A DNA stretch of 63,576 bases, the filler included. It is 3 parts of 3 records of this genome, joined end to end, with 100 filler letters (N's around TTAATTAATTAA, not from the genome) between each part and the next. Parts side by side here need not be neighbours in the genome. Positions count along the whole stretch, not along the records: positions 27,608 to 57,863 come from SRR2962707_1432; 2 more parts are not named here. The stretch is one strand, 5' to 3'. A program made the translations under genes and the position numbers. This document shows, one piece after another, positions 1 through 63,576 of this stretch. Below the pieces are notes generated by a model. It saw only the letters and a list, made by a program, of their open reading frames with translations, did no database searches and was not told the origin of the DNA. The stretch's first letter is position 1, and every line of letters starts with the position of its first letter.

Positions 1-180
1 CATGTCGTGGCCGCGCGGCTCGAACATCAGTCCGGTCCGGATCCAGTCATACTCGGCCAGGAAATGCGCGCGCTTTTCCAGCATGGTGTCGCCCTTGAGG
101 ATGGGCCCGCCGCCGGCAACCAGACGCACCGGATTGCCGCAGGTATGACCGTCGATGCACTGGAACGTATGTTGGCTCAT
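1..180 (-). CDS. Proline racemase family / probable 4-hydroxyproline 2-epimerase, N-terminal part (runs off the window start)
   Basis: Not in the ORF track. Manual translation from ATG at 180: MSQHTFQCIDGHTCGNPVRLVAGGGP...WIRTGLMFEPRGHDM, with the family motifs IDxHTxGxP and EPRGH. Confidence 0.9.
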   Translation of the reverse strand, partial: MSQHTFQCIDGHTCGNPVRLVAGGGPILKGDTMLEKRAHFLAEYDWIRTGLMFEPRGHDM

Positions 181-190
181 CAGACTCTTC

Positions 191-1423
191 TCAAAAACGG
201 GTTGCGCGGAACGGCGTGATATCGATGGCCGGCGGCACACCATCCACGAGGTCGGCGATGATTTCGGCGGTGCCCGCCGATTGAGTGAGCCCCAGGTGCC
301 CATGACCGAACGCCAGAATGACACGGGAATGCCCAGGTGCAACATCGATGACCGGCAGGCTGTCGGGCATCGAGGGCCGGAACCCCATCCAGTGGTGGCC
401 GCCGGTGGTCCTCAGGTCGGGCAGAAACCGTGCCGCCTTGGCAAGCAGGGCATCGGCACGGCTCATGCGCGGCGCGAGATCGAGCCCGCCAAGTTCCACG
501 CCGCCACCGACGCGAATGCCGTCGCCGATGCGGCTCACTACAAAACCATGACCGGCGAAGGTCACATGGGTGCGCAGATCGAAAGCGCCTTCCGGCAGGG
601 TGACGTTATAGCCGCGCTCGGTTTCGAGCGGGAGGCTCAGCCCGAGTTGCCTTGTCAGCCGGTTCGAATGGGCGCCTGCGGCGACGACGACTTTATCGAA
701 GGCACGATTTACGTCCGTCCCAGTCAGCTCCACGCCGCTTTCGGCGGGCTTGAGCGCTCCGATTTCGGCCCGAACCAGGGTGGCGCCGCGACTCTGTGCC
801 ATCTCGGCCAGTCTGTTGGTCCACACGGCGGGATCGGTGACGTTCTTCCAATCTGGCGTGAAGCCCGCATGGGTAAAGCGAGGCGAAAGACCGGGCTGGA
901 TTTCCGCAATCTCTTCGGCGCGCGTCAGGAAGTCGAACTTTACACCGACGGCGCGGCGCTCTTCCCAGCCCGGCAGGCTGGCCCTGAACTCGCGCTCGCC
1001 CTCATAGAGCTGCAATTGCCCTTCGCGGCGCAGCAATGGCTCAAGATCATGGGTAGCTACCAACCGCTCGAGAGCGGCCGCCGAATGGCCCATGAGGGCG
1101 CCTTGCGCTGCGACCGCGGCCCGATAACGGGCGGGCAGGCTCGCTTTGAAGAAGGCCAAGAGCCAGGGCGCAATCTTTAACGCATAGGCGGGAGGAATGG
1201 AGAGCGGCCCGTTTGGATCGAGCAGCCAGGCGGGGGCTTTTTTCATGATGCCGGGCGTTGCCAGCGGGATCACATCGGCAAAGGCAAACGCACCGGCATT
1301 GCCGCCCGAGGCGCCAGCCGCGACGGATTCGCGGTCGAAAATCGTGACGGCGTGCCCGCGTTCGGCCAGGGCAAGCGCGGTTGTCACGCCTATGATCCCT
1401 GCTCCGATCACCGCGACATGCAT
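191..1423 (-). CDS. FAD-dependent D-amino acid dehydrogenase (DadA family), probable D-hydroxyproline dehydrogenase
   Basis: VIGAGIIG Rossmann motif, GASGGNAG, WMGFRPSMPDSLP and GHGHLGLT; start taken at MHVAVIG with GGAGG upstream; epimerase and DHDPS-family neighbours. Confidence 0.85.
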   Translation of the reverse strand: MHVAVIGAGIIGVTTALALAERGHAVTIFDRESVAAGASGGNAGAFAFADVIPLATPGIMKKAPAWLLDPNGPLSIPPAYALKIAPWLLAFFKASLPARYRAAVAAQGALMGHSAAALERLVATHDLEPLLRREGQLQLYEGEREFRASLPGWEERRAVGVKFDFLTRAEEIAEIQPGLSPRFTHAGFTPDWKNVTDPAVWTNRLAEMAQSRGATLVRAEIGALKPAESGVELTGTDVNRAFDKVVVAAGAHSNRLTRQLGLSLPLETERGYNVTLPEGAFDLRTHVTFAGHGFVVSRIGDGIRVGGGVELGGLDLAPRMSRADALLAKAARFLPDLRTTGGHHWMGFRPSMPDSLPVIDVAPGHSRVILAFGHGHLGLTQSAGTAEIIADLVDGVPPAIDITPFRATRF

Positions 1424-1478
1424 GGTATTTCGATCCTCCCTTGAGCCCTGCACCCTCTATATCCATGGGCGCGATTTG

Positions 1479-1508
1479 TGTCGACAAAGAAAATATTGAT
1501 TATCGACA
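1479..1508. promoter_or_regulatory. Candidate GntR operator sites (TGTCGACA 1479-1486, TATCGACA 1501-1508) in the divergent promoter region
   Basis: Palindrome TGTCGACA, repeated at 2339-2346 upstream of the DHDPS-family gene. Confidence 0.6.
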
Positions 1509-1564
1509 TCTTTCCTGCTTGATGATCCATCCCTATGAATGGGCGTAAACCAACAGGTGACGGC

Positions 1565-2287
1565 ATGGCCAGAGACACTACGCAGGTGAAAGCCGAGGGG
1601 ACCGAAACACCCAAACGCGGGTCGGGCTCGGCCCATGTCTATAAAGTGCTGCGCAACGAGATCGTTGACCTCGCCCTAGCCCCCGGCAGTCCCATGGACG
1701 AATTGCAGCTGGCCGAGCGGTTTTCGCTCTCACGCACACCGATCCGGGAGGCTCTTGTGCGTTTATCGGTCGAGGGGCTGATTACCACCCTGCCCAACCG
1801 GGCGACAATCGTTTCCAACATCGACTTTCTGAACCTTTCCCAGTTTTTCGATGCGCTCACGCTGATGTATCGCGTCACCACCCGGCTGGCCGCAGGCCAT
1901 CACAACCCCGACGACATCGCCCGCATGCGCGCCAAGCAGGAAGAGTTCACCCGCGCCGTAGATGCCCGCGACGCCCTTGCCTTGATCGCGACGAACCGGG
2001 ACTTTCACCTCGAAATCGCGCGGGCTGGTGGCAACAATTACTACACCGAGCTTTTTACGCGGCTGCTCGACGAGAACCGGCGGATCCTGCGGCTTTACTA
2101 TTCCTCATTCAACGACGAGCTGCCGCGCAGATATGTTATCGAGCATGACCAGATGATCGCCGCAATCGCTGCGCGCGACATCGAGGAGGCCGATCGGCTG
2201 GCCAGCGCTCATGCAGAGCAGATCGTTACCCAGATCCAATCCTACATAACCGCCGACAAGCGGGTGAACGCCAGATTGCCTCTGTAG
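1565..2287 (+). CDS. GntR/FCD family transcriptional regulator (hydroxyproline-regulator-like)
   Basis: wHTH LAERFSLSRTPIREAL and FCD domain NRDFHLEIA...EHDQMIAAI. Confidence 0.9.
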   Translation: MARDTTQVKAEGTETPKRGSGSAHVYKVLRNEIVDLALAPGSPMDELQLAERFSLSRTPIREALVRLSVEGLITTLPNRATIVSNIDFLNLSQFFDALTLMYRVTTRLAAGHHNPDDIARMRAKQEEFTRAVDARDALALIATNRDFHLEIARAGGNNYYTELFTRLLDENRRILRLYYSSFNDELPRRYVIEHDQMIAAIAARDIEEADRLASAHAEQIVTQIQSYITADKRVNARLPL

Positions 2288-2338
2288 CGCTTCCCAGGGA
2301 ACGGCGTAGCGCCACAAAGACGGTGCATCCGAAATTTC

Positions 2339-2346
2339 TGTCGACA
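2339..2346. promoter_or_regulatory. Second TGTCGACA candidate GntR operator
   Basis: Identical to 1479-1486, intergenic, upstream of the gene at 2421. Confidence 0.55.
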
Positions 2347-2420
2347 AATAAAATACAAGCGGTATTATGGTTCAAACTCGGCAAGCAGCCGACCGTAATC
2401 AAGATCGAGGAGAAGCCGAG

Positions 2421-3380
2421 ATGGCTGCCATTTTTTCAGGATGCATTCCTGCCCTGATGACCCCTTGCACACCGGACCGGACGCCCGATTTCGACGCTCT
2501 GGTGCGCAAGGGCCAGGAGCTGATCGCGGCCGGGATGAGCGCCGTCGTCTATTGCGGGTCGATGGGCGATTGGCCGCTTCTGACCGATGCCGAGCGCATG
2601 GAAGGCGTTGAACGCCTCGTGGGCGCGGGCATCCCGGTGATCGTGGGAACCGGCGCCATCAACACGGCCTCGGCCGTTGCAATTTCCGCGCATGCCCAGA
2701 CGGTGGGCGCACAGGGGCTTATGGTGATCCCACGCGTCCTGTCGCGCGGTCCCTCAGCCACTGCGCAACGCCACCACTTCAAAGCCATCCTTTCGGCTGC
2801 GCCCGACCTGCCCGCTGTGATCTACAACAGCCCCTATTATGGTTTCGCCACACGCGCCGACCTGTTCTTTGCGCTGCGTGAGGATCACAAGAACCTTGTT
2901 GGCTTCAAGGAATTCGGCGGCGCCGATTCCCTGACCTACGCTGCCGAAAACATCACGAGCCGGGACGATGAGGTCTCCCTCATGATCGGGGTCGATACCA
3001 CCGTCTTCCATGGCTTTGTCAATTGCGGGGCTTCGGGCGCCATCACCGGGATCGGCAATGTCCTGCCCCGCGAAGTGCTCCATCTTTGCGCACTGTCCCG
3101 CGCGGCGGCGGCCGGCGAGGTCGAAGCCCGCCAGCGCGCGCTCGAACTCGAAAGCGCGCTTGGCGTGCTGTCCTCGTTCGATGAAGGCCCCGACCTCGTG
3201 CTGTTTTACAAGCATCTGATGGCCGTGAAAGGCGACAGCGAATATGCCCTGAACTTCAACGAAACCGACGCCCTGACCGACAGCCAGCGCGGCTTCGCCG
3301 AAAACCAGCTCCGTCTGTTCGATACGTGGTATGCGCAGTGGAACAAGCTGCCGGGGGCTGTTCAGACCTATACAGTCTGA
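2421..3380 (+). CDS. Dihydrodipicolinate synthase family protein, probable pyrroline-4-hydroxy-2-carboxylate deaminase
   Basis: GCIPALMTP, GSMGDW, IYNSPYY and LVGFKEFGG (Schiff-base Lys); SD GAGGAG before ATG 2421. Confidence 0.85.
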   Translation: MAAIFSGCIPALMTPCTPDRTPDFDALVRKGQELIAAGMSAVVYCGSMGDWPLLTDAERMEGVERLVGAGIPVIVGTGAINTASAVAISAHAQTVGAQGLMVIPRVLSRGPSATAQRHHFKAILSAAPDLPAVIYNSPYYGFATRADLFFALREDHKNLVGFKEFGGADSLTYAAENITSRDDEVSLMIGVDTTVFHGFVNCGASGAITGIGNVLPREVLHLCALSRAAAAGEVEARQRALELESALGVLSSFDEGPDLVLFYKHLMAVKGDSEYALNFNETDALTDSQRGFAENQLRLFDTWYAQWNKLPGAVQTYTV

Positions 3381-3577
3381 GCGCAACCAAACGGGCCGAT
3401 TGGCTTCGTAGATTGATTTGCTATGGGCTGGCGCTGTAAACGCCGGCCCATACTTTTTTGGGGGCGCGAGAACGAGGGACGGGGCGGGCCACCAACGCCG
3501 CCTTCCGGCCGATCGGCTCTACGACATCGCTCCATCCATAACGAATTCGCCCGCCGCACTTTACAGGTGCAACCTCG

Positions 3578-3595
3578 TTTGGTAACGTTCCCAAA
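3578..3595. promoter_or_regulatory. LacI-type operator TTTGGTAACGTTCCCAAA upstream of the LacI gene
   Basis: Near-perfect palindrome with central CG; a perfect copy lies at 4727-4742. Confidence 0.7.
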
Positions 3596-3627
3596 AATGG
3601 GAGGAAGCGGTTTATCCGCACAGCGGG

Positions 3628-4680
3628 ATGTCCACGCGCCGAAACAAGCAGCCAACGATCATAGACATTGCGGAAGTCGCGAGTGTTTCCAAAAGCACCG
3701 TCGCGCGCGCTCTGTCGGGATCGCCCCACATAGGGGAAAAGACGCGGGAGCGCGTGCTCAGCGCCGTGCGGGCGCTTGGTTATGAGCGCAACCACCTCGC
3801 CCATTCGCTGCGTTCGGGCAAAACCGGGCTGATCGGCCTTGTGATCCCCGACATCGCCAATCCGTTCTGGGCCGAAGTGGCCCGTGGCGCCCAGGATGCA
3901 GCGGCGGCAAGCGGGGCTTCACTCCTGATTTTCAGCTCCGACTGGGATCCCGACCGCGAGGCCCACCACCTGCGCGCCCTGCGCCAGGCCCGGGTCGACG
4001 GTGCCATCGTCAATCCGGTTGCAGACAATGTGGACGGACTGGGCCGGTTCGGCCTCCCCGTGGTGCTTATCGGATCGAGCGCCGAGCGCTTTCCCGAGCT
4101 CTCCAGCGTGGGCAGCGACATCGCACAGGGCGTTGCCCTGGGCCTCGATCACCTTGCCAGTCTTGGCCATCACCGCCCGGCGCTGCTGGTCGGTTCGGCA
4201 AACCGGCTGGCCCGCGTGCGCTTCATGCGCGTGGTTCATGATTATTGCATTGCCCACGATATCGACCCGGCAACGCTGGTGATCGAAGAGGGAAGCTATA
4301 CTGTCGAATCGGGACGGGCGGCGATGTTGCGCCTTCTGGAGCGCGACCCGAAGGCAGCGCGGTGCGTGTTTGCCGCCAACGATCTCATGGCGCTCGGCGC
4401 GCTTCTGGCCGTGCGCGAAGCGGGATTGCGCTGCCCCGATGATATATCGATCCTGGGCTTTGACGGCATCCCCGCCGCGGCCTTTTCCGATCCGGGCCTC
4501 ACCACAATTGAAAAGCCGGCCCGTGCCATCGGGGTCGAGGGCATGCGCTTGCTGACCGAGACGATCGAAGGCCAACTCGAGCACCGCCGCGTCCTTTTGG
4601 ACTGCGCGCTCACCTCACGCGGTTCGCTGGCCAGTACCAACGACAGCCCGACCCGCCTGATGGCTGTGGGGAGCAACTAG
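3628..4680 (+). CDS. LacI family transcriptional regulator
   Basis: PTIIDIAEVASVSKSTVARAL HTH, hinge AHSLRSG, NDLMALG and DISILGFDG. Confidence 0.95.
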   Translation: MSTRRNKQPTIIDIAEVASVSKSTVARALSGSPHIGEKTRERVLSAVRALGYERNHLAHSLRSGKTGLIGLVIPDIANPFWAEVARGAQDAAAASGASLLIFSSDWDPDREAHHLRALRQARVDGAIVNPVADNVDGLGRFGLPVVLIGSSAERFPELSSVGSDIAQGVALGLDHLASLGHHRPALLVGSANRLARVRFMRVVHDYCIAHDIDPATLVIEEGSYTVESGRAAMLRLLERDPKAARCVFAANDLMALGALLAVREAGLRCPDDISILGFDGIPAAAFSDPGLTTIEKPARAIGVEGMRLLTETIEGQLEHRRVLLDCALTSRGSLASTNDSPTRLMAVGSN

Positions 4681-4683
4681 CCA

Positions 4684-5661
4684 ATGAGCACGGACGAAAA
4701 AGAACTCGCCTCAACGATATCCAATTTTGGGAACGTTCCCAATAAGTCCAAGAGCGTGCCACGACATGTGGCCTTCGGCCTCAAACTGCGGACATGGTGG
4801 CCCTACTACGCGATGATGGCTCCCGGCATCGTCTACTTTCTGGTGTTCCATTATTTCCCCATCTATCAGGCCAAGCTGGCCTTCGAGGATTTCCGGATTT
4901 TCGGAGACAACCTCTTTGTGGGCCTGAAGCACTTCGACACCCTGTTTGACTCTCCGGCGTTCTTTCAGGTTCTGGCCAATACGCTGATCATCTCGGCCAT
5001 GAAGATGGTTTTCGTCTTCCCGATCCCCATCTTCATCGCACTCTTCATCAACGAAGTGCGCAGCACCAATCTGCGCCGCTTCATTCAGTCCGCGATCTAC
5101 CTGCCCCACTTCCTCTCCTGGGTGGTGATTGCCGGCATCTTCATTGCCGCGCTGTCGCCGTCCAGCGGCGTTGTCAACGACATCGGACAGGCGCTCGGGT
5201 TTGCGCCGCGGGCTTTCATGACGGAATCCGGCTCCATTCGCTGGGTCATCGTATTTTCCGAAATGTGGCGGACGGCGGGCTGGGACTCCCTGCTCTATTT
5301 CGCCGCAATCATGGCCATCGACCCGCAGCTTTACGATGCAGCGGAAATGGACGGCGCCAACCGGTGGCAAAAGATCGTCCACGTCACCCTGCCCGGTATC
5401 ACGCCGACCATTGCGACGCTTTTCATTCTCAATGTCGGCCTGTTCATGAATGCCGGGTTCGATCAGGTCTTCAACCTCTCCAACGACGCCATCCGCGATC
5501 AGATCGATATCATCGACACTTACGTCTATCGGATCGGTCTGCAGTCGGGCCAGTTCTCGCTGGCCACAGCCGCAGGCCTGTTCAAGGGCGTCATCGGCAT
5601 GGTGCTGATCGTTGCCGCGCATACCATTTCCAAGCGCCTGACCGGAAAGGGAGTTTGGTAA
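4684..5661 (+). CDS. Carbohydrate ABC transporter permease 1
   Basis: Multiple TM segments and EAA-like loop LYDAAEMDGANRWQ; start uncertain. Confidence 0.92.
   Translation: MSTDEKELASTISNFGNVPNKSKSVPRHVAFGLKLRTWWPYYAMMAPGIVYFLVFHYFPIYQAKLAFEDFRIFGDNLFVGLKHFDTLFDSPAFFQVLANTLIISAMKMVFVFPIPIFIALFINEVRSTNLRRFIQSAIYLPHFLSWVVIAGIFIAALSPSSGVVNDIGQALGFAPRAFMTESGSIRWVIVFSEMWRTAGWDSLLYFAAIMAIDPQLYDAAEMDGANRWQKIVHVTLPGITPTIATLFILNVGLFMNAGFDQVFNLSNDAIRDQIDIIDTYVYRIGLQSGQFSLATAAGLFKGVIGMVLIVAAHTISKRLTGKGVW
4727..4742. promoter_or_regulatory. Perfect LacI-type operator TTGGGAACGTTCCCAA
   Basis: 16-bp perfect palindrome matching 3579-3594 at 15/16. Confidence 0.7.
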
Positions 5662-5662
5662 T

Positions 5663-6559
5663 ATGGCCCGCGCCAATTCCACCCGTTTCGAACGCCTCGA
5701 ACAGACGATCATCGTATCGAGCCTGCTGCTCATGGTGGTCGTCACGGTTCAGCCGATCCTCAATCTTCTGGCCATATCGTTTTCGGATTCCGCCCAGGTG
5801 CCCGGAATGAGCGGGCTGGCCGTCATCCCCAGAGGCTTTTCGCTCGACGTCTGGACGCTCCTGATCGCCAATCCCGAAGTTCAACGCGGCCTTTTGAATT
5901 CGCTGTTCATCACGGTGACCGGCACGATCCTCAACGTCACCTTTACCGCGCTGATGGCGTGGGCGCTGTCCCGCCCACGGTTGCCCGGACGCCGCATCCT
6001 GTTCGTTTTTGTCCTGGCCACCATCGTTTTCGAGCCGGGATTGATCCCGGACTATTTCGTGGTGCGCGAACTGGGCCTGCTCAACACCTATTGGGCCGTC
6101 ATTCTCTATAAGCTCGTCAACGCCTGGTATCTGATCATCCTCATCCGGTTTTTTGAGGAAGTGCCGGGCGAACTGCTCGAAGCGGCAGAGCTCGACGGCG
6201 CCAATGCCTTCCAGACGCTGTGGAAAGTGGTGCTACCGCTGACCATGCCGGCACTGGCCACCATCACGCTGTTCTACCTCGTCTATCACTGGAACGAGTT
6301 CCTGCGCCCAATGATCTATCTCAACGATTCCAGCATGCATCCGCTGCAGGTCGTGCTGCGCAAGTTCGTTCTCGACGGCGACAAATCCTCGATGGTCGGG
6401 CTCGCGGCCATGTCGAACTATCAGGGCGCGGCCCAGATCAGCACGCGGGCGCTCAATGCCGGCATGATCATGCTGACCATCCTGCCCATTCTGGCGGTCT
6501 ATCCGCTGATCCTGAAATTCTTCACGAAGGGCACCATGAGCGGTGCCCTGAAGGGATAA
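5663..6559 (+). CDS. Carbohydrate ABC transporter permease 2
   Basis: LLEAAELDGA EAA loop, WNEF motif, C-terminal FTKGTMSGALKG. Confidence 0.92.
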   Translation: MARANSTRFERLEQTIIVSSLLLMVVVTVQPILNLLAISFSDSAQVPGMSGLAVIPRGFSLDVWTLLIANPEVQRGLLNSLFITVTGTILNVTFTALMAWALSRPRLPGRRILFVFVLATIVFEPGLIPDYFVVRELGLLNTYWAVILYKLVNAWYLIILIRFFEEVPGELLEAAELDGANAFQTLWKVVLPLTMPALATITLFYLVYHWNEFLRPMIYLNDSSMHPLQVVLRKFVLDGDKSSMVGLAAMSNYQGAAQISTRALNAGMIMLTILPILAVYPLILKFFTKGTMSGALKG

Positions 6560-6592
6560 CACAAGCAAAAATCCAACAAGGAGGAGGACCAG

Positions 6593-7990
6593 ATGCTTGC
6601 AAGACACCTTATGACCACGGTCGTTGCCGTGGCGACCACACTGAGTTTGGGAGGCGGCGTTCTCGCGCAGGACGCACCGACCGTAACGATCATCGCGCAC
6701 GAAAATCCCGGCGATGCCGAGCTTTTCGAGCGTATCGAAGCGGGCATGGCCGAGGCCGGCACGCCGGTCAATATCGAACTGGTCGGATTGCCCAGCTCGG
6801 GCTATGCCGACGCGCTCAGCCTGCGCCTTTTGTCGGGCGAAATCCCCGACATCATCTATTTCCAGGGCGCCGACGCCGAGTTTGCCAATCAGGGCATTCT
6901 TGAAGACCTGCGTCCGTGGATCGAGCAGTCGAGCTACATCAAGGACGCCATGTGGGCTCACAACGAAGCGCGTATGGAGAACTATCCCTACCTGCTCTAC
7001 ATCTTCCCGGCACGGACCAAATCGGCGGTGGTGCGGTCCGATTGGCTCGAGCAGAGCGGACTCCAAGCACCGACCAATCTCGATGAGTGGACCGCGTTCC
7101 TCACGGAGATGTCGCAATCCGATTTCGACGACAATGGCGAGGCGGACACATTCGGCATTCTGGCACCGGATAACACGGCCGAACTCGACGCCATCTTCAA
7201 CCAGTCGTTCGGCGTGTCCTCGACCTGGCTCGAAGACGAAAACGGCGAATTGATCCACGCCCGTGTTTCGGACGCGGAGCGTGACAAGCTGGCCTATTAC
7301 CAGATGCTCTACGCCGAAGGCATTCTCGATCCCGAATACGTCACGTCCAATTGGGAAGTGAAGGAAGACAAGTTCTATTCGGGGCGCGTTGCCGTCATCA
7401 TGGGGACTGCCGGTCCGGTGGTCGAGATCTACAGAACCAAGATGGCCGAAGCCAATCCGGGCGCCGATCTGGCGCTGCTCGATCCCCCCGACGGGCTCGA
7501 AGCGGTCAACGTCGCCAAGGAAGACCGTGGCTATGCCATCCACGCCATGAGCGAGAACAAGGAAGCCGCGTTTGCGGTGCTCGATTTCCTCGCCAGCCCG
7601 GAAGGCCAGTTCATCGACCGCATGGGCGTCGAGGGTGAACACTACACCCGCGATGGCGATACGTTCGAAATTCTCCCGGCCATGGGCGGATGGTATCCGC
7701 GCTTCTGGACGGCAAACCCTGAATACTGGACGCCGCCCGTCGCTCTGTTGTCGGACGTTGCCCAGGGCTCGCTCGAACAGGGTGCCGAATATTTCGTGGC
7801 TGACAACGCCTTTGTCTGGCCCGCGGATCTGGCACCGAGCGTCGATGCCGCCGAACAGTACTATCGCACCTCGGTGTTCCGCTTCGTCTCTGGCGAATGG
7901 TCGATGGACCAGTGGGACCAGTATGTCGAGGGCTGGTACGCCTCCGGGGGACAGGCGATGACCGATCACGCAAGGACCGTTCTTCCATGA
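6593..7990 (+). CDS. Carbohydrate ABC transporter extracellular solute-binding protein
   Basis: Signal peptide (..GVLA|QD), SGEIPDI, RSDWLEQSGL-PTNLDEW; strong SD GGAGGAGG. Confidence 0.92.
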   Translation: MLARHLMTTVVAVATTLSLGGGVLAQDAPTVTIIAHENPGDAELFERIEAGMAEAGTPVNIELVGLPSSGYADALSLRLLSGEIPDIIYFQGADAEFANQGILEDLRPWIEQSSYIKDAMWAHNEARMENYPYLLYIFPARTKSAVVRSDWLEQSGLQAPTNLDEWTAFLTEMSQSDFDDNGEADTFGILAPDNTAELDAIFNQSFGVSSTWLEDENGELIHARVSDAERDKLAYYQMLYAEGILDPEYVTSNWEVKEDKFYSGRVAVIMGTAGPVVEIYRTKMAEANPGADLALLDPPDGLEAVNVAKEDRGYAIHAMSENKEAAFAVLDFLASPEGQFIDRMGVEGEHYTRDGDTFEILPAMGGWYPRFWTANPEYWTPPVALLSDVAQGSLEQGAEYFVADNAFVWPADLAPSVDAAEQYYRTSVFRFVSGEWSMDQWDQYVEGWYASGGQAMTDHARTVLP

Positions 7991-9195
7991 CCACAATGCA
8001 GAACACGGGCCCGGCTTTTAACAGCCGGGTCCGCGGACTGCTCCATGGCGTCGCATTCGGCGACGCCATCGGGGCGCCCGTCGAAAAACTCACACCAGCC
8101 GAAATCGGGTCCATGTACGGGCGGGTCAATTCGCTCGACAATCAATGGCACCGCACCAGCCGCGACCCGGCTGCGGGCAATGGCCGCGTGCGGGGCAACG
8201 GCATCGTCACCGACGACACGCTGATGACCCTCTCGCTCATGGCCGTCTATAACGAGGTTGGCCGTCACATCGATGCGTGGGACATGGCCGATGGCATGGT
8301 GCGCCAGATCGCCTGGGTCAAACGCTACGTCCCCGAGCTCCAGCGCGAATGTCCGCTGCTCGAGCGCCTGTTTTATCCCGAAAAATGGATCTTCCAGCGC
8401 CATCAACTCTCCGGCTGCGATCCGCGCCAGGGTGGGATCGGCAACATGGTCAATTGCGGTGCAGCGATGTATATCGCGCCGATCGGGGTGGTGAACGCCT
8501 GCGATCCGCGCGCCGCCTATGACGAAGCCATTGCCTTCGCTTCGGGCCATCAGCAAAGTTACGGTCTCGAGGCGGCCGGGGTTCTGTCCGCCGCCGTCGC
8601 CGCCGCTTTCGTGCCGGGCACAACTATCGATACCGTCGTCGACGTCGCCTATGGCACCGCCAAAGACGGCACGCGCGCCGCAATCGGCGCCATTGCCGAG
8701 GTGGCAAAGGATTTGCGCGCCAGGGGTGCCGATCATGCAGAGGTGGTCGCGGCATTCCATAAATCCATCCTGCCCTTTTCGCCGCTTGGCGACGATCTGG
8801 ACCACACCGCCGCAAAGGCTGGTCGGCCAACCCAAAACTATCAGCCCTCGCGGTTTTATTCGATTGAAGAGCTGCCGCTGGCCCTCGGGTTCGCGCTCGT
8901 TGCCCATGGCGATTTTCGCCAGGCCGTCGAAGACGGGATCAATTCTGGGCGCGACACCGATTCCATCGGGGTCATGGCCGGCGCGATCCTTGGCGCGATG
9001 CACGGAGAAGCCGTCATCGATGCCGGTGAAGCCACCCAGATCGATACGATCAACCGCCTGGACCTCGCGGGCGAAGCGTCCCGCTTTGCGGCGACGTGCA
9101 GCACCATAATAAATGCCGACCAGAAGCGTCTGGAAAAGCTCGCCGCCGAGCGCGCGGCCATTTTCCACGCGCCTGCCGTTGCGGCGCAGAACTGA
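7987..9195 (+). CDS. ADP-ribosylglycohydrolase family protein
   Basis: GDAIGAP, TDDT and GRDTDSIG metal-binding motifs; ATGA overlap with the SBP stop. Confidence 0.9.
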   Translation: MTTMQNTGPAFNSRVRGLLHGVAFGDAIGAPVEKLTPAEIGSMYGRVNSLDNQWHRTSRDPAAGNGRVRGNGIVTDDTLMTLSLMAVYNEVGRHIDAWDMADGMVRQIAWVKRYVPELQRECPLLERLFYPEKWIFQRHQLSGCDPRQGGIGNMVNCGAAMYIAPIGVVNACDPRAAYDEAIAFASGHQQSYGLEAAGVLSAAVAAAFVPGTTIDTVVDVAYGTAKDGTRAAIGAIAEVAKDLRARGADHAEVVAAFHKSILPFSPLGDDLDHTAAKAGRPTQNYQPSRFYSIEELPLALGFALVAHGDFRQAVEDGINSGRDTDSIGVMAGAILGAMHGEAVIDAGEATQIDTINRLDLAGEASRFAATCSTIINADQKRLEKLAAERAAIFHAPAVAAQN

Positions 9196-9218
9196 CACCT
9201 AATTTTACAGGACTTTTG

Positions 9219-11315
9219 ATGCTTTCCACCTCCGATCTCGTCCATCGCATCTATTCGGGCTTTCTGGGCAAGGCCATTGGCGTGCGCCTTGGCGCCCCAG
9301 TCGAGCCGACCATCTGGAGCTATGAGCGGATCCGCGACACCTATGGCGAGATCACCGGCTATCTGCGCGATTTCAAGACATTTGCTGCAGATGACGACAC
9401 CAACGGTCCGGTCTATTTCATTCGCGCCATGCGCGACTATCAGCTTTCTCCCACCCCGCACGAGGTCGCCAAGACCTGGCTCAATTATGCCGCCGAGGGG
9501 CATGGCATGTACTGGTGGGGCGGCTATGGCCGCTCGACCGAACACACAGCCTACCTCAACCTGCGGGCCGGTATCGAAGCGCCGCAATCGGGATCGATTG
9601 CCCAGAACGGGGCGGCGATTGCCGAACAGATCGGCGGACAGATCTTCATCGACAGCTGGGGCTGGGTAAACCCCGGCAACCCGAAGCGCGCCGCCGAGAT
9701 GTCGGCCAGTGCCGCCTCGGTCGCCCATGACGGGGAAGGGCTGCACGGTGCCCGTTTCTGCGCCGCCATGATCGCTGCCGCGTTCACCGCGAAATCGGTC
9801 GATGAGCTGTTTCAGGCCGGCCTGTCGGTCATCCCCTCGGACTCCACCTATGCCGCCGTGGTCAATGCTGTCCTCGGCCAGCACAAGAAGGATCCCGACG
9901 ACTGGCGCGCCTGCCGCGAACTTCTGACCCGCGATTGGGGCTATGACCGCTATCCCGGCGTCTGCCACATCATCCCCAATGCCGGCGTTCTGGCTCTTGC
10001 GATGATCTACGGCAAGGGCGAGCTCTGCCGCACAGTCGAGATCGCCACGATGTGCGGCTGGGACACCGATTGTAACGCCGGCAATGCTGGAGCGATCATT
10101 GGTACCTTCGAGGGCATCCAGCCGAGCTGGGACAAATACCGCAAGCCCATCAACGACATGGTTGTGACCTCTGGTGTCACCGGCGCGCTCAATATCGTCG
10201 ATGTGCCCACCTTCGCCCGCGAACTGGCCACCCTTGCCCTGCAACTGGACGGCAAGGACGTGCCAGAGGGTTGGGCCGAGGCTATGGAAGACCGCGGCGT
10301 CCATTTCGACTTTGCGCTGCCGGGCTCCACGCATGGGTTCAAGACCTCGGGCACCAACCAGCTCGAACTCAACTGGACGGCCAAGGGCAATGGCTCGGGC
10401 ACCGGTGCTTTGGAAATCCTTATCGACCGGTTCGAGCGCGGCCAGTCGGGCAAGGTGTTCTGGAAACCGTTCTATCGGCGCACCGATTTCGATGACGAAC
10501 GCTACCGCCCCATGTTCTCGCCACTGGTTGCCAGCGGGCAGACCGTATCGTTCGATATCTTCATGGAGCCCTGGGAGGGCGACGGCCATTTGCGCATCGC
10601 GCCCTATGTCCGTGCCACGATGAGCAAGAGCATCATCGAAACCGGGGCTTACGAGCAGCCCGCTGCGGGGTCATGGACCCATATCGAATTTACCGTGCCC
10701 GATGCCGACGGCCAAGCCATCGACGAGATCGGCCTCGACATCGAATATTTCGGCCGGCTCAAATTCCTGGGCAAGCTTCACCTCGCCAATTTCCGCGTCA
10801 CGGGCAAAGGCACGACCCGCATCGACCCCGCTAAAGAGGTCGAGGAATGGGACGCGATCACGCGTTTCACCTGGAACCGCGGTTACTGGAAAAAGGATGG
10901 CGCCACGATCACCGGCCTTACCGATACCGACGCCGATCTGTGGACGGGGCACCTCTATACCCGTGACGCCATCGTTAGCGCCCAGATCACGCCTTTGTCG
11001 GGCGCCTCGCACCTTGTGAGCTTCCGTGCTCAGGGCACATCGCGGTTTTACGCCGCCGGGTTCGAAGGCGGCAAATTGCGGATCATTCGCGAAGACTTCG
11101 GCAAGAACGTTCTCGCCGAAACCGATTTCGCGGTTCAACCGGGCCGCACCTATCAGCTCGAAGTGGACGTGCAGGGCACATCCATCGCCGTCAGCGTCGA
11201 TGGCGAAAAGCTTCTCACGGCCAATGACGACCGTTTCGCCTACGGGCAGGCCGGCCTGCGGTTGGGTGGTCCGGGCCGGTTTGCGGTCGGCAAATTTGAA
11301 ATCGTCGAGCAATAA
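9219..11315 (+). CDS. ADP-ribosylglycohydrolase family protein with long C-terminal beta-rich extension
   Basis: [15 protein letters not shown] and GWDTDCNAG; the C-terminal ~350 aa look like beta-sandwich/lectin-type domains. Confidence 0.85.
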
Positions 11316-11335
11316 GACGGACAGGAAGGATTTCG

Positions 11336-12400
11336 ATGTCCCAGATCACGCTCAGGAATGTCCATAAGCGCTACGGCCAGGTGCCGGTGCTCAACGACAT
11401 CTCCATCGATATTGCTGAAGGTGAATTTGTCGTTCTGGTCGGCCCATCGGGGTGCGGGAAGTCGACGCTGCTGCGCATGATCGCCGGGCTGGAAGACATT
11501 ACCGGGGGCGATGTCGAAATCGGCGGCAAAGTGGTCAACACGATGCCCGCCAAGCAGCGCGACCTTGCAATGGTGTTTCAGTCCTACGCGCTCTATCCGC
11601 ACATGAAGGTCGCCGACAATATGAGCTTCGCGCTCAAACTGGCCGGCCAGCCCAAAGCCGAGATCGAGGAACGGGTCAAAGTTGCCGCCGACATTCTCGG
11701 GCTTGAAAAGCTTCTCGATCGCCTGCCTCGCGAACTTTCGGGCGGGCAGCGCCAGCGCGTCGCGATGGGCCGTGCCATCGTGCGCAACCCCACCGCCTTC
11801 TTGTTCGACGAACCCCTATCGAACCTCGATGCCAAGCTGCGCGTCAAGATGCGCTCGGAAATCAAGAAGCTGCATCAGCGGCTGGGCAAGACGATGATCT
11901 ACGTCACCCACGACCAGACCGAAGCCATGACGCTGGCCGACCGCATCGTCGTCCTCCACGACGGCGATATCGCCCAGCTCGGCACCCCGCTCGAGGTTTA
12001 TCAGGATCCGACCAACGCGTTCGTTGCCGGTTTTATCGGCTCTCCCGAAATCAACCTGCTTGCCGCCAAGACCCTCGGCCCCGACGCGGCCGAAGTCGAA
12101 CTGACTGACGGCACGCGCATGCCGCTCGCAGGGCCGGTGGCGCTGGAAAAAGGCACGCCGGTTACCTACGGCATCCGCCCCCAGCATTTCGCCTTGGCTG
12201 AGAACGGCGCAAGAGCCGAAATCGTTCTGGTCGAACCCACTGGCGACAGCCAGGAACTCATCGTGCGCGCCGGGCAGACCGAGCTGTCGGTGGTGCTGCA
12301 CAATCGCGCTATCCTTTCGGCCGGGGATACGGTCTCCATTACGCCCGATGCCGAAAAGGCACTGCTGTTCGATACCAGGACGGGAGCGAGGCTGCGTTGA
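11336..12400 (+). CDS. Sugar ABC transporter ATP-binding protein (MalK/UgpC family)
   Basis: [33 protein letters not shown] and a TOBE tail. Confidence 0.95.
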
Positions 12401-13602
12401 TGCCCCGCAGTTTCGATCCCAACGCAGGTGGCCCGCTCAAGGGCGTAAAGGTCATCGACCTCTCACGGCTGGTTGCCGGCAACATGACATCGTTGCAGCT
12501 TGGCGATTTCGGCGCCGAGGTGATCAAGGTCGAGCCGCCTTCCGGCGACCCGTTACGGGCCTGGAAGGACGGAGGCGCCTCGTTTTTCTGGAAGGTCTAT
12601 GGCCGCAACAAGCGCTCCATCGCCCTCGATCTGCGCCGCCCCGCGGCCATGGAGGCACTATGGTCTCTGATCGACGGCGCCGATGTGCTGATCGAAAATT
12701 ACCGTCCAGGCACGCTCGAAAAGATGGGGCTGGGACGCGACGCCCTGCACGCGCGCAATCGGGGGCTGATCGTGTTGCGCGTATCGGGCTATGGCCAGAC
12801 CGGACCCTATGCCCATCTCCCCGGTTTCGGCACCATCGTTGAAGCGATGAGCGGGTACGCCTACCGCACCGGCTTTCCCGACCGCGAGCCGGTTCTTCCG
12901 CCGCTTGCCCTGGCCGATATGATTGCCGGGGTCTATGGCGCGTCCGCCGTCACCACGGCCTTGCTGGCGCGGGAAAAGGGACAGGCCGCAGGACAGGTGA
13001 TCGATCTCTCGCTGCTCGAGCCGATCTTTTCGGTCCTTGGCCCCGAAGCGGCGATCTTTGCCAAAACCGGCATCGTCAAGGAGCGCATCGGGTCCGCGTC
13101 GAACACGTCGTGCCCACGCAACGTCTATGTCTGCGCCGACGGCAAATATCTCGCCCTTTCGGGCTCGACCCAGGCGGTCGCCGAGCGGATTTTCAGGATC
13201 ATCGGCCGCGTCGACATGATCGACGATCCACGATTTGCGACCAATTCGGACCGCATCAAGCATCGCGACCTCGTCGATGCGGCCATCGGCGGGTGGTTTT
13301 CGGCGCGCACCAGCGATGACGCCCTGCAGATCATGCGCGACGCCGGGGCGACTGTGGGCCCGATCTATTCCGTTGCCGACGCCTATGAGGACCCACATTT
13401 TCTGGAGCGCGAGGTGTTTGTCGATCTCGAAGATGCCGATTTCGGCTCCCTGCCCATGCATAATGTCCTGCCGCGCCTTTCGGCGACGCCGGGCGGGTTC
13501 TATCGCCCTGCACCAGAACTGGGTGCCGATGGCGAGGCCATTCTGGGCGAAATCGGCCTTGACCCGGCCCGCATCGCCGCCGCGCTGGACGTATCGCAAT
13601 GA
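12400..13602 (+). CDS. CaiB/BaiF family (class III) CoA-transferase
   Basis: GPLKGVKVIDLSR, GAEVIKVEPP, RNKRSIALDL, ENYRPG and ALADMIAG (catalytic Asp). Confidence 0.93.
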   Translation: MPRSFDPNAGGPLKGVKVIDLSRLVAGNMTSLQLGDFGAEVIKVEPPSGDPLRAWKDGGASFFWKVYGRNKRSIALDLRRPAAMEALWSLIDGADVLIENYRPGTLEKMGLGRDALHARNRGLIVLRVSGYGQTGPYAHLPGFGTIVEAMSGYAYRTGFPDREPVLPPLALADMIAGVYGASAVTTALLAREKGQAAGQVIDLSLLEPIFSVLGPEAAIFAKTGIVKERIGSASNTSCPRNVYVCADGKYLALSGSTQAVAERIFRIIGRVDMIDDPRFATNSDRIKHRDLVDAAIGGWFSARTSDDALQIMRDAGATVGPIYSVADAYEDPHFLEREVFVDLEDADFGSLPMHNVLPRLSATPGGFYRPAPELGADGEAILGEIGLDPARIAAALDVSQ

Positions 13603-14387
13603 GATTGCGCTCGCTGCTGTACGTTCCGGCCGACAATGAGCGCTTTATCGCCAGGGCTCACGAGCGCGGAGCCGACGCGATCATTCTCGACCTCGAGGAT
13701 TCCGTGCGCCCCGAGCATCGCGATGCCGCGCGGAAAACGCTTGCCGCCGCCATCCGCTCGGCTGGCCAAAGCGGGGCCAGGGTGTTCGTGCGCATCAATG
13801 CCGAAACTGCGCGCGAGGATGCTGGCGCTGCGATGGGTGCCAACGGCCTTTACGTTCCAAAAGCCAGTCGCGCCAGTATCGACGCCTTGGCAACAGAAGT
13901 CCCAAATCTTCCCCTCATCGCCCTGATCGAAGATCCGCTGGCGCTTCTCGATGTCGCTGCGATTGCGGCCCACCCCGCGGTCGCCGGTCTTGCGGCAGGC
14001 GGCGAGGATCTGGCCACCGCCCTTGGCGCGGCGCCCGATCCCGATGTGCTGCGGACGCCCAAGCTGCTGATCCATTATGCAGCCAAGGCCCACGGAAAAC
14101 TCTCGCTGGGCCTCTTTCGCTCCATCGCCGATTACACCGATCTCCCGGCCATCGAAGAGGCCGCTAAGGACGCCCGCCGCCATGGCTTCGATGGCGCAAG
14201 TTGCGTTCACCCTTCTGCCGTTCCCATTCTCAATACCGCCTTCGCCCCGACGCCCGAGGAAATCGATTGGGCCAACCGCGTTCTCGCCGCCGCCGAAGCG
14301 AACCAAGCCGGAGCCTTTACGATCGATGGCCGGATGATCGACGCCCCGATCGTCGCCCGCGCCCGCTCGATCCTTTCTCAGACCTGA
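13599..14387 (+). CDS. CitE-like / HpcH-HpaI acyl-CoA lyase (citrate lyase beta family)
   Basis: RSLLYVPA, ILDLEDSV, VRIN, CVHP and DGRMIDAP. Confidence 0.92.
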   Translation: MRLRSLLYVPADNERFIARAHERGADAIILDLEDSVRPEHRDAARKTLAAAIRSAGQSGARVFVRINAETAREDAGAAMGANGLYVPKASRASIDALATEVPNLPLIALIEDPLALLDVAAIAAHPAVAGLAAGGEDLATALGAAPDPDVLRTPKLLIHYAAKAHGKLSLGLFRSIADYTDLPAIEEAAKDARRHGFDGASCVHPSAVPILNTAFAPTPEEIDWANRVLAAAEANQAGAFTIDGRMIDAPIVARARSILSQT

Positions 14388-14418
14388 ACCACAGCAAACG
14401 CGGAGGAGGCGTTTCATC

Positions 14419-15384
14419 ATGTTCAACCCAGCAAGGGGACTTCTCGTCCCAGCCCTCATCGGCACATTCATGGTGCCGGCCATAGCCCAGGAGGTCAGCG
14501 TCGAGACGATGGCTTCGCCCGCGCTCGCCGGTGACGACAATCCCGAAACTGGTGATCTGAGCTACACCCTCTATCTCCCCGCCGGTTACGAAGCGGACGG
14601 GGACACGCGCTATCCCGTCCTCTACCTGCTGCACGGCAGCGGGGGTGAAGCGGACGCCTGGGACGATTTCTGGCCGATCCTCGATTCGATGATCGCGGAG
14701 GGCACAGTGCCGCCGGTCATCGCCGTCGCGCCGGTCACCGGCAACTCATACTGGGTGGACTCGGCCACCTTCGGGGCCGCCGAAACCGCCGTCATCGACG
14801 ATCTGATCCCCCATATCGACCAGACCCTCCCCACCATCGCGGCGCGCGACGGCCGGGCGCTTGTCGGGTTTTCCATGGGCGGTTATGGCGCGGCGCGGTA
14901 CGGCCTCGCCTATCCCGACCTTTTCGCCGCCGCAACGCTGCTCAGCCCTGCGCTGCAACAGGGCCAGCCCCCTGCCACCGCCGGTGCTGTCAGCCGCGGC
15001 TCTTTCGGCGATCCGTACGATCCCGCCCGCTGGGATGAACTCAACTACCCGGCGCTCATCGGGCCCTATGTCGCCCAGGATCACCGCGTGCCGTTTTTCA
15101 TCGTCGCGGGCGATGATGACTGGAACCATCTGTCGGAAAAGGAAGACCTTCCCGCCGACGCCACCAAATACAACATGGAAGTTCAGGCGGTCGCCTTCTA
15201 CACGGCCCTGCACCGCGAAAACATCTTCGGTGCCGAGTTCGAAAAGTGGGAGGAGGTTCCCGCCAGCCCGGCCGAGCTACGCATCGTCGATGGCGGCCAT
15301 GGCATGGACGTCTGGGCCGGCGGCTTTTCCGAGGGCTTGGCCTACATGTTCGCAAACGGCCTGTCCGCGCCTACACAAGACTGA
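14419..15384 (+). CDS. Secreted alpha/beta-fold esterase
   Basis: Signal peptide, YLPAGY...YPVLYLLHG, nucleophile GFSMGG, C-terminal GGH. Confidence 0.88.
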   Translation: MFNPARGLLVPALIGTFMVPAIAQEVSVETMASPALAGDDNPETGDLSYTLYLPAGYEADGDTRYPVLYLLHGSGGEADAWDDFWPILDSMIAEGTVPPVIAVAPVTGNSYWVDSATFGAAETAVIDDLIPHIDQTLPTIAARDGRALVGFSMGGYGAARYGLAYPDLFAAATLLSPALQQGQPPATAGAVSRGSFGDPYDPARWDELNYPALIGPYVAQDHRVPFFIVAGDDDWNHLSEKEDLPADATKYNMEVQAVAFYTALHRENIFGAEFEKWEEVPASPAELRIVDGGHGMDVWAGGFSEGLAYMFANGLSAPTQD

Positions 15385-15389
15385 CGCAG

Positions 15390-15418
15390 TGCCCCGGAGC
15401 CGGAATTGCTCCGGGGCA
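15390..15418 (+). other. Intergenic GC-rich hairpin (11-bp stem), terminator or mRNA stabiliser
   Basis: TGCCCCGGAGC-N7-GCTCCGGGGCA; no U-tract on the + strand. Confidence 0.55.
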
Positions 15419-15443
15419 AACCCTCGCATCTCCCGAGTGATCC

Positions 15444-17429
15444 ATGATCCGCCCTGGCTTTTCCCCTTACGTCCCCCGCCCCATCGACCTGCCGACCGCA
15501 GTCCCACTCGCGCCTGAGGCGGATCTCTCGGTTCTCGATGAAGCCAAGATCTTTGCCGCGCCCGACGATCCCGCAGATTGGCCGGCCTGGCGTGCCGCCA
15601 TCACCCGCTGGCGTGATGAAGCCCGGTCCCGGATCGGCTATGATCCTTGCCGCTACGAAACAATGGCCGACGCCGGGCCGCGCATCGTGGAAATGGTCTG
15701 GCTGTGGGATGGGTGGCTTTACGACTTTGCGTCGGGGCGCTTTACCGTCGATGCCTATCTCGACGCCGGCGAGGCAGAATTCGGCGGCTTTGACGCCGTG
15801 ATGCTCTGGAACGCCTATCCGGTCCTCGGCATCGATTCGCGCGACCATTTCGCGTTCTTTGAAGACATTCCCGAACTGCCCCAAATCGTCGCCGCCTTCC
15901 AGCAGCGCGGCGTCAAAGTCTATTTTACATATTACCCCTGGGAGACGGGCTCGGGCCCCGAAGCCATCGAGAGGGTTACGGCAATCGTTAAGCGGTGCGG
16001 CTTTGACGCGGTGTTTCTCGATTCGTCCAAGGAAGCCTCCTCGCGCCTGCGCACCGCCCTCGACGCGATCGATCCGGCGCTCCCCATCGAGTGCGAATCC
16101 CGCGTCCCTCTCGCCCAGATCGCCGACCAGACAATGAGCTGGGCGCAGTGGTTCGCGGACTCCAAGGTGCCCGGCGTGCTGCGCGCAAAATGGTTCGAAC
16201 GCCGCCACGAATTGCACCACATCCGCCGCTGGAACCGCTCCCATCTCGACGAACTCCATTCGGCCTGGCTCAACGGCACCGGCGTTCTGGTGTGGCCGGT
16301 GGTGTTCGGTGTGTGGGTAGGCTGGAATACGCGAGACCGCTCCATTCTCTCTCATATGCGACGGCTCTATGCAGACAACGCGGCCCATTTCGTTTCGGAG
16401 AACTGGACGCCGCTTGCGGACCACCCGGGCTCAAGCGCGCAAATTTATGCCTCCCGCTGGGAAACCAGCGTCGATCGTCTCTGGACGCTCGTCAATCGCG
16501 GCGGCGATCATGCCGGCCCCCTCTTGCTGATCGAACCGGGTCAGAACGAGCAGGGGATCTGGGTCGATCTGGTATCCGGCCAGACACTTGCCGCCGAACA
16601 GCAGGCGGACGGACGAATCGCGCTCTCCGGCACCCTCTCTGCGGGCGCCATCGCGTGTATCGCCAACCGCCCCGCTCCCCCCACCGTCACCGGGCCTGAT
16701 ATCGCCTTGGCCGCCCCCGATTTTCCCGCCCGCGTCACCGAGCGCGTTCCTGCGCCATTCGTTTTGCACGCGACAGCGCCCGAGGGCATGGTCGCCCTCG
16801 ATATTTCCGATGGGGAACTGACAGTCACCTACCGCCTGCGCGAAACCGGGCTCTACGGCGAAACGCCCTACGTCGATGAATGGAAGCCCCTGCCGCCGCG
16901 CCTGCACCAGATCGCGACAATGACCCGCCCGCTTTCTGCGCACCGCATCGCCATGGCGCGCCATGAGGTCACCAACACCCAGTTTGCCCAATTTCTGGCT
17001 GAAACCGGATATGCGCCGGTTCGCTCAGAGCGTTTCCTCGCCCATTGGAAAAACGGCGCGCCCCTTCCCGGAACGGAAAACGATCCCGTCACCCACATCG
17101 AACTCGACGACGCCCGCGCCTATGCCGCCTGGGCCGGGTTGCGCCTGCCCACCGAAGACGAATGGCAGGTTGCTGCGCAACAGGGACTGCTCAACCGCAC
17201 CGACCCGCTGATCTGGAACCTGACGGAAAGCGAACACCGCGACGGGCGTACGCGCTTTTCCATCCTCAAGGGCGGCTGCGCGCCATTGCCGCAAGTATCA
17301 GACTGGTACGTCGAATCAGGCCCGCTGCCGCCGGAGCGCTCGGTAAAACTGCTCGCCCTTGGCGCGGGCTTGAACCGCTCCCCCATGATCGGCTTCCGCT
17401 GCGCTGCCGATATCGGGAAAAATCGCTAG
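15444..17429 (+). CDS. FGE-sulfatase (SUMF1/EgtB/PvdO-like) domain protein with uncharacterised N-terminal domain
   Basis: C-terminal HEVTNTQFAQF, PVTHI..DARAYAAWAGLRLPTEDEWQ and IGFRCA; N-terminal FDAVFLD resembles a glycosidase barrel (inference). Confidence 0.8.
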   Translation: MIRPGFSPYVPRPIDLPTAVPLAPEADLSVLDEAKIFAAPDDPADWPAWRAAITRWRDEARSRIGYDPCRYETMADAGPRIVEMVWLWDGWLYDFASGRFTVDAYLDAGEAEFGGFDAVMLWNAYPVLGIDSRDHFAFFEDIPELPQIVAAFQQRGVKVYFTYYPWETGSGPEAIERVTAIVKRCGFDAVFLDSSKEASSRLRTALDAIDPALPIECESRVPLAQIADQTMSWAQWFADSKVPGVLRAKWFERRHELHHIRRWNRSHLDELHSAWLNGTGVLVWPVVFGVWVGWNTRDRSILSHMRRLYADNAAHFVSENWTPLADHPGSSAQIYASRWETSVDRLWTLVNRGGDHAGPLLLIEPGQNEQGIWVDLVSGQTLAAEQQADGRIALSGTLSAGAIACIANRPAPPTVTGPDIALAAPDFPARVTERVPAPFVLHATAPEGMVALDISDGELTVTYRLRETGLYGETPYVDEWKPLPPRLHQIATMTRPLSAHRIAMARHEVTNTQFAQFLAETGYAPVRSERFLAHWKNGAPLPGTENDPVTHIELDDARAYAAWAGLRLPTEDEWQVAAQQGLLNRTDPLIWNLTESEHRDGRTRFSILKGGCAPLPQVSDWYVESGPLPPERSVKLLALGAGLNRSPMIGFRCAADIGKNR

Positions 17430-17471
17430 CACGGCTTGCAAAGAGACCTTCCTGCCGTCGTCACGGCGAAC

Positions 17472-17489
17472 CTGTCATCCAAGCGTCAA
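17472..17489 (+). promoter_or_regulatory. Candidate Pho box (CTGTCAT-ccaa-GCGTCAA)
   Basis: Two 7-mers at an 11-bp period; the first is a perfect CTGTCAT; upstream of the SBP gene. Confidence 0.55.
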
Positions 17490-17556
17490 GCAGGGCCATT
17501 ACAGAGCGCAATATCGCCGCCGGCTTCTCCGCCGGCCCATCTCATGGAGACACGAA

Positions 17557-18531
17557 ATGCGCGCTTTGATCACCGCCGGCTTGCTGCTGGCCACCGCCCT
17601 CACTCCGGCAATGGCTCAGGAGGGGCGCCTCGTGCTCTATACCAGCCAGCCCAATACCGATGCCCAGCAGACAGCCGATGCCTTCATGGAGCAGTATCCC
17701 GGCATCACCGTCGAGTGGGTACGCGATGGCACAACCCAGATCATGGCCCGCTTCTGGTCCGAGCACGAAGCTGGCGCTTCGCAGGCCGACGTGCTGCTGA
17801 TTGCCGACGTCGTCACCATGGAAGGTCTCAAGGCCGAAGGCCTGCTGCTCAACTACCCGGAAGCCGATCTGACCGCTTACGGCGAGGGCCTGCATGACGA
17901 AGACGGCGCCTACTTCTCGACCAAGCTCATCACCACCGGCATCGTTTACAACACCGCCGCCACAATGATCCCCTCGAGTTGGCAAGATCTTTTGACCGCC
18001 GAAGCCGAAAACCAGATCGCAATGCCGAGCCCTCTGACCTCGGGTGCCGCGCTCATTCACACAGCTACCCTCACCGAAAACCTGGCTGACGGCTGGGATT
18101 ATTATTCGGCGCTGGCAGCCAACGGCGCACAGGCGTCGGGCGGCAATGGCGGTGTCCTCACCGCCGTCGCGGGCGGCGAAAAGCTCTATGGCATGATCGT
18201 TGACTACATGCCGATCCGCGAAGCGGCCAATGGCGCTCCTGTAGCGTTCGTCTTTCCCGAGGAAGGCGTTTCCGCCGTTACCGAACCGGCCGCTATTCTC
18301 CAGTCGGCAGAAAATCCCGAAAACGCCAAGCTGTTCATCGATTTCCTCCTGTCCGAGGAAGGCCAGCAGCTGGCCGCAAGCCAGGGTTACATTCCGGCCC
18401 GCGACGGCATCGCGCTGCCCGCAGGCTACCCCGATCGTTCGTCCATCAACGTTCTTGGTTACGATGCTGCCGTCGCGCTTGCCAACGAGCAGGCCAATCG
18501 TGATCGCTTCGGCGAGATCTTCGGCCAGTAA
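17557..18531 (+). CDS. ABC transporter substrate-binding protein (AfuA/FbpA-like family)
   Basis: Signal peptide, LVLYTSQP, ADVLL, GIVYNT, PSSWQDL and AKLFIDFLLSEEGQ. Confidence 0.9.
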   Translation: MRALITAGLLLATALTPAMAQEGRLVLYTSQPNTDAQQTADAFMEQYPGITVEWVRDGTTQIMARFWSEHEAGASQADVLLIADVVTMEGLKAEGLLLNYPEADLTAYGEGLHDEDGAYFSTKLITTGIVYNTAATMIPSSWQDLLTAEAENQIAMPSPLTSGAALIHTATLTENLADGWDYYSALAANGAQASGGNGGVLTAVAGGEKLYGMIVDYMPIREAANGAPVAFVFPEEGVSAVTEPAAILQSAENPENAKLFIDFLLSEEGQQLAASQGYIPARDGIALPAGYPDRSSINVLGYDAAVALANEQANRDRFGEIFGQ

Positions 18532-18537
18532 TCGCGC

Positions 18538-20283
18538 TTGAGAATCTCTTCACAAAGCGCAATCGAGCCCAGGGCGACGCTACCGTCGCGCGCCCTGGGC
18601 CGTTGGATACGGGCAGTGGCTGGGCGATATGCCCTGGCCATTCTCGCGATCGGCGCAATCGGTCTGCTCGCGGCCTTGCCGCTGGGCAGGCTGATCGGCG
18701 CCGCACTGTTTAGCGACGGCACGTTCGATCTTGCTCCGCTGGTAGCAAGGGTGACGCGGGGCGCCACCCAGCGCGCCATGTTCAACACGCTCGATACGGC
18801 CATCTTCGGGGCCATGCTGGCTGTTGTTATCGGCGCGCCCTTCGCGTTCCTCGTCGCGCTGACCGACATGCCGGCACGGCGCCTGCAAGGCTTTATGTTG
18901 CTACTGCCGTTGATGATCGCGCCGCAGGTCACGGCGCTGGCCTACATGCAATTGCTCGGCCCCTCGAGTGCCTTGCTGGGCACCTTCGGCCTCGCTCCCG
19001 CTCCCGGCACGCCCAATCCGCTGCTTGGGCGCAACGGGATCATCGCCCTGTTCGGCGTCCAGCATGCACCCATCGTTTTCATCACCCTGCGCGCCGGCCT
19101 CGCGGCGCTGCCCCGCGATTATGTCGAAGCGGCGCGCGCGGCGGGCGCCGGCCCCTGGCGTACCCTATTGACCGTGATCGTGCCGCTGCTTCGCCCATAT
19201 TTCATTGCCGCGCTTGCGCTGGCCTTCGTGTCCGGCGTGGGCAATTTCGGCATCCCGGCCTTTCTCGGCATGCCGGTCGGTTACCTGACCCTCGCGACCC
19301 TGATCTACCAGCAATTGGCGAGCAGCGGTCCGAGCATGCTGTCCCAGGTTGCCATGCTGTCTCTGCTGATCGCGGCAATCGCCATCGCCGGGATCGCCCT
19401 GCAGGTGGCCAGCCAATCGAAAAGCGGCTTTACCATCGTCCGCGGCCTTCCGGCACATCTCAGCCTCGGGCGGTGGCGCTGGCCGGTGAGTGCTGCCGGA
19501 TTTGTGCTGATCGGCGCCATGCTGGTGCTGCCGATGGCGGCCCTGGTCAGCACGTCCCTCGTCCCGACCTATGGCGTCAGGCTCAACTTCGATACGCTGA
19601 CGCTCGACAATTATGTCGAAGTTCTGGTCCGTCAGGCCGCGACGGTGCGCGCCTTCACCAACTCCTTTTACCTGTCGGGCCTTGCCGCGCTTATCCTTGC
19701 CTGCCTTGCCGTCCCTATCTCTCTCGGGTTGGCCAGGTTTCCGCATCGTCAGAACCGGGCGTTGCATGGGCTTTTGGACCTGCCTTATGCGCTGCCCGGC
19801 ATCGTGCTCGCCATCGCCTGCATCCTCCTCTTCCTGCGGCCACTTCCGGTCGTGGGCAGCCTTTACGCCACGCCGTGGATCATCCTCGTTGCCTATCTGA
19901 TGCGGTTCGCGGCACTCGCGCTGCGGCCCGTCGATGCCGCTTTGGCACAAATGCCGCCACAGTTCGTAGAAGCCGCGGCGGCAGCGGGCGCGGGTGGGGC
20001 GCGAAGGCTCGTCACGATCATCGTGCCTCTGGCCGCACCGGCGGCGATGGCCGGCGCCCTGCTGGTCTTTATGAGTGCCTTTAACGAACTCACTGTATCG
20101 GCGCTCTTGTGGTCGAGCCGAAACGAAACCCTCGGCGTCATCCTTTTTTCGCTCGATGAGGCCGGACTTTCCGCTCAGGCGTCGGCGATTGCCGTCGTCA
20201 CGGTGATGGTGGTGGTGGCGCTTTTGCTGTTGCTCGACCGGATGGCGTCACGCCTGCCCGCGGGCGTACTGCCCTGGCGCTAG
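18538..20283 (+). CDS. ABC transporter permease (AfuB/FbpB-like, duplicated domain)
   Basis: About 12 TM segments and two EAA loops (YVEAARAAGA, FVEAAAAAGA); start approximate. Confidence 0.9.
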   Translation: MRISSQSAIEPRATLPSRALGRWIRAVAGRYALAILAIGAIGLLAALPLGRLIGAALFSDGTFDLAPLVARVTRGATQRAMFNTLDTAIFGAMLAVVIGAPFAFLVALTDMPARRLQGFMLLLPLMIAPQVTALAYMQLLGPSSALLGTFGLAPAPGTPNPLLGRNGIIALFGVQHAPIVFITLRAGLAALPRDYVEAARAAGAGPWRTLLTVIVPLLRPYFIAALALAFVSGVGNFGIPAFLGMPVGYLTLATLIYQQLASSGPSMLSQVAMLSLLIAAIAIAGIALQVASQSKSGFTIVRGLPAHLSLGRWRWPVSAAGFVLIGAMLVLPMAALVSTSLVPTYGVRLNFDTLTLDNYVEVLVRQAATVRAFTNSFYLSGLAALILACLAVPISLGLARFPHRQNRALHGLLDLPYALPGIVLAIACILLFLRPLPVVGSLYATPWIILVAYLMRFAALALRPVDAALAQMPPQFVEAAAAAGAGGARRLVTIIVPLAAPAAMAGALLVFMSAFNELTVSALLWSSRNETLGVILFSLDEAGLSAQASAIAVVTVMVVVALLLLLDRMASRLPAGVLPWR

Positions 20284-21296
20284 GCTGGCACGATCCAGGC
20301 GTCATCGATTGTCAGATCGACCGGCGTTCCAGCCGGCAGACGTTCGCGCAGATCGGCCAGCAAGTGTCCACCGCCGGCCAGTTCGACAGTGGTTTCAAAG
20401 CTCGCGCCCGTATAACGCGCCCGCAATACGGTGGCCGCAAGCCCGCCTTCGCCGCGCCGGATCGCCTGCGGTCGCACAAGAAGTTTTAGACGCCCCTCAC
20501 CCGCACCGCGGGCGGGCACCGCACGATCACCGATCCGCACGATCCCGCCAGTGGCCGTCGCGTCAACCACCATTCCGCGCCCGACAAATCCTGCAACCAT
20601 GGCGTTGGCCGGCTCTGCATAGATATGTTCGGGGGCGCCCATCTGCTGCACCTTGCCCTGATCGAGCACCACGATACGATCGGCCAGCACCAGCGCTTCG
20701 GATTGATCGTGGGTCACAAAGACGATGGTCGCTCCGCTGCGCTGATGCACGTCGGCGAAAACGTCGAGCATCGAGGCGCGCAGATGCACGTCCAGATTGG
20801 CCAGCGGCTCGTCGAGGAGGATGATGCGCGTTCCGGTGACGAGGCATCGTGCCAGGGCAACGCGCTGGCGTTGCCCGCCCGAGAGAGCATCAACGCTGCG
20901 GTCCTGATAACCGTCGAGGGAAACGACATCGAGAGCCTCGGCGACGCGCCGCTCTATGTCGTCGCGCCGCAACCCCTTGCCCTGCAAAGGATAGGCAACG
21001 TTCGCCGCCACGTTCATGTGCGGCCAGAGCGCATAGGATTGAAACACGATCCCCAGCTGGCGCTTTTCAGGCGGAACGATACCGCCCGGCCCCGCCATGG
21101 AAACACCGTCGAAGGAAACGCTGCCGTTATCGGGATGCTCGAATCCAGCGATCAGGCGCAGCAAAGTCGTCTTTCCGCATCCCGACGGCCCTAAAAGCGC
21201 GGTGAACGAGCCCGACGGCAAGTCGAGACAGATATCGGACACCGCTGTGGCCGTGCCGAAGGTCTTGCTTAGATTGTGAAGGGAAATCGCGGTCAT
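20280..21296 (-). CDS. ABC transporter ATP-binding protein (AfuC/FbpC/PotA-like)
   Basis: [22 protein letters not shown] and LLDEPLANLD; convergent with the permease, stops overlapping at CTAG. Confidence 0.93.
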   Translation of the reverse strand: MTAISLHNLSKTFGTATAVSDICLDLPSGSFTALLGPSGCGKTTLLRLIAGFEHPDNGSVSFDGVSMAGPGGIVPPEKRQLGIVFQSYALWPHMNVAANVAYPLQGKGLRRDDIERRVAEALDVVSLDGYQDRSVDALSGGQRQRVALARCLVTGTRIILLDEPLANLDVHLRASMLDVFADVHQRSGATIVFVTHDQSEALVLADRIVVLDQGKVQQMGAPEHIYAEPANAMVAGFVGRGMVVDATATGGIVRIGDRAVPARGAGEGRLKLLVRPQAIRRGEGGLAATVLRARYTGASFETTVELAGGGHLLADLRERLPAGTPVDLTIDDAWIVPA

Positions 21297-21318
21297 CGCG
21301 CCCGCCTATTCCCATCAT

Positions 21319-21336
21319 GTTACAGTGATGCGACAG
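21319..21336 (-). promoter_or_regulatory. Candidate Pho box on the minus strand (CTGTCGC-atca-CTGTAAC)
   Basis: 11-bp periodic CTGT repeats ending 22 nt before the ATPase ATG. Confidence 0.5.
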
Positions 21337-21535
21337 CCGCGCCGCGAGGGGCCTCTCGGGCGACGGTTACCGGGCATCGTGTGCGGCGCACCTCACGCTT
21401 TGTCCGACTTCCCGGACAGCGTGTCTGGCAAGCCGGACGCCTATGCCAGGCGTCGCGGCGCGCAACGGGGAGCCGGCAGTCTGCCGGGACCGCAAATCCC
21501 GTCGTTTCAGCCACCGGGGGCGCTCCGCAAAAAAG

Positions 21536-21551
21536 TTGGCACGCTATTTGA
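21536..21551 (+). promoter_or_regulatory. Sigma54 (-24/-12) promoter TTGGCACGCTATTTGA
   Basis: Matches TGGCAC-N5-TTGC with one mismatch at -12; 45 nt upstream of ATG 21597. Confidence 0.6.
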
Positions 21552-21596
21552 GGGAAGAGTGGCAGGCCGGCAGACGTTCGGCTCTGGGAGGAAGAC

Positions 21597-22793
21597 ATGA
21601 AATTTAGCAAGATACTCGCCATATCCGCATCGGCAGTGGTGTTGGCTGCAGCAGGCACTGCGGGCGCCCAGGACGCCGACCCGATCACCATCGCCCATGT
21701 TTACGGCAAGACAGGTGCGCTCGAAGCCTACGCCACGCAGTCCCACAACGGCCTGATGCTGGGGCTCGAATACTATACCGACGGCACCATGGAGATTGCC
21801 GGACGTCCAATCGAGGTGATCGAGAAAGATACCCAGCTTCAGCCCGATATCGGCCGGGCGCTGCTCGCGGAAGCCTATGGCGACGACGAAGTCGACCTCG
21901 CCGTCGGCGGCGTCAGTTCGGGCGTCGCTCTGGCCATGTTGCCGGTCGCTGAGGAATACGGCAAGATCTTCATCGTCGAACCGGCAGTGGCCGACTCCAT
22001 CACCGGCGAAAACTGGAACCGTTATATCTTCCGCACGGGCCGCAACTCGTCCCAGGACGCGGTCGCCAACGCCGTGGCGCTCGGCCAGGATGGCGTCAAG
22101 ATCGCCACGCTTGCGCAGGATTACGCCTTTGGGCGCGATGGTGTCGCCGCGTTCCGCGAGGCCCTTGAGGGAACCGGCGCCGAGCTGGTGTTCGAGGAAT
22201 ACGCGCCCCAGGACACCACCGACTTCACCGCCCATGCCCAGCGCATCTTCGACGCGCTCGAAGGCGAGGAGGGCCGCAAGGTCATATTCGTGATCTGGGC
22301 CGGTGGCGGCAATCCGCTGGGCAAGATCCAGGACATGGACCCGGCCCGGCTCGACATCGAGCTGGCAACCGGCGGCAACATCCTGCCCGCCCTCGTGGCC
22401 TACAGGGATTTCCCTGGCATGGAAGGGGCGACCTACTACTATTATGAGAACCCCCAAAACCCCATCAACGACTGGCTCGTCGAGCAGCATCAGGCCCGTT
22501 TCGACGGCCCGCCCGATTTCTTCACCGCCGGCGGCTTCGCCGCAGCCGGGGCGATCGTTGCGGCGCTGGAAGCGACCGGCGGCGACACCGATACCGAGAC
22601 ACTGATTTCGACCATGGAAGGCATGAGCTGGGATACGCCGAAGGGCGCCATGACGTTCCGGCCCGAAGATCACCAGGCGATGCAGGACATGTTCCACTTC
22701 AGGATCGAGGTGCAGGACGGCGTCGAGTGGGGCGTACCGGCTCTGGTTGAGGTGATCGAAGCCCAAGAGATGGATATTCCCGTCCGGAACTGA
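21597..22793 (+). CDS. Branched-chain amino acid-type ABC substrate-binding protein
   Basis: Signal peptide, KTGALEAY, GGVSSGVALA, YIFRT and QDYAFGRDG; SD GGGAGG. Confidence 0.9.
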   Translation: MKFSKILAISASAVVLAAAGTAGAQDADPITIAHVYGKTGALEAYATQSHNGLMLGLEYYTDGTMEIAGRPIEVIEKDTQLQPDIGRALLAEAYGDDEVDLAVGGVSSGVALAMLPVAEEYGKIFIVEPAVADSITGENWNRYIFRTGRNSSQDAVANAVALGQDGVKIATLAQDYAFGRDGVAAFREALEGTGAELVFEEYAPQDTTDFTAHAQRIFDALEGEEGRKVIFVIWAGGGNPLGKIQDMDPARLDIELATGGNILPALVAYRDFPGMEGATYYYYENPQNPINDWLVEQHQARFDGPPDFFTAGGFAAAGAIVAALEATGGDTDTETLISTMEGMSWDTPKGAMTFRPEDHQAMQDMFHFRIEVQDGVEWGVPALVEVIEAQEMDIPVRN

Positions 22794-22807
22794 CATCGGA
22801 CCTCTTG

Positions 22808-22847
22808 AGACCGTGGCGGGCGACGGGAGATGCGCCCGCCACGGTCT
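22808..22847 (+). other. 15-bp-stem hairpin between the SBP and ATPase genes (probable mRNA stabiliser or attenuator)
   Basis: AGACCGTGGCGGGCG-N10-CGCCCGCCACGGTCT. Confidence 0.6.
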
Positions 22848-22866
22848 GTTCGATCAGCGGAGACCG

Positions 22867-23637
22867 ATGATGACTGACACCACGGCGCCGGCGCTGCAGA
22901 CCCGCGACCTGACGATCCGTTTTGGCGGCCATGTCGCCGTGGATTCGGTTACCTATGATTTCCGCCCCGGATGCCTGGTGGCGATCGTCGGGCCGAACGG
23001 GGCCGGCAAGACGACCTATTTCAACCTGATTTCGGGTCAGTTGCGGGCCAGCGCCGGCACCGTCATCCATCAGGGCGAAGACATCACCCGGCTCCCGGTG
23101 CCCGAGCGCACGCGGCGCGGGATCGGGCGAGCCTTCCAGCTGACAAATCTGTTTCCACGGCTTTCGGTTCTCGAAAACGTCCGGCTTGCCATTCAGGCGC
23201 GCCGCCCGGGCGCAATGGATCTGTTCCGGCTCGCCGACGCCGACAAGTCCGCGATCGACACTGCCATGAGCTATATCGAGCGGTGCGGGCTCGCCGCGCG
23301 GCGTAACGAACCGGCCGCCAATCTTTCGCACGGCGACCAACGCAAGCTCGAGGTGGCGCTGCTGCTGGCGCTGGAAAGCTCCATCGTCATGTTTGACGAG
23401 CCGACCGCAGGCATGAGCGCGGATGAGGCTCCGATCATTCTCGAGCTTATCCAGTCCATCAAGAGCGATGCGCGCAAGACCATCATCCTGGTCGAGCACA
23501 AGATGGACGTCATCCGCTCGCTCGCCGACGAAATCATGGTGCTGCACAACGGGCAGCTCGTGGCCGCCGGGGTGCCCGCCGAAGTGATGAAGTCCGACGT
23601 GGTCCGCGACGCCTATCTCGGGACCATGGGGCACTAG
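22867..23637 (+). CDS. LivG-like ABC ATP-binding protein
   Basis: GPNGAGKTT, LSHGDQRKLEVA, DEPTAG and VEHKMD. Confidence 0.92.
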   Translation: MMTDTTAPALQTRDLTIRFGGHVAVDSVTYDFRPGCLVAIVGPNGAGKTTYFNLISGQLRASAGTVIHQGEDITRLPVPERTRRGIGRAFQLTNLFPRLSVLENVRLAIQARRPGAMDLFRLADADKSAIDTAMSYIERCGLAARRNEPAANLSHGDQRKLEVALLLALESSIVMFDEPTAGMSADEAPIILELIQSIKSDARKTIILVEHKMDVIRSLADEIMVLHNGQLVAAGVPAEVMKSDVVRDAYLGTMGH

Positions 23638-23643
23638 GAGACG

Positions 23644-24378
23644 ATGATGACCACCGATGCGCTTCTGTCGCTCTCTGACGTCCATACCTATATCGGGCGG
23701 TATCACATTCTGCACGGGGTCAACCTCGAAATCCTGCGGGGCGAATTGACAATGCTGCTCGGGCGCAACGGCGCCGGCAAGACCACCACGATGCGCACCA
23801 TCATGAAGCTCTGGCCGGTGCGCGAGGGCCGCATCGATTTTGCCGGCGAGGACGTGACCAGACTTTCAACGCCCGATATCGCACGGCGCGGTATCGCCTA
23901 CGTTCCCGAAAACATGGGGATTTTCGGCACCCTGAGCGTTGAGGAAAACATGGTGCTTGCGGCGCGCGCGGGCGAGCCCGACGCCAAACGGCTCGAGTGG
24001 ATCTATGAGCTCTTTCCGGCACTCCGCAAATTCTGGCGCTGGCCGGCAGGTCAACTTTCGGGCGGGCAAAAACAGATGCTCGCCATTGCGCGGGCCATAA
24101 TCGAACCGGCGGACCTGCTGCTCATCGATGAACCCACCAAAGGATTGGCGCCCACCATTATCGATGCTCTGGCCAATGCTATCGACGCGCTCAAAGAGAC
24201 CGGCGTCACCATTTTGATGGTCGAACAGAATTTCGCGCTCGCCGAGCGGGTGGGCGACCGGGTCGCCGTCATGGACGACGGCAAGATCATACACACCGGC
24301 ACCATGGCGGCGCTGAGCGCGGACACAGCGCTGCAGGGCCGGCTGCTGGGGTTTGACGTTGGGGGAGATGCCGCATGA
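23644..24378 (+). CDS. LivF-like ABC ATP-binding protein
   Basis: GRNGAGKTT, LSGGQKQMLAIAR, DEPTKGLAP and VEQN. Confidence 0.92.
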   Translation: MMTTDALLSLSDVHTYIGRYHILHGVNLEILRGELTMLLGRNGAGKTTTMRTIMKLWPVREGRIDFAGEDVTRLSTPDIARRGIAYVPENMGIFGTLSVEENMVLAARAGEPDAKRLEWIYELFPALRKFWRWPAGQLSGGQKQMLAIARAIIEPADLLLIDEPTKGLAPTIIDALANAIDALKETGVTILMVEQNFALAERVGDRVAVMDDGKIIHTGTMAALSADTALQGRLLGFDVGGDAA

Positions 24379-25409
24379 GCGCGAATAACGAACCTGTTGC
24401 CCTCTCGGGCACCGGGCACGGACTTATGGGATACGTGCGGGATCGCCTGGCCTATTTCACGGTGCCGGTGCTCATTGCCCTGGCATTGCTGCCGATCGGC
24501 AGCATGCCGACCTGGGGCACGCTGACGCTGGCCGGGCTCGCCATGGGGCTGATGATCTTTATCATGGCGTCCGGCCTTACCCTTGTTTTCGGGCTGATGG
24601 ACGTTCTCAATTTCGGGCACGGCGCGATGATTTCATTTGGCGCCTTTGTCGGGGTGTCAGCGCTGGTGGCCCTCGGGCCGCTCTACGGCGCCGCAGGCAT
24701 CGAGCTCAATCTTGTCGCCCTGCTGCTGGGCGCCCTGGCCGCCATGGTCGCCGCGGGCGTCCTGGGCCTCGTCTTCGAGCGCCTGATCGTGCGTCCGGTC
24801 TATGGCCATCACCTCAAGCAGATCCTGATTACCACCGGTGGCCTGATCGTTGTCGAACAGCTCATCATCGTCATCTGGGGTCCCAACGAGATCCCCATCC
24901 CCCGCCCCGAAAGCCTCAAAGGTGCTTTCATCGTGGGAGGCGTGGTGCTCGAAAAATACCGCCTGCTTGCTGTCGGCCTGGGCCTCGCGCTGTTTGTGGC
25001 GCTGCGGATCATCCTGACGCGCACTAAGATCGGACTGCTTGTGCGGGCAGGCGTCGAGAACCGCGAAATGGTGGAAGCGCTGGGCTATCGCATTTCCGTT
25101 CTGTTCATCGGCGTCTTCGTTGTCGCGTCCGCGCTCGGCGGCCTGGGCGGCATTATGTGGGGGCTCTATGACGAGGTGATTACCGCGCAAATGGGCATGA
25201 GCGTGATGATTCTCGTCTTCATCACCATCATCATCGGCGGCCTGGGCTCGATCGAGGGCTGTTTCGTTGCCGCGCTGTTGATCGGGCTGACCAACAACTA
25301 TGTCGCCTATCTCGCGCCCAAGCTCTCGCTGGGGTCCGCCATTCTACTCATGGTGGTGGTACTGATGTGGCGCCCCAACGGCCTGCTGCAACCAAGCGGA
25401 TCGAGGTAG
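24375..25409 (+). CDS. LivH-like ABC permease
   Basis: GLTLVFGLMDVLNFGHG, IIGGLGS and RPNGL. Confidence 0.92.
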   Translation: MSANNEPVALSGTGHGLMGYVRDRLAYFTVPVLIALALLPIGSMPTWGTLTLAGLAMGLMIFIMASGLTLVFGLMDVLNFGHGAMISFGAFVGVSALVALGPLYGAAGIELNLVALLLGALAAMVAAGVLGLVFERLIVRPVYGHHLKQILITTGGLIVVEQLIIVIWGPNEIPIPRPESLKGAFIVGGVVLEKYRLLAVGLGLALFVALRIILTRTKIGLLVRAGVENREMVEALGYRISVLFIGVFVVASALGGLGGIMWGLYDEVITAQMGMSVMILVFITIIIGGLGSIEGCFVAALLIGLTNNYVAYLAPKLSLGSAILLMVVVLMWRPNGLLQPSGSR

Positions 25410-25415
25410 GTGACG

Positions 25416-26477
25416 ATGATAAAATCCATTCTTTCAGGCGACACCCCCGGCAAACCGGTCTTGAGCCTTATCATCGCCGCCATCGTTTTGTGCCTGGCCT
25501 TCGCGCCGTTCATCTTTCCGGGCACGCGGTCGGTGGATACGGCGGCCCGCATCTGCATCATCATCGCGCTTGTCGCGAGCTATGATTTGCTGCTCGGCTA
25601 TACGGGGATCGTCTCGTTTGCCCACACGATGTTCTTTGGACTTGGCGCCTATGGCGTCGCGATAGCCTCGTACAACATGGGACCGGGCTGGGGTGCGATC
25701 GGGCTTGGCACCTTGATCGGCGTGGCGATCGCGGCAGGTCTGGCGCTCCTTATCGCCCTCGCCTCGCTGCGCGTGCGGGCGATCTTTTTCGCAATGATTA
25801 CGCTGGCGGTATCGAGCGCCTTCGGCATCCTCATATCGCAGCTTTATACGATCACCGGCGGCGAGGACGGGTTGACCTATCGCGTGCCCCAGGTCCTTAC
25901 GCCGGCCTTCAAGCTTGCCGACTTCCGCATTTTCGACGTGAGGCTCGATGGCAAGCTGCTTGCCTATTATCTCGTCTTTGCCGGAGCGGCCGCGCTGTTC
26001 CTCGTTCTTTTGCGCTTCGTCAATTCCCCCTTCGGGCGCGTTCTCCAGGCCATCCGCGAAAACGATTTCCGCGCCGAAGCCCTGGGCTTCAAGACCGTTT
26101 ATTACCGCACGATCGCCTCGGTGATTTCGGCGGTTGCCGCCGCTCTTGCCGGCGCGCTCTTTGCCATCTGGCTGCGCTACACAGGCCCCGACACCACGCT
26201 GTCGCTGGACCTGATGATCGACATTCTCGTCATGGTGGTGATCGGCGGAATGGGCACCATGTGGGGCGCCATTCTGGGTGCGACGATTTTTGTGCTGGCC
26301 CAGAACTATCTGCGCGACGTGATGGCCACCGCCAGCGCAGCGACCGCCGATATTCCATTCGCCAGCGATCTGCTGCACCCGGATCGATGGTTGTTCTGGC
26401 TCGGGCTGCTGTTCATCCTCAGCGTCTATTTCTTCCCGACCGGGATTGTCGGCCGGTTCAGGGGGAGAGCCGAATGA
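25416..26477 (+). CDS. LivM-like ABC permease
   Basis: GYTGIVSFAH, TGGEDG, SPFGRVLQAIREN and PTGIVG; GTG at 25410 is an alternative start. Confidence 0.92.
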   Translation: MIKSILSGDTPGKPVLSLIIAAIVLCLAFAPFIFPGTRSVDTAARICIIIALVASYDLLLGYTGIVSFAHTMFFGLGAYGVAIASYNMGPGWGAIGLGTLIGVAIAAGLALLIALASLRVRAIFFAMITLAVSSAFGILISQLYTITGGEDGLTYRVPQVLTPAFKLADFRIFDVRLDGKLLAYYLVFAGAAALFLVLLRFVNSPFGRVLQAIRENDFRAEALGFKTVYYRTIASVISAVAAALAGALFAIWLRYTGPDTTLSLDLMIDILVMVVIGGMGTMWGAILGATIFVLAQNYLRDVMATASAATADIPFASDLLHPDRWLFWLGLLFILSVYFFPTGIVGRFRGRAE

Positions 26478-27313
26478 CCCAGCCGATTTCCCGCTACTTC
26501 AACTTGCGCGACCGGGAAATCCACGTTTCCCAATGGGGGGCGCCGGAAAAGCCAGCCCTCGTCATGTGGCACGGCCTGGCCCGCACTGGACGCGATTTCG
26601 ACACCATCGCGCGCGCCCTGAGCGACCAGTACTTCATCCTTGCGCCCGATACGCTCGGGCGTGGACTGAGCCAGTGGGCTGAAGACCCGTCACGCGAGTA
26701 CCGGCTCGACAATTTCGGCGCCATGGCCATGGAATTGCTCGATCAGTTCGGCATTTCCACCTGCCGCTGGATCGGCACTTCCATGGGTGGCGCCATCGGC
26801 ATGCACCTCGCCGGCGGCCCGATGCGCGGGCGGATCAGTCATCTGGTCATCAACGATATCGGCCCGGAAATCCCCGCCGCTGCGGTCGAGCGCATTTCGA
26901 CGTATGTCGGCAACCCGCCGGTTTTTGACACGATCGGCGCACTCGAAGCCTGGCTGCGCACTGTCTATGCGCCGTTCGGTCCACTCGCCGACGCCGAATG
27001 GCGGATGATGGCGGACAGTTCGGCGCGGCGCACGGATGGGGGCAAGGTGACTGTCCACTACGACCTGGCCATCGTCGCCCAGTTCGATGCGACAAACGAT
27101 GTCGGCGATCAATGGTCCGATTTCGATGCCATCACCGCGCCGACTCTGCTGATCCGGGGCGTTGAAAGTGACCTGTTGAGCGACGACCTCGCTGCCCGCA
27201 TGCAGACACGCGGACCGCGCCCGCAGCGCCTCGACATCGCCGGCGCCGGCCACGCACCCGCCCTTAACGTTGCCACCCAGATCGAGCCGGTGCGGGCATT
27301 CTTGCTGGGTTGA
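26474..27313 (+). CDS. Alpha/beta hydrolase
   Basis: HGLARTGRDF, nucleophile GTSMGG, NDIGP and GHAP; ATGA overlap with the permease. Confidence 0.9.
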   Translation: MTQPISRYFNLRDREIHVSQWGAPEKPALVMWHGLARTGRDFDTIARALSDQYFILAPDTLGRGLSQWAEDPSREYRLDNFGAMAMELLDQFGISTCRWIGTSMGGAIGMHLAGGPMRGRISHLVINDIGPEIPAAAVERISTYVGNPPVFDTIGALEAWLRTVYAPFGPLADAEWRMMADSSARRTDGGKVTVHYDLAIVAQFDATNDVGDQWSDFDAITAPTLLIRGVESDLLSDDLAARMQTRGPRPQRLDIAGAGHAPALNVATQIEPVRAFLLG

Positions 27314-27480
27314 CGATACGCGCCCCGGCCCCTCGGCGGATCAAAGCTCGCCTTGTGTCTGCCTTTGGTGTTCCCGAGGCGTCAGGAACAGGGCTGTGCA
27401 GATCGCGGCAAGCAAGGCGATAGCTGCGTTCCACCTGCCGAGGAGCGGTTGGCCAGTCTTGTTTCTGCAATGGGGTGAAA

Positions 27481-27507
27481 TGGCGCGCCCGAAAGGATTC
27501 GAACCTC
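27481..27507 (-). tRNA. 3' end of a tRNA (probably tRNA-Arg), truncated by the contig end
   Basis: Reverse complement GAGGTTCGAATCCTTTCGGGCGCGCCA = T-arm, acceptor strand and CCA. The anticodon is not visible; the Arg call is from recalled similarity. Confidence 0.8.
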
Positions 27508-27607
27508 NNNNNNNNNNNNNNNNNNNNNNNNNNNNNNNNNNNNNNNNNNNNTTAATTAATTAANNNNNNNNNNNNNNNNNNNNNNNNNNNNNNNNNNNNN
27601 NNNNNNN
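27508..27607. other. Artificial contig linker (N44-TTAATTAATTAA-N44)
   Basis: Six-frame stop spacer flanked by N runs; composition changes across it. Confidence 0.98.
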
Positions 27608-27608
27608 G

Positions 27609-28100
27609 ATCTTTGTGACCCATGATCAGGAAGAAGCTAACACGATTTGCGACCGGATTGCCGTAATGGCAGATGGTGTCGTTCAGCAGATCGGTCGCCC
27701 AGATGAGGTTTATGACAACCCTGCCAACAGTTTTGTGGCGAAATTCCTGGGTACTGCAAACATCCTTGATGGGGAGGTTGTCCCCTCTGCAGGCGGCAGG
27801 TGTTTCGATTGTGGTGCCAACCTTCGTATACCGGTTGGGCCGGATGAAACTCCGGGCAAGGCGCGTCTGGTGGTTCGGCCTGAAAGTATCGAGTTCAGCA
27901 ACGAAGGCGCAGAAGACACCCTTTTGGGTTCTGTCGTATCAGCAGAGTTCCTTGGCGGGATGGTGCGTTATGCCATTGATATCAATGGTCAGGAACTACT
28001 GGTTGATGAACGTCATACTCGTGGGAAAAAGCGGATGGAAAGCGGCGAGCAGGTTGTCCTGAAACTAGATCCTGTGCAGGCAGTTCTGATCCGCGATTGA
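27609..28100 (+). CDS. ABC transporter ATP-binding protein (PotA/FbpC-like), 5'-truncated
   Basis: IFVTHDQEEA..CDRIAVM, FVAKFLG and a TOBE domain. Confidence 0.9.
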   Translation: MFVTHDQEEANTICDRIAVMADGVVQQIGRPDEVYDNPANSFVAKFLGTANILDGEVVPSAGGRCFDCGANLRIPVGPDETPGKARLVVRPESIEFSNEGAEDTLLGSVVSAEFLGGMVRYAIDINGQELLVDERHTRGKKRMESGEQVVLKLDPVQAVLIRD

Positions 28101-28178
28101 TCTGAATAGACCGGGGCATCGAACGAGTCATATCGTTCGGTGCCCTCTTTGTATGACCTGTATTACGAAGGTTCGAAA

Positions 28179-28850
28179 ATGTCAGAAACCAAACTTCCGA
28201 CCATTTTGCTCGTCCGGCATGGGGAAACCCAATGGAACACCGAAGGACGCTTGCAAGGGTGGCAGGATGCGCCATTAACGCTGAATGGCTTTCGTCAGGT
28301 TTGCGCGGTTGCTGAGAACATCCGTGAGATGTGGGTTGATCTGCAAAAAAATGGCAGTGTTAAGTACCACACCAGTAGCCTCGGTCGGGCCCGGCAGACG
28401 GCTTCGATTCTTTCCGATTGTTGGGGAATCCCATATGCAGCTTTCGCAACCGACGATGCCATAAAAGAACGTAACTACGGCCAATGGGAAGGCATGACGT
28501 TGTCAGAAGTCTCGCAGAGCCGATCAGCGGAATTTGAAGCGCATCAGAATGATCCTTGGGGCTATCTGGTGCCGGGTGGAGAAACCAAACTTGAACTGCT
28601 CGCACGTATTGATACATGGCTTCATGAACTTCCAGCCGACCAAGCGCATGTTGTGGTTACACACAGCGGTTGTTTTCGCCTGATCCGTGGCCTTTATGTC
28701 GGTGCGGCACGTTCTGATATGGACGGTTATCGCGAACCGCAAACAACCTCCTACTTGCTTGCGGACGGAACAAGCTATGAACGCTCTATGCCCGGGAGTC
28801 TGATGACCAAGTTCAAATTGAACTCTAAAGCTTTAACCGTACAGATTTAA
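28179..28850 (+). CDS. Histidine phosphatase (phosphoglycerate mutase) family protein
   Basis: LVRHGETQWN, SSLGRARQTA, ERNYGQWEG, PGGE and VVTHSG. Confidence 0.92.
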   Translation: MSETKLPTILLVRHGETQWNTEGRLQGWQDAPLTLNGFRQVCAVAENIREMWVDLQKNGSVKYHTSSLGRARQTASILSDCWGIPYAAFATDDAIKERNYGQWEGMTLSEVSQSRSAEFEAHQNDPWGYLVPGGETKLELLARIDTWLHELPADQAHVVVTHSGCFRLIRGLYVGAARSDMDGYREPQTTSYLLADGTSYERSMPGSLMTKFKLNSKALTVQI

Positions 28851-29025
28851 GCGAAGCATTTGGATCACCACATCTTGTAAACTGATCCATAAAACTAAAA
28901 ACGTGCCTGCATCACGCGGGCGAGATTTTGTACGTCTATTGTGATGAGGCGTCTAGGTTGTGACACGCATATCAGCCTCTTCTCATTCTGAACCTGATTC
29001 TGAGAGGTTTCAGTTATGCTTCTTC

Positions 29026-29301
29026 TTAACGGGGGAGCCGCTTATGATCTTCAAGCTCGTGCTCTCGCATCAAGTCTTCCAATGTTGGTCGTCGCGGGGT
29101 TGCTGCTTCCGTTGTTAACCTCAGGTCGAGTATTGCTAATAATGTCTCGATCTTTCTGATCCCCAATTCATGCAATTTTCCATTTTCGAGAGCATTCAGG
29201 GTTGAACGGCTGATACCGGCTTCTGCGGCAAGATCTACTTGCCGGACTCCCTTTGCTCTTCTGTGATTTCGGATTGTCTCACCGATATCGTAAATGTCCA
29301 T
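29026..29301 (-). CDS. XRE-family HTH protein (HipB-like), no adjacent hipA
   Basis: IGETIRNHRRAKGVRQVDLAAEAGISRSTLNALENG with a RRPTLEDL tail. Confidence 0.85.
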   Translation of the reverse strand: MDIYDIGETIRNHRRAKGVRQVDLAAEAGISRSTLNALENGKLHELGIRKIETLLAILDLRLTTEAATPRRPTLEDLMREHELEDHKRLPR

Positions 29302-29311
29302 CACTCAAACC

Positions 29312-29375
29312 AAATGTCTAGTATTTCGGACATTTTGTATGAAATAGTGAGAAATGTCTAATATGTTGGACATTT
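29312..29375. promoter_or_regulatory. Two palindromic operators AAATGTC-N10-GACATTT (29312-29335, 29352-29375)
   Basis: Identical 7-bp arms, exactly 40 bp apart, directly upstream of the XRE gene. Confidence 0.75.
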
Positions 29376-29408
29376 CTTTTCCTGTTATGAGGTATTCCCA
29401 TCATGCGG

Positions 29409-29437
29409 TGAGCCGAATAGGATGATTAATCGGCTCA
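29409..29437. promoter_or_regulatory. Inverted repeat TGAGCCGA-N13-TCGGCTCA abutting the fic SD
   Basis: Perfect 8-bp arms followed by GGAGG. Confidence 0.6.
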
Positions 29438-29452
29438 GGAGGGAATATTGTG

Positions 29453-30559
29453 ATGGGTAAATGGAATTGGCAGCATAGAGATTGGCCTAACTTCATTTGG
29501 AATCGTGAGCAGATCCGAGCGTACTTACCCTCAGTTTCTCACAAACAGGGATACGTAGCCGGATTGGCCAACTCGCTAAAGGATTCCCGAGCTTTAATCA
29601 CTAAAGCACTTACTGAGAACATCGTTGCATCTTTTGCAATTGAGGGCGAGCAGCTTGCCGGAACCGATGTTTCCGCTGAAATCGTAAGAGCTTTTGATCC
29701 GCTAATTTCCAGCGAGCAAGAAATGCGAGCAGGTATCCTCGAAGCCAACGCTGCTGCTTTGATATCAGACGTTTTTGATGGGTCCTCTCAGTGCCTTACT
29801 CTGCGTCGTTTGGGGGCTTGGCAGCGCTACATTTTCGAGAAGACATATTCATCAATTCAAATCGGTCAACCGGCAACATGGCGGACCGAAGATATCCAGG
29901 TTGTTTCTGGTGGCAGGGGTAACCGGAAAATTCACTTTGAGGCTCCCGGTCCATTACGTGTTCCAATCGAGATGGAAGCATTCTTGAAATGGTTTTTTTC
30001 CAGTCGGAAAAGCAAAGAAATAGATCCGATCTCACGAGCAGCTTTGGCGCATCTCTGGTTCGTAACCGTGCATCCGTTCGAGGATGGTAATGGCAGGAGC
30101 GCACGCGCGATTGCGGATTTGGCACTGTTTCAGTCAGATCCGAACGCTGTTTTGTACCCAATGGCGCCTTACATTTTAGCTGACCGTCAAGCCTATTACA
30201 CAGTGTTGGAACGAACTCAGTCTTCCGGCTTGGATATAACGGAATGGATGGTTTGGTTCTTCAAAACTTTGGAAAATGCACTCGACGGCGCGATAACGAG
30301 ATTAAGCTGGAGTGTTGAAGCGAATAACCTCGGGACAATGGAGCAAGAAAAAAGGCTTCTGACACAACAAGTTAAAATTCTTGTGATGCTGCACGATGAC
30401 GCGGATCAAAATGTCATAAGTGCATCACAATATGCCACTATTAACAGCGTTAGTAAGGCGACGGCGACACGCCACCTTACCGACCTGGTCGACAAGGCCT
30501 ATCTATGCGTTTGCGAAGGACGCGGCCGTTCGACGAAATACCGTTTGTCAGGCAAATAA
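29453..30559 (+). CDS. Fic family protein (DUF4172-type N-terminus, C-terminal wHTH)
   Basis: WNWQHRDWPNFIW N-terminus, canonical HPFEDGNGRSAR, C-terminal SKATATRHLTDLV...GRGRSTKY. Confidence 0.92.
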   Translation: MGKWNWQHRDWPNFIWNREQIRAYLPSVSHKQGYVAGLANSLKDSRALITKALTENIVASFAIEGEQLAGTDVSAEIVRAFDPLISSEQEMRAGILEANAAALISDVFDGSSQCLTLRRLGAWQRYIFEKTYSSIQIGQPATWRTEDIQVVSGGRGNRKIHFEAPGPLRVPIEMEAFLKWFFSSRKSKEIDPISRAALAHLWFVTVHPFEDGNGRSARAIADLALFQSDPNAVLYPMAPYILADRQAYYTVLERTQSSGLDITEWMVWFFKTLENALDGAITRLSWSVEANNLGTMEQEKRLLTQQVKILVMLHDDADQNVISASQYATINSVSKATATRHLTDLVDKAYLCVCEGRGRSTKYRLSGK

Positions 30560-30570
30560 TTCATCAGGCG

Positions 30571-31548
30571 TTACGCCATGCCGAAATCTGGTATGCCCTG
30601 ACGCATGATTTCGCGAAGGGTTAGAGAATAGCGAGAGGGCCGGGTGTCTCCTTTTGGGCGACGAACAATCTTCATTTCGCTACCCGTTTCATCAAATTCG
30701 ATGATCCCGACTTGATGAATGTCCAGAGCATCAATCGCAGCATTAATTTCTTCTGATGGCCAACGGAACGAGCTGTTTCTGCAAAGCCATACGTGCCGGA
30801 AAAAGCTCGAGCGATAATCGATATCCGATAGCAGGTTCTGGAAAGCGAGTTTGTTGTTTCCGGGGGAGCCGGTCATGAACATGAAGCCGTCAACCAGCTG
30901 TAAGGCGCCATCCTCACCACAACGAATGCCAACTGCGTCAATGCTGACGAATTCGAAATCGTATCTTTTAAAATAGATACTGACATCGTCACCTCCATAA
31001 AGGAGCGATTTGTGCTCGTCGATCAGAGCAAGCGCGTCTTTTCTGTGAAGGGCGTCTTTGGGCATCAGGAACGTTGGAGCGGCTGATGAAGAGTATTTGC
31101 GGTTCGTTACTTCACTGAGGATTTCCTTGATGCGAACAACCGGGACTTTTTTGTCTCGCATCTCAGCCAGGAGATCGAGTGCAGCGTCTGGATCTGCGCT
31201 GTGAATACGTGCGAACAATTCTGCGGTGTGAAAGTGACCCAGTACGTCAAACAGGGCATTTGGTTCGAGTGCGCGCTGTCCGAGAATTTCTTGCAGTTTC
31301 ATTTTTTCGCGATCTGCGATGGCATTTCCACGGATGAGTGTTGAGCGCATCCGTTGCAAAGCGTTGCGTGTGTATCGCGTTTTCTGAGCAAGCATTTCCC
31401 AGAAATGTTCTTTATTTGCAGAGTATTGTTTACCTGCTGGCGTTTTCTCGATCGCATTAATGAGCATTGCGATCTCCGTCCATGGAAGTCTGCGATCCCG
31501 GGCATTATCGAGTTTTGCAAGAAGTTCATCGAACGATTGTGTGCTCAT
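30571..31548 (-). CDS. Hypothetical protein divergent from tnsA (possible N-terminal HTH, C-terminal degenerate REase-like fold)
   Basis: 325-aa ORF filling the gap; the domain guesses are weak pattern recognition. Confidence 0.7.
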   Translation of the reverse strand: MSTQSFDELLAKLDNARDRRLPWTEIAMLINAIEKTPAGKQYSANKEHFWEMLAQKTRYTRNALQRMRSTLIRGNAIADREKMKLQEILGQRALEPNALFDVLGHFHTAELFARIHSADPDAALDLLAEMRDKKVPVVRIKEILSEVTNRKYSSSAAPTFLMPKDALHRKDALALIDEHKSLLYGGDDVSIYFKRYDFEFVSIDAVGIRCGEDGALQLVDGFMFMTGSPGNNKLAFQNLLSDIDYRSSFFRHVWLCRNSSFRWPSEEINAAIDALDIHQVGIIEFDETGSEMKIVRRPKGDTRPSRYSLTLREIMRQGIPDFGMA

Positions 31549-31663
31549 CTTGATTCTTTTCCACGGTGTTGGAAGTTTCTTTCAATTACCCATAGCAGAA
31601 TTTTTCGATTGTGCAAAGTTGATTTGAATCATAATATGCCACGAATCATAACGTGGATTGTGA

Positions 31664-32311
31664 ATGATGTTTGATCCCCATGCACAAAGAAGCAGGAAGG
31701 TTGTCCGACGGACAACGCATCGCGTTGTTGGTCGTTTTCCAAGCTTGAAATCCAGTCGGGTCGTCCACTGGGAGTCCCAGCTCGAGCGCGACATGATACG
31801 TTTGTTGGAGTTTGATCCGGCGGTGTTGTCATATCGGGAGCAACCAGAGCCTCTTACTTATTTCGAGAGCGGAAAAAGGCGTAAATACACACCCGATTTT
31901 GTCGCGCAGATGACGACTGGCGTAACTGTCTTTGAGGTGAAGCCTTACGAACAGTCCATAGCAAGCCCCTTGAAAGAGAGACTTGTGGCATTCCGGGAGT
32001 ACTACAGTGCGCAAGGCATAGATTTCCTGGTGATGACCGAGCGCGAAATCCGAAAAGAACCGCGACTTTCAAACATCACCAAACTCTTGCGGTATCAGCG
32101 CGAAATCGTAAATTCCGCCAGCAAGCAGGTTGTTATCAATCTCCTTGATAGCGGGGTTCAGACCCTTGAAGGGTTGTTTGAAAACTTGAAAGAGCATGGC
32201 GTTCCATTCTCGCACGTCTACGCACTCATCGCTCAAGGCAGTCTTGGCGTCGATATTAATCAACCGATCGACAACGACGATACGCCTGTTTGTCTGCGGA
32301 GGGCTTCGTAA
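31664..32311 (+). CDS. tnsA: TnsA-like endonuclease
   Basis: GRFPSLK, WESQLERD, YREQP, YTPDF and FEVKP (PD-ExK); TAATG-coupled to tnsB. Confidence 0.92.
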   Translation: MMFDPHAQRSRKVVRRTTHRVVGRFPSLKSSRVVHWESQLERDMIRLLEFDPAVLSYREQPEPLTYFESGKRRKYTPDFVAQMTTGVTVFEVKPYEQSIASPLKERLVAFREYYSAQGIDFLVMTEREIRKEPRLSNITKLLRYQREIVNSASKQVVINLLDSGVQTLEGLFENLKEHGVPFSHVYALIAQGSLGVDINQPIDNDDTPVCLRRAS

Positions 32312-34314
32312 TGGTTGCTGTCCGCATCGGTATGGGAACAGAGGTTTCTGTCGGTGAAACCATCTACGCTGTTCGTCGCTGCCTCGCAGGGGATATTCTT
32401 CAGCTTGAGTCAGAAGATGACGGTCAATTGGTGAAAATCCCAAGACCTGAGTTAGCGTTTTCCGTGGCCAACGGTGAAGCCTCAATCATCGTTGGTGACC
32501 GCAAACACAAAGTATTTGAACGCCAGGATCTGAGTGTCCTTCCGGAAAAAGATCGCGATGAGCTTCGTCGCAGGCTTGCCTACGTAAAATTGGTTGAGAA
32601 GCCGAGGGTTGCGGCGAGTGGCGCAGCTTTGGTTAAAGCCAGCATCGAAATCGGTGCGGCACAGCTTAACGACCTTAAACCGCCGTCAGTGGCAACTCTC
32701 TATAACTGGTGCAAACTTTACCGTCAGGCTGGCGGCGATCCTGTCGCTTTGGTGCCGCAAACAAAGCGCCGCGGGAACCGACAACGGCGATTTGCTCCTG
32801 AGGTGCTTGAGATCCTCCAATCCGTAATTAATGAGCGATTTCTGGTTACGTCCAGGCCTCGACCGACTGATGTTTATTCTGCGGTTATTTTCGAGATTAA
32901 ACGATTGAATGCCTACCGACCATCATTCGATCAATTAGCAGTCCCAACGCTGCGGACGCTCTACCGCGAAATCGAAAAGCTTGACCCTTACATCTTCCTC
33001 AAAGGGCGCTTTGGTAAGTACATCGCAGACAAGGAGACACGACATGTGGGACAAGGTGCTTTCTCCTCTCGACCGCTTGAGCGGGTAGAGATCGACCACA
33101 GTCTTCTCGATATCATCGCCTACGATGAGGATCTCGACATTCCACTAGGGCGGCCAACACTCACATTAATCATTGACCATTTTTCAAGGATGCCTCTGGG
33201 CTTTTATCTCGGCTTCGAAGCGCCAGGTTCAGCGAGTGTAATGATGGCACTGCGCAATGCGATTGGAACCAAGGAATGGGTCAACGAGCGTTACCCTGAC
33301 ATTGAAGGCACATGGCCTTGTTATGGCGTGCCCGAGGTTCTTGTTACGGATAACGGGCCTGAATTCCATTCCAAAGACCTGGAAATCGCGTGTGCTCAAC
33401 TAGGTATCACCATTCAGCATAACAAAGTGAAGTCACCATGGACCAAAGGTGTTGTGGAGAGGATTTTTGGTGAGATCAACCGATCTCTTCTGTGTGACGC
33501 GCCGGGAAAGACCTTTCACAACAAGGACGCACGCTCAGAGAATGATGCGGTTGGAGAGGCTAGCGTTCCTATCGCACTTCTTGAGCATGTCTTGTGTAAA
33601 TGGATTGTCGAAATTCATGCCAGGAAGATGCACGAGGGTATACAAGCAATACCGCTTGAAAGATGGACTGAAGGTGTGGAGACGTTTCCACCTCGGCTTA
33701 TTTCCGATCAGGAGGACCTCAATGTTCTTCTTTCCTGCTTCAAGGAAGTTCGGAAAATTCATCCCAAAGGGATTGTGATAGAGGGCATTTGGTACAGCTC
33801 AAGAAAGCTGACCGAGCTCCGTAACAGCTCTAACAAGGATTTCCAAGTAGATATGAAGTTCGACCCGACCAATATGGGGCGCATTCATGTCCGCGAACCA
33901 AGAACCAATACCTATTTCGAGGTCCCGGCATTGAATCCTGAATACGCAGAGGGGTTGGGGCTCTGGCCTCACAAGATCGTTCGTAAGTACCTTCGGAAAA
34001 TGGGAGCGCGCAAGATCGATCCGACTGAACTTGCGAAGGTCAAAGAACACATTCACGACCTTATTCAGGAAACGGCCAAGACCAAGAAGCGGAAACGCAC
34101 AACCAATGCACGGATTGGACGTTTTCGTGAGGCTTCCAGCCAAGCACCCTCGAATGAAGATCGGATGGTCGAGCAGAACACCTCTTATGAGATCTCATTT
34201 GACGCCGGACCAACGGCCGAGGAGGAAGATTATCGCGACGACCTAGTCGAAGATGACGATTTTCTTGCTGATGGCATGCAGCGTATTCAGGCTGTCGGAA
34301 AGGATGACGTATGA
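32311..34314 (+). CDS. tnsB: TnsB-like DDE transposase
   Basis: HTH PPSVATLYNW, PTLRTLYR; DDE in VEIDHS, VTDNGPEF and KGVVER; Mu C-terminal FDPTNMGRI; acidic tail. Confidence 0.95.
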   Translation: MVAVRIGMGTEVSVGETIYAVRRCLAGDILQLESEDDGQLVKIPRPELAFSVANGEASIIVGDRKHKVFERQDLSVLPEKDRDELRRRLAYVKLVEKPRVAASGAALVKASIEIGAAQLNDLKPPSVATLYNWCKLYRQAGGDPVALVPQTKRRGNRQRRFAPEVLEILQSVINERFLVTSRPRPTDVYSAVIFEIKRLNAYRPSFDQLAVPTLRTLYREIEKLDPYIFLKGRFGKYIADKETRHVGQGAFSSRPLERVEIDHSLLDIIAYDEDLDIPLGRPTLTLIIDHFSRMPLGFYLGFEAPGSASVMMALRNAIGTKEWVNERYPDIEGTWPCYGVPEVLVTDNGPEFHSKDLEIACAQLGITIQHNKVKSPWTKGVVERIFGEINRSLLCDAPGKTFHNKDARSENDAVGEASVPIALLEHVLCKWIVEIHARKMHEGIQAIPLERWTEGVETFPPRLISDQEDLNVLLSCFKEVRKIHPKGIVIEGIWYSSRKLTELRNSSNKDFQVDMKFDPTNMGRIHVREPRTNTYFEVPALNPEYAEGLGLWPHKIVRKYLRKMGARKIDPTELAKVKEHIHDLIQETAKTKKRKRTTNARIGRFREASSQAPSNEDRMVEQNTSYEISFDAGPTAEEEDYRDDLVEDDDFLADGMQRIQAVGKDDV

Positions 34315-35321
34315 GCATTGCTGTTAATCCAGACAAGCTTTCTGACATCAATCAGGTGATGGGTGATGTTCTGATCCGCCATCGTTCTTTCAAAACCGGG
34401 TTGGCACGGCTTGATGAATGCATGCAGTCCTATACGGGCTATGGAGAACCGGTTTGTATGCTTCTGCATGGTCCCTCAGGGGTTGGGAAGTCGACGCTTG
34501 CAAAGGCTTTTCTCGTCGATAACCAGCCTGTCGAAACCCAGGACCGTAAATTGGTTCCGGTTCTGAGCGCTGTAATTCCCGTGCCGGCAACGATGAAGAA
34601 TATGGCGTCCGAGCTTCTCGATAAGCTTGGCGACCCTCTTTCTGATCGCGGCACACTTGAGCAAAGAACCAAAAGGCTACGCAAGCTTCTGCGGGAATGC
34701 GGCACGAAACTGATCATCCTTGATGAGTTTCAGCACTTTATCGATCGCAAGAGCGAACGGGTTATCTTGGATGTTTCAGACTGGCTGAAGAACCTCATTT
34801 CCAACACATCGATCCCGGTGGCTTTGGTTGGGCTTCCATATTCGAGAAATGTGCTATCGGCAAATGAGCAACTGATGCGGCGCTTCAGCTATCAGACCGA
34901 ACTCTCTCCCTTTGATTGGAATGACAAAGCGGAACGCACAGAATTTACCAGGATTCTTGATGCGGTTGATGGAAAGCTTACAGAAATCCTGGGAAGCCGA
35001 AGCGATTTGAAGGGCCAAGGTGTCCGCTGCCATGCTGCAACAAAGGGCCTGATTTCTCTTCTGATCAAGCTACTCCATGGTGCTGCATATGAAGCAGCCA
35101 AATGCAATGCTTCGTCGATAACCGGGCAGCATCTCGCCAAATCGTTCAGGGAGCGCCTTGTACCAGACAAAGGAGTTCTCAATCCGTTTCTCGAAAGTTG
35201 GGATGGGCAAGCAATCGACCCGCTTCCGGAGAGCAGACATATGTCGGTTGCGGGATGCATCCCGTCTCTTGGCGCGAAATCAAGTTCTCTGAACGTCAAC
35301 GAAATCCTCTCGGCAAGGTGA
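34311..35321 (+). CDS. tnsC: TnsC/TniB-like AAA+ ATPase
   Basis: GPSGVGKST, LIILDEFQH and QLMRRF; ATGA overlap with tnsB. Confidence 0.93.
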   Translation: MSIAVNPDKLSDINQVMGDVLIRHRSFKTGLARLDECMQSYTGYGEPVCMLLHGPSGVGKSTLAKAFLVDNQPVETQDRKLVPVLSAVIPVPATMKNMASELLDKLGDPLSDRGTLEQRTKRLRKLLRECGTKLIILDEFQHFIDRKSERVILDVSDWLKNLISNTSIPVALVGLPYSRNVLSANEQLMRRFSYQTELSPFDWNDKAERTEFTRILDAVDGKLTEILGSRSDLKGQGVRCHAATKGLISLLIKLLHGAAYEAAKCNASSITGQHLAKSFRERLVPDKGVLNPFLESWDGQAIDPLPESRHMSVAGCIPSLGAKSSSLNVNEILSAR

Positions 35322-35326
35322 GACAC

Positions 35327-37192
35327 ATGTCAGGTGATCTGTCCCTATTGGTACGTCCTAAGCTGGAAAAGGCTGAGAGCTTCCGGGGTTATCTGCTCAG
35401 GGTTTCGACAGCAAATGGCTATCACAATGCAAATTGGATGCTAAGGCAGCTTGGTATTCACCCACGCACGTTTCTGCCACGTGATGACATTGCAAAGCTA
35501 GCAAGCGCACTAAACCTCCAAGACAACGATCTTTCTAATATGCAGAACCAAATTGTGGGGCCCCGGTGGGTTCGTATCGGGGCGCATGAAGTTCATATCT
35601 GTGCACAGGAAAGGCGTTCTTTTCGCTACTGCCCGCAATGTTTGAGTGAAGGTCCGTACCATCGTGCCTTGTGGGATCTCAAGCCTTTGAGTGCCTGTCC
35701 AAAACACGGGACCTATCTGCTTGAGAGCTGCAGTAAATGTTATCGCCGCGTTGGCTGGGCACGTGAAAACCTTCTGGAGTGTAGCTGCGGTGCGGATTTG
35801 AGGTCGTTTCGGCCGCGTTCGGCACCCGATAAAACACTAGATTTCTGCAGGTTGCTGGAGAAGCGCTTCCAGCGACAACCGGCAGACGAAAACTGCGCCT
35901 TGCATCCGGCATTTCAGAAGTTGAGTTTCACGGATCTTCTGAATCACGCGATGTTTTTGGCCGCCTATATTTCAGGTCGAGGTCGAGGAACCGGTCGACA
36001 GTTGTTTTACAATCTTACCGCTGATGCATTGCGCGAGGTGTTTGATCGGGTTTCTGTAATTCTTGCGGATTGGCCGAATGGATTCCACTTGCTGCTCGAT
36101 GAAGTGCGGCAATTCACCGAACAGGATGTTGAAAAACATGTCGGGCTCGAGGCGGAATTTCGATCGCTCTACACCAATCTGTTTCGCAAGCAGCAGGAGG
36201 TTGAACATCTGCACCTTATCCGTGCTGAGTTTGCCAAATACATTGAAGGTAAATGGTTTGCTGGGTTTGTTGTACCAACCAGCAAGCGATTGTCTGATGA
36301 ATGGTCCCAGGATCAATCGTTTGTTACGGTTGCGGAAGCGGCGCGACGCCTTGGTATTCATCCAAGTATCCTGAGGCGGGATATTGCCGGGGGCAATCTG
36401 GCTGCAACTACTCGAAAGATGCAAAGCAGATGCCTTCGCGTCATAGAAGTCGCGGAGGTTGAGCGTTACCGAAACGCGCGCGAGAACCTGCTTGGAACCA
36501 ATGACGCCCAGGAACTGTTGGGCATTTCAAAGCACCCCTTTATGAAATTGGTGAATGCTGGCCTGATCAAAGCCGTCAAGGGGCCGAGGGTTGATGGTTC
36601 TCAGCACTGGGCTTTCAAGAAGCAGGATATCGATGAGTTCATTGCATCTTTGGCAAAGCAAGCGACTTTCTGTGTGGAGCTGGCTGAGCCTGTGACGTTT
36701 GATAAAGCAGTGCGTCGCTGTACCGCCAAGGGGCTTTGTATCGTTGACCTGATCCAGGGCATACTCGGTGGCGAGTTGAAAGCGCTGAAGCGTTCGAAAA
36801 ATGTGATCAACTTCAAAGATCTGTTCTTCAATGACGCAGACTTCCGAGCGTTTCTTTACAATGAGAAGCGGACCATCAAATGGGCCGTCACCATTCGTGA
36901 AGCTTCTAGGATGCTTGGGTTAAATGAAGAAGCAACACGTAATCTCGTGCACAAGGGGTTTCTTGAAACAACCTCTGTCCCGGTAGATGGGCGTCTTCGG
37001 CGGCAGGTTTCGTTGGATGCCATCGAGCGATTTAAGGCGACTTACGTTTCCGCTTCCAGTCTGGCTGCGTGTCAGAATACTTCGGCGAGATCTGTTGTTG
37101 CGAAGTTTAAGGAGGTAGGGAGTAGTCCGGTCACGGGGCCAGCAATTGATGGCGGTCGTCAGTACTTTTTCAGAATATCTGCGACAGCATAG
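35327..37192 (+). CDS. tniQ: TniQ/TnsD-family target selector with C-terminal tandem HTH repeats
   Basis: ESFRGYLLRVSTANG and Zn motifs CPQC..W..CPKH..CSKC..CSCG; start reassigned to ATG 35327 (621 aa). Confidence 0.9.
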   Translation: MSGDLSLLVRPKLEKAESFRGYLLRVSTANGYHNANWMLRQLGIHPRTFLPRDDIAKLASALNLQDNDLSNMQNQIVGPRWVRIGAHEVHICAQERRSFRYCPQCLSEGPYHRALWDLKPLSACPKHGTYLLESCSKCYRRVGWARENLLECSCGADLRSFRPRSAPDKTLDFCRLLEKRFQRQPADENCALHPAFQKLSFTDLLNHAMFLAAYISGRGRGTGRQLFYNLTADALREVFDRVSVILADWPNGFHLLLDEVRQFTEQDVEKHVGLEAEFRSLYTNLFRKQQEVEHLHLIRAEFAKYIEGKWFAGFVVPTSKRLSDEWSQDQSFVTVAEAARRLGIHPSILRRDIAGGNLAATTRKMQSRCLRVIEVAEVERYRNARENLLGTNDAQELLGISKHPFMKLVNAGLIKAVKGPRVDGSQHWAFKKQDIDEFIASLAKQATFCVELAEPVTFDKAVRRCTAKGLCIVDLIQGILGGELKALKRSKNVINFKDLFFNDADFRAFLYNEKRTIKWAVTIREASRMLGLNEEATRNLVHKGFLETTSVPVDGRLRRQVSLDAIERFKATYVSASSLAACQNTSARSVVAKFKEVGSSPVTGPAIDGGRQYFFRISATA

Positions 37193-37309
37193 CAAGTGCT
37201 ATAGAGGCTATTTCGGATACGAACTACCTCCGAGTTGATTGACTAAACGTCAGTTTGCCGTCAATCTAATCGTCGTGACGCAATGATAACTGTTGTTGCC
37301 CACTTTCCG

Positions 37310-37334
37310 AAGCCCGCGCGTGTCGCGGGCTTTC
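37310..37334 (+). terminator. Rho-independent terminator between convergent tniQ and the desulfurase gene
   Basis: AAGCCCGCG-cgtgt-CGCGGGCTT followed by TCGTGTTTT. Confidence 0.7.
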
Positions 37335-37376
37335 GTGTTTTGAGCAGCTGGGCTCTATAGAGCTTGAATGGAATAA

Positions 37377-38522
37377 TCAATTTAAGTTTGCCTCTATGTG
37401 ACTGCTCAATAAGCTGATTGCGCGGTCAGCTTGTTCTTTGTTCGAAAAACGGCCAAAACTAAATCGGATACACTCTGATGCCGTCTCATGGTCAAGACCC
37501 ATCGCTGTTAGCACATGAGAGGGTTCTATCGAACCGGAGGAGCATGCGGATTGTGTTGAAGCCGCTATATGGGGTTGTAGCTGTGCTAAAAGATCCGCGG
37601 CATCTTGACCCGGAAAATGCATCAAGGCATTTCCAGGATGTCGCAGCTTCTGGTTGCCAACTAGCTTAGCAAATTGTTTTTCTTCAAGTTTTTTAACAAA
37701 GTGCTCAGTAATAAGTCTGATGCGTGCTCTTTCAGATGCACCGTAGAGTGAAATCAGTCGGCATGCTTCGCCAAAGCCTGCGATTAGTTCCGTAGGCATT
37801 GTGCCGCCGCGTCTTCCTCCCTGTTGTCCTGCGCCTTTCACAATTGGTTTGACGAGATTTGATGTTCCGGGTCCCGCTAAAAGTGCTCCAACCCCTTTGG
37901 GGCCGTATAGTTTGTGCGCGGAGATGGTTGCAAAAGGGATATCAAGCTCGAGTAAATCAATATCTATCGCGAGAGGAGCTTGAGAGAGGTCCGCATGCAA
38001 GATGACGCCCTTTGACTTACAAATATTTGATATTTTTGAAAGTTCTGTAATTGAACCATTTTCATTGTTTACACCAATTACCGAAACAAGGGCCGTGCTT
38101 TCATTGATTAAATGTTCAACCGCTGAAGGGGCCGGCGCACCATTTTTATCCAACGGAATCTGCCGTAGCTTTAGGCTAGTGGAGTTAGCCTCGTTTCGGA
38201 CCGAATTATGGTCAGCGGCCCCTATTAAGATTTCCTTTTTCCCTGTTTCTGTAGCCACGGCATTTGCGATTTGAAATGCCATTGCGTTTGCTTCACTTGC
38301 ACCTGAAGTGAAGATTACATCTTCAGCTTGAAGACCAAACAACTCTGCAACGTGAGAGGCTGCTGCATCGATTGTCGCGGCCGCTTTCCAACCGAGGATG
38401 TGGTCAGCAGCGTGAGGGTTGGCAAAGTTTGTCAGATATGCGTCCTGCATCACTTTAAGAACGCGATTATCAATTGGGGTTGCTGCCTGATAATCAAGAT
38501 AGATCGTTTCATCAATTTGCAT
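37377..38522 (-). CDS. sspA: Cysteine desulfurase (IscS/DndA/SspA type)
   Basis: IYLDYQAATP, FTSGASEAN, VNNENG, SAHKLYGPKG (PLP Lys) and SACSSGS (catalytic Cys); start reassigned to MQIDETIY; symbol from context. Confidence 0.88.
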   Translation of the reverse strand: MQIDETIYLDYQAATPIDNRVLKVMQDAYLTNFANPHAADHILGWKAAATIDAAASHVAELFGLQAEDVIFTSGASEANAMAFQIANAVATETGKKEILIGAADHNSVRNEANSTSLKLRQIPLDKNGAPAPSAVEHLINESTALVSVIGVNNENGSITELSKISNICKSKGVILHADLSQAPLAIDIDLLELDIPFATISAHKLYGPKGVGALLAGPGTSNLVKPIVKGAGQQGGRRGGTMPTELIAGFGEACRLISLYGASERARIRLITEHFVKKLEEKQFAKLVGNQKLRHPGNALMHFPGQDAADLLAQLQPHIAASTQSACSSGSIEPSHVLTAMGLDHETASECIRFSFGRFSNKEQADRAISLLSSHIEANLN

Positions 38523-38533
38523 GATGCCCTCAA

Positions 38534-38554
38534 TACTGGACGTTATCTCCAGTA
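38534..38554. promoter_or_regulatory. Inverted repeat TACTGGA-N7-TCCAGTA in the sspA/sspB divergent promoter
   Basis: Perfect 7-bp arms in a 77-bp intergenic region. Confidence 0.5.
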
Positions 38555-38599
38555 GCTTGTATAACGTTTTCGTGCTGGATGATATCCCCAGGAGGAAAA

Positions 38600-39538
38600 G
38601 TGAGCGTACAGTATTTAAATGATGCATCATATCGCCCGTGTTTTTCGGGGCACGAAACTTTTCCTTTGCGATACGGTTGGTTGCAAAAGGCGTATTTCGC
38701 GGTTAGCTCTGCTGCTTCCCCCAAGGAAGCTGTCCACATATTTCGTGATCAAGATGCAATCGCCCGTTTTGGTGTCGGCCGAAACATGGTTACCGCAATT
38801 CGCTATTGGGCAACAGCTGCCGGTATAATTGAAGAATTTTCTGATGGGTTATCAGTAAGTTGGCTCGGAGATATGCTTTTTGGTCAAGTTGGTCTAGATC
38901 CTTACCTTGAAGATGACTCTTCTATTTGGTTGTTGCACTGGCATCTGGCTTCTCGTCCGCGGCTGACATCGGTTTATTGGCTGTTTAACGAATATCGTGG
39001 CGGTAGTTTTGTTAGGTCAGATCTGGTTTCTACTTTATTGGAAATAGCGAACGAACATGAATGGAGCAGAGTTGCCTCGACCACAGTAGACCGTGATCTG
39101 CAGTGTTTGCTTAGGACATATATTGGAGGACGAGGTTCAAGTGATGCTGGTGATTCTATCCTGGCCGAACTAGGGCTAATACGTCCTGTCGATAAGCAGC
39201 GTTCCAGACTTTCACGTGGTCGTAAACTAAGTTTGTCGGATCCAATATTTCTCTTTTGTCTCAGGGAGTTTTGGAGGGATGCAGCTGAAGTGCAGAGTTC
39301 GCTCTCATTCGAAAATATTGCGTATTCCCCTGGTTCTCCGGGAAAGGTCTTTCTGTTAGATGAAGAAGATATTGTAGAGCGGCTGGAGCGACTTGAGGAT
39401 GTATCCAAAGGTGCCTTGGTCTGGTCGGAAACTGCAGGGGTTAGACAAGTAATTCGTCGTAACCGATCAAGCACGGAAGATGATCGTGGGATGCTTAAAG
39501 GTGCCCTCTCACTTGCGCGCGGGCTAGAAGCAGCATGA
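38600..39538 (+). CDS. sspB: DUF4007 family protein (SspB-like)
   Basis: FSGHETFPLRYGWLQK, FGVGRNMVTAIRYW, DPYLE..WLLHW and SPGKVFLL; GTG start with SD GGAGG. Confidence 0.88.
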   Translation: MSVQYLNDASYRPCFSGHETFPLRYGWLQKAYFAVSSAASPKEAVHIFRDQDAIARFGVGRNMVTAIRYWATAAGIIEEFSDGLSVSWLGDMLFGQVGLDPYLEDDSSIWLLHWHLASRPRLTSVYWLFNEYRGGSFVRSDLVSTLLEIANEHEWSRVASTTVDRDLQCLLRTYIGGRGSSDAGDSILAELGLIRPVDKQRSRLSRGRKLSLSDPIFLFCLREFWRDAAEVQSSLSFENIAYSPGSPGKVFLLDEEDIVERLERLEDVSKGALVWSETAGVRQVIRRNRSSTEDDRGMLKGALSLARGLEAA

Positions 39539-42500
39539 ATAGAAAAACAGAATTAACTCCTAGATTTCGCCGGTCTGTAAGGATAGATACAGACTACAAG
39601 TCTGCGGTTGCGTTGGACGGGTTTTATTGTCCTGCATCTTTCCAGAATGCGTTAACCTTTATGGCAACGCATATAGCTGAGACGGAACAAGCAGCATTTA
39701 CTTGGACGGGTCCTTACGGTGGTGGAAAGTCAAGTCTTGCGCTCGCCCTCGCATGTCTTTTTGGCGCTCCCAAACCTATCCAAGACCGGGCATCTATTGC
39801 GCTTGGAAAGAGCGTCATCGATGCATTGCAGTCGTCTTTGCCTTTCTTCCCCAGCCAATGGGATGTTATTCCACTGGTTACAGAGCGGAGATCGATTAGC
39901 TCTCAAATTGCCGAATCTCTGAGTATTCCAAAAGAGTCATCTTCGTTATCGATTCTGCGGGAAATTGAAAGTCGAACTAAAGAGCGAGGTCTGCTTCTCA
40001 TCATGGATGAGATGGGGCGAGGTTTAGAGGCGGCTGCGGACGGCGATGGAGATCTTCATCTTCTACAGGATGTTGCAGAGCTGTCTTCAAGAAGTCAGGG
40101 GAGGTTTGTGTTCCTCGGCATTTTGCACCAGGCTTTTGAAGAGTATGCAGAGCGTTTAGGGCGTAGATCCCGTGACGAGTGGGCAAAAATTCAAGGGCGA
40201 TTTGTCGATATATCGATTTCAGTTTCGCTGGAGGAATCTGTCGAGCTTGTTGGGGAGGCGCTTGGGCATCATCGGGCTCTAAGCAAAGCTCTACCGCTTG
40301 CAGACGCATGCGTTGAAGCTATTCGTCCGGCCAGAGCCAAGGCCGATGCGAAGCGTATGGCGGCAAAACTTGCACGCACGGCGCCACTTCACCCATTCAC
40401 AGCATGCCTTCTGGCTCCTATGTCGCGAAGAAGGTTTAGCCAGAATCAGAGGAGTATATTCTCATTCTTAAGTTCGGCTGAGCCATTTGGTTTACAAGAT
40501 GCTTTGGCCAAAGAGGCAATTGACGGCTGCTACTCTCCCCATCTTTTGTGGGATTACTTGAAAGCCAATTTTGAGCCTGCAATCCTATCTTCTCCTGATG
40601 GCAGAAGATGGTCACTTGCACATGATGTGATTGAGCGAGCTACTGCGCGAGGTGCGGTTGAAGCAGAGATCAAAATTCTCAAAACTATTGCAATCCTAGA
40701 TCTACTCAAGGATCGCTCAGGGCTGTCAACAGAACCACAAACTATTGCATTGGCTTTGCAAGCCATTGACGGGTCCGCGCTTGATGCGGCGCTTATAAAC
40801 TTGGAGCGTCAATCGGAGATAGTTTTTAGGAAGCATTCAGGCCATTACTTGCTTTACGCAGGATCAGATTTTGATGTTGAGGCGCGCTTGCAGGAGGTGC
40901 TTTCTGAAACGCGAGATATTGATCTTCGGCTGGTGCGTTCTTTGGCGGACCTGCAGCCAATGTTGGCAAAGCGACATCATGAGAAAACGGGCACTATGCG
41001 CTGGTTCGAAATGTCGATCGAACAGGTTTCTGAACTAGATAATCTGACCCGACCGGATCAGGGCGGCGATATCGTTGGGCGCATAGTGTTTCCATTGCCA
41101 ACAATTGGTGAGACCGAGGGTGAAGTATTTGCCGCGTATGAACGTGCAATAAACCTTGATAACTCATATCCATTGTTCATCGGGCATCACCCAAAATCTT
41201 TGATGGTTTTGGACTTAGTACGTGAACTGTCGGGTCTAAGCAGTTTGGGGGCAAAGTTTCCGGAGCTGAGTGGTGACCCTATCGCGCGACGTGAAATTGA
41301 TTCTCGTGTTACTGAAGTACGCCAAAAGTTAGAGGATAGTCTGAACGGATTTATTGGCGAATGCTTGTGGTATTGCGGTACAAACGAACCGTGCCACCTA
41401 ACGAAAAGTCTCTTAAACGAACGGTTGTCTTCATACGTGGACAAGCTCTTTAGGGCCGGTCCGTGTATCCGAAACGAATTGCTAAATTGCTCCGCTCCAT
41501 CCTCGAATGCCGTTAGCGCCCGTACAAAGCTGATGAAGAGGATGCCTCTCTATGCAAGCGATCCAAACTTAGGGTTTGAAGACAAGAAGTATCCTGCAGA
41601 ACGCGGTTTATATATTTCGCTTCTAAAAGAGACCGGGCTGCATGTAGATGGACGATTTACGCCTCCGAAAGAAGGTGAAGGACTCTACCCTCTGTGGTCT
41701 ATTGCGGACAAAATGCTTTGCGATAACGATCATGGGATGGTTACGGCCGATAAAATAATAAGAGCTTGGGGGGAGGCCCCTATTGGCCTAAAGGCTGGTT
41801 TGGGCCCAGTGTTTTTAATCGCATATGCTCTCTCTCGTCGCTCGTCCGTAGCAATCTATGGAGAGGGTGTTTTCCAGAGTAGCTTCAACGATTTATGTGT
41901 TGAGTTTCTTGCTAGGGACCCCAGAGACATCGGGTTGCGACGTGTTGAGATGGAGGGGTTCATCGGTGACACCCTTGAGGAGCTCGGAGCCCTTCTGAAC
42001 TTGAAAGGGGTAATAGATCCCTTATCGGTTGCGCGGACCATAATAGGTGAGTTCGATGCACTTGTTCCGTGGACGGCGCGAACGCAATCACTTTCCCCGC
42101 AAACGCTTCAAATAAGAGAAATTTTGAAGCGCGCAAGTGATCCGAACAAACTGCTTTTTGATGATTTGCCCCGTCTTACTAAGCCATTGCCAGACGGCAG
42201 TTTCGGTCCCAATGCAACCGCTATCTTGTTAAGAGATGCTTTGGCTGAAATGAGGGCGGCTTATCCCAAAGTTTTGGATGAACTAAAAGACCTCTTGTTG
42301 AGAGAGCTTGATGTTCGAGGGCGGGGCGAAACTGCACTTCAAGAGTTGCGCGATCGTGCAGACAATATTCGTCAAATCGCAGGCGAGTTACGTCTCGAAG
42401 CTTTCGTGGGGCGGTTAACGCAATTCCATGGTACGCGCGAGGATATTGAGGGCATAGTCAGTATTGCCAGCGATAAACTTCCTTCTGATTGGAATGATGT

Positions 42501-42828
42501 AGATTGTGAGCGCGCTGGTGTAGGCATCGTGGAACTGGCTAACTCATTCCTCAAAACTGAAACGATGGCGCGGGTAAAGGGCCGCAAAGATCGGCGCCAT
42601 GCCCTTGCAGTGATGGTTGGCAAGGACTCTGGCCCTCGCCAACTATTCAGAGAGTTTGCGTTGGCGGATGTTGATAAGAAAGACGTCGAGCAGTTGGCAG
42701 GTGTTGTCGACGAAGCGCTTAACAAATCTGACCAAAAGCGGCGTGACATTATTCTGGCTGCACTGATCGAAGTGACATCTAAATACATTGATTCTGATTC
42801 AAAACATCAAGTGGGAGAGCATGTATGA
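39535..42828 (+). CDS. sspC: Large P-loop ATPase (SspC-like)
   Basis: FRRSVRI, TGPYGGGKSS (Walker A), LIMDEMGR (Walker B), EWAKIQGRF and QNQRSIFSFL; ATGA-coupled on both sides. Confidence 0.85.
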   Translation: MNRKTELTPRFRRSVRIDTDYKSAVALDGFYCPASFQNALTFMATHIAETEQAAFTWTGPYGGGKSSLALALACLFGAPKPIQDRASIALGKSVIDALQSSLPFFPSQWDVIPLVTERRSISSQIAESLSIPKESSSLSILREIESRTKERGLLLIMDEMGRGLEAAADGDGDLHLLQDVAELSSRSQGRFVFLGILHQAFEEYAERLGRRSRDEWAKIQGRFVDISISVSLEESVELVGEALGHHRALSKALPLADACVEAIRPARAKADAKRMAAKLARTAPLHPFTACLLAPMSRRRFSQNQRSIFSFLSSAEPFGLQDALAKEAIDGCYSPHLLWDYLKANFEPAILSSPDGRRWSLAHDVIERATARGAVEAEIKILKTIAILDLLKDRSGLSTEPQTIALALQAIDGSALDAALINLERQSEIVFRKHSGHYLLYAGSDFDVEARLQEVLSETRDIDLRLVRSLADLQPMLAKRHHEKTGTMRWFEMSIEQVSELDNLTRPDQGGDIVGRIVFPLPTIGETEGEVFAAYERAINLDNSYPLFIGHHPKSLMVLDLVRELSGLSSLGAKFPELSGDPIARREIDSRVTEVRQKLEDSLNGFIGECLWYCGTNEPCHLTKSLLNERLSSYVDKLFRAGPCIRNELLNCSAPSSNAVSARTKLMKRMPLYASDPNLGFEDKKYPAERGLYISLLKETGLHVDGRFTPPKEGEGLYPLWSIADKMLCDNDHGMVTADKIIRAWGEAPIGLKAGLGPVFLIAYALSRRSSVAIYGEGVFQSSFNDLCVEFLARDPRDIGLRRVEMEGFIGDTLEELGALLNLKGVIDPLSVARTIIGEFDALVPWTARTQSLSPQTLQIREILKRASDPNKLLFDDLPRLTKPLPDGSFGPNATAILLRDALAEMRAAYPKVLDELKDLLLRELDVRGRGETALQELRDRADNIRQIAGELRLEAFVGRLTQFHGTREDIEGIVSIASDKLPSDWNDVDCERAGVGIVELANSFLKTETMARVKGRKDRRHALAVMVGKDSGPRQLFREFALADVDKKDVEQLAGVVDEALNKSDQKRRDIILAALIEVTSKYIDSDSKHQVGEHV

Positions 42829-43658
42829 GTGTGACCCGACATGTTCTTGGTCTGTCTGGTGGTCGGGACAGTGCGGCATTGGCGGTATTTATGCGCCAGC
42901 GTTTCCCTGAGCTCGACATTGACTACTTCTTTACAGACACTGGAAAGGAGTTGCCTGAGGTATACAGTTATCTCACGCGTCTTGAGGGGTATTTGGGTAA
43001 GCCAATTAAGAAGCTGAATCCAAATAGAGACTTTGATTATTGGTTGAAGACGTACAAGAGCTATCTGCCGTCTCCCCAGTCGCGTTGGTGCACGCGACAG
43101 CTTAAGCTTCGACCATTTGAAGAATGGGTACAAAAATTTCTCAAGGCCGGAGATAAGGTGATTTCCTACGTCGCGATTCGAAGTGATGAGGAGTACCGAG
43201 CAGGGTACCAGTCTAATAAGGAGAAGCTACAAGTAAAATTGCCATTCAAGGAAAGTGGAATTGATAAGGCTAGTGTGATCGATATTCTAGAGGGGTCTGG
43301 CCTCGGATTGCCCGACTATTACGATTGGCGGTCACGAAGCGGATGTACTTTCTGCTTCTATCAACAAAAAATTGAATGGGTTCGCCTCCTTGAACGTCAC
43401 CCAAAAAGGTTTGAAGAAGCTAAGCAATACGAAAAAACGGCCCTCGAAAATGGCTCCCCTTTTACATGGAGCCAAGGTGAATCTCTAAAAGATCTAGAGC
43501 AACCTGAACGACAACAACAAATTCGAGAAGAGCATGAGTTGCGCCTTGAGAGAGCGCGTTCACGCTTGCAAGAAAACCCTTTGAGACCGAATACATCAAT
43601 TGATATCGATGACATCTATGGTGATGCATCGAAGGCGTGTCTCGCTTGTCATAAGTAG
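42825..43658 (+). CDS. sspD: PAPS reductase-family ATP pyrophosphatase (SspD-like)
   Basis: PP-loop LSGGRDS, DTGKE, RWCTRQLK, RSGCTFCFYQ and C-terminal CLACHK. Confidence 0.88.
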   Translation: MSVTRHVLGLSGGRDSAALAVFMRQRFPELDIDYFFTDTGKELPEVYSYLTRLEGYLGKPIKKLNPNRDFDYWLKTYKSYLPSPQSRWCTRQLKLRPFEEWVQKFLKAGDKVISYVAIRSDEEYRAGYQSNKEKLQVKLPFKESGIDKASVIDILEGSGLGLPDYYDWRSRSGCTFCFYQQKIEWVRLLERHPKRFEEAKQYEKTALENGSPFTWSQGESLKDLEQPERQQQIREEHELRLERARSRLQENPLRPNTSIDIDDIYGDASKACLACHK

Positions 43659-43688
43659 TTGAAGAGGTTAATACTACTTAAAGTATAA

Positions 43689-44222
43689 GTGGGGGGAGCC
43701 GTGGACTTTTCTAAGCTCGAGAAATTTGCTGATGCTGCTACACAAGAAATCGCCAAATTTTCTCTCGAATTCTGCTTATCTCCAGAGCGCCTAAAGGTGA
43801 CCGATTTTGGTATAGACGGCCTCAACTGGTCGCATATCCCATATGGTGATGAGAGGATTGAGGAAGTGCCAAATGACAAGCGTGGTGTGTATGCGTTTGT
43901 CATTTCGCACGACAACGGTATTTTGCCTCCGCATAAGTATGTTGCGTATATCGGTATTGCAGGGCGCAAATCGGACAGGGCGCTTAGGGAGAGGTACAGG
44001 GATTACCTGTACGTGAACAAAGTTATAAAGCGACCTAAGATTGCGAGGTTGATAGGTACCTGGCATTCAGTCCTGCAATTCTACTTTGCCGCAGTTGAAG
44101 AGAATATAGAGACTGAGGCTCTCGAAGAAATAGAGAGAGCCTTAACTAGTGCTTTATTGCCTCCTTGTTCACAAGGTGACCTTGATGCGGATCTAAAGCA
44201 GAAACGGAGCGCATTCCAATGA
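43689..44222 (+). CDS. GIY-YIG-like nuclease
   Basis: RGVYAF...YVAYIGIAG...LRERYRDY...EEIERAL: GIY, YIG, Arg and Glu in the expected order; start may be GTG 43701. Confidence 0.7.
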   Translation: MGGAVDFSKLEKFADAATQEIAKFSLEFCLSPERLKVTDFGIDGLNWSHIPYGDERIEEVPNDKRGVYAFVISHDNGILPPHKYVAYIGIAGRKSDRALRERYRDYLYVNKVIKRPKIARLIGTWHSVLQFYFAAVEENIETEALEEIERALTSALLPPCSQGDLDADLKQKRSAFQ

Positions 44223-45481
44223 CGAAACAAGTTGAACATAAGTCTATTGTGCTCCCCGCGTTGAGAGGGGTGATGGGAGACTGGGTTTATTACTCTGCTC
44301 TAATGAACGCAGAGGAAATCGGATTGCGTGTATCTTATGCCGATGAGATACATAAAAATAAAAATTTATCTGCAATGATTCAACGCAAGTTGAATGCTGG
44401 TCGTGCCAAGGAAATTGCGACCTACATTCAGGAACAGCCAGAGAGGTTTTTCAATTCAATTGTGGTTGCAACATATGATGGCGAACCCAACTGGTTCGCA
44501 GTTTCGGGTGTGAAACCAAGCGACGATTCGATTTCTGCTGAAGATTTCACTGAAGAAACTCTGAACTCTGTGGGTTTTTTGAAATTCCGAGGTGATGAGA
44601 AACTGTTTGCTATTGATGGACAGCATCGTCTTGCTGGAATTAAGAGAGCGTGTACCGATGGTCTTAAACAAGATCAAATTGATGAACTGTCGGTTATTTT
44701 TGTCGCGCATAAGAAGTCAAAAAGTGGGCTGGAAAGAACGCGTCGCCTGTTCACAACACTGAATAAAACAGCAAAGCCAGTCGTAAAAGGCGATATAATT
44801 GCTCTTGATGAAGACGATGTTATGGCTATTTGTGCTCGCCGTTTGATTGAGGAGACAGAGCTCTTTGGTGGAAGTAGAATAGCATTTGTCGCAACAAATA
44901 ACATGCCAAGCGGGAACTTCGAGAGTCTTACGACGATTGGTAATCTATACGACATACTTTTGACAATTTTTACGAAATTTCCGTCAGATCTAAAGGAATC
45001 TAAGAGAAACCTCCGGAACATCCGTCCTAGCGAAGAACGCTTGGAGGAGTTTTTCAATTTCGCGATGTGCTTCTTTAAAGATCTCGGTAAGAACTTTCCT
45101 GAAATTAATGAGTTTTACAAATCAACCGAAGCTGAAAATATTGTCCGCAAATATCGCGGGCAGCACGGTGGAAGTGCTTTGTTCAGACCAATTGGTATTC
45201 AAATACTTGTCGACGTCATAGCTCGGCTCACTACGAAGCAGGATCTGTCTACTGCAATGCAGGTAGCATCGAAATTGCCACGGAATTTAAATGAGGCACC
45301 TTACTTGGGATTGATGTGGAATGCGAGTAACCGGACTATTTCGAACTCTCATAAGGTTACTCTTAGGGAAGTTCTTTGCCATATGGTTGGGTGCTCAAAA
45401 TACTCTGAGGAAAAATTAACTGAGAGGTATAGAAAAGAAATTTCCCAAGAAGACGCAGTGCTTCCAGAAAAAGTTATATGA
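44219..45481 (+). CDS. DGQHR-domain protein (DndB/ParB-like)
   Basis: IQR, FFNSIVVA, AIDGQHRLAGI and RRLFTTLNKTAKPV; ATGA-coupled to the GIY-YIG gene. Confidence 0.9.
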   Translation: MTKQVEHKSIVLPALRGVMGDWVYYSALMNAEEIGLRVSYADEIHKNKNLSAMIQRKLNAGRAKEIATYIQEQPERFFNSIVVATYDGEPNWFAVSGVKPSDDSISAEDFTEETLNSVGFLKFRGDEKLFAIDGQHRLAGIKRACTDGLKQDQIDELSVIFVAHKKSKSGLERTRRLFTTLNKTAKPVVKGDIIALDEDDVMAICARRLIEETELFGGSRIAFVATNNMPSGNFESLTTIGNLYDILLTIFTKFPSDLKESKRNLRNIRPSEERLEEFFNFAMCFFKDLGKNFPEINEFYKSTEAENIVRKYRGQHGGSALFRPIGIQILVDVIARLTTKQDLSTAMQVASKLPRNLNEAPYLGLMWNASNRTISNSHKVTLREVLCHMVGCSKYSEEKLTERYRKEISQEDAVLPEKVI

Positions 45482-45500
45482 ATATTTATAGGGGGGGGTG

Positions 45501-47948
45501 ATGGTCGAGAAATTGTTTTGGCGATTATTTAATTGTCATTCAGAAGTAGCTGTTCTTGACACAATAAAAGATGAGAATCTTCATCTCTCTCAGAGAAATT
45601 GGAAGCCCTACGGAGGGACTGACAATAACTACGGTGTTGTTGAGAACCAACAAGCGTCACCAATTCCAGCGCTAGTAGAAAAAGTTACTAATAGCATCGA
45701 TGCTATATTAGAACGGCGGTGCCTTGAGGAAGGAATAGACCCAAAATCATCTACTGCTCCCCAGTCTATAAGTGCAGGTATAGACAGGTTTTTTCCTGAT
45801 CACCGTAACTGGGATCTTCCTGCTCAACGCAAGCAACAATCTGAGAAGTTGCAAATCATCGCTGATGGCCCTCGGGGAGAGACTTCACTTATCATCTACG
45901 ACGATGGGGTCGGACAGGCGCCAGAAGACTTTGAACGCACTTTCCTTTCGTTGCTTAGGGGCAACAAAAACGAAATCCATTTTGTCCAGGGTAAGTACAA
46001 TATGGGCGGCGCTGGTGCAGTCGTTTTTTGTGGGAAGCAGAGGTTTCAGCTGATTGCCTCTAAGAGATACGACAGCAGCAGTGAATTTGGCTTCACTTTG
46101 GTTCGCAGGCACCCCCTGAACTCTGTTGAAGAACACAGTCGCAAAAACACATGGTACGAGTATCTAGTAATTGATGGCCGCATACCATCATTTGAAATTG
46201 ATGAACTCGACCTCGGTCTTGCAAACCGCAAGTTTCGAACTGGCAGCATTTTGAAGCTTTACTCATATGATCTGCCATCGGGCTCGCGCTCTGTGATATC
46301 CCGCGACCTAAATCAAAGTTTAAATGAATATCTTTTCCATCCTGCGCTTCCTGTTTTGACGGTGGACACGAAAGAGAGATATCCGGATGACCGCAATTTG
46401 GAGCGTGATCTCTTCGGTCTTAAGAGACGGCTTGAAGATGATGACAGTAAATATGTGGAAGCGTATTTCTCTGATGAGATTAATGATGCGGAACTTGGCG
46501 CTCTAAGGGTCACGTCCTACGTCTTTAAAGCGCGGTCGGATGGTAAGACATCAAAGGAAACCCGGGGTACAATCCAGCGCGAATTCTTCAAGAATAATAT
46601 GGCTGTTGTGTTCTCGATTAATGGTCAGGTGCACGGCCACTTTACGTCAGAATTTATTACGAGATCGCTGAAGTTTCCTATTTTGAAAGACCACCTCTTA
46701 ATTCATGTCGACTGTACAGGTGTCAAAACAAGCGTACGAAACGAACTGTTTATGGCGTCCCGAGACCGGCTGAAGGAGGGCGAAGAAGCTCGCAATTTGC
46801 GAAAAAATATCGCCAGGCTCTTAGTCAACGGGCGTCTCAAGGAAATAAACTCTTCGCGCAAAGCATCCCTGAATATTGAGGGGAATGACGCGCAAGATAT
46901 TTTGCGGAATATGACGAAAAATATGCCGTTGAAGGATGACCTTGCCAAGCTTCTCAATCAAACTTTTCGCTTAGAAGATGATCGAGAAGGTAAACGTCAG
47001 AAGCAGAAATCCAAAAATAAGCCTGAATCTCCAAAGCAAGAAAAGCCCGTTTTTAACCCGCAAAGGTTCCCGTCCACTTTTGAAATTGAAGTTAAGGCAA
47101 CAAACGAGGATGGGACGCCTCTAGTGATACTTCCTTTGGGTGGTTCGAAGAGCGTTCGCTTCTCCACTGACGTCGAAGATCATTATTTTGATCGAGTTTC
47201 TGAGCCGGGAGAGCTCCAGATAGCGGTTTTGGGGCCTGAGCCATCCCGAGATAGTGGGGGTGACCAGCCCGGAGATCTGACTGACATCAAATCGGTACTG
47301 AATGTTGTAAAGTCCAGTCCCGCTTCAGGCTCCATACGGGTTCACATAAACGCTACCGAAGAGCTGAATGTGGGTGATGCTGTTACGGTTCGGGCAGAAC
47401 TTACCCATCCATCCGGCGTTCTTGATCAGTTATTTATTGTTAAGGTAACCGACCCAGAAAAGAAAAAGCCGTCGAAGGATCCTGGTGATACACCAGACGA
47501 CCGAATGGGGCTGCCAGAACCAGTTATGGTTTACAAAGAGCTGAGAGATGGCCTCTCTGCGGATGTGCTGACTTGGGATCGGCTGGATGAAGTGGGTATT
47601 ACCATGTCGCATGAGACGGTGGTACACCCCCTTGCTGATGAGGATGGACTCAGCAAAGTCTATATCAATATGGACAGCTCTGCGCTGTTGAATTATCGCA
47701 GCGCCCTAAAGACAGAGGATGCGATCACCGTTGCAGAAAAACGTTATTTTTCAGCGGTTTATTTTCATACTCTGTTTCTTTTCGCTATTACAAAGAACCG
47801 AAAGTACCAGATTCAGCGTGAAGCAAATGAAACAGATAGCGAGTCTGTCGAAGTCACGGAATACATTTCAGACCTGTTCACCAATGCCTATGCTCAGTTT
47901 CTTCTTAGTTTCGATACGCAAGAACTTATTAGTGCTCTAGAGGCGTGA
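45501..47948 (+). CDS. Large GHKL (HATPase_c / MORC-like) ATPase
   Basis: ALVEKVTNSIDA (N-box), IYDDGVGQ (DxGxG), QGKYNMGGAG (G2) and downstream TGS; 19 nt after the DGQHR stop. Confidence 0.75.
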   Translation: MVEKLFWRLFNCHSEVAVLDTIKDENLHLSQRNWKPYGGTDNNYGVVENQQASPIPALVEKVTNSIDAILERRCLEEGIDPKSSTAPQSISAGIDRFFPDHRNWDLPAQRKQQSEKLQIIADGPRGETSLIIYDDGVGQAPEDFERTFLSLLRGNKNEIHFVQGKYNMGGAGAVVFCGKQRFQLIASKRYDSSSEFGFTLVRRHPLNSVEEHSRKNTWYEYLVIDGRIPSFEIDELDLGLANRKFRTGSILKLYSYDLPSGSRSVISRDLNQSLNEYLFHPALPVLTVDTKERYPDDRNLERDLFGLKRRLEDDDSKYVEAYFSDEINDAELGALRVTSYVFKARSDGKTSKETRGTIQREFFKNNMAVVFSINGQVHGHFTSEFITRSLKFPILKDHLLIHVDCTGVKTSVRNELFMASRDRLKEGEEARNLRKNIARLLVNGRLKEINSSRKASLNIEGNDAQDILRNMTKNMPLKDDLAKLLNQTFRLEDDREGKRQKQKSKNKPESPKQEKPVFNPQRFPSTFEIEVKATNEDGTPLVILPLGGSKSVRFSTDVEDHYFDRVSEPGELQIAVLGPEPSRDSGGDQPGDLTDIKSVLNVVKSSPASGSIRVHINATEELNVGDAVTVRAELTHPSGVLDQLFIVKVTDPEKKKPSKDPGDTPDDRMGLPEPVMVYKELRDGLSADVLTWDRLDEVGITMSHETVVHPLADEDGLSKVYINMDSSALLNYRSALKTEDAITVAEKRYFSAVYFHTLFLFAITKNRKYQIQREANETDSESVEVTEYISDLFTNAYAQFLLSFDTQELISALEA

Positions 47949-48249
47949 AAAAATTGCGCGAATAAGCCTGTATAGCACTCAAAAGGTGAATCGCACAGCG
48001 TTAAGCTGGTCACGTTCAAGTGCGCTGGTTAAGATCCTGTGTTGCATATAGGTTATGGTAATTTTGGCCTGGGTCGGACTCGAACTACTCAAACGGCGAG
48101 GGAACCGACAACCCTGACCCCTCGGCTAGTTTGTATATTCAGGATAGTGTGTAACTTTCAAATGATTTCGACTTTTCAAAACTGCACGACCCATGAAATT
48201 GGTTAATAGTAAGCTATAAGGTTGGGCGTTCTGGAACACAGGGGAGATT

Positions 48250-49714
48250 ATGGGACTGAATGATGTATGGATTTCTTGTGAATGCGGTGATCCTAATTGT
48301 TCTAGATATCAGTTAGATAAACTGGGAATGCACCCATTCTTTGTTCCCTTTGACAAAGCAATATATCAAAACGGGGGCGAAGCTAAGCAAGATCCAGTCT
48401 CCTCTTCCATCCCCTTTGGGATCGCGAAAAACTCATCTTGGGATTTTGATGGCGAAAGAACAGACTTGAATGATCTCTTTGCAGTTTTGTGGGGGATGTA
48501 CCTACGTTGCAGAGGGATCGCCAACGTCGCACTTTTTTCAGAACGCGGGTTCACCATCGAAACTGAAATCAGTGCTCGAGCAGTTATTCCTGTCGATTGG
48601 GGACAAATCTTCGATAGCTGGAATGTAGAGTCACAGAAACTGCTTCTTGGCGAAAACAAGTGTCCACATGCGTGCATTCATTCATGCCCTGTTCTACAAA
48701 GTGTCCAAATGTCCCAAATTGGCGCAGAGGAAACCTTTTGATTTGCCTCCTTGGTTCTCCTCGGTTCAGGAAATTGTGCCACTAGGAAATCGCGATACGT
48801 TTGAACTGCAAACGCGCCAGATGCCGCAATGGACGTGTTTGACCGCTATTGACCAAGGCTTGACTATTGCAGAATTCTCCGAAGCATCAGTTATACGGTT
48901 AAAGTCGCTGCTTGGAGGTAAAATGATGCGTTCCTTTAAGTCTGAGCAGCGGCTGTCTCTGCAGGACGATCAATTAACTAATTCGGTTGATCTATCTTTG
49001 GTCGCAAAAGTACAACACTTACTCGGTTGCATAGACCAAGAGAAGACCAAGACACCCTTTCTTGTCCCGATGGCATCACATCTTGTTGGCATTGGTCGAC
49101 GGTCATTAGTCTCCATAGGTGTCGAGTGTGGACGCGCTATTTTCAACGATGAGCGGATGAGAATAGAAAAAAAGCGTAAGCGCGAAGCAGATTTTTTCAT
49201 GACCGATGTAGCGTGTTTCTGGAATGATGATCTATCCGACGAACGGTTTGAGGAACTAATTGGCGAATTGATAAAAGCAGAAAGAGGAGTTGTTCGTGTT
49301 AGGCAGATTGGAAACACACGAGAAGCTGATGACGGTCGTGATTACATTGCTGAATGGATCACACCGCACCTCTCCAGTATTCTTGATACAGATATAACAA
49401 TCTCAGAAGAAATGCTTAGTCACGCAGTTGACATCATAGTTCAGGTTAAAATTAGAAAGAAGGGAGTGAATCGTAATGATGCAACAGGCCTTCGTGACAC
49501 AATTGAGCATCATGATTGCTCGGGCATGCTTTTCGTCGCTTTTCCGCACGTAACAACAACCTTAAACGATCACCTTCAGAAGATGCGAAAGCAGAGAAAA
49601 TGGTGGATTGACTGGTGGAACAAGGCGGATATTGAAGACCGGTTAAGACGCAATATAGATATAGCAAAAAGATATGAAGATCTGGTCGTTTTGAAGATTG
49701 CACCACATGTGTAA
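48250..49714 (+). pseudogene. Mrr-like PD-(D/E)xK restriction endonuclease-domain gene, probably split by a frameshift near 48640-48660 (ORFs 48250-48741 and 48647-49714)
   Basis: C-terminal LSDERFEELIGELI...ADDGRDYIA...IVQVK; the two ORFs overlap by 95 nt and the second has no evident SD. They could be two genes. Confidence 0.55.
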
Positions 49715-49763
49715 TGAGGTTTCCTCATTTTTTGTTGTTGACGATTCTGTCATTTGGCGTAGT

Positions 49764-49783
49764 ATGTACCGTGTGAGGTACAT
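49764..49783. promoter_or_regulatory. TA operator ATGTACC-N6-GGTACAT
   Basis: Perfect 7-bp arms 30 nt upstream of the toxin ATG. Confidence 0.65.
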
Positions 49784-49813
49784 CGTGTATCGTGATGAGG
49801 AAGAAGAGGATGC

Positions 49814-50155
49814 ATGAAAAAACTTCAGGCGCAGTTCTTCAGAACTCACGGAGGAACAGAGCCCGTAAGAGAGTTTCTCAAAGAGCTGGATCCCGCAGAC
49901 CGTAAACGTATCGGCGTTGACATTGCATCTGTTGAGTATGGCTGGCCCGTAGGGATGCCGACGTGCCGACCACTTGGAAATGGCCTCTGGGAAGTCCGCA
50001 CCGACATCTCGAATGGTAGAATTGTTCGCGTGATCTTTTGTATTTCCTTTGACTCGATGCTTCTGTTGCACGGCTTCATCAAGAAGACACAGAAGACGCC
50101 AAAGGCGGAGAAGGAGCTTGCGTTAGCCCGCAAGAAGGAGCTTGAGAATGAATAA
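49814..50155 (+). CDS. RelE/ParE-superfamily (Gp49/HigB-like) toxin
   Basis: EPVREFL, GWPVGMP, GLWEVR and LLHGFIKKTQKTP. Confidence 0.9.
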   Translation: MKKLQAQFFRTHGGTEPVREFLKELDPADRKRIGVDIASVEYGWPVGMPTCRPLGNGLWEVRTDISNGRIVRVIFCISFDSMLLLHGFIKKTQKTPKAEKELALARKKELENE

Positions 50156-50426
50156 ACATATCGGATCTTCATTTGATGACTTCCTCGAGGAAGATGGTAT
50201 CTGTGAGGAAGTAGAGAACGAAGCGGTCAAACGTGTGCTCGCTTGGCAACTGCGTCAGGAAATGGAAAAGCAGAACATTTCCAAAACGATGATGGCTCGT
50301 AAAATGAAAACCAGCAGAGCTCAACTTGATCGGTTGCTTGATGGATCGAACGATAAAGTACAGCTTGAAACGATAAAGCGAGGGGCAGAGGCAGTGGGCA
50401 GGAAGCTCCGACTTGAGTTGGCTTGA
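50148..50426 (+). CDS. XRE-family antitoxin
   Basis: MNKHIGSSFDDFLEEDG and HTH SKTMMARKMKTSRAQLDRLL; overlaps the toxin stop. Confidence 0.9.
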   Translation: MNKHIGSSFDDFLEEDGICEEVENEAVKRVLAWQLRQEMEKQNISKTMMARKMKTSRAQLDRLLDGSNDKVQLETIKRGAEAVGRKLRLELA

Positions 50427-50441
50427 TAGGCAAGGTGGTAG

Positions 50442-50684
50442 ATGGCAAACCCGATTGACGAGCTTTTTGCACGTGAGAGGCCAGACGTGAGAGAGCGGGC
50501 ACGTGCAGAAGCAAACGAGATACTTCGAGAAATCGGCGAAAGCCGTCGAACAGTGATCAAAGCGTCGGATCTTTCGGAAATAGAAATGAACCTGATCATG
50601 AACGTGCAGCCGGCCAAAGGTTCCGAGCAATATGATCACGAAGTGACGGATGCAGAGCATGAATCGAGGAACCGCAAATCCTGA
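50442..50684 (+). CDS. Small protein resembling fused antitoxin fragments
   Basis: 80 aa with SD AAGGTGG; N-terminus HigA-like, C-terminus Phd-like by eye. Confidence 0.5.
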   Translation: MANPIDELFARERPDVRERARAEANEILREIGESRRTVIKASDLSEIEMNLIMNVQPAKGSEQYDHEVTDAEHESRNRKS

Positions 50685-50850
50685 GCAGGCAGCGCGTGAA
50701 GCGTTGGCGCAGCAACTTGATCAGCTTGATATGGACATTCAGGCGGGTCGGATGACGACACTCCCAGCCGATCTGGAGAAACGCATGCGGAAGGCCGCTC
50801 GACAAAAAATTGATCTGAATGATGTCATTGAAGGAAATGTGAGCATGTGA
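50659..50850 (+). CDS. Small protein resembling the C-terminal half of a PrlF/SohA antitoxin
   Basis: LDQLDMDIQAG...LPADLEKRM...IDLNDVIEGNV; start could be ATG 50650 or 50659. Confidence 0.5.
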   Translation: MNRGTANPEQAAREALAQQLDQLDMDIQAGRMTTLPADLEKRMRKAARQKIDLNDVIEGNVSM

Positions 50851-50919
50851 GGTGCCACGCTTCGGTTTGATCATTGCTGCGGCTGCCCAGTTGGGGGCTT
50901 TCTCTTTTCAACTCTTCAG

Positions 50920-51897
50920 TCAGAGTGCAAGCCACACCAAAAGGCCAATGCCGATCAGGCTCGCTACCAGACGTACATAAAAACTGTCACGTAAGCACCT
51001 AGCCAGATGAGCGAAGGGAGTGCTCTGGATCTCGCGCAGCGTCTCTTCCAATCGTGTCGCACTTGATGTCAACGATCGCAGCCTATATTGACGTTCGGTC
51101 AGGACCCGGATATAGGCGCCAAGCGTGTCGCCCGCATTGGCGGGAAGCTGGTCGGGCAGGGTGCTCTCTGGCTCTTCAGTCTGGTAAGCATCTTTCTGAG
51201 TTGGCGGATTGCAGCTGATAAGAAGGCCGCCCAGAAATGCGTAGCGAACGGCATTCTCGTATAGCCAGGACATTTGCTGATCGAGATCCTGAAAGTGCCA
51301 GAAGGCAAGATCAATTTCCTGATCGAGCTGTTTGACATCGTGCCGGCACTTCTCATGAAAGCGATCAAGCGGATAGATCTTGATATTCTCACGCCACTTG
51401 TCCGGAAGACGCAGATCTTCGACCTTCATGGGCAGTGAATAGCTTCTGCTGACCTCTATATCTTCAAAACGAAAGCCACATGACTGCCAGAAGCGGTTGC
51501 GCCGCTCCTTGTTGTCAGGCGTCGCGTCCACATCCGAGATCATGATCGGATGAACAGCATGGTCGGGCCATTGTTGCGCCCATTCGATGCTCTGGCTGAT
51601 GATCCAACTGCCAATACGATAGCTGCGCATGGCTTCAGGCAGAACGATCTCCCCATTGCTGTAGGGGCCGGCAATGCGGACGGCGAGAACACTGCCTTCT
51701 GCAATGTCCAACCAGGTGCGTGAAATATCCGCACCATGCTGTGTCCCCCATCCTTGTTCGCGAAGATCGGTGAAATGGCGACATTTCAATACCAATTTAT
51801 CTTCTGATTGCCCCATCTGGGCAGCAACCCAGCGCTTGGCGGGTTTTTTCGGCTGCTGTGGATCGCGCACTTCAAGTATGAGTTCTTTGAGATGCAT
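50920..51897 (-). CDS. Putative GNAT-fold protein with coiled coil and C-terminal membrane anchor
   Basis: LPEAMRSYRIGSWIISQSIEWA and RRNRFWQSCGF resemble GNAT motifs A and B; hydrophobic tail LVASLIGIGLLVWLAL; start reassigned to MHLKE. Confidence 0.55.
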   Translation of the reverse strand: MHLKELILEVRDPQQPKKPAKRWVAAQMGQSEDKLVLKCRHFTDLREQGWGTQHGADISRTWLDIAEGSVLAVRIAGPYSNGEIVLPEAMRSYRIGSWIISQSIEWAQQWPDHAVHPIMISDVDATPDNKERRNRFWQSCGFRFEDIEVSRSYSLPMKVEDLRLPDKWRENIKIYPLDRFHEKCRHDVKQLDQEIDLAFWHFQDLDQQMSWLYENAVRYAFLGGLLISCNPPTQKDAYQTEEPESTLPDQLPANAGDTLGAYIRVLTERQYRLRSLTSSATRLEETLREIQSTPFAHLARCLRDSFYVRLVASLIGIGLLVWLAL

Positions 51898-51905
51898 CTT
51901 GGAAC

Positions 51906-52107
51906 TGTCAAATGACGCATAAAAATAGAATACTGTCAGAAATTGTTTCCCAGAATATTCTATCAAGCATATGATATATATAAGTTTATTTTGGAATACA
52001 GAAAGTTATAATTTTATATGTCGCTCAGTTTTATTGTTATGTGTCATGGACTTCGAAAATCCGCGATAAAAGTGGCTCGGTTTTATTGATTTATGCGTCA
52101 ATTCACA
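51906..52107. repeat. AT-rich 202-bp segment bounded by 18-bp TGT..ACA inverted repeats, with internal direct repeats
   Basis: TGTCAAATGACGCATAAA vs reverse-complement TGTGAATTGACGCATAAA (16/18); GTCGCTCAGTTTTATTG 52020-52036 vs GTGGCTCGGTTTTATTG 52072-52088 (15/17). Confidence 0.7.
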
Positions 52108-52125
52108 ATTAATAAAGGGAGAAGG

Positions 52126-52881
52126 ATGATGGATAGTATCTGGCTGGTCCTCGGTCTAGCGCTATTTCCCGCCTTGGGGAACTTTAGTGGTGGTCTTGCC
52201 GCGGAGGTATCTCGAGTCACAGGACGCCATCTCAACTACGCTCTTCATGGGGCCGCTGGCCTTGTAATTGCTGTAGTGGCTGTTGAAATCATGCCACGTG
52301 CACTAGATAACCTTTCAGGCTGGGTAATAGCCGTTGCTTTTGCATTGGGTGGTATCGCCTACACAGGTATCGAGAAGTTCGTGGAGTCTCTCTACACGCG
52401 ACGAGGCAAGCAGGAAGACAACAGTCAGACAAGTGTCTGGATGATCTATATCGCAGTGTCCATTGACCTGTTCAGTGATGGTCTTCTGATCGGAGCAGGG
52501 TCGGCAGTCTCGCCGTCGGTTGCAATAGTTCTTGCGACAGGACAAGTCCTCGCGGACGTTCCTGAAGGGTTCGCGACGATCGCCAACATGAAAGACAAAG
52601 GGATTTCCCGCAGCAAACGCCTGTTGATCTCTGCCTCCTTTGCAATTCCTGTACTCTCGGCGACCGTCTTCGCTTACTTCGTGCTCAGGAACCAATCAGA
52701 AGCGCTTAAACTAGCGGCATTGACGTTCACGGCAGGCCTTCTCACGATCGCTGCCATCGAGGACATGATATCCGAGGCTCACGGAAGCGGAGAAGATACC
52801 CACATCTCACCTTTGGCCTTCATCGGCGGCTTTGTCCTGTTCGTTCTGGTATCGGAGGGGTTGGGAAGCGTAATGCCATGA
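52126..52881 (+). CDS. ZIP/ZupT-like divalent metal transporter
   Basis: About 8 TM segments, AVVAVEIMP, IDLFSDGLLIG, LADVPEG and EDMISEAH. Confidence 0.8.
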   Translation: MMDSIWLVLGLALFPALGNFSGGLAAEVSRVTGRHLNYALHGAAGLVIAVVAVEIMPRALDNLSGWVIAVAFALGGIAYTGIEKFVESLYTRRGKQEDNSQTSVWMIYIAVSIDLFSDGLLIGAGSAVSPSVAIVLATGQVLADVPEGFATIANMKDKGISRSKRLLISASFAIPVLSATVFAYFVLRNQSEALKLAALTFTAGLLTIAAIEDMISEAHGSGEDTHISPLAFIGGFVLFVLVSEGLGSVMP

Positions 52882-53232
52882 AGCCAATGGCCTCATCTCT
52901 AACACAGCGACTGTCGGAACAGTCAAATGAAAAGCATTCCCCAGCTTACGCTTCAGCAAACGGCATCCTAACTACAAATGTTGTCATATACCAAAAAAGA
53001 TGACGCCCGTGTTCAAAGCTAATTGCCCGAAAACTCGCAAAACCTTGCCAAGGCACTTGTGGAGCAAGTCGATGCGGCAGGCAGGTTTACCGATATGATC
53101 TTCAATGACGTATAATCTGATCTTCCGCAGATGATTGCGGTTTGGGGCAAGTAACCTGAACAAGAAACTGCCCCACCTATTCTGTCTACTTTAATAGCGG
53201 CGGCTCTGACAGATTCTTCACCCGTCAGTGTA

Positions 53233-54074
53233 GGGCTTGTTGAGTATTGGGATTCACAAATCGGTTCGAATGTGATTCAAGCTTCCTTTTGAGGAGGTTT
53301 TGATGAATGAAGATCGGTTTGTGATCACGGATCGAATATGGGTGTTGATGGAACCACATTGCTTGGACAAGCCGACTGATCCCGGGCGTACCGGCGGTGA
53401 TTGTCGACTTTTTATGGAAGCGGTTTTGTGGGTTGCGCGCACGGATAGCCCATGGCGGGATTTACCAGAATGCTTTGGTAAGTGGAACACGGTGTTCAAG
53501 CGATTTCGCGAATGGGTCAAGCGCGATGTATTCTATCGTATGTTCAATGCCTTAAGCGGTGTACCGGACATTGAATACGCGATGATCGATGCCACAATCG
53601 TCAAGGTTCATCGTCATGGTCAAGGCTCAAAAGGGGGACTCAAAGCCAGGCTGTAGGCAAATCTAAAGGGGGCTGGACGACGAAAACCCTGGCGCTCACC
53701 GATGCGCTTGGCAATCTCGTTCGTTTTGAGCTTCTGCCCGGCAATCGCTACGACACAATTGGCGTTGAACCTCTGATCCACGGCATCGACTTCGGCGGCT
53801 TGCTGGCCGACAAGGCGTTCGACTGCAACTGGATTATAGATGAACTCAATGAACGCGGTGCCATGATTTGCATATCACAGCGCCCGCAGCGCCTCGAACC
53901 CGTGGAAATCGACCTTGAAGTGTACAAATGGCGGCATCCGATCGAAAACTTCTTTTGCAAACTCAAAGAGTTCAAACGCATCGCCATGCGGAGCGACAAG
54001 ACAGATGATAGCTTCTGCGCCATGATCTATGCTGTCGCTGCCATTATCAATGGACGGTGATACTCAACAAGCCC
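53233..54074 (+). mobile_element. IS5-family (IS427-group-like) insertion sequence, 842 bp
   Basis: Perfect 15-bp terminal IRs GGGCTTGTTGAGTAT / ATACTCAACAAGCCC flanked by TA on both sides. Confidence 0.92.
53303..54060 (+). CDS. IS5-family transposase, two ORFs joined by a -1 frameshift at AAAAGGGGG (53629-53637)
   Basis: OrfA has [14 protein letters not shown] and MIDAT; the -1 frame is open from the slip site: [10 protein letters not shown]...LADKAFD...[15 protein letters not shown]. Confidence 0.88.
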
Positions 54075-54289
54075 TAGTTTTTTTCCATGTATATTTTTTA
54101 CGTCTGCCAATGGCCGGGACTTTTGTCATCTGTGCAATAGCAGTCGTTATGGAAGCATTCGGCGACTTGTCATCAAAGATGATTGTGATTGCCGGGCATG
54201 CAATCGTCAATCTACTGCCTTTAAATGCTCTATCATGTGTTCGAGCCACGTCTGAATGCATGAAGGCGCTGTATTCGACAGTGAAAGGT

Positions 54290-55498
54290 TTAGATTTTCA
54301 CCAGCATTGCCGTTGCGTACATGAAGGCAACGCCAAAAATCAATCCGCTCAACACTGAAGGCGAATAAAGCGCTGCACTGCCGCGTCCGTTGCTTCTGGC
54401 CAGATAGGAACCGACCTCGATGATAACCTGCAAGATGGCACCCGCTCCGATGGACAGGGCGAGGGCCGACCATTGCGGTGCCGCTGCCAGACTTCCGATC
54501 CACAAACCAATGATTGCAGGTCCTCCTGCAAGAAGGGTAAGAGCCGGGAAAGTGATTAACGACGGTCGCTTTTTGAGAATGGGAGCCGCAATTCCAATGC
54601 CCTCCGTGATGTTATGGATGGCAAAACCCAAGATCAGGAACGTACCAAGCCCGGCCGAGCCAGCCGCAAAGGCGGCACCGATAGCCAAACCTTCTCCCAG
54701 ATTATGCAACCCGATCCCGAGAGCAATAAATGTGGCGAGAGCCAAACCCGTCGGCGCACCATGTCGTCGACCAACAGCCATAAGTATGAGAAAGCTTGCC
54801 GCCGAGGCGAAGACAACCATGATCTGCCCTTGGAAGATGGCAGCAGACTGACTGGCGAGTTCGAACGCTTCTCCTGCAGCGTCGATCATGAGGTAAGCAA
54901 GCAGGCCAACAGTCATGGCGAGCAGGAAGTTCATGCCCGGCTGGCCGACGCCGCGCAAGGCGGGATAGAACAGGAGGCCAATAGATACCGGCACGATACC
55001 GACGAAGACGCCAAGAAGGGTTTGGAAGAGCAACGTGCCATTACTCTGGGTTGGCGACGTCACCGCCACTGGGATCTCATGCTCGAATGTTGCCCCTGTA
55101 TTCGTAATTGTCTTGATCACATGCGCTTCTCCCTGAACCCAGGGATATGGCACATGAATCCATGCGCTCTGCCCCCGGCTCAAGGGTCCCGGAGGAGTCT
55201 GCTCGAATTGCCAATACGCATCATCCACAAGTACCTGAGCAATCATCATCGGATCAGAACCACTGGCGCGAACTCGAGTGGCAATGCCGTCCGAGGACAG
55301 AATTGTCCGCTCGAAGGTTAAATTCTCTACTGGTGGTACACCGTTGTCAAAACTGCCTAAAAGATCGCTCGTAACGAGCCATGCAATAGCGGCGGCAAGT
55401 GCTGCAAGTGGCAGGACCAGCCAGATCAGAGCCAGCTTGTTGCGAGGTGAAGCATCCCGAGCATCGATGTTTGGGGCTAAAGGGTCCGTGTCACTCAT
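54290..55498 (-). CDS. ZIP family metal transporter with N-terminal extracytoplasmic domain
   Basis: LHNLGEGLAIG and IHNITEG motifs; ATGA-coupled to the oxidase. Confidence 0.88.
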   Translation of the reverse strand: MSDTDPLAPNIDARDASPRNKLALIWLVLPLAALAAAIAWLVTSDLLGSFDNGVPPVENLTFERTILSSDGIATRVRASGSDPMMIAQVLVDDAYWQFEQTPPGPLSRGQSAWIHVPYPWVQGEAHVIKTITNTGATFEHEIPVAVTSPTQSNGTLLFQTLLGVFVGIVPVSIGLLFYPALRGVGQPGMNFLLAMTVGLLAYLMIDAAGEAFELASQSAAIFQGQIMVVFASAASFLILMAVGRRHGAPTGLALATFIALGIGLHNLGEGLAIGAAFAAGSAGLGTFLILGFAIHNITEGIGIAAPILKKRPSLITFPALTLLAGGPAIIGLWIGSLAAAPQWSALALSIGAGAILQVIIEVGSYLARSNGRGSAALYSPSVLSGLIFGVAFMYATAMLVKI

Positions 55499-56634
55499 GC
55501 TCTGGCCTCCTGAACATCAAAAAAGCTCATCCAGCCCAGTTCGGCGAACTCGGACTGGTGCGCATGAAACATGTAGAGCCCAGGCTCGTGATTCTCGAAC
55601 GAGAACTCGATAATGCCTCGCTGCCCCTGACACTGCATGACGGTATCAATCGTCAGTTGTGTCGGCGTTAGTGTGGTGCCGTGATCGAAATAGTTGAAGA
55701 AGTTCGCATGCAGGTGAAACGAGTTGATCGGATCGAATTCGACGAGATTGGCAAGGTAAATGCGGACCGGTCTGTCGCGTCTCACAGGGATAGGTCGCTT
55801 CACGTAGGCATGTGCAACAGTATTGACCGCGTAGACCTCGTTCTCGTCGTCAAAGTTGGTGTCGAAGGCATTCATTACCATTGCGAATTCCTGCCACTGA
55901 TTGTTCTCCTTTGTCCCTAGCAGTCTGGATCTGGCGATATCAGTATTTTCGGGATGTCGTCCCGGGTCAGGATCAATGATAAAGAGCCCGTAAAGCCCCT
56001 TATGGATGTGCCGTTTTAGGGGGAGTGCGTGGCAGTGATAGAGGTGGCAGCCGAACGGTTCGGCATCGAATTCATAGATAAACTCTTCTCCTGGGCCAAC
56101 CACTCCGGCCCCGGGCACACCGTCCATGCGAGCCGAATGAATCCCGTGGAAGTGGATCGAGTGCGGGTGAGAGCCATAGTTGCGGAAGATGACTCTGAGT
56201 CGCTCGCCTTCAGTTGCTCGCAATGCCGGACCTGGTACCCGGCCATTATATGTCCATGCGGGGAACATGACACCGGGAGCAATTTCGATCTCCTTGTCGA
56301 TGGCATCAATTTCGAAAGTACGCAGACGCCGTCCATCAGGTAGCTGCGAGATCGTTCCTGTATCCCAATCGGTAAGAAGTTTTGAGGTGTCGAAGCCATT
56401 GCGCACCTCGTCGACATCTCCAACGGTCATCATCGTTCCATGGTTAGTAGCATGGCCCGGCATTTCCGACATATTTCCGCTACCCAATCTGTCGCCATCA
56501 TGGTTCTTCGTGCCCTGTGATGTGTCCGATTGGCCAAGCGTCTCCCGAGCAGCCAAGGTCGCCCCCGCAGTTGCGATGATGCCAGCTCCGAGGAACCTCC
56601 GACGGTTAAGAACTACTGGTAGCCATCGACGCAT
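55495..56634 (-). CDS. Tat-exported two-domain multicopper oxidase
   Basis: NRRRFLG twin-arginine signal; HSIHFHG, YHCH, FHLH and FHAH copper motifs. Confidence 0.9.
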   Translation of the reverse strand: MRRWLPVVLNRRRFLGAGIIATAGATLAARETLGQSDTSQGTKNHDGDRLGSGNMSEMPGHATNHGTMMTVGDVDEVRNGFDTSKLLTDWDTGTISQLPDGRRLRTFEIDAIDKEIEIAPGVMFPAWTYNGRVPGPALRATEGERLRVIFRNYGSHPHSIHFHGIHSARMDGVPGAGVVGPGEEFIYEFDAEPFGCHLYHCHALPLKRHIHKGLYGLFIIDPDPGRHPENTDIARSRLLGTKENNQWQEFAMVMNAFDTNFDDENEVYAVNTVAHAYVKRPIPVRRDRPVRIYLANLVEFDPINSFHLHANFFNYFDHGTTLTPTQLTIDTVMQCQGQRGIIEFSFENHEPGLYMFHAHQSEFAELGWMSFFDVQEARA

Positions 56635-56684
56635 GAGAGTTTCCTTAATACAGGGGTTTCAATCAATAAAAGCACTTACTCTAT

Positions 56685-56704
56685 AATATAGCAATAGCTA
56701 TGTT
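56685..56704. promoter_or_regulatory. MntR box 1 (AATATAGC-AATA-GCTATGTT)
   Basis: Matches the ATAGC-N4-GCTAT core of enterobacterial MntR sites. Confidence 0.75.
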
Positions 56705-56757
56705 AAAACAGATCACCACGTCAGTTCCTGTTAAATCAGACAACAGTTTGCTGTATT

Positions 56758-56791
56758 GCAATAAGGTATAGCTTTAGCTATACCTTATTGC
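56758..56791. promoter_or_regulatory. MntR box 2 within a 34-bp palindrome
   Basis: GCAATAAGGTATAGCT-TT-AGCTATACCTTATTGC, perfect 16-bp arms. Confidence 0.8.
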
Positions 56792-56813
56792 TGATAACTA
56801 CCAAGGAAATCGC

Positions 56814-57269
56814 ATGCTTACCGATCAGACAGAAGAAGCGCCTTCGAGTGCCCTTGTTGATGAAAACGTACAAGTAGAGAGTTTTCGGCAAACGCGGAAT
56901 AGTCGCCGAAATGAATTGGTTGAGGACTATGTCGAACTGATTGCCGACCTGATAACTGATGGCGGAGAAGCTCGTCAGGTCGATATTGTTCGCAGGCTCG
57001 GCGTTGCGCAACCTACCGTTGCCAAAATGCTCAAGCGCCTCGCTTCTGACGGATATATCAAACAGAGACCCTACCGTGGTATCTTCCTGACAGCCCAAGG
57101 CCGCAAGCTCGCCCGACAAAGCCGGGAGCGCCATCAGATTGTCGAAAGTTTTCTTTGTGCCCTTGGTATTAGTGCGGAGACGGCTCGAATTGACGCTGAA
57201 GGTATGGAACACTATGCTAGCGAAGAAACCCTTCTGGTTTTTAGGGATTATCTGGCCAATCGGAAATAA
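56814..57269 (+). CDS. mntR: Manganese-binding DtxR-family regulator MntR
   Basis: [52 protein letters not shown] and DAEGMEH. Confidence 0.92.
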
Positions 57270-57539
57270 ACGGCCTTAACAACAAAGGAAGGCACTTATT
57301 GCTTCCGAACCACGAACCTGCCAATGATGAGTAGACACAATGAGTTGTTCCTCTATCTGCCAGCGTAGTTTGCGGGCAATCTGTCGATAAATGTAGTGCG
57401 GTCATTTCCTCTTGAAGGTCGGGCAGCCCACTGACTTTCCCATCTGGACTATGCGCAGAGACATGTTCTTGATTGACAGAGGAATGTTCACGGGAATTTA
57501 TTATCGACAGATATTCATTCTTGGGATAAGACTATAAGT

Positions 57540-57863
57540 ATGCTAGCTTGTATCAGGCTTCTGACCATACTTTTGATCGCTGCTTTTGCCGTCGGGACAA
57601 GTCTCCAGACGGTCAACGCTGCTGTTATGGATGTCGGGATGCCGATGGCGGACATGGCAATGGACAATTGCCAGAATTGTTCTGGCAGCGGCGACATCAT
57701 GCCTGACTGCGATATTGCGTGCCCTCAGGTATCAACTATCGCAATTTCGCCTGTACAAGTTGCAATACCTGCACTCGCCTCAGTCGAGCATTTCGGGCCG
57801 ACAGGCAGCCTCACTGGTCGCTCAAACTCTCCCGATCCATTCCCTCCCAGAACCAACATTCTG
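57540..57863 (+). CDS. Small Met/Cys-rich exported protein (CopL/DUF2946-like), stop lost at the contig end
   Basis: Signal-like N-terminus, MDVGMPMADMAM, CQNC, CDIAC and Pro-rich PDPFPPR tail. Confidence 0.6.
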
Positions 57864-57963
57864 NNNNNNNNNNNNNNNNNNNNNNNNNNNNNNNNNNNNN
57901 NNNNNNNTTAATTAATTAANNNNNNNNNNNNNNNNNNNNNNNNNNNNNNNNNNNNNNNNNNNN
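57864..57963. other. Artificial contig linker (N44-TTAATTAATTAA-N44)
   Basis: Same spacer as 27508-27607. Confidence 0.98.
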
Positions 57964-57985
57964 TGTGTGTGTGTGTGTGTGTGTG
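57964..57985. repeat. (TG)11 microsatellite at the contig start
   Basis: Read directly from the sequence. Confidence 0.95.
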
Positions 57986-58015
57986 GAGAGAGATTCAAAA
58001 ACAGCACTTTTTGCC

Positions 58016-59632
58016 ATGGCTTCCACTGGAGCAGCCGCTGAGCCCGTTCCGGACACCGCAGCTGTCGTGACCCGGCACAACGGCGACGACGGCGACGATG
58101 CTGCAGACGGCGATATCAGTCACCAAGAGGCTGACGGAGTGGATGTCGAGGACTTGAGCGACGACCCTGACCTGGGCGGAAGCGGGGGGGTGGCGCCCGG
58201 CTCCACAGCTTTCGCGAGGTGGGGCAAGGCCGGCTTCCTGACGGACAAGGAGAAGGCTGCGTACAACACGTTCCGCGAGCAGGTGCCGGAGGAAGACCTG
58301 CTGGCGCTGAAGAACCCGCACGACACGCCCGAGCAGTTTGCGCTGCGGTGGCTCCGCGCCCGCGAGTTCAAGCCCGACCTGGCGGTGAAGATGTTCAACG
58401 ACCACAAACAGTGAGTGTCAAGATTGGGATAGGGGTGGATTGGAGTGTGCCATGGTGTGGCGCTTGAAATTGCGACTGCCGCTGCGAAATAATGCCCGCA
58501 CGGAACCACTGATCGGTGATGTTGGAGGACTGTGTGTGGGGCTTACGTGCGCCTGTCCATGGGTTCCACTTGTACTCGATGCGTAGGTGGGTGTCGACGT
58601 CGTCTTTTTATTCGCTTCAGTTTGCACCTCTTCATGAGGTGGTTGGCACGAAAGAGGCGGACGACAATTTCATTATTTCGCACTACCCGTGCGGCATCAA
58701 AGGGCACGATCGCCTCGGGCGTCCCTTGTACATCAAATGGTGCGACCTCTCACTCTTGCCGCGATTTTTTTTGTAGCAGTGACCACATTTTGACGCTGAT
58801 GCCAGTATTTAGCTAGTGTATCGCACCTGCCGTGTTGGCCCATGCGTATTGCAGGTACGGGAAAATGAAGCCTAAAAAAATTGCCGACAAGGTGGATGCC
58901 TTTCACGCGGCGCAATGGGAATCCGTGATCGGATGCCTGCGCCTTCCGTACGTGTTCGCGGAGAGTTCCCGCCAGCATGGCCATCACGTGGAGGAAATGG
59001 TGGCTATCATCGACTGCAAAGGTTTCAAGATGAAGACTTTCAACAAATATGTGCGCGAGGTCCTCAAACATGCAGCGGACATCAGTAACCCAAATTATCC
59101 AGAGGCCCTAGGAATGTGCATTGTTGTCAACGCGCCGTGGTTTGTCAAGACCATTTGGGCCGTCGCGAAGGGGTTTCTTGCGAAACGGACGCGGAAGAAG
59201 TTCCGCATCCTGGGGAAGAAATTTCGCAAGGTGCTTCACAGTGTTGTCGATCCCGCACAGCTGCCTCTCGAGTACGTGCTCGACTACCATCGTCGTGATT
59301 GGTCGCAACTCCTCGTGTGGTGCTGTCATGAGAACCGATGTTTCGTATGATTATCGAGTGCGGCTTTCACATTGCTCTATCTCTTGTTCTGACCGGTGTG
59401 CTGACGCCGCAGGTACGGTGGGACTGGCGAGAAGGGTTTCAGAACGTTGGAGGAACTCTTCGACTACAAGAAGGCATTTGGCGTGTTCAACACCCCCGAG
59501 TACCACGCTCACGTTCTCGCAGATCCACGGAACAAACCTTACTTAGAAGTTGCCAAGCAGCACGCTGCTGCTGCAGGCGTTGACGTCAGCGGTGGCGGTG
59601 GGGCAGCGGCACCAGCGGCACCAGCTCCTTAA
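58016..59632 (+). CDS. Eukaryotic SEC14/CRAL-TRIO lipid-binding protein, 4 exons (58016-58410, 58587-58739, 58855-59271, 59413-59632; 394 aa)
   Basis: Three GT..AG introns keep frame (1185 nt spliced) and restore LRWLRAREF, GHDRLGRPLYIKWYG, IIDCKG, NYPE..VVNAPW and QLPLEYGGTG; Kozak-like GCCATGG. Confidence 0.9.
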
Positions 59633-59845
59633 TGCAGCCCCGTGAAATGCACCGCAGCTGCTCTACTGCCATGAAGTTTGAGGTGAAAATCATCTTTGCG
59701 CTGCCGGGCCGGGCCGTCGGTGGCTTAACCCCACCAGCGTTCCTGCCACGTCGCCCTGCCGGACAACTGGTTGAAATGAAGTCGAGAACTTTCCAAAAGA
59801 ATAAATAAATAAATTACAACAAAGGATCGGACAAGAACGCAATTA

Positions 59846-62800
59846 TCAAATGTGTGCTGCCGCACCGGCACCACCATTCACACTCTTGCCATTGGAGTTC
59901 TTTTTAGGCCGCGGCAAGCCAGGTGCCGGCATTGGCGAGGTTGAGCTACCATGAACAGGAACAACTGTATGGTGGCCACTCTCGTCGTCGCTGCTGTTCG
60001 GAAGAGGCCCTTCGTCGTCGCTGTCCGAGTCTTCGTCAGTGCTTTGCACCCCTTGCTCCTCAGAAGCCTCGCTAGCGCTCTCAGGATCTTCAATGGGTGC
60101 AACGACTCGCCTTCCAGCAGCAGACGCTGAACAGGCCTCCCCAACACCACCAATGAATGCTGGGTGCCCGCCGGCATCACCGCACGCGCCTGCTGGAGCG
60201 GCTGCAATGGCAGATCTAGCAACATTGGGGGAAGCAAGCGAAACAGCAATACTTCCTCCAGCAAAGGTGACACGCCCCTGGTTCCGAGGTCGATACTGCG
60301 GCAAATGTTGGGGCAACGGAAACTCAGCGTACGACGCAGATCCAGGAATCACGGGTGCACTGCTCAAACTGTTGTGCCCGGCACACACTTTTTGAGCGAC
60401 CGGCAGAGGTTCCAGCCCGTGAGCCTGCGACCAACGCTTGTGCTGCTCTTCCATGTCGTCGCGCTGCACACTTGGGGCAAAAACGGCATTGTCTTTACGC
60501 CCACCGTCGAACTCGCCGAGCGGACCATGGGGCTTCTCTCCGTCGGGTGCAGCATCCGCAAAGACTTTGCCAGTTTCGGAGTCCTCTGAATCAGAGACAC
60601 CATCTTCATCGTCGCCATCTGAATCGTCGTCACTGTCAGCAGCCCGTCGCGCTATCTTCATGAAATGCTGGCGTGCTGCGTCGTCAAGCGGGTGGTCATC
60701 GCCATCGTCTCCAGCCTGCTCCTCGTCAGCCCCATCAGCATCGCCCTGCGCATCGTCGAGCTGGAGCGGAACAGCGGCGTCTCGATGATATTGAGCCACC
60801 TGCAGATGGTCTGGTTGCTGTGGTTGTTGTTGCTGCTGCAATTGGGAACCCGGAGGGGGCTCCAAGAGCAGGTCAAGGTGCACATCGAGTCGCAGTGAGA
60901 GACGCTGAGGAGTAGGTTGTGGAGACGGTTCCATTTGATCGCCGTCCACCGGATAACGCCCACGTCGAAGAGCGTCGACTAGCTCCTGCTGCTGATCGTG
61001 CGAAATCCGGAGTTGCAGTTGTGGTGGCGGCGGCGGCTGGTGCGGGTGCCCTGCGGGTGACGCCACATCCAAACGTAATTCGTCACCGACGTGGCGAGGA
61101 ATTTGCTCATGAGCGCGGGCAAAGTGCTGTGGGCCTGGACCTTGCTGTCGACGCATTGCATGCTCACGTTCCCATCGCTCTCGCAATTGATGCCGATGAG
61201 CAACCTCCTCGGCCATATTGTCAGCAGCCTGTTTTGCCAACGCCGCCTCCTTTTTCTGTGTGTGCTTCTTTCGCACAACAACGACAGCAACAACGACAGC
61301 AATAACCACCACGATCACCAAGCCAACAGCAAGGAGAACATATCCCCACACGCACCACACGCTTCCCCAATAACAATCTGCCAAATTGCCCATGATAGCG
61401 CTGGACAGCCCAGGTGCATTACTATCAGTTGTGAGAGGCGGTGAAGAGCTTGACGGAATCAATGTTGCCGAGATAGGGGATGTCGTGTGCCGCGAAGATT
61501 GTGGGGCAGAGCTAGGCTGGCTCGTAGTCGTTGTTGTGGTAGTTGCCGTGTCGTCAGACTTGACAAAGGTTGCCAACGATTGGGAATCGAAAGCTGACCC
61601 GTTTAGGAACGTGGTTTGAGACTGCAAGTGTCGTCTTTCGGCAGCTAAAGAGATCGGGGTGTCCTCGGGAATGCCGATGGCAAACTCGCCGCCCCCAATA
61701 TCCCAGCGATTGTAAGCAAATACAATTGTTCCATCATCTGTGATTACTTGGAACGTGCCGAAACAACGAGGCTCTTGTTGCCGAGATGCTCCAGCGACAC
61801 CACTGCCTGTGCAATTGGGCAAGCTCCAGAACTTAACTACGCCAGTCATAACGCGACCATCGTAGGCGGCAAGCGACTCAACGTTCGACACAACACGAAG
61901 TCGTGTTACGGGGACCTGAGCGACCGTCCATGCAATTGGAATTCCAAGCAGTGACGGAAGCTGCGTGTATGCTCGCATGGACACGAACACAAACTGCGAG
62001 TCCAGCTGAAAATGGTATGCAACTGTATCAAAAGAACCATCAATGCCGCTACCGGACGGACTTCTGTTGGGAACATCATCAGCTGTCTTCCAGGTTGCTG
62101 TGTCAGGCATCTGAAGTGACACAAGGCCAGTCCATCCTCCGCCACCACAACAGATTGCACCGTCTCCGCCACAGGATTGTGTAACTCGACGCGCACCGCT
62201 GCATGCTTCTACCTCGTCCGTGGCGGTACTTATTGTCGTCGTGGTAAGCTCCAGCGTCGAAGAAGTTCTGCCTGACCCTGTGGGTTCAGATGTTGAACGC
62301 GGGACAGTTGTGGGTGCGGTGCCAGTGAACTCAGGCGTCTGCTGTGAACTCGGCCACGTTGTGGACGTGGACAGACGTGGCTCCGTGGCCGAATCGGTGG
62401 TTGTGGACGTTGGCTGCGTCTGAAAGGTGGTGCTGCTGCTGTCCGTGGCCGGTATCGAGAAAGTGGATGTTCGATTAGACACGGTCGCAGTGTTTGCAAC
62501 GGAAGTGTAGCTCGTATTCTGGGCTGTGGTTGATGATGCAACAGGCATCAGTGTGGACGCACCGTCGTCAACAGCCATGCAAAGACACCCCCTGCAATCA
62601 AGGTTGTAGCTGGCCTCAAGAAGAGTACATGAAAAGCCATAACTGGTCACGTAAAAGTCACACGACTTGTAGCCTGCTGCACCATTCTCGGCACAGACAG
62701 GACCGGAGGAAGTTGGGGGTGGAGTTGGCTTTGTGGAGGTTGGTGCAAGCCGCAAGCACACGCAGCCGGTGCAATCAAAGCCATATTCTGCTTCCAGCGT

Positions 62801-63576
62801 TTCACACGCGTATCCAGCAGTCACATCGAAATAGTCGCACGTGTCGAGCCCAGGCCACGCAGGGCCCACGCACCCACTCGAATTCAACGGAGCACCAGTA
62901 CCTGCATCTGTGGTCGCCAGGAAAGTCGTGGGGAATGGCAGGGTTGAAGATCGTCCGGGTGGGTAGGAAACATGAGTGGTAGGTTCGGTCGTTGTCGTGC
63001 TGAGCGACGTTCGAGAAGGTGATTCTGTTGATGTTGTATCAGTTGGGGTTTCCTCGGCAATGGTATTTCCTGGTGATGATGGAGCTGAGGATACTGCCAA
63101 CGTGGTGGAGGTGAAGCTAGGGGGCTTTGTTGTCTCATCGGAGACGGAGTCTGAGGAGGTTGTTGTGTCATCAGAGTCTGAGGAGGTTGTCGTCGCTTCA
63201 GGACAAGCACACCCACTACAATCAAAGCTATACGACTGCTCGAGGTCTCGGCAAGAAAAAGCATAAAACTCGACGTAAAAATCGCAACTTTGGTATCCTG
63301 GCCAAGCAGGGCCACAGAAGTCCGTTGTGGACCGCGGCACAGACATCGTGGTGGGGGCAGCAGTTTCGGAAGTCGCTGACAGCGGCGCAACTTTCGTAGT
63401 CATTGTGGTGGCAACCGAGGTAGTAGTTGTTGTGGTGGTGGTTGTGGTTGAGGATGTGGTTGTGGTTGAGGATGTGGTCGTGGTTGTGGTTGAGGATGTG
63501 GTGGTGGTCGTGGTCGTCGAAGTTGAGGTGGTGGAGGTGGAGGTGGAGGTGGTGGTGGTGGTGGAGGAGGAGGAGG
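59846..63576 (-). CDS. Eukaryotic mucin-like single-pass membrane protein with Cys-rich repeats, 5'-truncated
   Basis: The frame stays open from 63403 to the window end (poly-Thr/Ser); three Cys-rich repeats; TM VLLAVGLVIVVVIAVVVAVVVV then RKK; acidic, Gln- and Pro-rich tail. Confidence 0.8.
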   Translation of the reverse strand, partial: SSSSTTTTTSTSTSTTSTSTTTTTTTSSTTTTTTSSTTTTSSTTTTTTTTTTSVATTMTTKVAPLSATSETAAPTTMSVPRSTTDFCGPAWPGYQSCDFYVEFYAFSCRDLEQSYSFDCSGCACPEATTTSSDSDDTTTSSDSVSDETTKPPSFTSTTLAVSSAPSSPGNTIAEETPTDTTSTESPSRTSLSTTTTEPTTHVSYPPGRSSTLPFPTTFLATTDAGTGAPLNSSGCVGPAWPGLDTCDYFDVTAGYACETLEAEYGFDCTGCVCLRLAPTSTKPTPPPTSSGPVCAENGAAGYKSCDFYVTSYGFSCTLLEASYNLDCRGCLCMAVDDGASTLMPVASSTTAQNTSYTSVANTATVSNRTSTFSIPATDSSSTTFQTQPTSTTTDSATEPRLSTSTTWPSSQQTPEFTGTAPTTVPRSTSEPTGSGRTSSTLELTTTTISTATDEVEACSGARRVTQSCGGDGAICCGGGGWTGLVSLQMPDTATWKTADDVPNRSPSGSGIDGSFDTVAYHFQLDSQFVFVSMRAYTQLPSLLGIPIAWTVAQVPVTRLRVVSNVESLAAYDGRVMTGVVKFWSLPNCTGSGVAGASRQQEPRCFGTFQVITDDGTIVFAYNRWDIGGGEFAIGIPEDTPISLAAERRHLQSQTTFLNGSAFDSQSLATFVKSDDTATTTTTTTSQPSSAPQSSRHTTSPISATLIPSSSSPPLTTDSNAPGLSSAIMGNLADCYWGSVWCVWGYVLLAVGLVIVVVIAVVVAVVVVRKKHTQKKEAALAKQAADNMAEEVAHRHQLRERWEREHAMRRQQGPGPQHFARAHEQIPRHVGDELRLDVASPAGHPHQPPPPPQLQLRISHDQQQELVDALRRGRYPVDGDQMEPSPQPTPQRLSLRLDVHLDLLLEPPPGSQLQQQQQPQQPDHLQVAQYHRDAAVPLQLDDAQGDADGADEEQAGDDGDDHPLDDAARQHFMKIARRAADSDDDSDGDDEDGVSDSEDSETGKVFADAAPDGEKPHGPLGEFDGGRKDNAVFAPSVQRDDMEEQHKRWSQAHGLEPLPVAQKVCAGHNSLSSAPVIPGSASYAEFPLPQHLPQYRPRNQGRVTFAGGSIAVSLASPNVARSAIAAAPAGACGDAGGHPAFIGGVGEACSASAAGRRVVAPIEDPESASEASEEQGVQSTDEDSDSDDEGPLPNSSDDESGHHTVVPVHGSSTSPMPAPGLPRPKKNSNGKSVNGGAGAAAHI
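63404..63576. repeat. Low-complexity GGT/GGA/GTT triplet tract encoding poly-Thr/Ser
   Basis: Read directly; includes repeated GTGGTTGAGGATGTG units. Confidence 0.9.

Follow-up and report, generated by a model that had tools for sequence, protein, structure and literature searches.

A predicted SspABCD phosphorothioation cluster followed by a GIY-YIG/DGQHR gene pair and a GHKL ATPase gene, two candidate accessory modules

SspE and DndI combine in one protein a ParB-fold NTPase, with a DGQQR motif, and an HNH nickase, which the NTPase controls according to the phosphorothioate (PT) status that it reads. Both are described in PMC11662687 as PT-sensing NTPase-nickases, and DndI, the partner in IscS-DndBCDE-DndI systems, appears there as a PT-reading ParB-fold ATPase with an HNH nickase. 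According to passages of PMC8092258, SspFGH constitutes an alternative multi-gene partner of sspBCD, which can coexist with others and in which SspF carries a Walker A motif and the C terminus of SspH is FtsK-like, features that set it apart from the proteins described below. DndB is presented as a transcriptional regulator of the PT level (PMC4507180, PMC12704722) and, in the second of these sources, as an ATP-dependent repressor of dnd. A further relationship links these systems to BREX type 4 (brxP, brxC, pglZ, brxL), SspC, SspD and SspB being given in PMC12839542 as homologous to its BrxC, PAPS reductase and DUF4007 parts. Here we describe a contig on which a predicted SspABCD cluster continues into three genes, coding for a GIY-YIG-fold nuclease candidate (gene 5), a DGQHR protein and a GHKL ATPase, and we compare it with these systems and with related loci.

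The ssp cluster and its contig

The window, that is, the whole stretch of 63,576 nt that was analysed, consists of three contigs joined by linkers of the form N-TTAATTAATTAA-N at 27508-27607 and 57864-57963, and the ssp cluster lies on a contig of 30.3 kb (27608-57863). A low-GC island was rejected as an artefact of the three N-linked contigs: the GC contrast with the flanks is uninformative about an island because they belong to separately joined contigs.

The minus-strand gene sspA (37377..38630) encodes a cysteine desulfurase of 417 aa, matched by the PADLOC models SspA (E 9.2e-101) and DndA (E 1.3e-96) and by Pfam Aminotran_5 (E 1.6e-58). It diverges from sspB, with which its ORF shares 52 nt, and its true start is probably further downstream, because the family match begins only at residue 43-44. 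On the plus strand we find sspB (38579..39538; 319 aa; PADLOC SspB E 2e-96, Pfam DUF4007 E 2e-77), sspC (39535..42828), coding for a large BrxC-like ATPase of 1097 aa (PADLOC SspC E 0, 1060.7 bits; BrxC model weaker, E 7e-98), and sspD (42825..43658), coding for a PAPS-reductase-like protein of 277 aa (PADLOC SspD E 4.4e-136, Pfam PAPS_reduct E 8.4e-07), with 4-nt overlaps at the sspB/sspC and sspC/sspD junctions. All seven ORFs of an earlier sequence-only reading were recovered where it had placed them, and its assignment to an SspABCD-type cluster agrees with the PADLOC matches (SspA-D, E 1e-96 to 0). With SspA, SspB, SspC and SspD encoded in one cluster, the locus is predicted to be an SspABCD single-strand DNA phosphorothioation module. 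In PADLOC, the BrxC and BrxP matches of the cluster proteins were weaker, the Ssp models scoring far higher than the Brx ones, and neither PglZ nor BrxL, already thought to be missing, was seen among the seven cluster proteins and 19 other contig ORFs of at least 150 aa.

Directly upstream on the same contig (31664-37192), and all on the plus strand, lie tnsA (31664-32311; Pfam Tn7_TnsA-like_N, E 1e-13), tnsB (32290-34314; Mu-transpos_C and rve), tnsC/tniB (34311-35321; TniB, E 1.7e-30) and a tniQ with a C-terminal HTH (35102-37192; TniQ, E 2.4e-16, and HTH_17). By Pfam, the gene set of a Tn7-like element (tnsA, tnsB, tnsC and a tniQ/tnsD target selector) is complete. No convincing inverted transposon ends with repeated TnsB sites enclosing the cargo were found on the contig, and one end may lie beyond position 57863, where the contig stops. 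Carriage by Tn7 appears peculiar to the present contig: none of 80 related GHKL loci (the best 80 of 543 relatives) has Tns homologues. The proposed carriage on a Tn7-like element is in this way backed by the four genes, but neither by ends nor by the related loci. Just downstream of the GHKL gene there is, moreover, a Mrr-like restriction endonuclease gene (48250..49714, plus strand), which seems to be divided between two reading frames; Pfam Mrr_cat matches 48647-49714 (E 2.8e-05). Its homologues of 467 and 486 aa come immediately after GHKL in loci L047 and L052; in these proteins the frame of ORF 48250-48741 corresponds to residues 62-122, and ORF 48647-49714 to residues 275-486.

The three proteins encoded downstream of sspD

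A spacing of 30 nt separates sspD from gene 5, the stop of which overlaps the start of the DGQHR gene in an ATGA (-4 nt), and the GHKL gene follows after 16 nt if its GTG start is used or after 19 nt with the ATG at 45501, the likely start. The gaps of 30, -4 and 19 nt read earlier are hence correct, save for the last one in the case of the GTG.

Gene 5 (43689-44222, plus strand, GTG start) codes for 177 aa. It has no match in Pfam, where the GIY-YIG model was also silent, nor in PADLOC, NCBIfam or PHROGs, and a Foldseek search of the PDB with its model yielded nothing at E 0.001 or better. The alignment of the family reveals that G66, Y68, Y87, G89, R102, Y106, R115 and E149 are invariant in 21 of 21 sequences. 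When the AF2 model (pLDDT 80.7) was compared with 48,161 chains, the best seven were all GIY-YIG nucleases (Z 5.3-7.8, the next row falling to 4.4), headed by T4 EndoII (Z 7.8, rmsd 3.0, 103 aligned), and the gene 5 profile matches UvrC at the GIY-YIG domain. The attributes of the superfamily, i.e. the GIY...YIG hairpin, the Arg, the catalytic Glu and the fold, are all present, which upholds the GIY-YIG-like identity first suggested. An Asn after the catalytic Glu is a GIY-YIG family residue; most gene 5 members keep it, and its replacement by Ser or Cys in the window's own clade counts against the explanation that we prefer below.

The next gene (44219-45481, plus strand) encodes a ParB-superfamily, DndB-like protein of 420 aa, identified as a DGQHR protein, as had been proposed, by Pfam DndB (PF14072, E 6.6e-29, 101.5 bits against a cutoff of 29.1) and TIGR03187 (DGQHR, E 3.6e-36). 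D133-G-Q-H-R137 is invariant across 23 sequences. A DndB regulator would have an equivalog score and a place at the head of dndBCDE, whereas this protein is under the NCBIfam equivalog cutoffs for DndB (TIGR03233, 60.6 bits against 328), DGQHR_dnd_1 and DpdB, and is encoded in an ssp context, downstream of sspD. A regulatory role may still be considered because the named protein that it matches best, DndB, regulates the PT level transcriptionally. Between the DGQHR and DUF262-only profiles, hhalign gives a weak alignment (E 1.8e-4, probability 48%) that spans 104 columns at the DGQ(H/Q)R core; with a single SspE the alignment covers only 13 columns round the motif (probability 1.7%), which counts against our preferred explanation.

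The third gene (45498-47948, plus strand) codes for 816 aa, and fold matches and conserved Bergerat motifs establish the GHKL ATPase of about 815 aa that had been announced. The AF2 model (pLDDT 81.1, pTM 0.74) comprises a GHKL plus transducer part at residues ~40-459, a helical linker, an Ig-like beta domain at 522-653, a further beta region and, at the C terminus, a helical domain. Residues 40-459 reach Z 12-18 across GRP94, SMCHD1, MORC, MutL and Topo II/VI (GRP94 18.0, SMCHD1 16.2, MORC3 15.7, MutL 14.4), Foldseek retrieves Hsp90, Topo VI-B and GyrB at E about 1e-9, and residues 522-653 resemble S-layer Ig-like domains (Z about 8.5). By sequence, Pfam HATPase_c_3 is under its cutoff (20.5 vs 25 bits) and no PDB chain is detectable (best E 0.26). 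The hallmarks of the superfamily (ExxxNxxD, DxGxG, a Gly-rich lid and the transducer) are all found, the conserved Bergerat residues being E61, N65, D68, D135, G137, G139, G165 and G170. A specific family would be marked by C-terminal domains of its own, such as an endonuclease or dimerisation domain in MutL, the middle and C domains in Hsp90, or a CW domain or coiled coil in MORC. The fold matches to MORC, MutL and Hsp90 are tied, and the C-terminal half, searched within the whole protein, matched Ig-like domains only. The protein thus shares fold and Bergerat motifs with Hsp90/HtpG, MORC, SMCHD1, MutL and Topo VI-B, and differs from them in this half, made of Ig-like domains and a helical end, and in its specific linkage to sspBCD. 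The structure search with the whole protein showed no recognisable nuclease fold and no MutL-type endonuclease domain, an absence that counts against the explanation preferred below, in which this protein could restrict.

None of the partners known from PT systems had been recognised among these proteins, and the PADLOC search agrees: the three gave no match to SspE, SspF/G/H, PbeA-D or DndF/G/H, while the controls scored. Neither SspE nor GmrSD_N (DUF262) nor GmrSD_C (DUF1524) was matched by any of the three in Pfam and PADLOC; the control locus L062 yields SspE at E 0 with both Pfam domains. Among the window proteins SspF/G/H had no match at E 0.01 or better (control L092: SspF 4.6e-232, SspG 5.2e-215, SspH 0), and none matched the Pbe models, i.e. 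the PLD-helicase PbeA, the DndD-like ABC ATPase PbeC and their partners (controls L040 and L087: PbeA E 1e-185 or better, PbeC E 1e-49 or better). The locus shares with SspABCD-SspE the sspA-D genes and, on the sspD side, a slot holding a ParB-fold DGQ(H/Q)R protein and a nuclease. It differs in lacking DUF262 and DUF1524, in a ParB-fold protein of the DndB/DGQHR family, in a nuclease that is GIY-YIG, not HNH, and a polypeptide of its own, and in the extra GHKL ATPase. DndI is likewise one fused protein with another nuclease fold, and its model was matched by 0/3 of the window proteins.

Distribution of the gene pair and the GHKL gene

A pattern search of one-genome-per-species contigs gave 562 matches, of which 543 encode a GHKL relative. 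The best 80 of these 543 served as the set of related loci, in which genes were crudely called as longest ORFs of at least 90 aa clustered by blastp, with a GHKL ORF called in 79. Within this set, sspB/C/D accompany GHKL in 52 of the 53 loci whose flanks extend for 8 kb or more on either side; the GHKL-to-ssp distance has a median of 2050 nt, and the genes are directly adjacent in 13/63. Moreover, sspBCD adjoin all three close plasmid homologues of the GHKL gene. Two observations count against the explanation preferred below: only 2 of 30 sampled SspD-positive genomes contain the GHKL gene, and its distant homologues (26-27% identity) on Haladaptatus and Pontibacillus plasmids are away from ssp genes. 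On the SspD tree, systems with GHKL are intermixed with those that do not have it, with 10 label changes, a number as low in 125/500 shuffles; a similar absence of clustering is reported for SspE and SspFGH in PMC8092258.

Among the 79 loci in which GHKL was called, 22 also contain the pair formed by gene 5 and the DGQHR gene, the other 57 having GHKL without gene 5 or DGQHR. Elsewhere in the best 80 of 543, the slot next to sspD is occupied by a canonical SspE (3 loci) or by a DUF262-only protein, accompanied in 13 loci by a protein kinase and in 5 by SIR2, so that its pattern is that of a ParB-fold protein plus an effector. None of the tallied recurring cassettes is found in 14 of the 53 full-flank loci of the same set, and in some cassette-free loci, e.g. 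L011, L020, L063 and L072, GHKL stands beside the ssp genes.

Gene 5 precedes the DGQHR gene on the same strand in 21/21 loci, with overlapping ORFs in 18 of them, and in L021 a divergent DGQHR gene is preceded by a small ORF that Pfam recognises as GIY-YIG (35.7 bits, cutoff 22.6). Outside the GHKL-selected set the pair occurs in five loci, all five beside ssp or dnd genes and without GHKL. It adjoins sspD in L085 and L107, the whole genomes of which (G086 and G675) gave no GHKL match; in L104 it is 17 kb from sspD, in an interval with ORFs of 609, 504 and 1771 aa that are SspF/G/H-like by size alone. The pair also sits by dndC-dndD-dndE in L108 and by dndBCDEA in L103, where a canonical DndB (E 1.7e-151) and, near the pair, a DndI-type gene (PADLOC Orf5, E 4.7e-212) are present. 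The expected conservation of the neighbourhood with PT genes is in this way borne out for both GHKL and the pair.

Accessory modules and competing explanations

We somewhat favour an arrangement in which sspABCD is joined by two accessory modules that assort independently across genomes, the pair as an analogue of SspE/DndI and the ATPase as an Ssp-specific partner, all of them probably fused here into one transcription unit. By analogy, the products of gene 5 and the DGQHR gene would act together as a translationally coupled, two-polypeptide (split) version of SspE and DndI, in which the ParB-fold DGQHR protein, sensing PT, would be the part that binds DNA and nucleotide and controls the GIY-YIG nuclease, a polypeptide of its own by which invading DNA would be nicked or cut. 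The GHKL ATPase, Hsp90/MORC-like in its modelled structure, could be an ATP-driven dimerising clamp or sensor, a further Ssp-specific partner that either restricts on its own or supports the neighbouring cassette.

It is unlikely that the three proteins form a single PT-dependent effector working only as a trio, even if several features speak for it. The genes share one strand in the window, -4 and 16-19 nt apart, and of the 23 loci that have both modules, 20 show the pair and GHKL as immediate neighbours, uninterrupted by any ORF, and 21 show them on the same strand, with the pair either before or after GHKL. In L031, L032, L057 and L068 the trio even makes up its own operon convergent to sspBCD. 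A joint operon is thus common where both are present, and the abutment is as compatible with a joint machine as with two modules, which counts against the arrangement that we favour. However, most GHKL genes beside sspBCD do without the pair, some of them in loci free of any tallied cassette, and in L085, L103, L104, L107 and L108 the pair does without GHKL. The single obligate module suggested earlier does not survive these loci. Less likely still is that neither module restricts, the DGQHR protein being a DndB-like regulator of the PT level and the GHKL protein an accessory to modification that loads, chaperones or regulates SspBCD. The Pfam DndB match over its cutoff, the ATP-dependent repression ascribed to DndB (PMC12704722), and a GHKL protein with Hsp90-type top fold matches, no nuclease fold and near-constant company of sspBCD (52/53) would suit such roles. 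Against them, the DGQHR gene is strictly paired with a nuclease-fold gene (21/21), scores far below the DndB equivalog cutoff and coexists with a canonical DndB in L103; GHKL was not found in 28/30 of the sampled SspD-positive genomes and is intermixed on the SspD tree in a way that a core modification subunit would not be; and, in the account of PMC8092258, sspBCD with iscS makes protective PT marks without such a gene. Finally, it is very improbable that the downstream genes are PT-independent defence genes merely sharing an island with sspABCD. Defence genes do cluster, a Mrr-like gene follows here, distant GHKL relatives stand alone, and PMC10853773 argues that DndFGH is functionally decoupled from modification; but the specific linkage recurs across phyla (GHKL 52/53, pair 5/5 beside ssp or dnd) and the spacing is operon-like.

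A bolder proposal, which we regard as tentative and rather doubtful, makes the GHKL protein a restriction partner of Ssp that forms a third class after SspE and SspFGH, an Hsp90/MORC-like, ATP-driven DNA clamp that would read single-strand PT and either block unmarked DNA itself or license swappable ParB-fold cassettes. If true, the cassette here would be that of the GIY-YIG nuclease, with a protein kinase or SIR2 in its place in other loci, and such a class would partly explain why so large a share of sspBCD clusters is reported to be without sspE and sspFGH. Under the two-module arrangement that we prefer, both modules, which recur beside PT genes in many bacteria, make good candidates for the role of new restriction partners against phages.

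The ssp cluster and its contig

The seven ORFs of the cluster (37377..47948) lie at exactly the coordinates assigned to them in the sequence-only reading, and its naming of the first four as SspABCD was borne out by PADLOC matches to SspA (E 9e-101), SspB (2e-96), SspC (E 0) and SspD (4e-136), with which the Pfam families Aminotran_5, DUF4007 and PAPS_reduct agree. The gene for SspA (37377..38630) is encoded on the minus strand, whereas sspB, sspC and sspD (38579..43658) follow one another on the plus strand with 4-nt overlaps. The junctions described further downstream were also recovered: 30 nt separate sspD from gene 5, which encodes a 177-aa GIY-YIG candidate (43689..44222) and shares an ATGA overlap with the gene of a 420-aa DGQHR protein (44219..45481). 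From there to the gene of the 816-aa GHKL ATPase (45498..47948) the gap is 16 nt if counted to GTG, or 19 nt to ATG. The ORFs of sspA and sspB overlap head to head over 52 nt (38579-38630) and, because the SspA family match starts at residue 43-44 of the ORF, the true sspA start probably falls within this overlap, as probably does a divergent promoter.

The proposal that the cluster is carried on a Tn7-like element was upheld for its genes, since tnsA, tnsB, tnsC and tniQ are found upstream on the same contig (27608-57863), but not for its transposon ends. None was identified through long inverted repeats or the recurrence of k-mers near tnsA, nor among TGT-anchored end pairs, which gave one weak pair (19 of 26); a motif count was not above that of shuffles, and the repeats lying before the Fic gene were palindromic operator-like sites only. 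Tns homologues were absent from all 80 related loci examined, these being the best 80 of 543 GHKL-bearing loci. Two near-identical palindromes (AAATGTC...GACATTT), 40 nt apart, occupy 29292-29380, upstream of a Fic/DOC gene that also encodes a DUF4172 domain (29450-30559), and look like an operator. Directly after the GHKL gene, an Mrr-like restriction gene (48250-49714) appears split over two frames when set against homologues of 467 and 486 aa found after GHKL in two related loci (L047 and L052), whether as a pseudogene or through a sequencing error. The remainder of the contig (50920-57269) holds metal-related genes that may be transposon cargo: two ORFs of the ZIP family, one for a multicopper oxidase and one for a DtxR-type repressor.

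The linkers at 27508-27607 and 57864-57963 are N runs around TTAATTAATTAA with stops in six frames, joining three contigs whose GC content is about 0.60-0.64 (first), 0.43-0.53 (middle) and 0.56-0.57 (third). A description of the locus as a low-GC genomic island was dropped, as the flanks of the cluster are other contigs. The third contig (57964-63576) starts with a (TG)n run; a CRAL/TRIO-domain protein is encoded at 58832-59350 (E 1.6e-25), and a 1185-aa ORF has no match in Pfam. This contig looks eukaryote-like, and the assembly may therefore be mixed.

The GHKL ATPase and its linkage to sspBCD

The sole family match of the 816-aa protein is a sub-threshold one to HATPase_c_3; PHROGs returned zero matches, and a PDB sequence search with its profile gave nothing usable. 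Its structural model (pLDDT 81.1, pTM 0.74) shows over residues 40-459 a resemblance to ATPases combining GHKL and transducer domains, such as GRP94 (Z 18.0), SMCHD1 (16.2), MORC3 (15.7), MORC2 (15.1) and MutL (14.4), and Foldseek retrieved Hsp90, Topo VI-B and GyrB at E about 1e-9. The Bergerat motifs are kept in the family, and residues 522-653 are Ig-like (Z about 8.5). No nuclease fold was seen in the protein, its C-terminal half being judged within the whole-protein model. The family is large: of 8,000 candidates that were scored, 2,747 proteins reach E 0.001 or better, and 1,835 representatives of 50%-identity clusters pass the same threshold. Every name given to its relatives by a source is "hypothetical protein".

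Of 562 pattern matches in contigs taken from one genome per species, 543 encode a GHKL relative, and the best 80 of these (50-80% identity) were examined after crude ORF calling and clustering by blastp. Within these best 80 of 543, sspB/C/D accompany GHKL in 52 of the 53 loci whose flanks reach 8 kb or more on either side, L014 being the exception; among the short-flank loci the figure is 11 of 26, and in one more (L065) no GHKL ORF was called. Moreover, the close plasmid homologues from Hymenobacter, Ensifer and Devosia all adjoin sspBCD (3/3), and such proximity is absent for two distant homologues (26-27% identity).

Seen from the side of the modification genes, the picture changes. SspD occurs in 15 of 401 genomes sampled within the nearest genome's phylum, and GHKL in none of these 15 (positive control 4/4), the nearest genome itself (G001) giving no GHKL match. 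In the phylum to which the genome of locus L031 belongs, SspD was found in 16 of 401 sampled genomes, seed included, with GHKL in 2 of the 15 non-seed ones. The two phylum samples combined place GHKL in about 2 of 30 Ssp systems, a frequency of the same order as those reported for SspFGH (7.3%) and SspE (7.4%) in the available text of PMC8092258. In a tree of SspD, built from 38 of 60 GHKL-linked sequences (called at 240-330 aa) and 12 from GHKL-negative genomes, positive and negative systems interleave, with 10 changes, a number as low in 125 of 500 shuffles. This rarity and interleaving led us to drop GHKL as a core modification subunit; its distribution is that of an accessory subject to gain and loss.

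The GIY-YIG/DGQHR pair

The 420-aa protein matches PF14072 (E 6.6e-29) and TIGR03187 (E 3.6e-36), and is by these profiles a member of the DGQHR/DndB family of ParB-fold proteins, although it scores far under the equivalog cutoffs of DndB, DGQHR_dnd_1 and DpdB. A PDB sequence search with its profile found nothing usable, and alignment by hhalign to one SspE sequence was limited to a 13-column motif. Between the profiles of the DGQHR and DUF262-only proteins there is a weak alignment, which covers the DGQ(H/Q)R core (E 1.8e-4, probability 48%). The accessible part of an earlier profiling study noted a DGQHR protein confined to phosphorothioate (PT) genomes (PMC3226654).

Searches of Pfam, PADLOC, NCBIfam and PHROGs with gene 5 all came back empty. 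When 21 homologues are aligned, G66-x-Y68, Y87-x-G89, R102, Y106, R115 and E149 are invariant, residues that read as the GIY-YIG signature, and the family profile matches UvrC at its GIY-YIG domain. With the AlphaFold model (pLDDT 80.7) Foldseek gave zero matches at E 0.001 or better; comparison with 48,161 representative chains placed seven GIY-YIG nucleases on top, namely T4 EndoII (Z 7.8), the N-domains of plant Grx and UvrC (both 7.3), I-TevI (6.4), PD-T4-3 (6.0), Eco29kI (5.8) and Hpy188I (5.3), the next row scoring 4.4.

Within the GHKL-selected loci and the window, gene 5 lies upstream of DGQHR in the same orientation in every case (21 of 21), 18 of these with overlapping ORFs, and the pair abuts GHKL without an intervening ORF, on either side, in 20 of 23. 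A divergent DGQHR lacks a called gene 5 in two loci, in one of which (L021) a Pfam GIY-YIG protein is encoded by the small ORF before it. Outside this set the pair was found five times, always beside PT genes (5/5) and with GHKL absent from the stretch retrieved: adjoining sspD (L085, L107), 17 kb from sspD after ORFs resembling SspF/G/H by size alone (L104), by dndBCDEA where a canonical DndB is also present (L103), and after dndC-dndD-dndE/HerA (L108). In the last of these, a 519-aa protein (8041-9600) joining a DndE-like N terminus to a HerA/FtsK ATPase similar to the C-terminal part of DndH lies between dndD and the pair.

Candidate partner genes beside sspD

To our knowledge, the restriction partners of PT defence are few: DndFGH, DndI, PbeABCD, SspE and SspFGH. 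Gene 5, DGQHR and GHKL gave zero matches to models of SspE, SspF/G/H, PbeA-D and DndF/G/H, the same library reaching E about 0 in control loci for SspE (L062), SspFGH (L092) and PbeA/PbeC (L087, L040). An assignment of GHKL to SspH or SspF was dropped for lack of any SspF/H match, though the SspFGH models perform well on L092. Furthermore, SspFGH includes one Walker A protein and one FtsK-like protein, as far as the available text of PMC8092258 describes it, both unlike gene 5, DGQHR and GHKL.

The slot by sspD is variable among the other GHKL loci. It holds a canonical SspE in 3, a DUF262-only protein accompanied by a protein kinase in 13 or by SIR2 in 5, a double-HATPase protein annotated as a "sensor histidine kinase" together with a 646-aa protein outside known families in about 10, and none of these recurring cassettes in 14 of the 53 full-flank loci. 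The DUF262-only protein (~366 aa, PADLOC NsnA-like, E 1.8e-36) sits directly after sspD, between it and GHKL, in loci including L009, L018, L023, L027, L034, L042, L045, L051 and L060, and the pairing also exists without GHKL in L086. The histidine kinase (~800 aa; HATPase_c_3, HEF_HK and HATPase_c domains) lies beside sspBCD and GHKL with its ~646-aa partner in L004, L006, L017, L026, L036, L037 and L012, and on plasmids in L081 and L105. Pairs resembling PbeA and PbeC are found by bacterial sspBCD (L040, 13366-17896; L087, 10864-15305) and by dndBCDEA (L103, 10874-15041). The contents of the slot suggest a recurring theme of a ParB-fold protein with an effector.

SspE and DndI are presented in the accessible portion of PMC11662687 as ParB-fold NTPases fused to HNH nickases, with an activity set by PT. 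By analogy, DGQHR and gene 5 would split this logic, found there in one fused protein, over two polypeptides with a putative GIY-YIG nuclease in place of HNH, whereas GHKL would be an ATP-dependent dimerising clamp or sensor acting as a separate, Ssp-specific partner that may restrict, regulate or assist the cassette. The system is rated as PT-based restriction-modification with new candidate partner modules. In the literature searched outside supplements, which may list such neighbourhoods, and in the comparative papers PMC10853773, PMC12914056, PMC12065111 and PMC12839542, neither a GHKL, MORC or HATPase partner of ssp nor a DGQHR and GIY-YIG pair was found.

In this regard, PMC8092258 reported that 2,211 of 2,678 sspBCD clusters lack both sspE and sspFGH, and raised the question of further partners. 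The GHKL family and the GIY-YIG/DGQHR pair, the latter occurring with both ssp and dnd, are two concrete candidates conserved across phyla, and the related loci suggest a possible rule in which a ParB-fold reader is combined with a swappable effector, be it HNH, GIY-YIG, kinase or SIR2.
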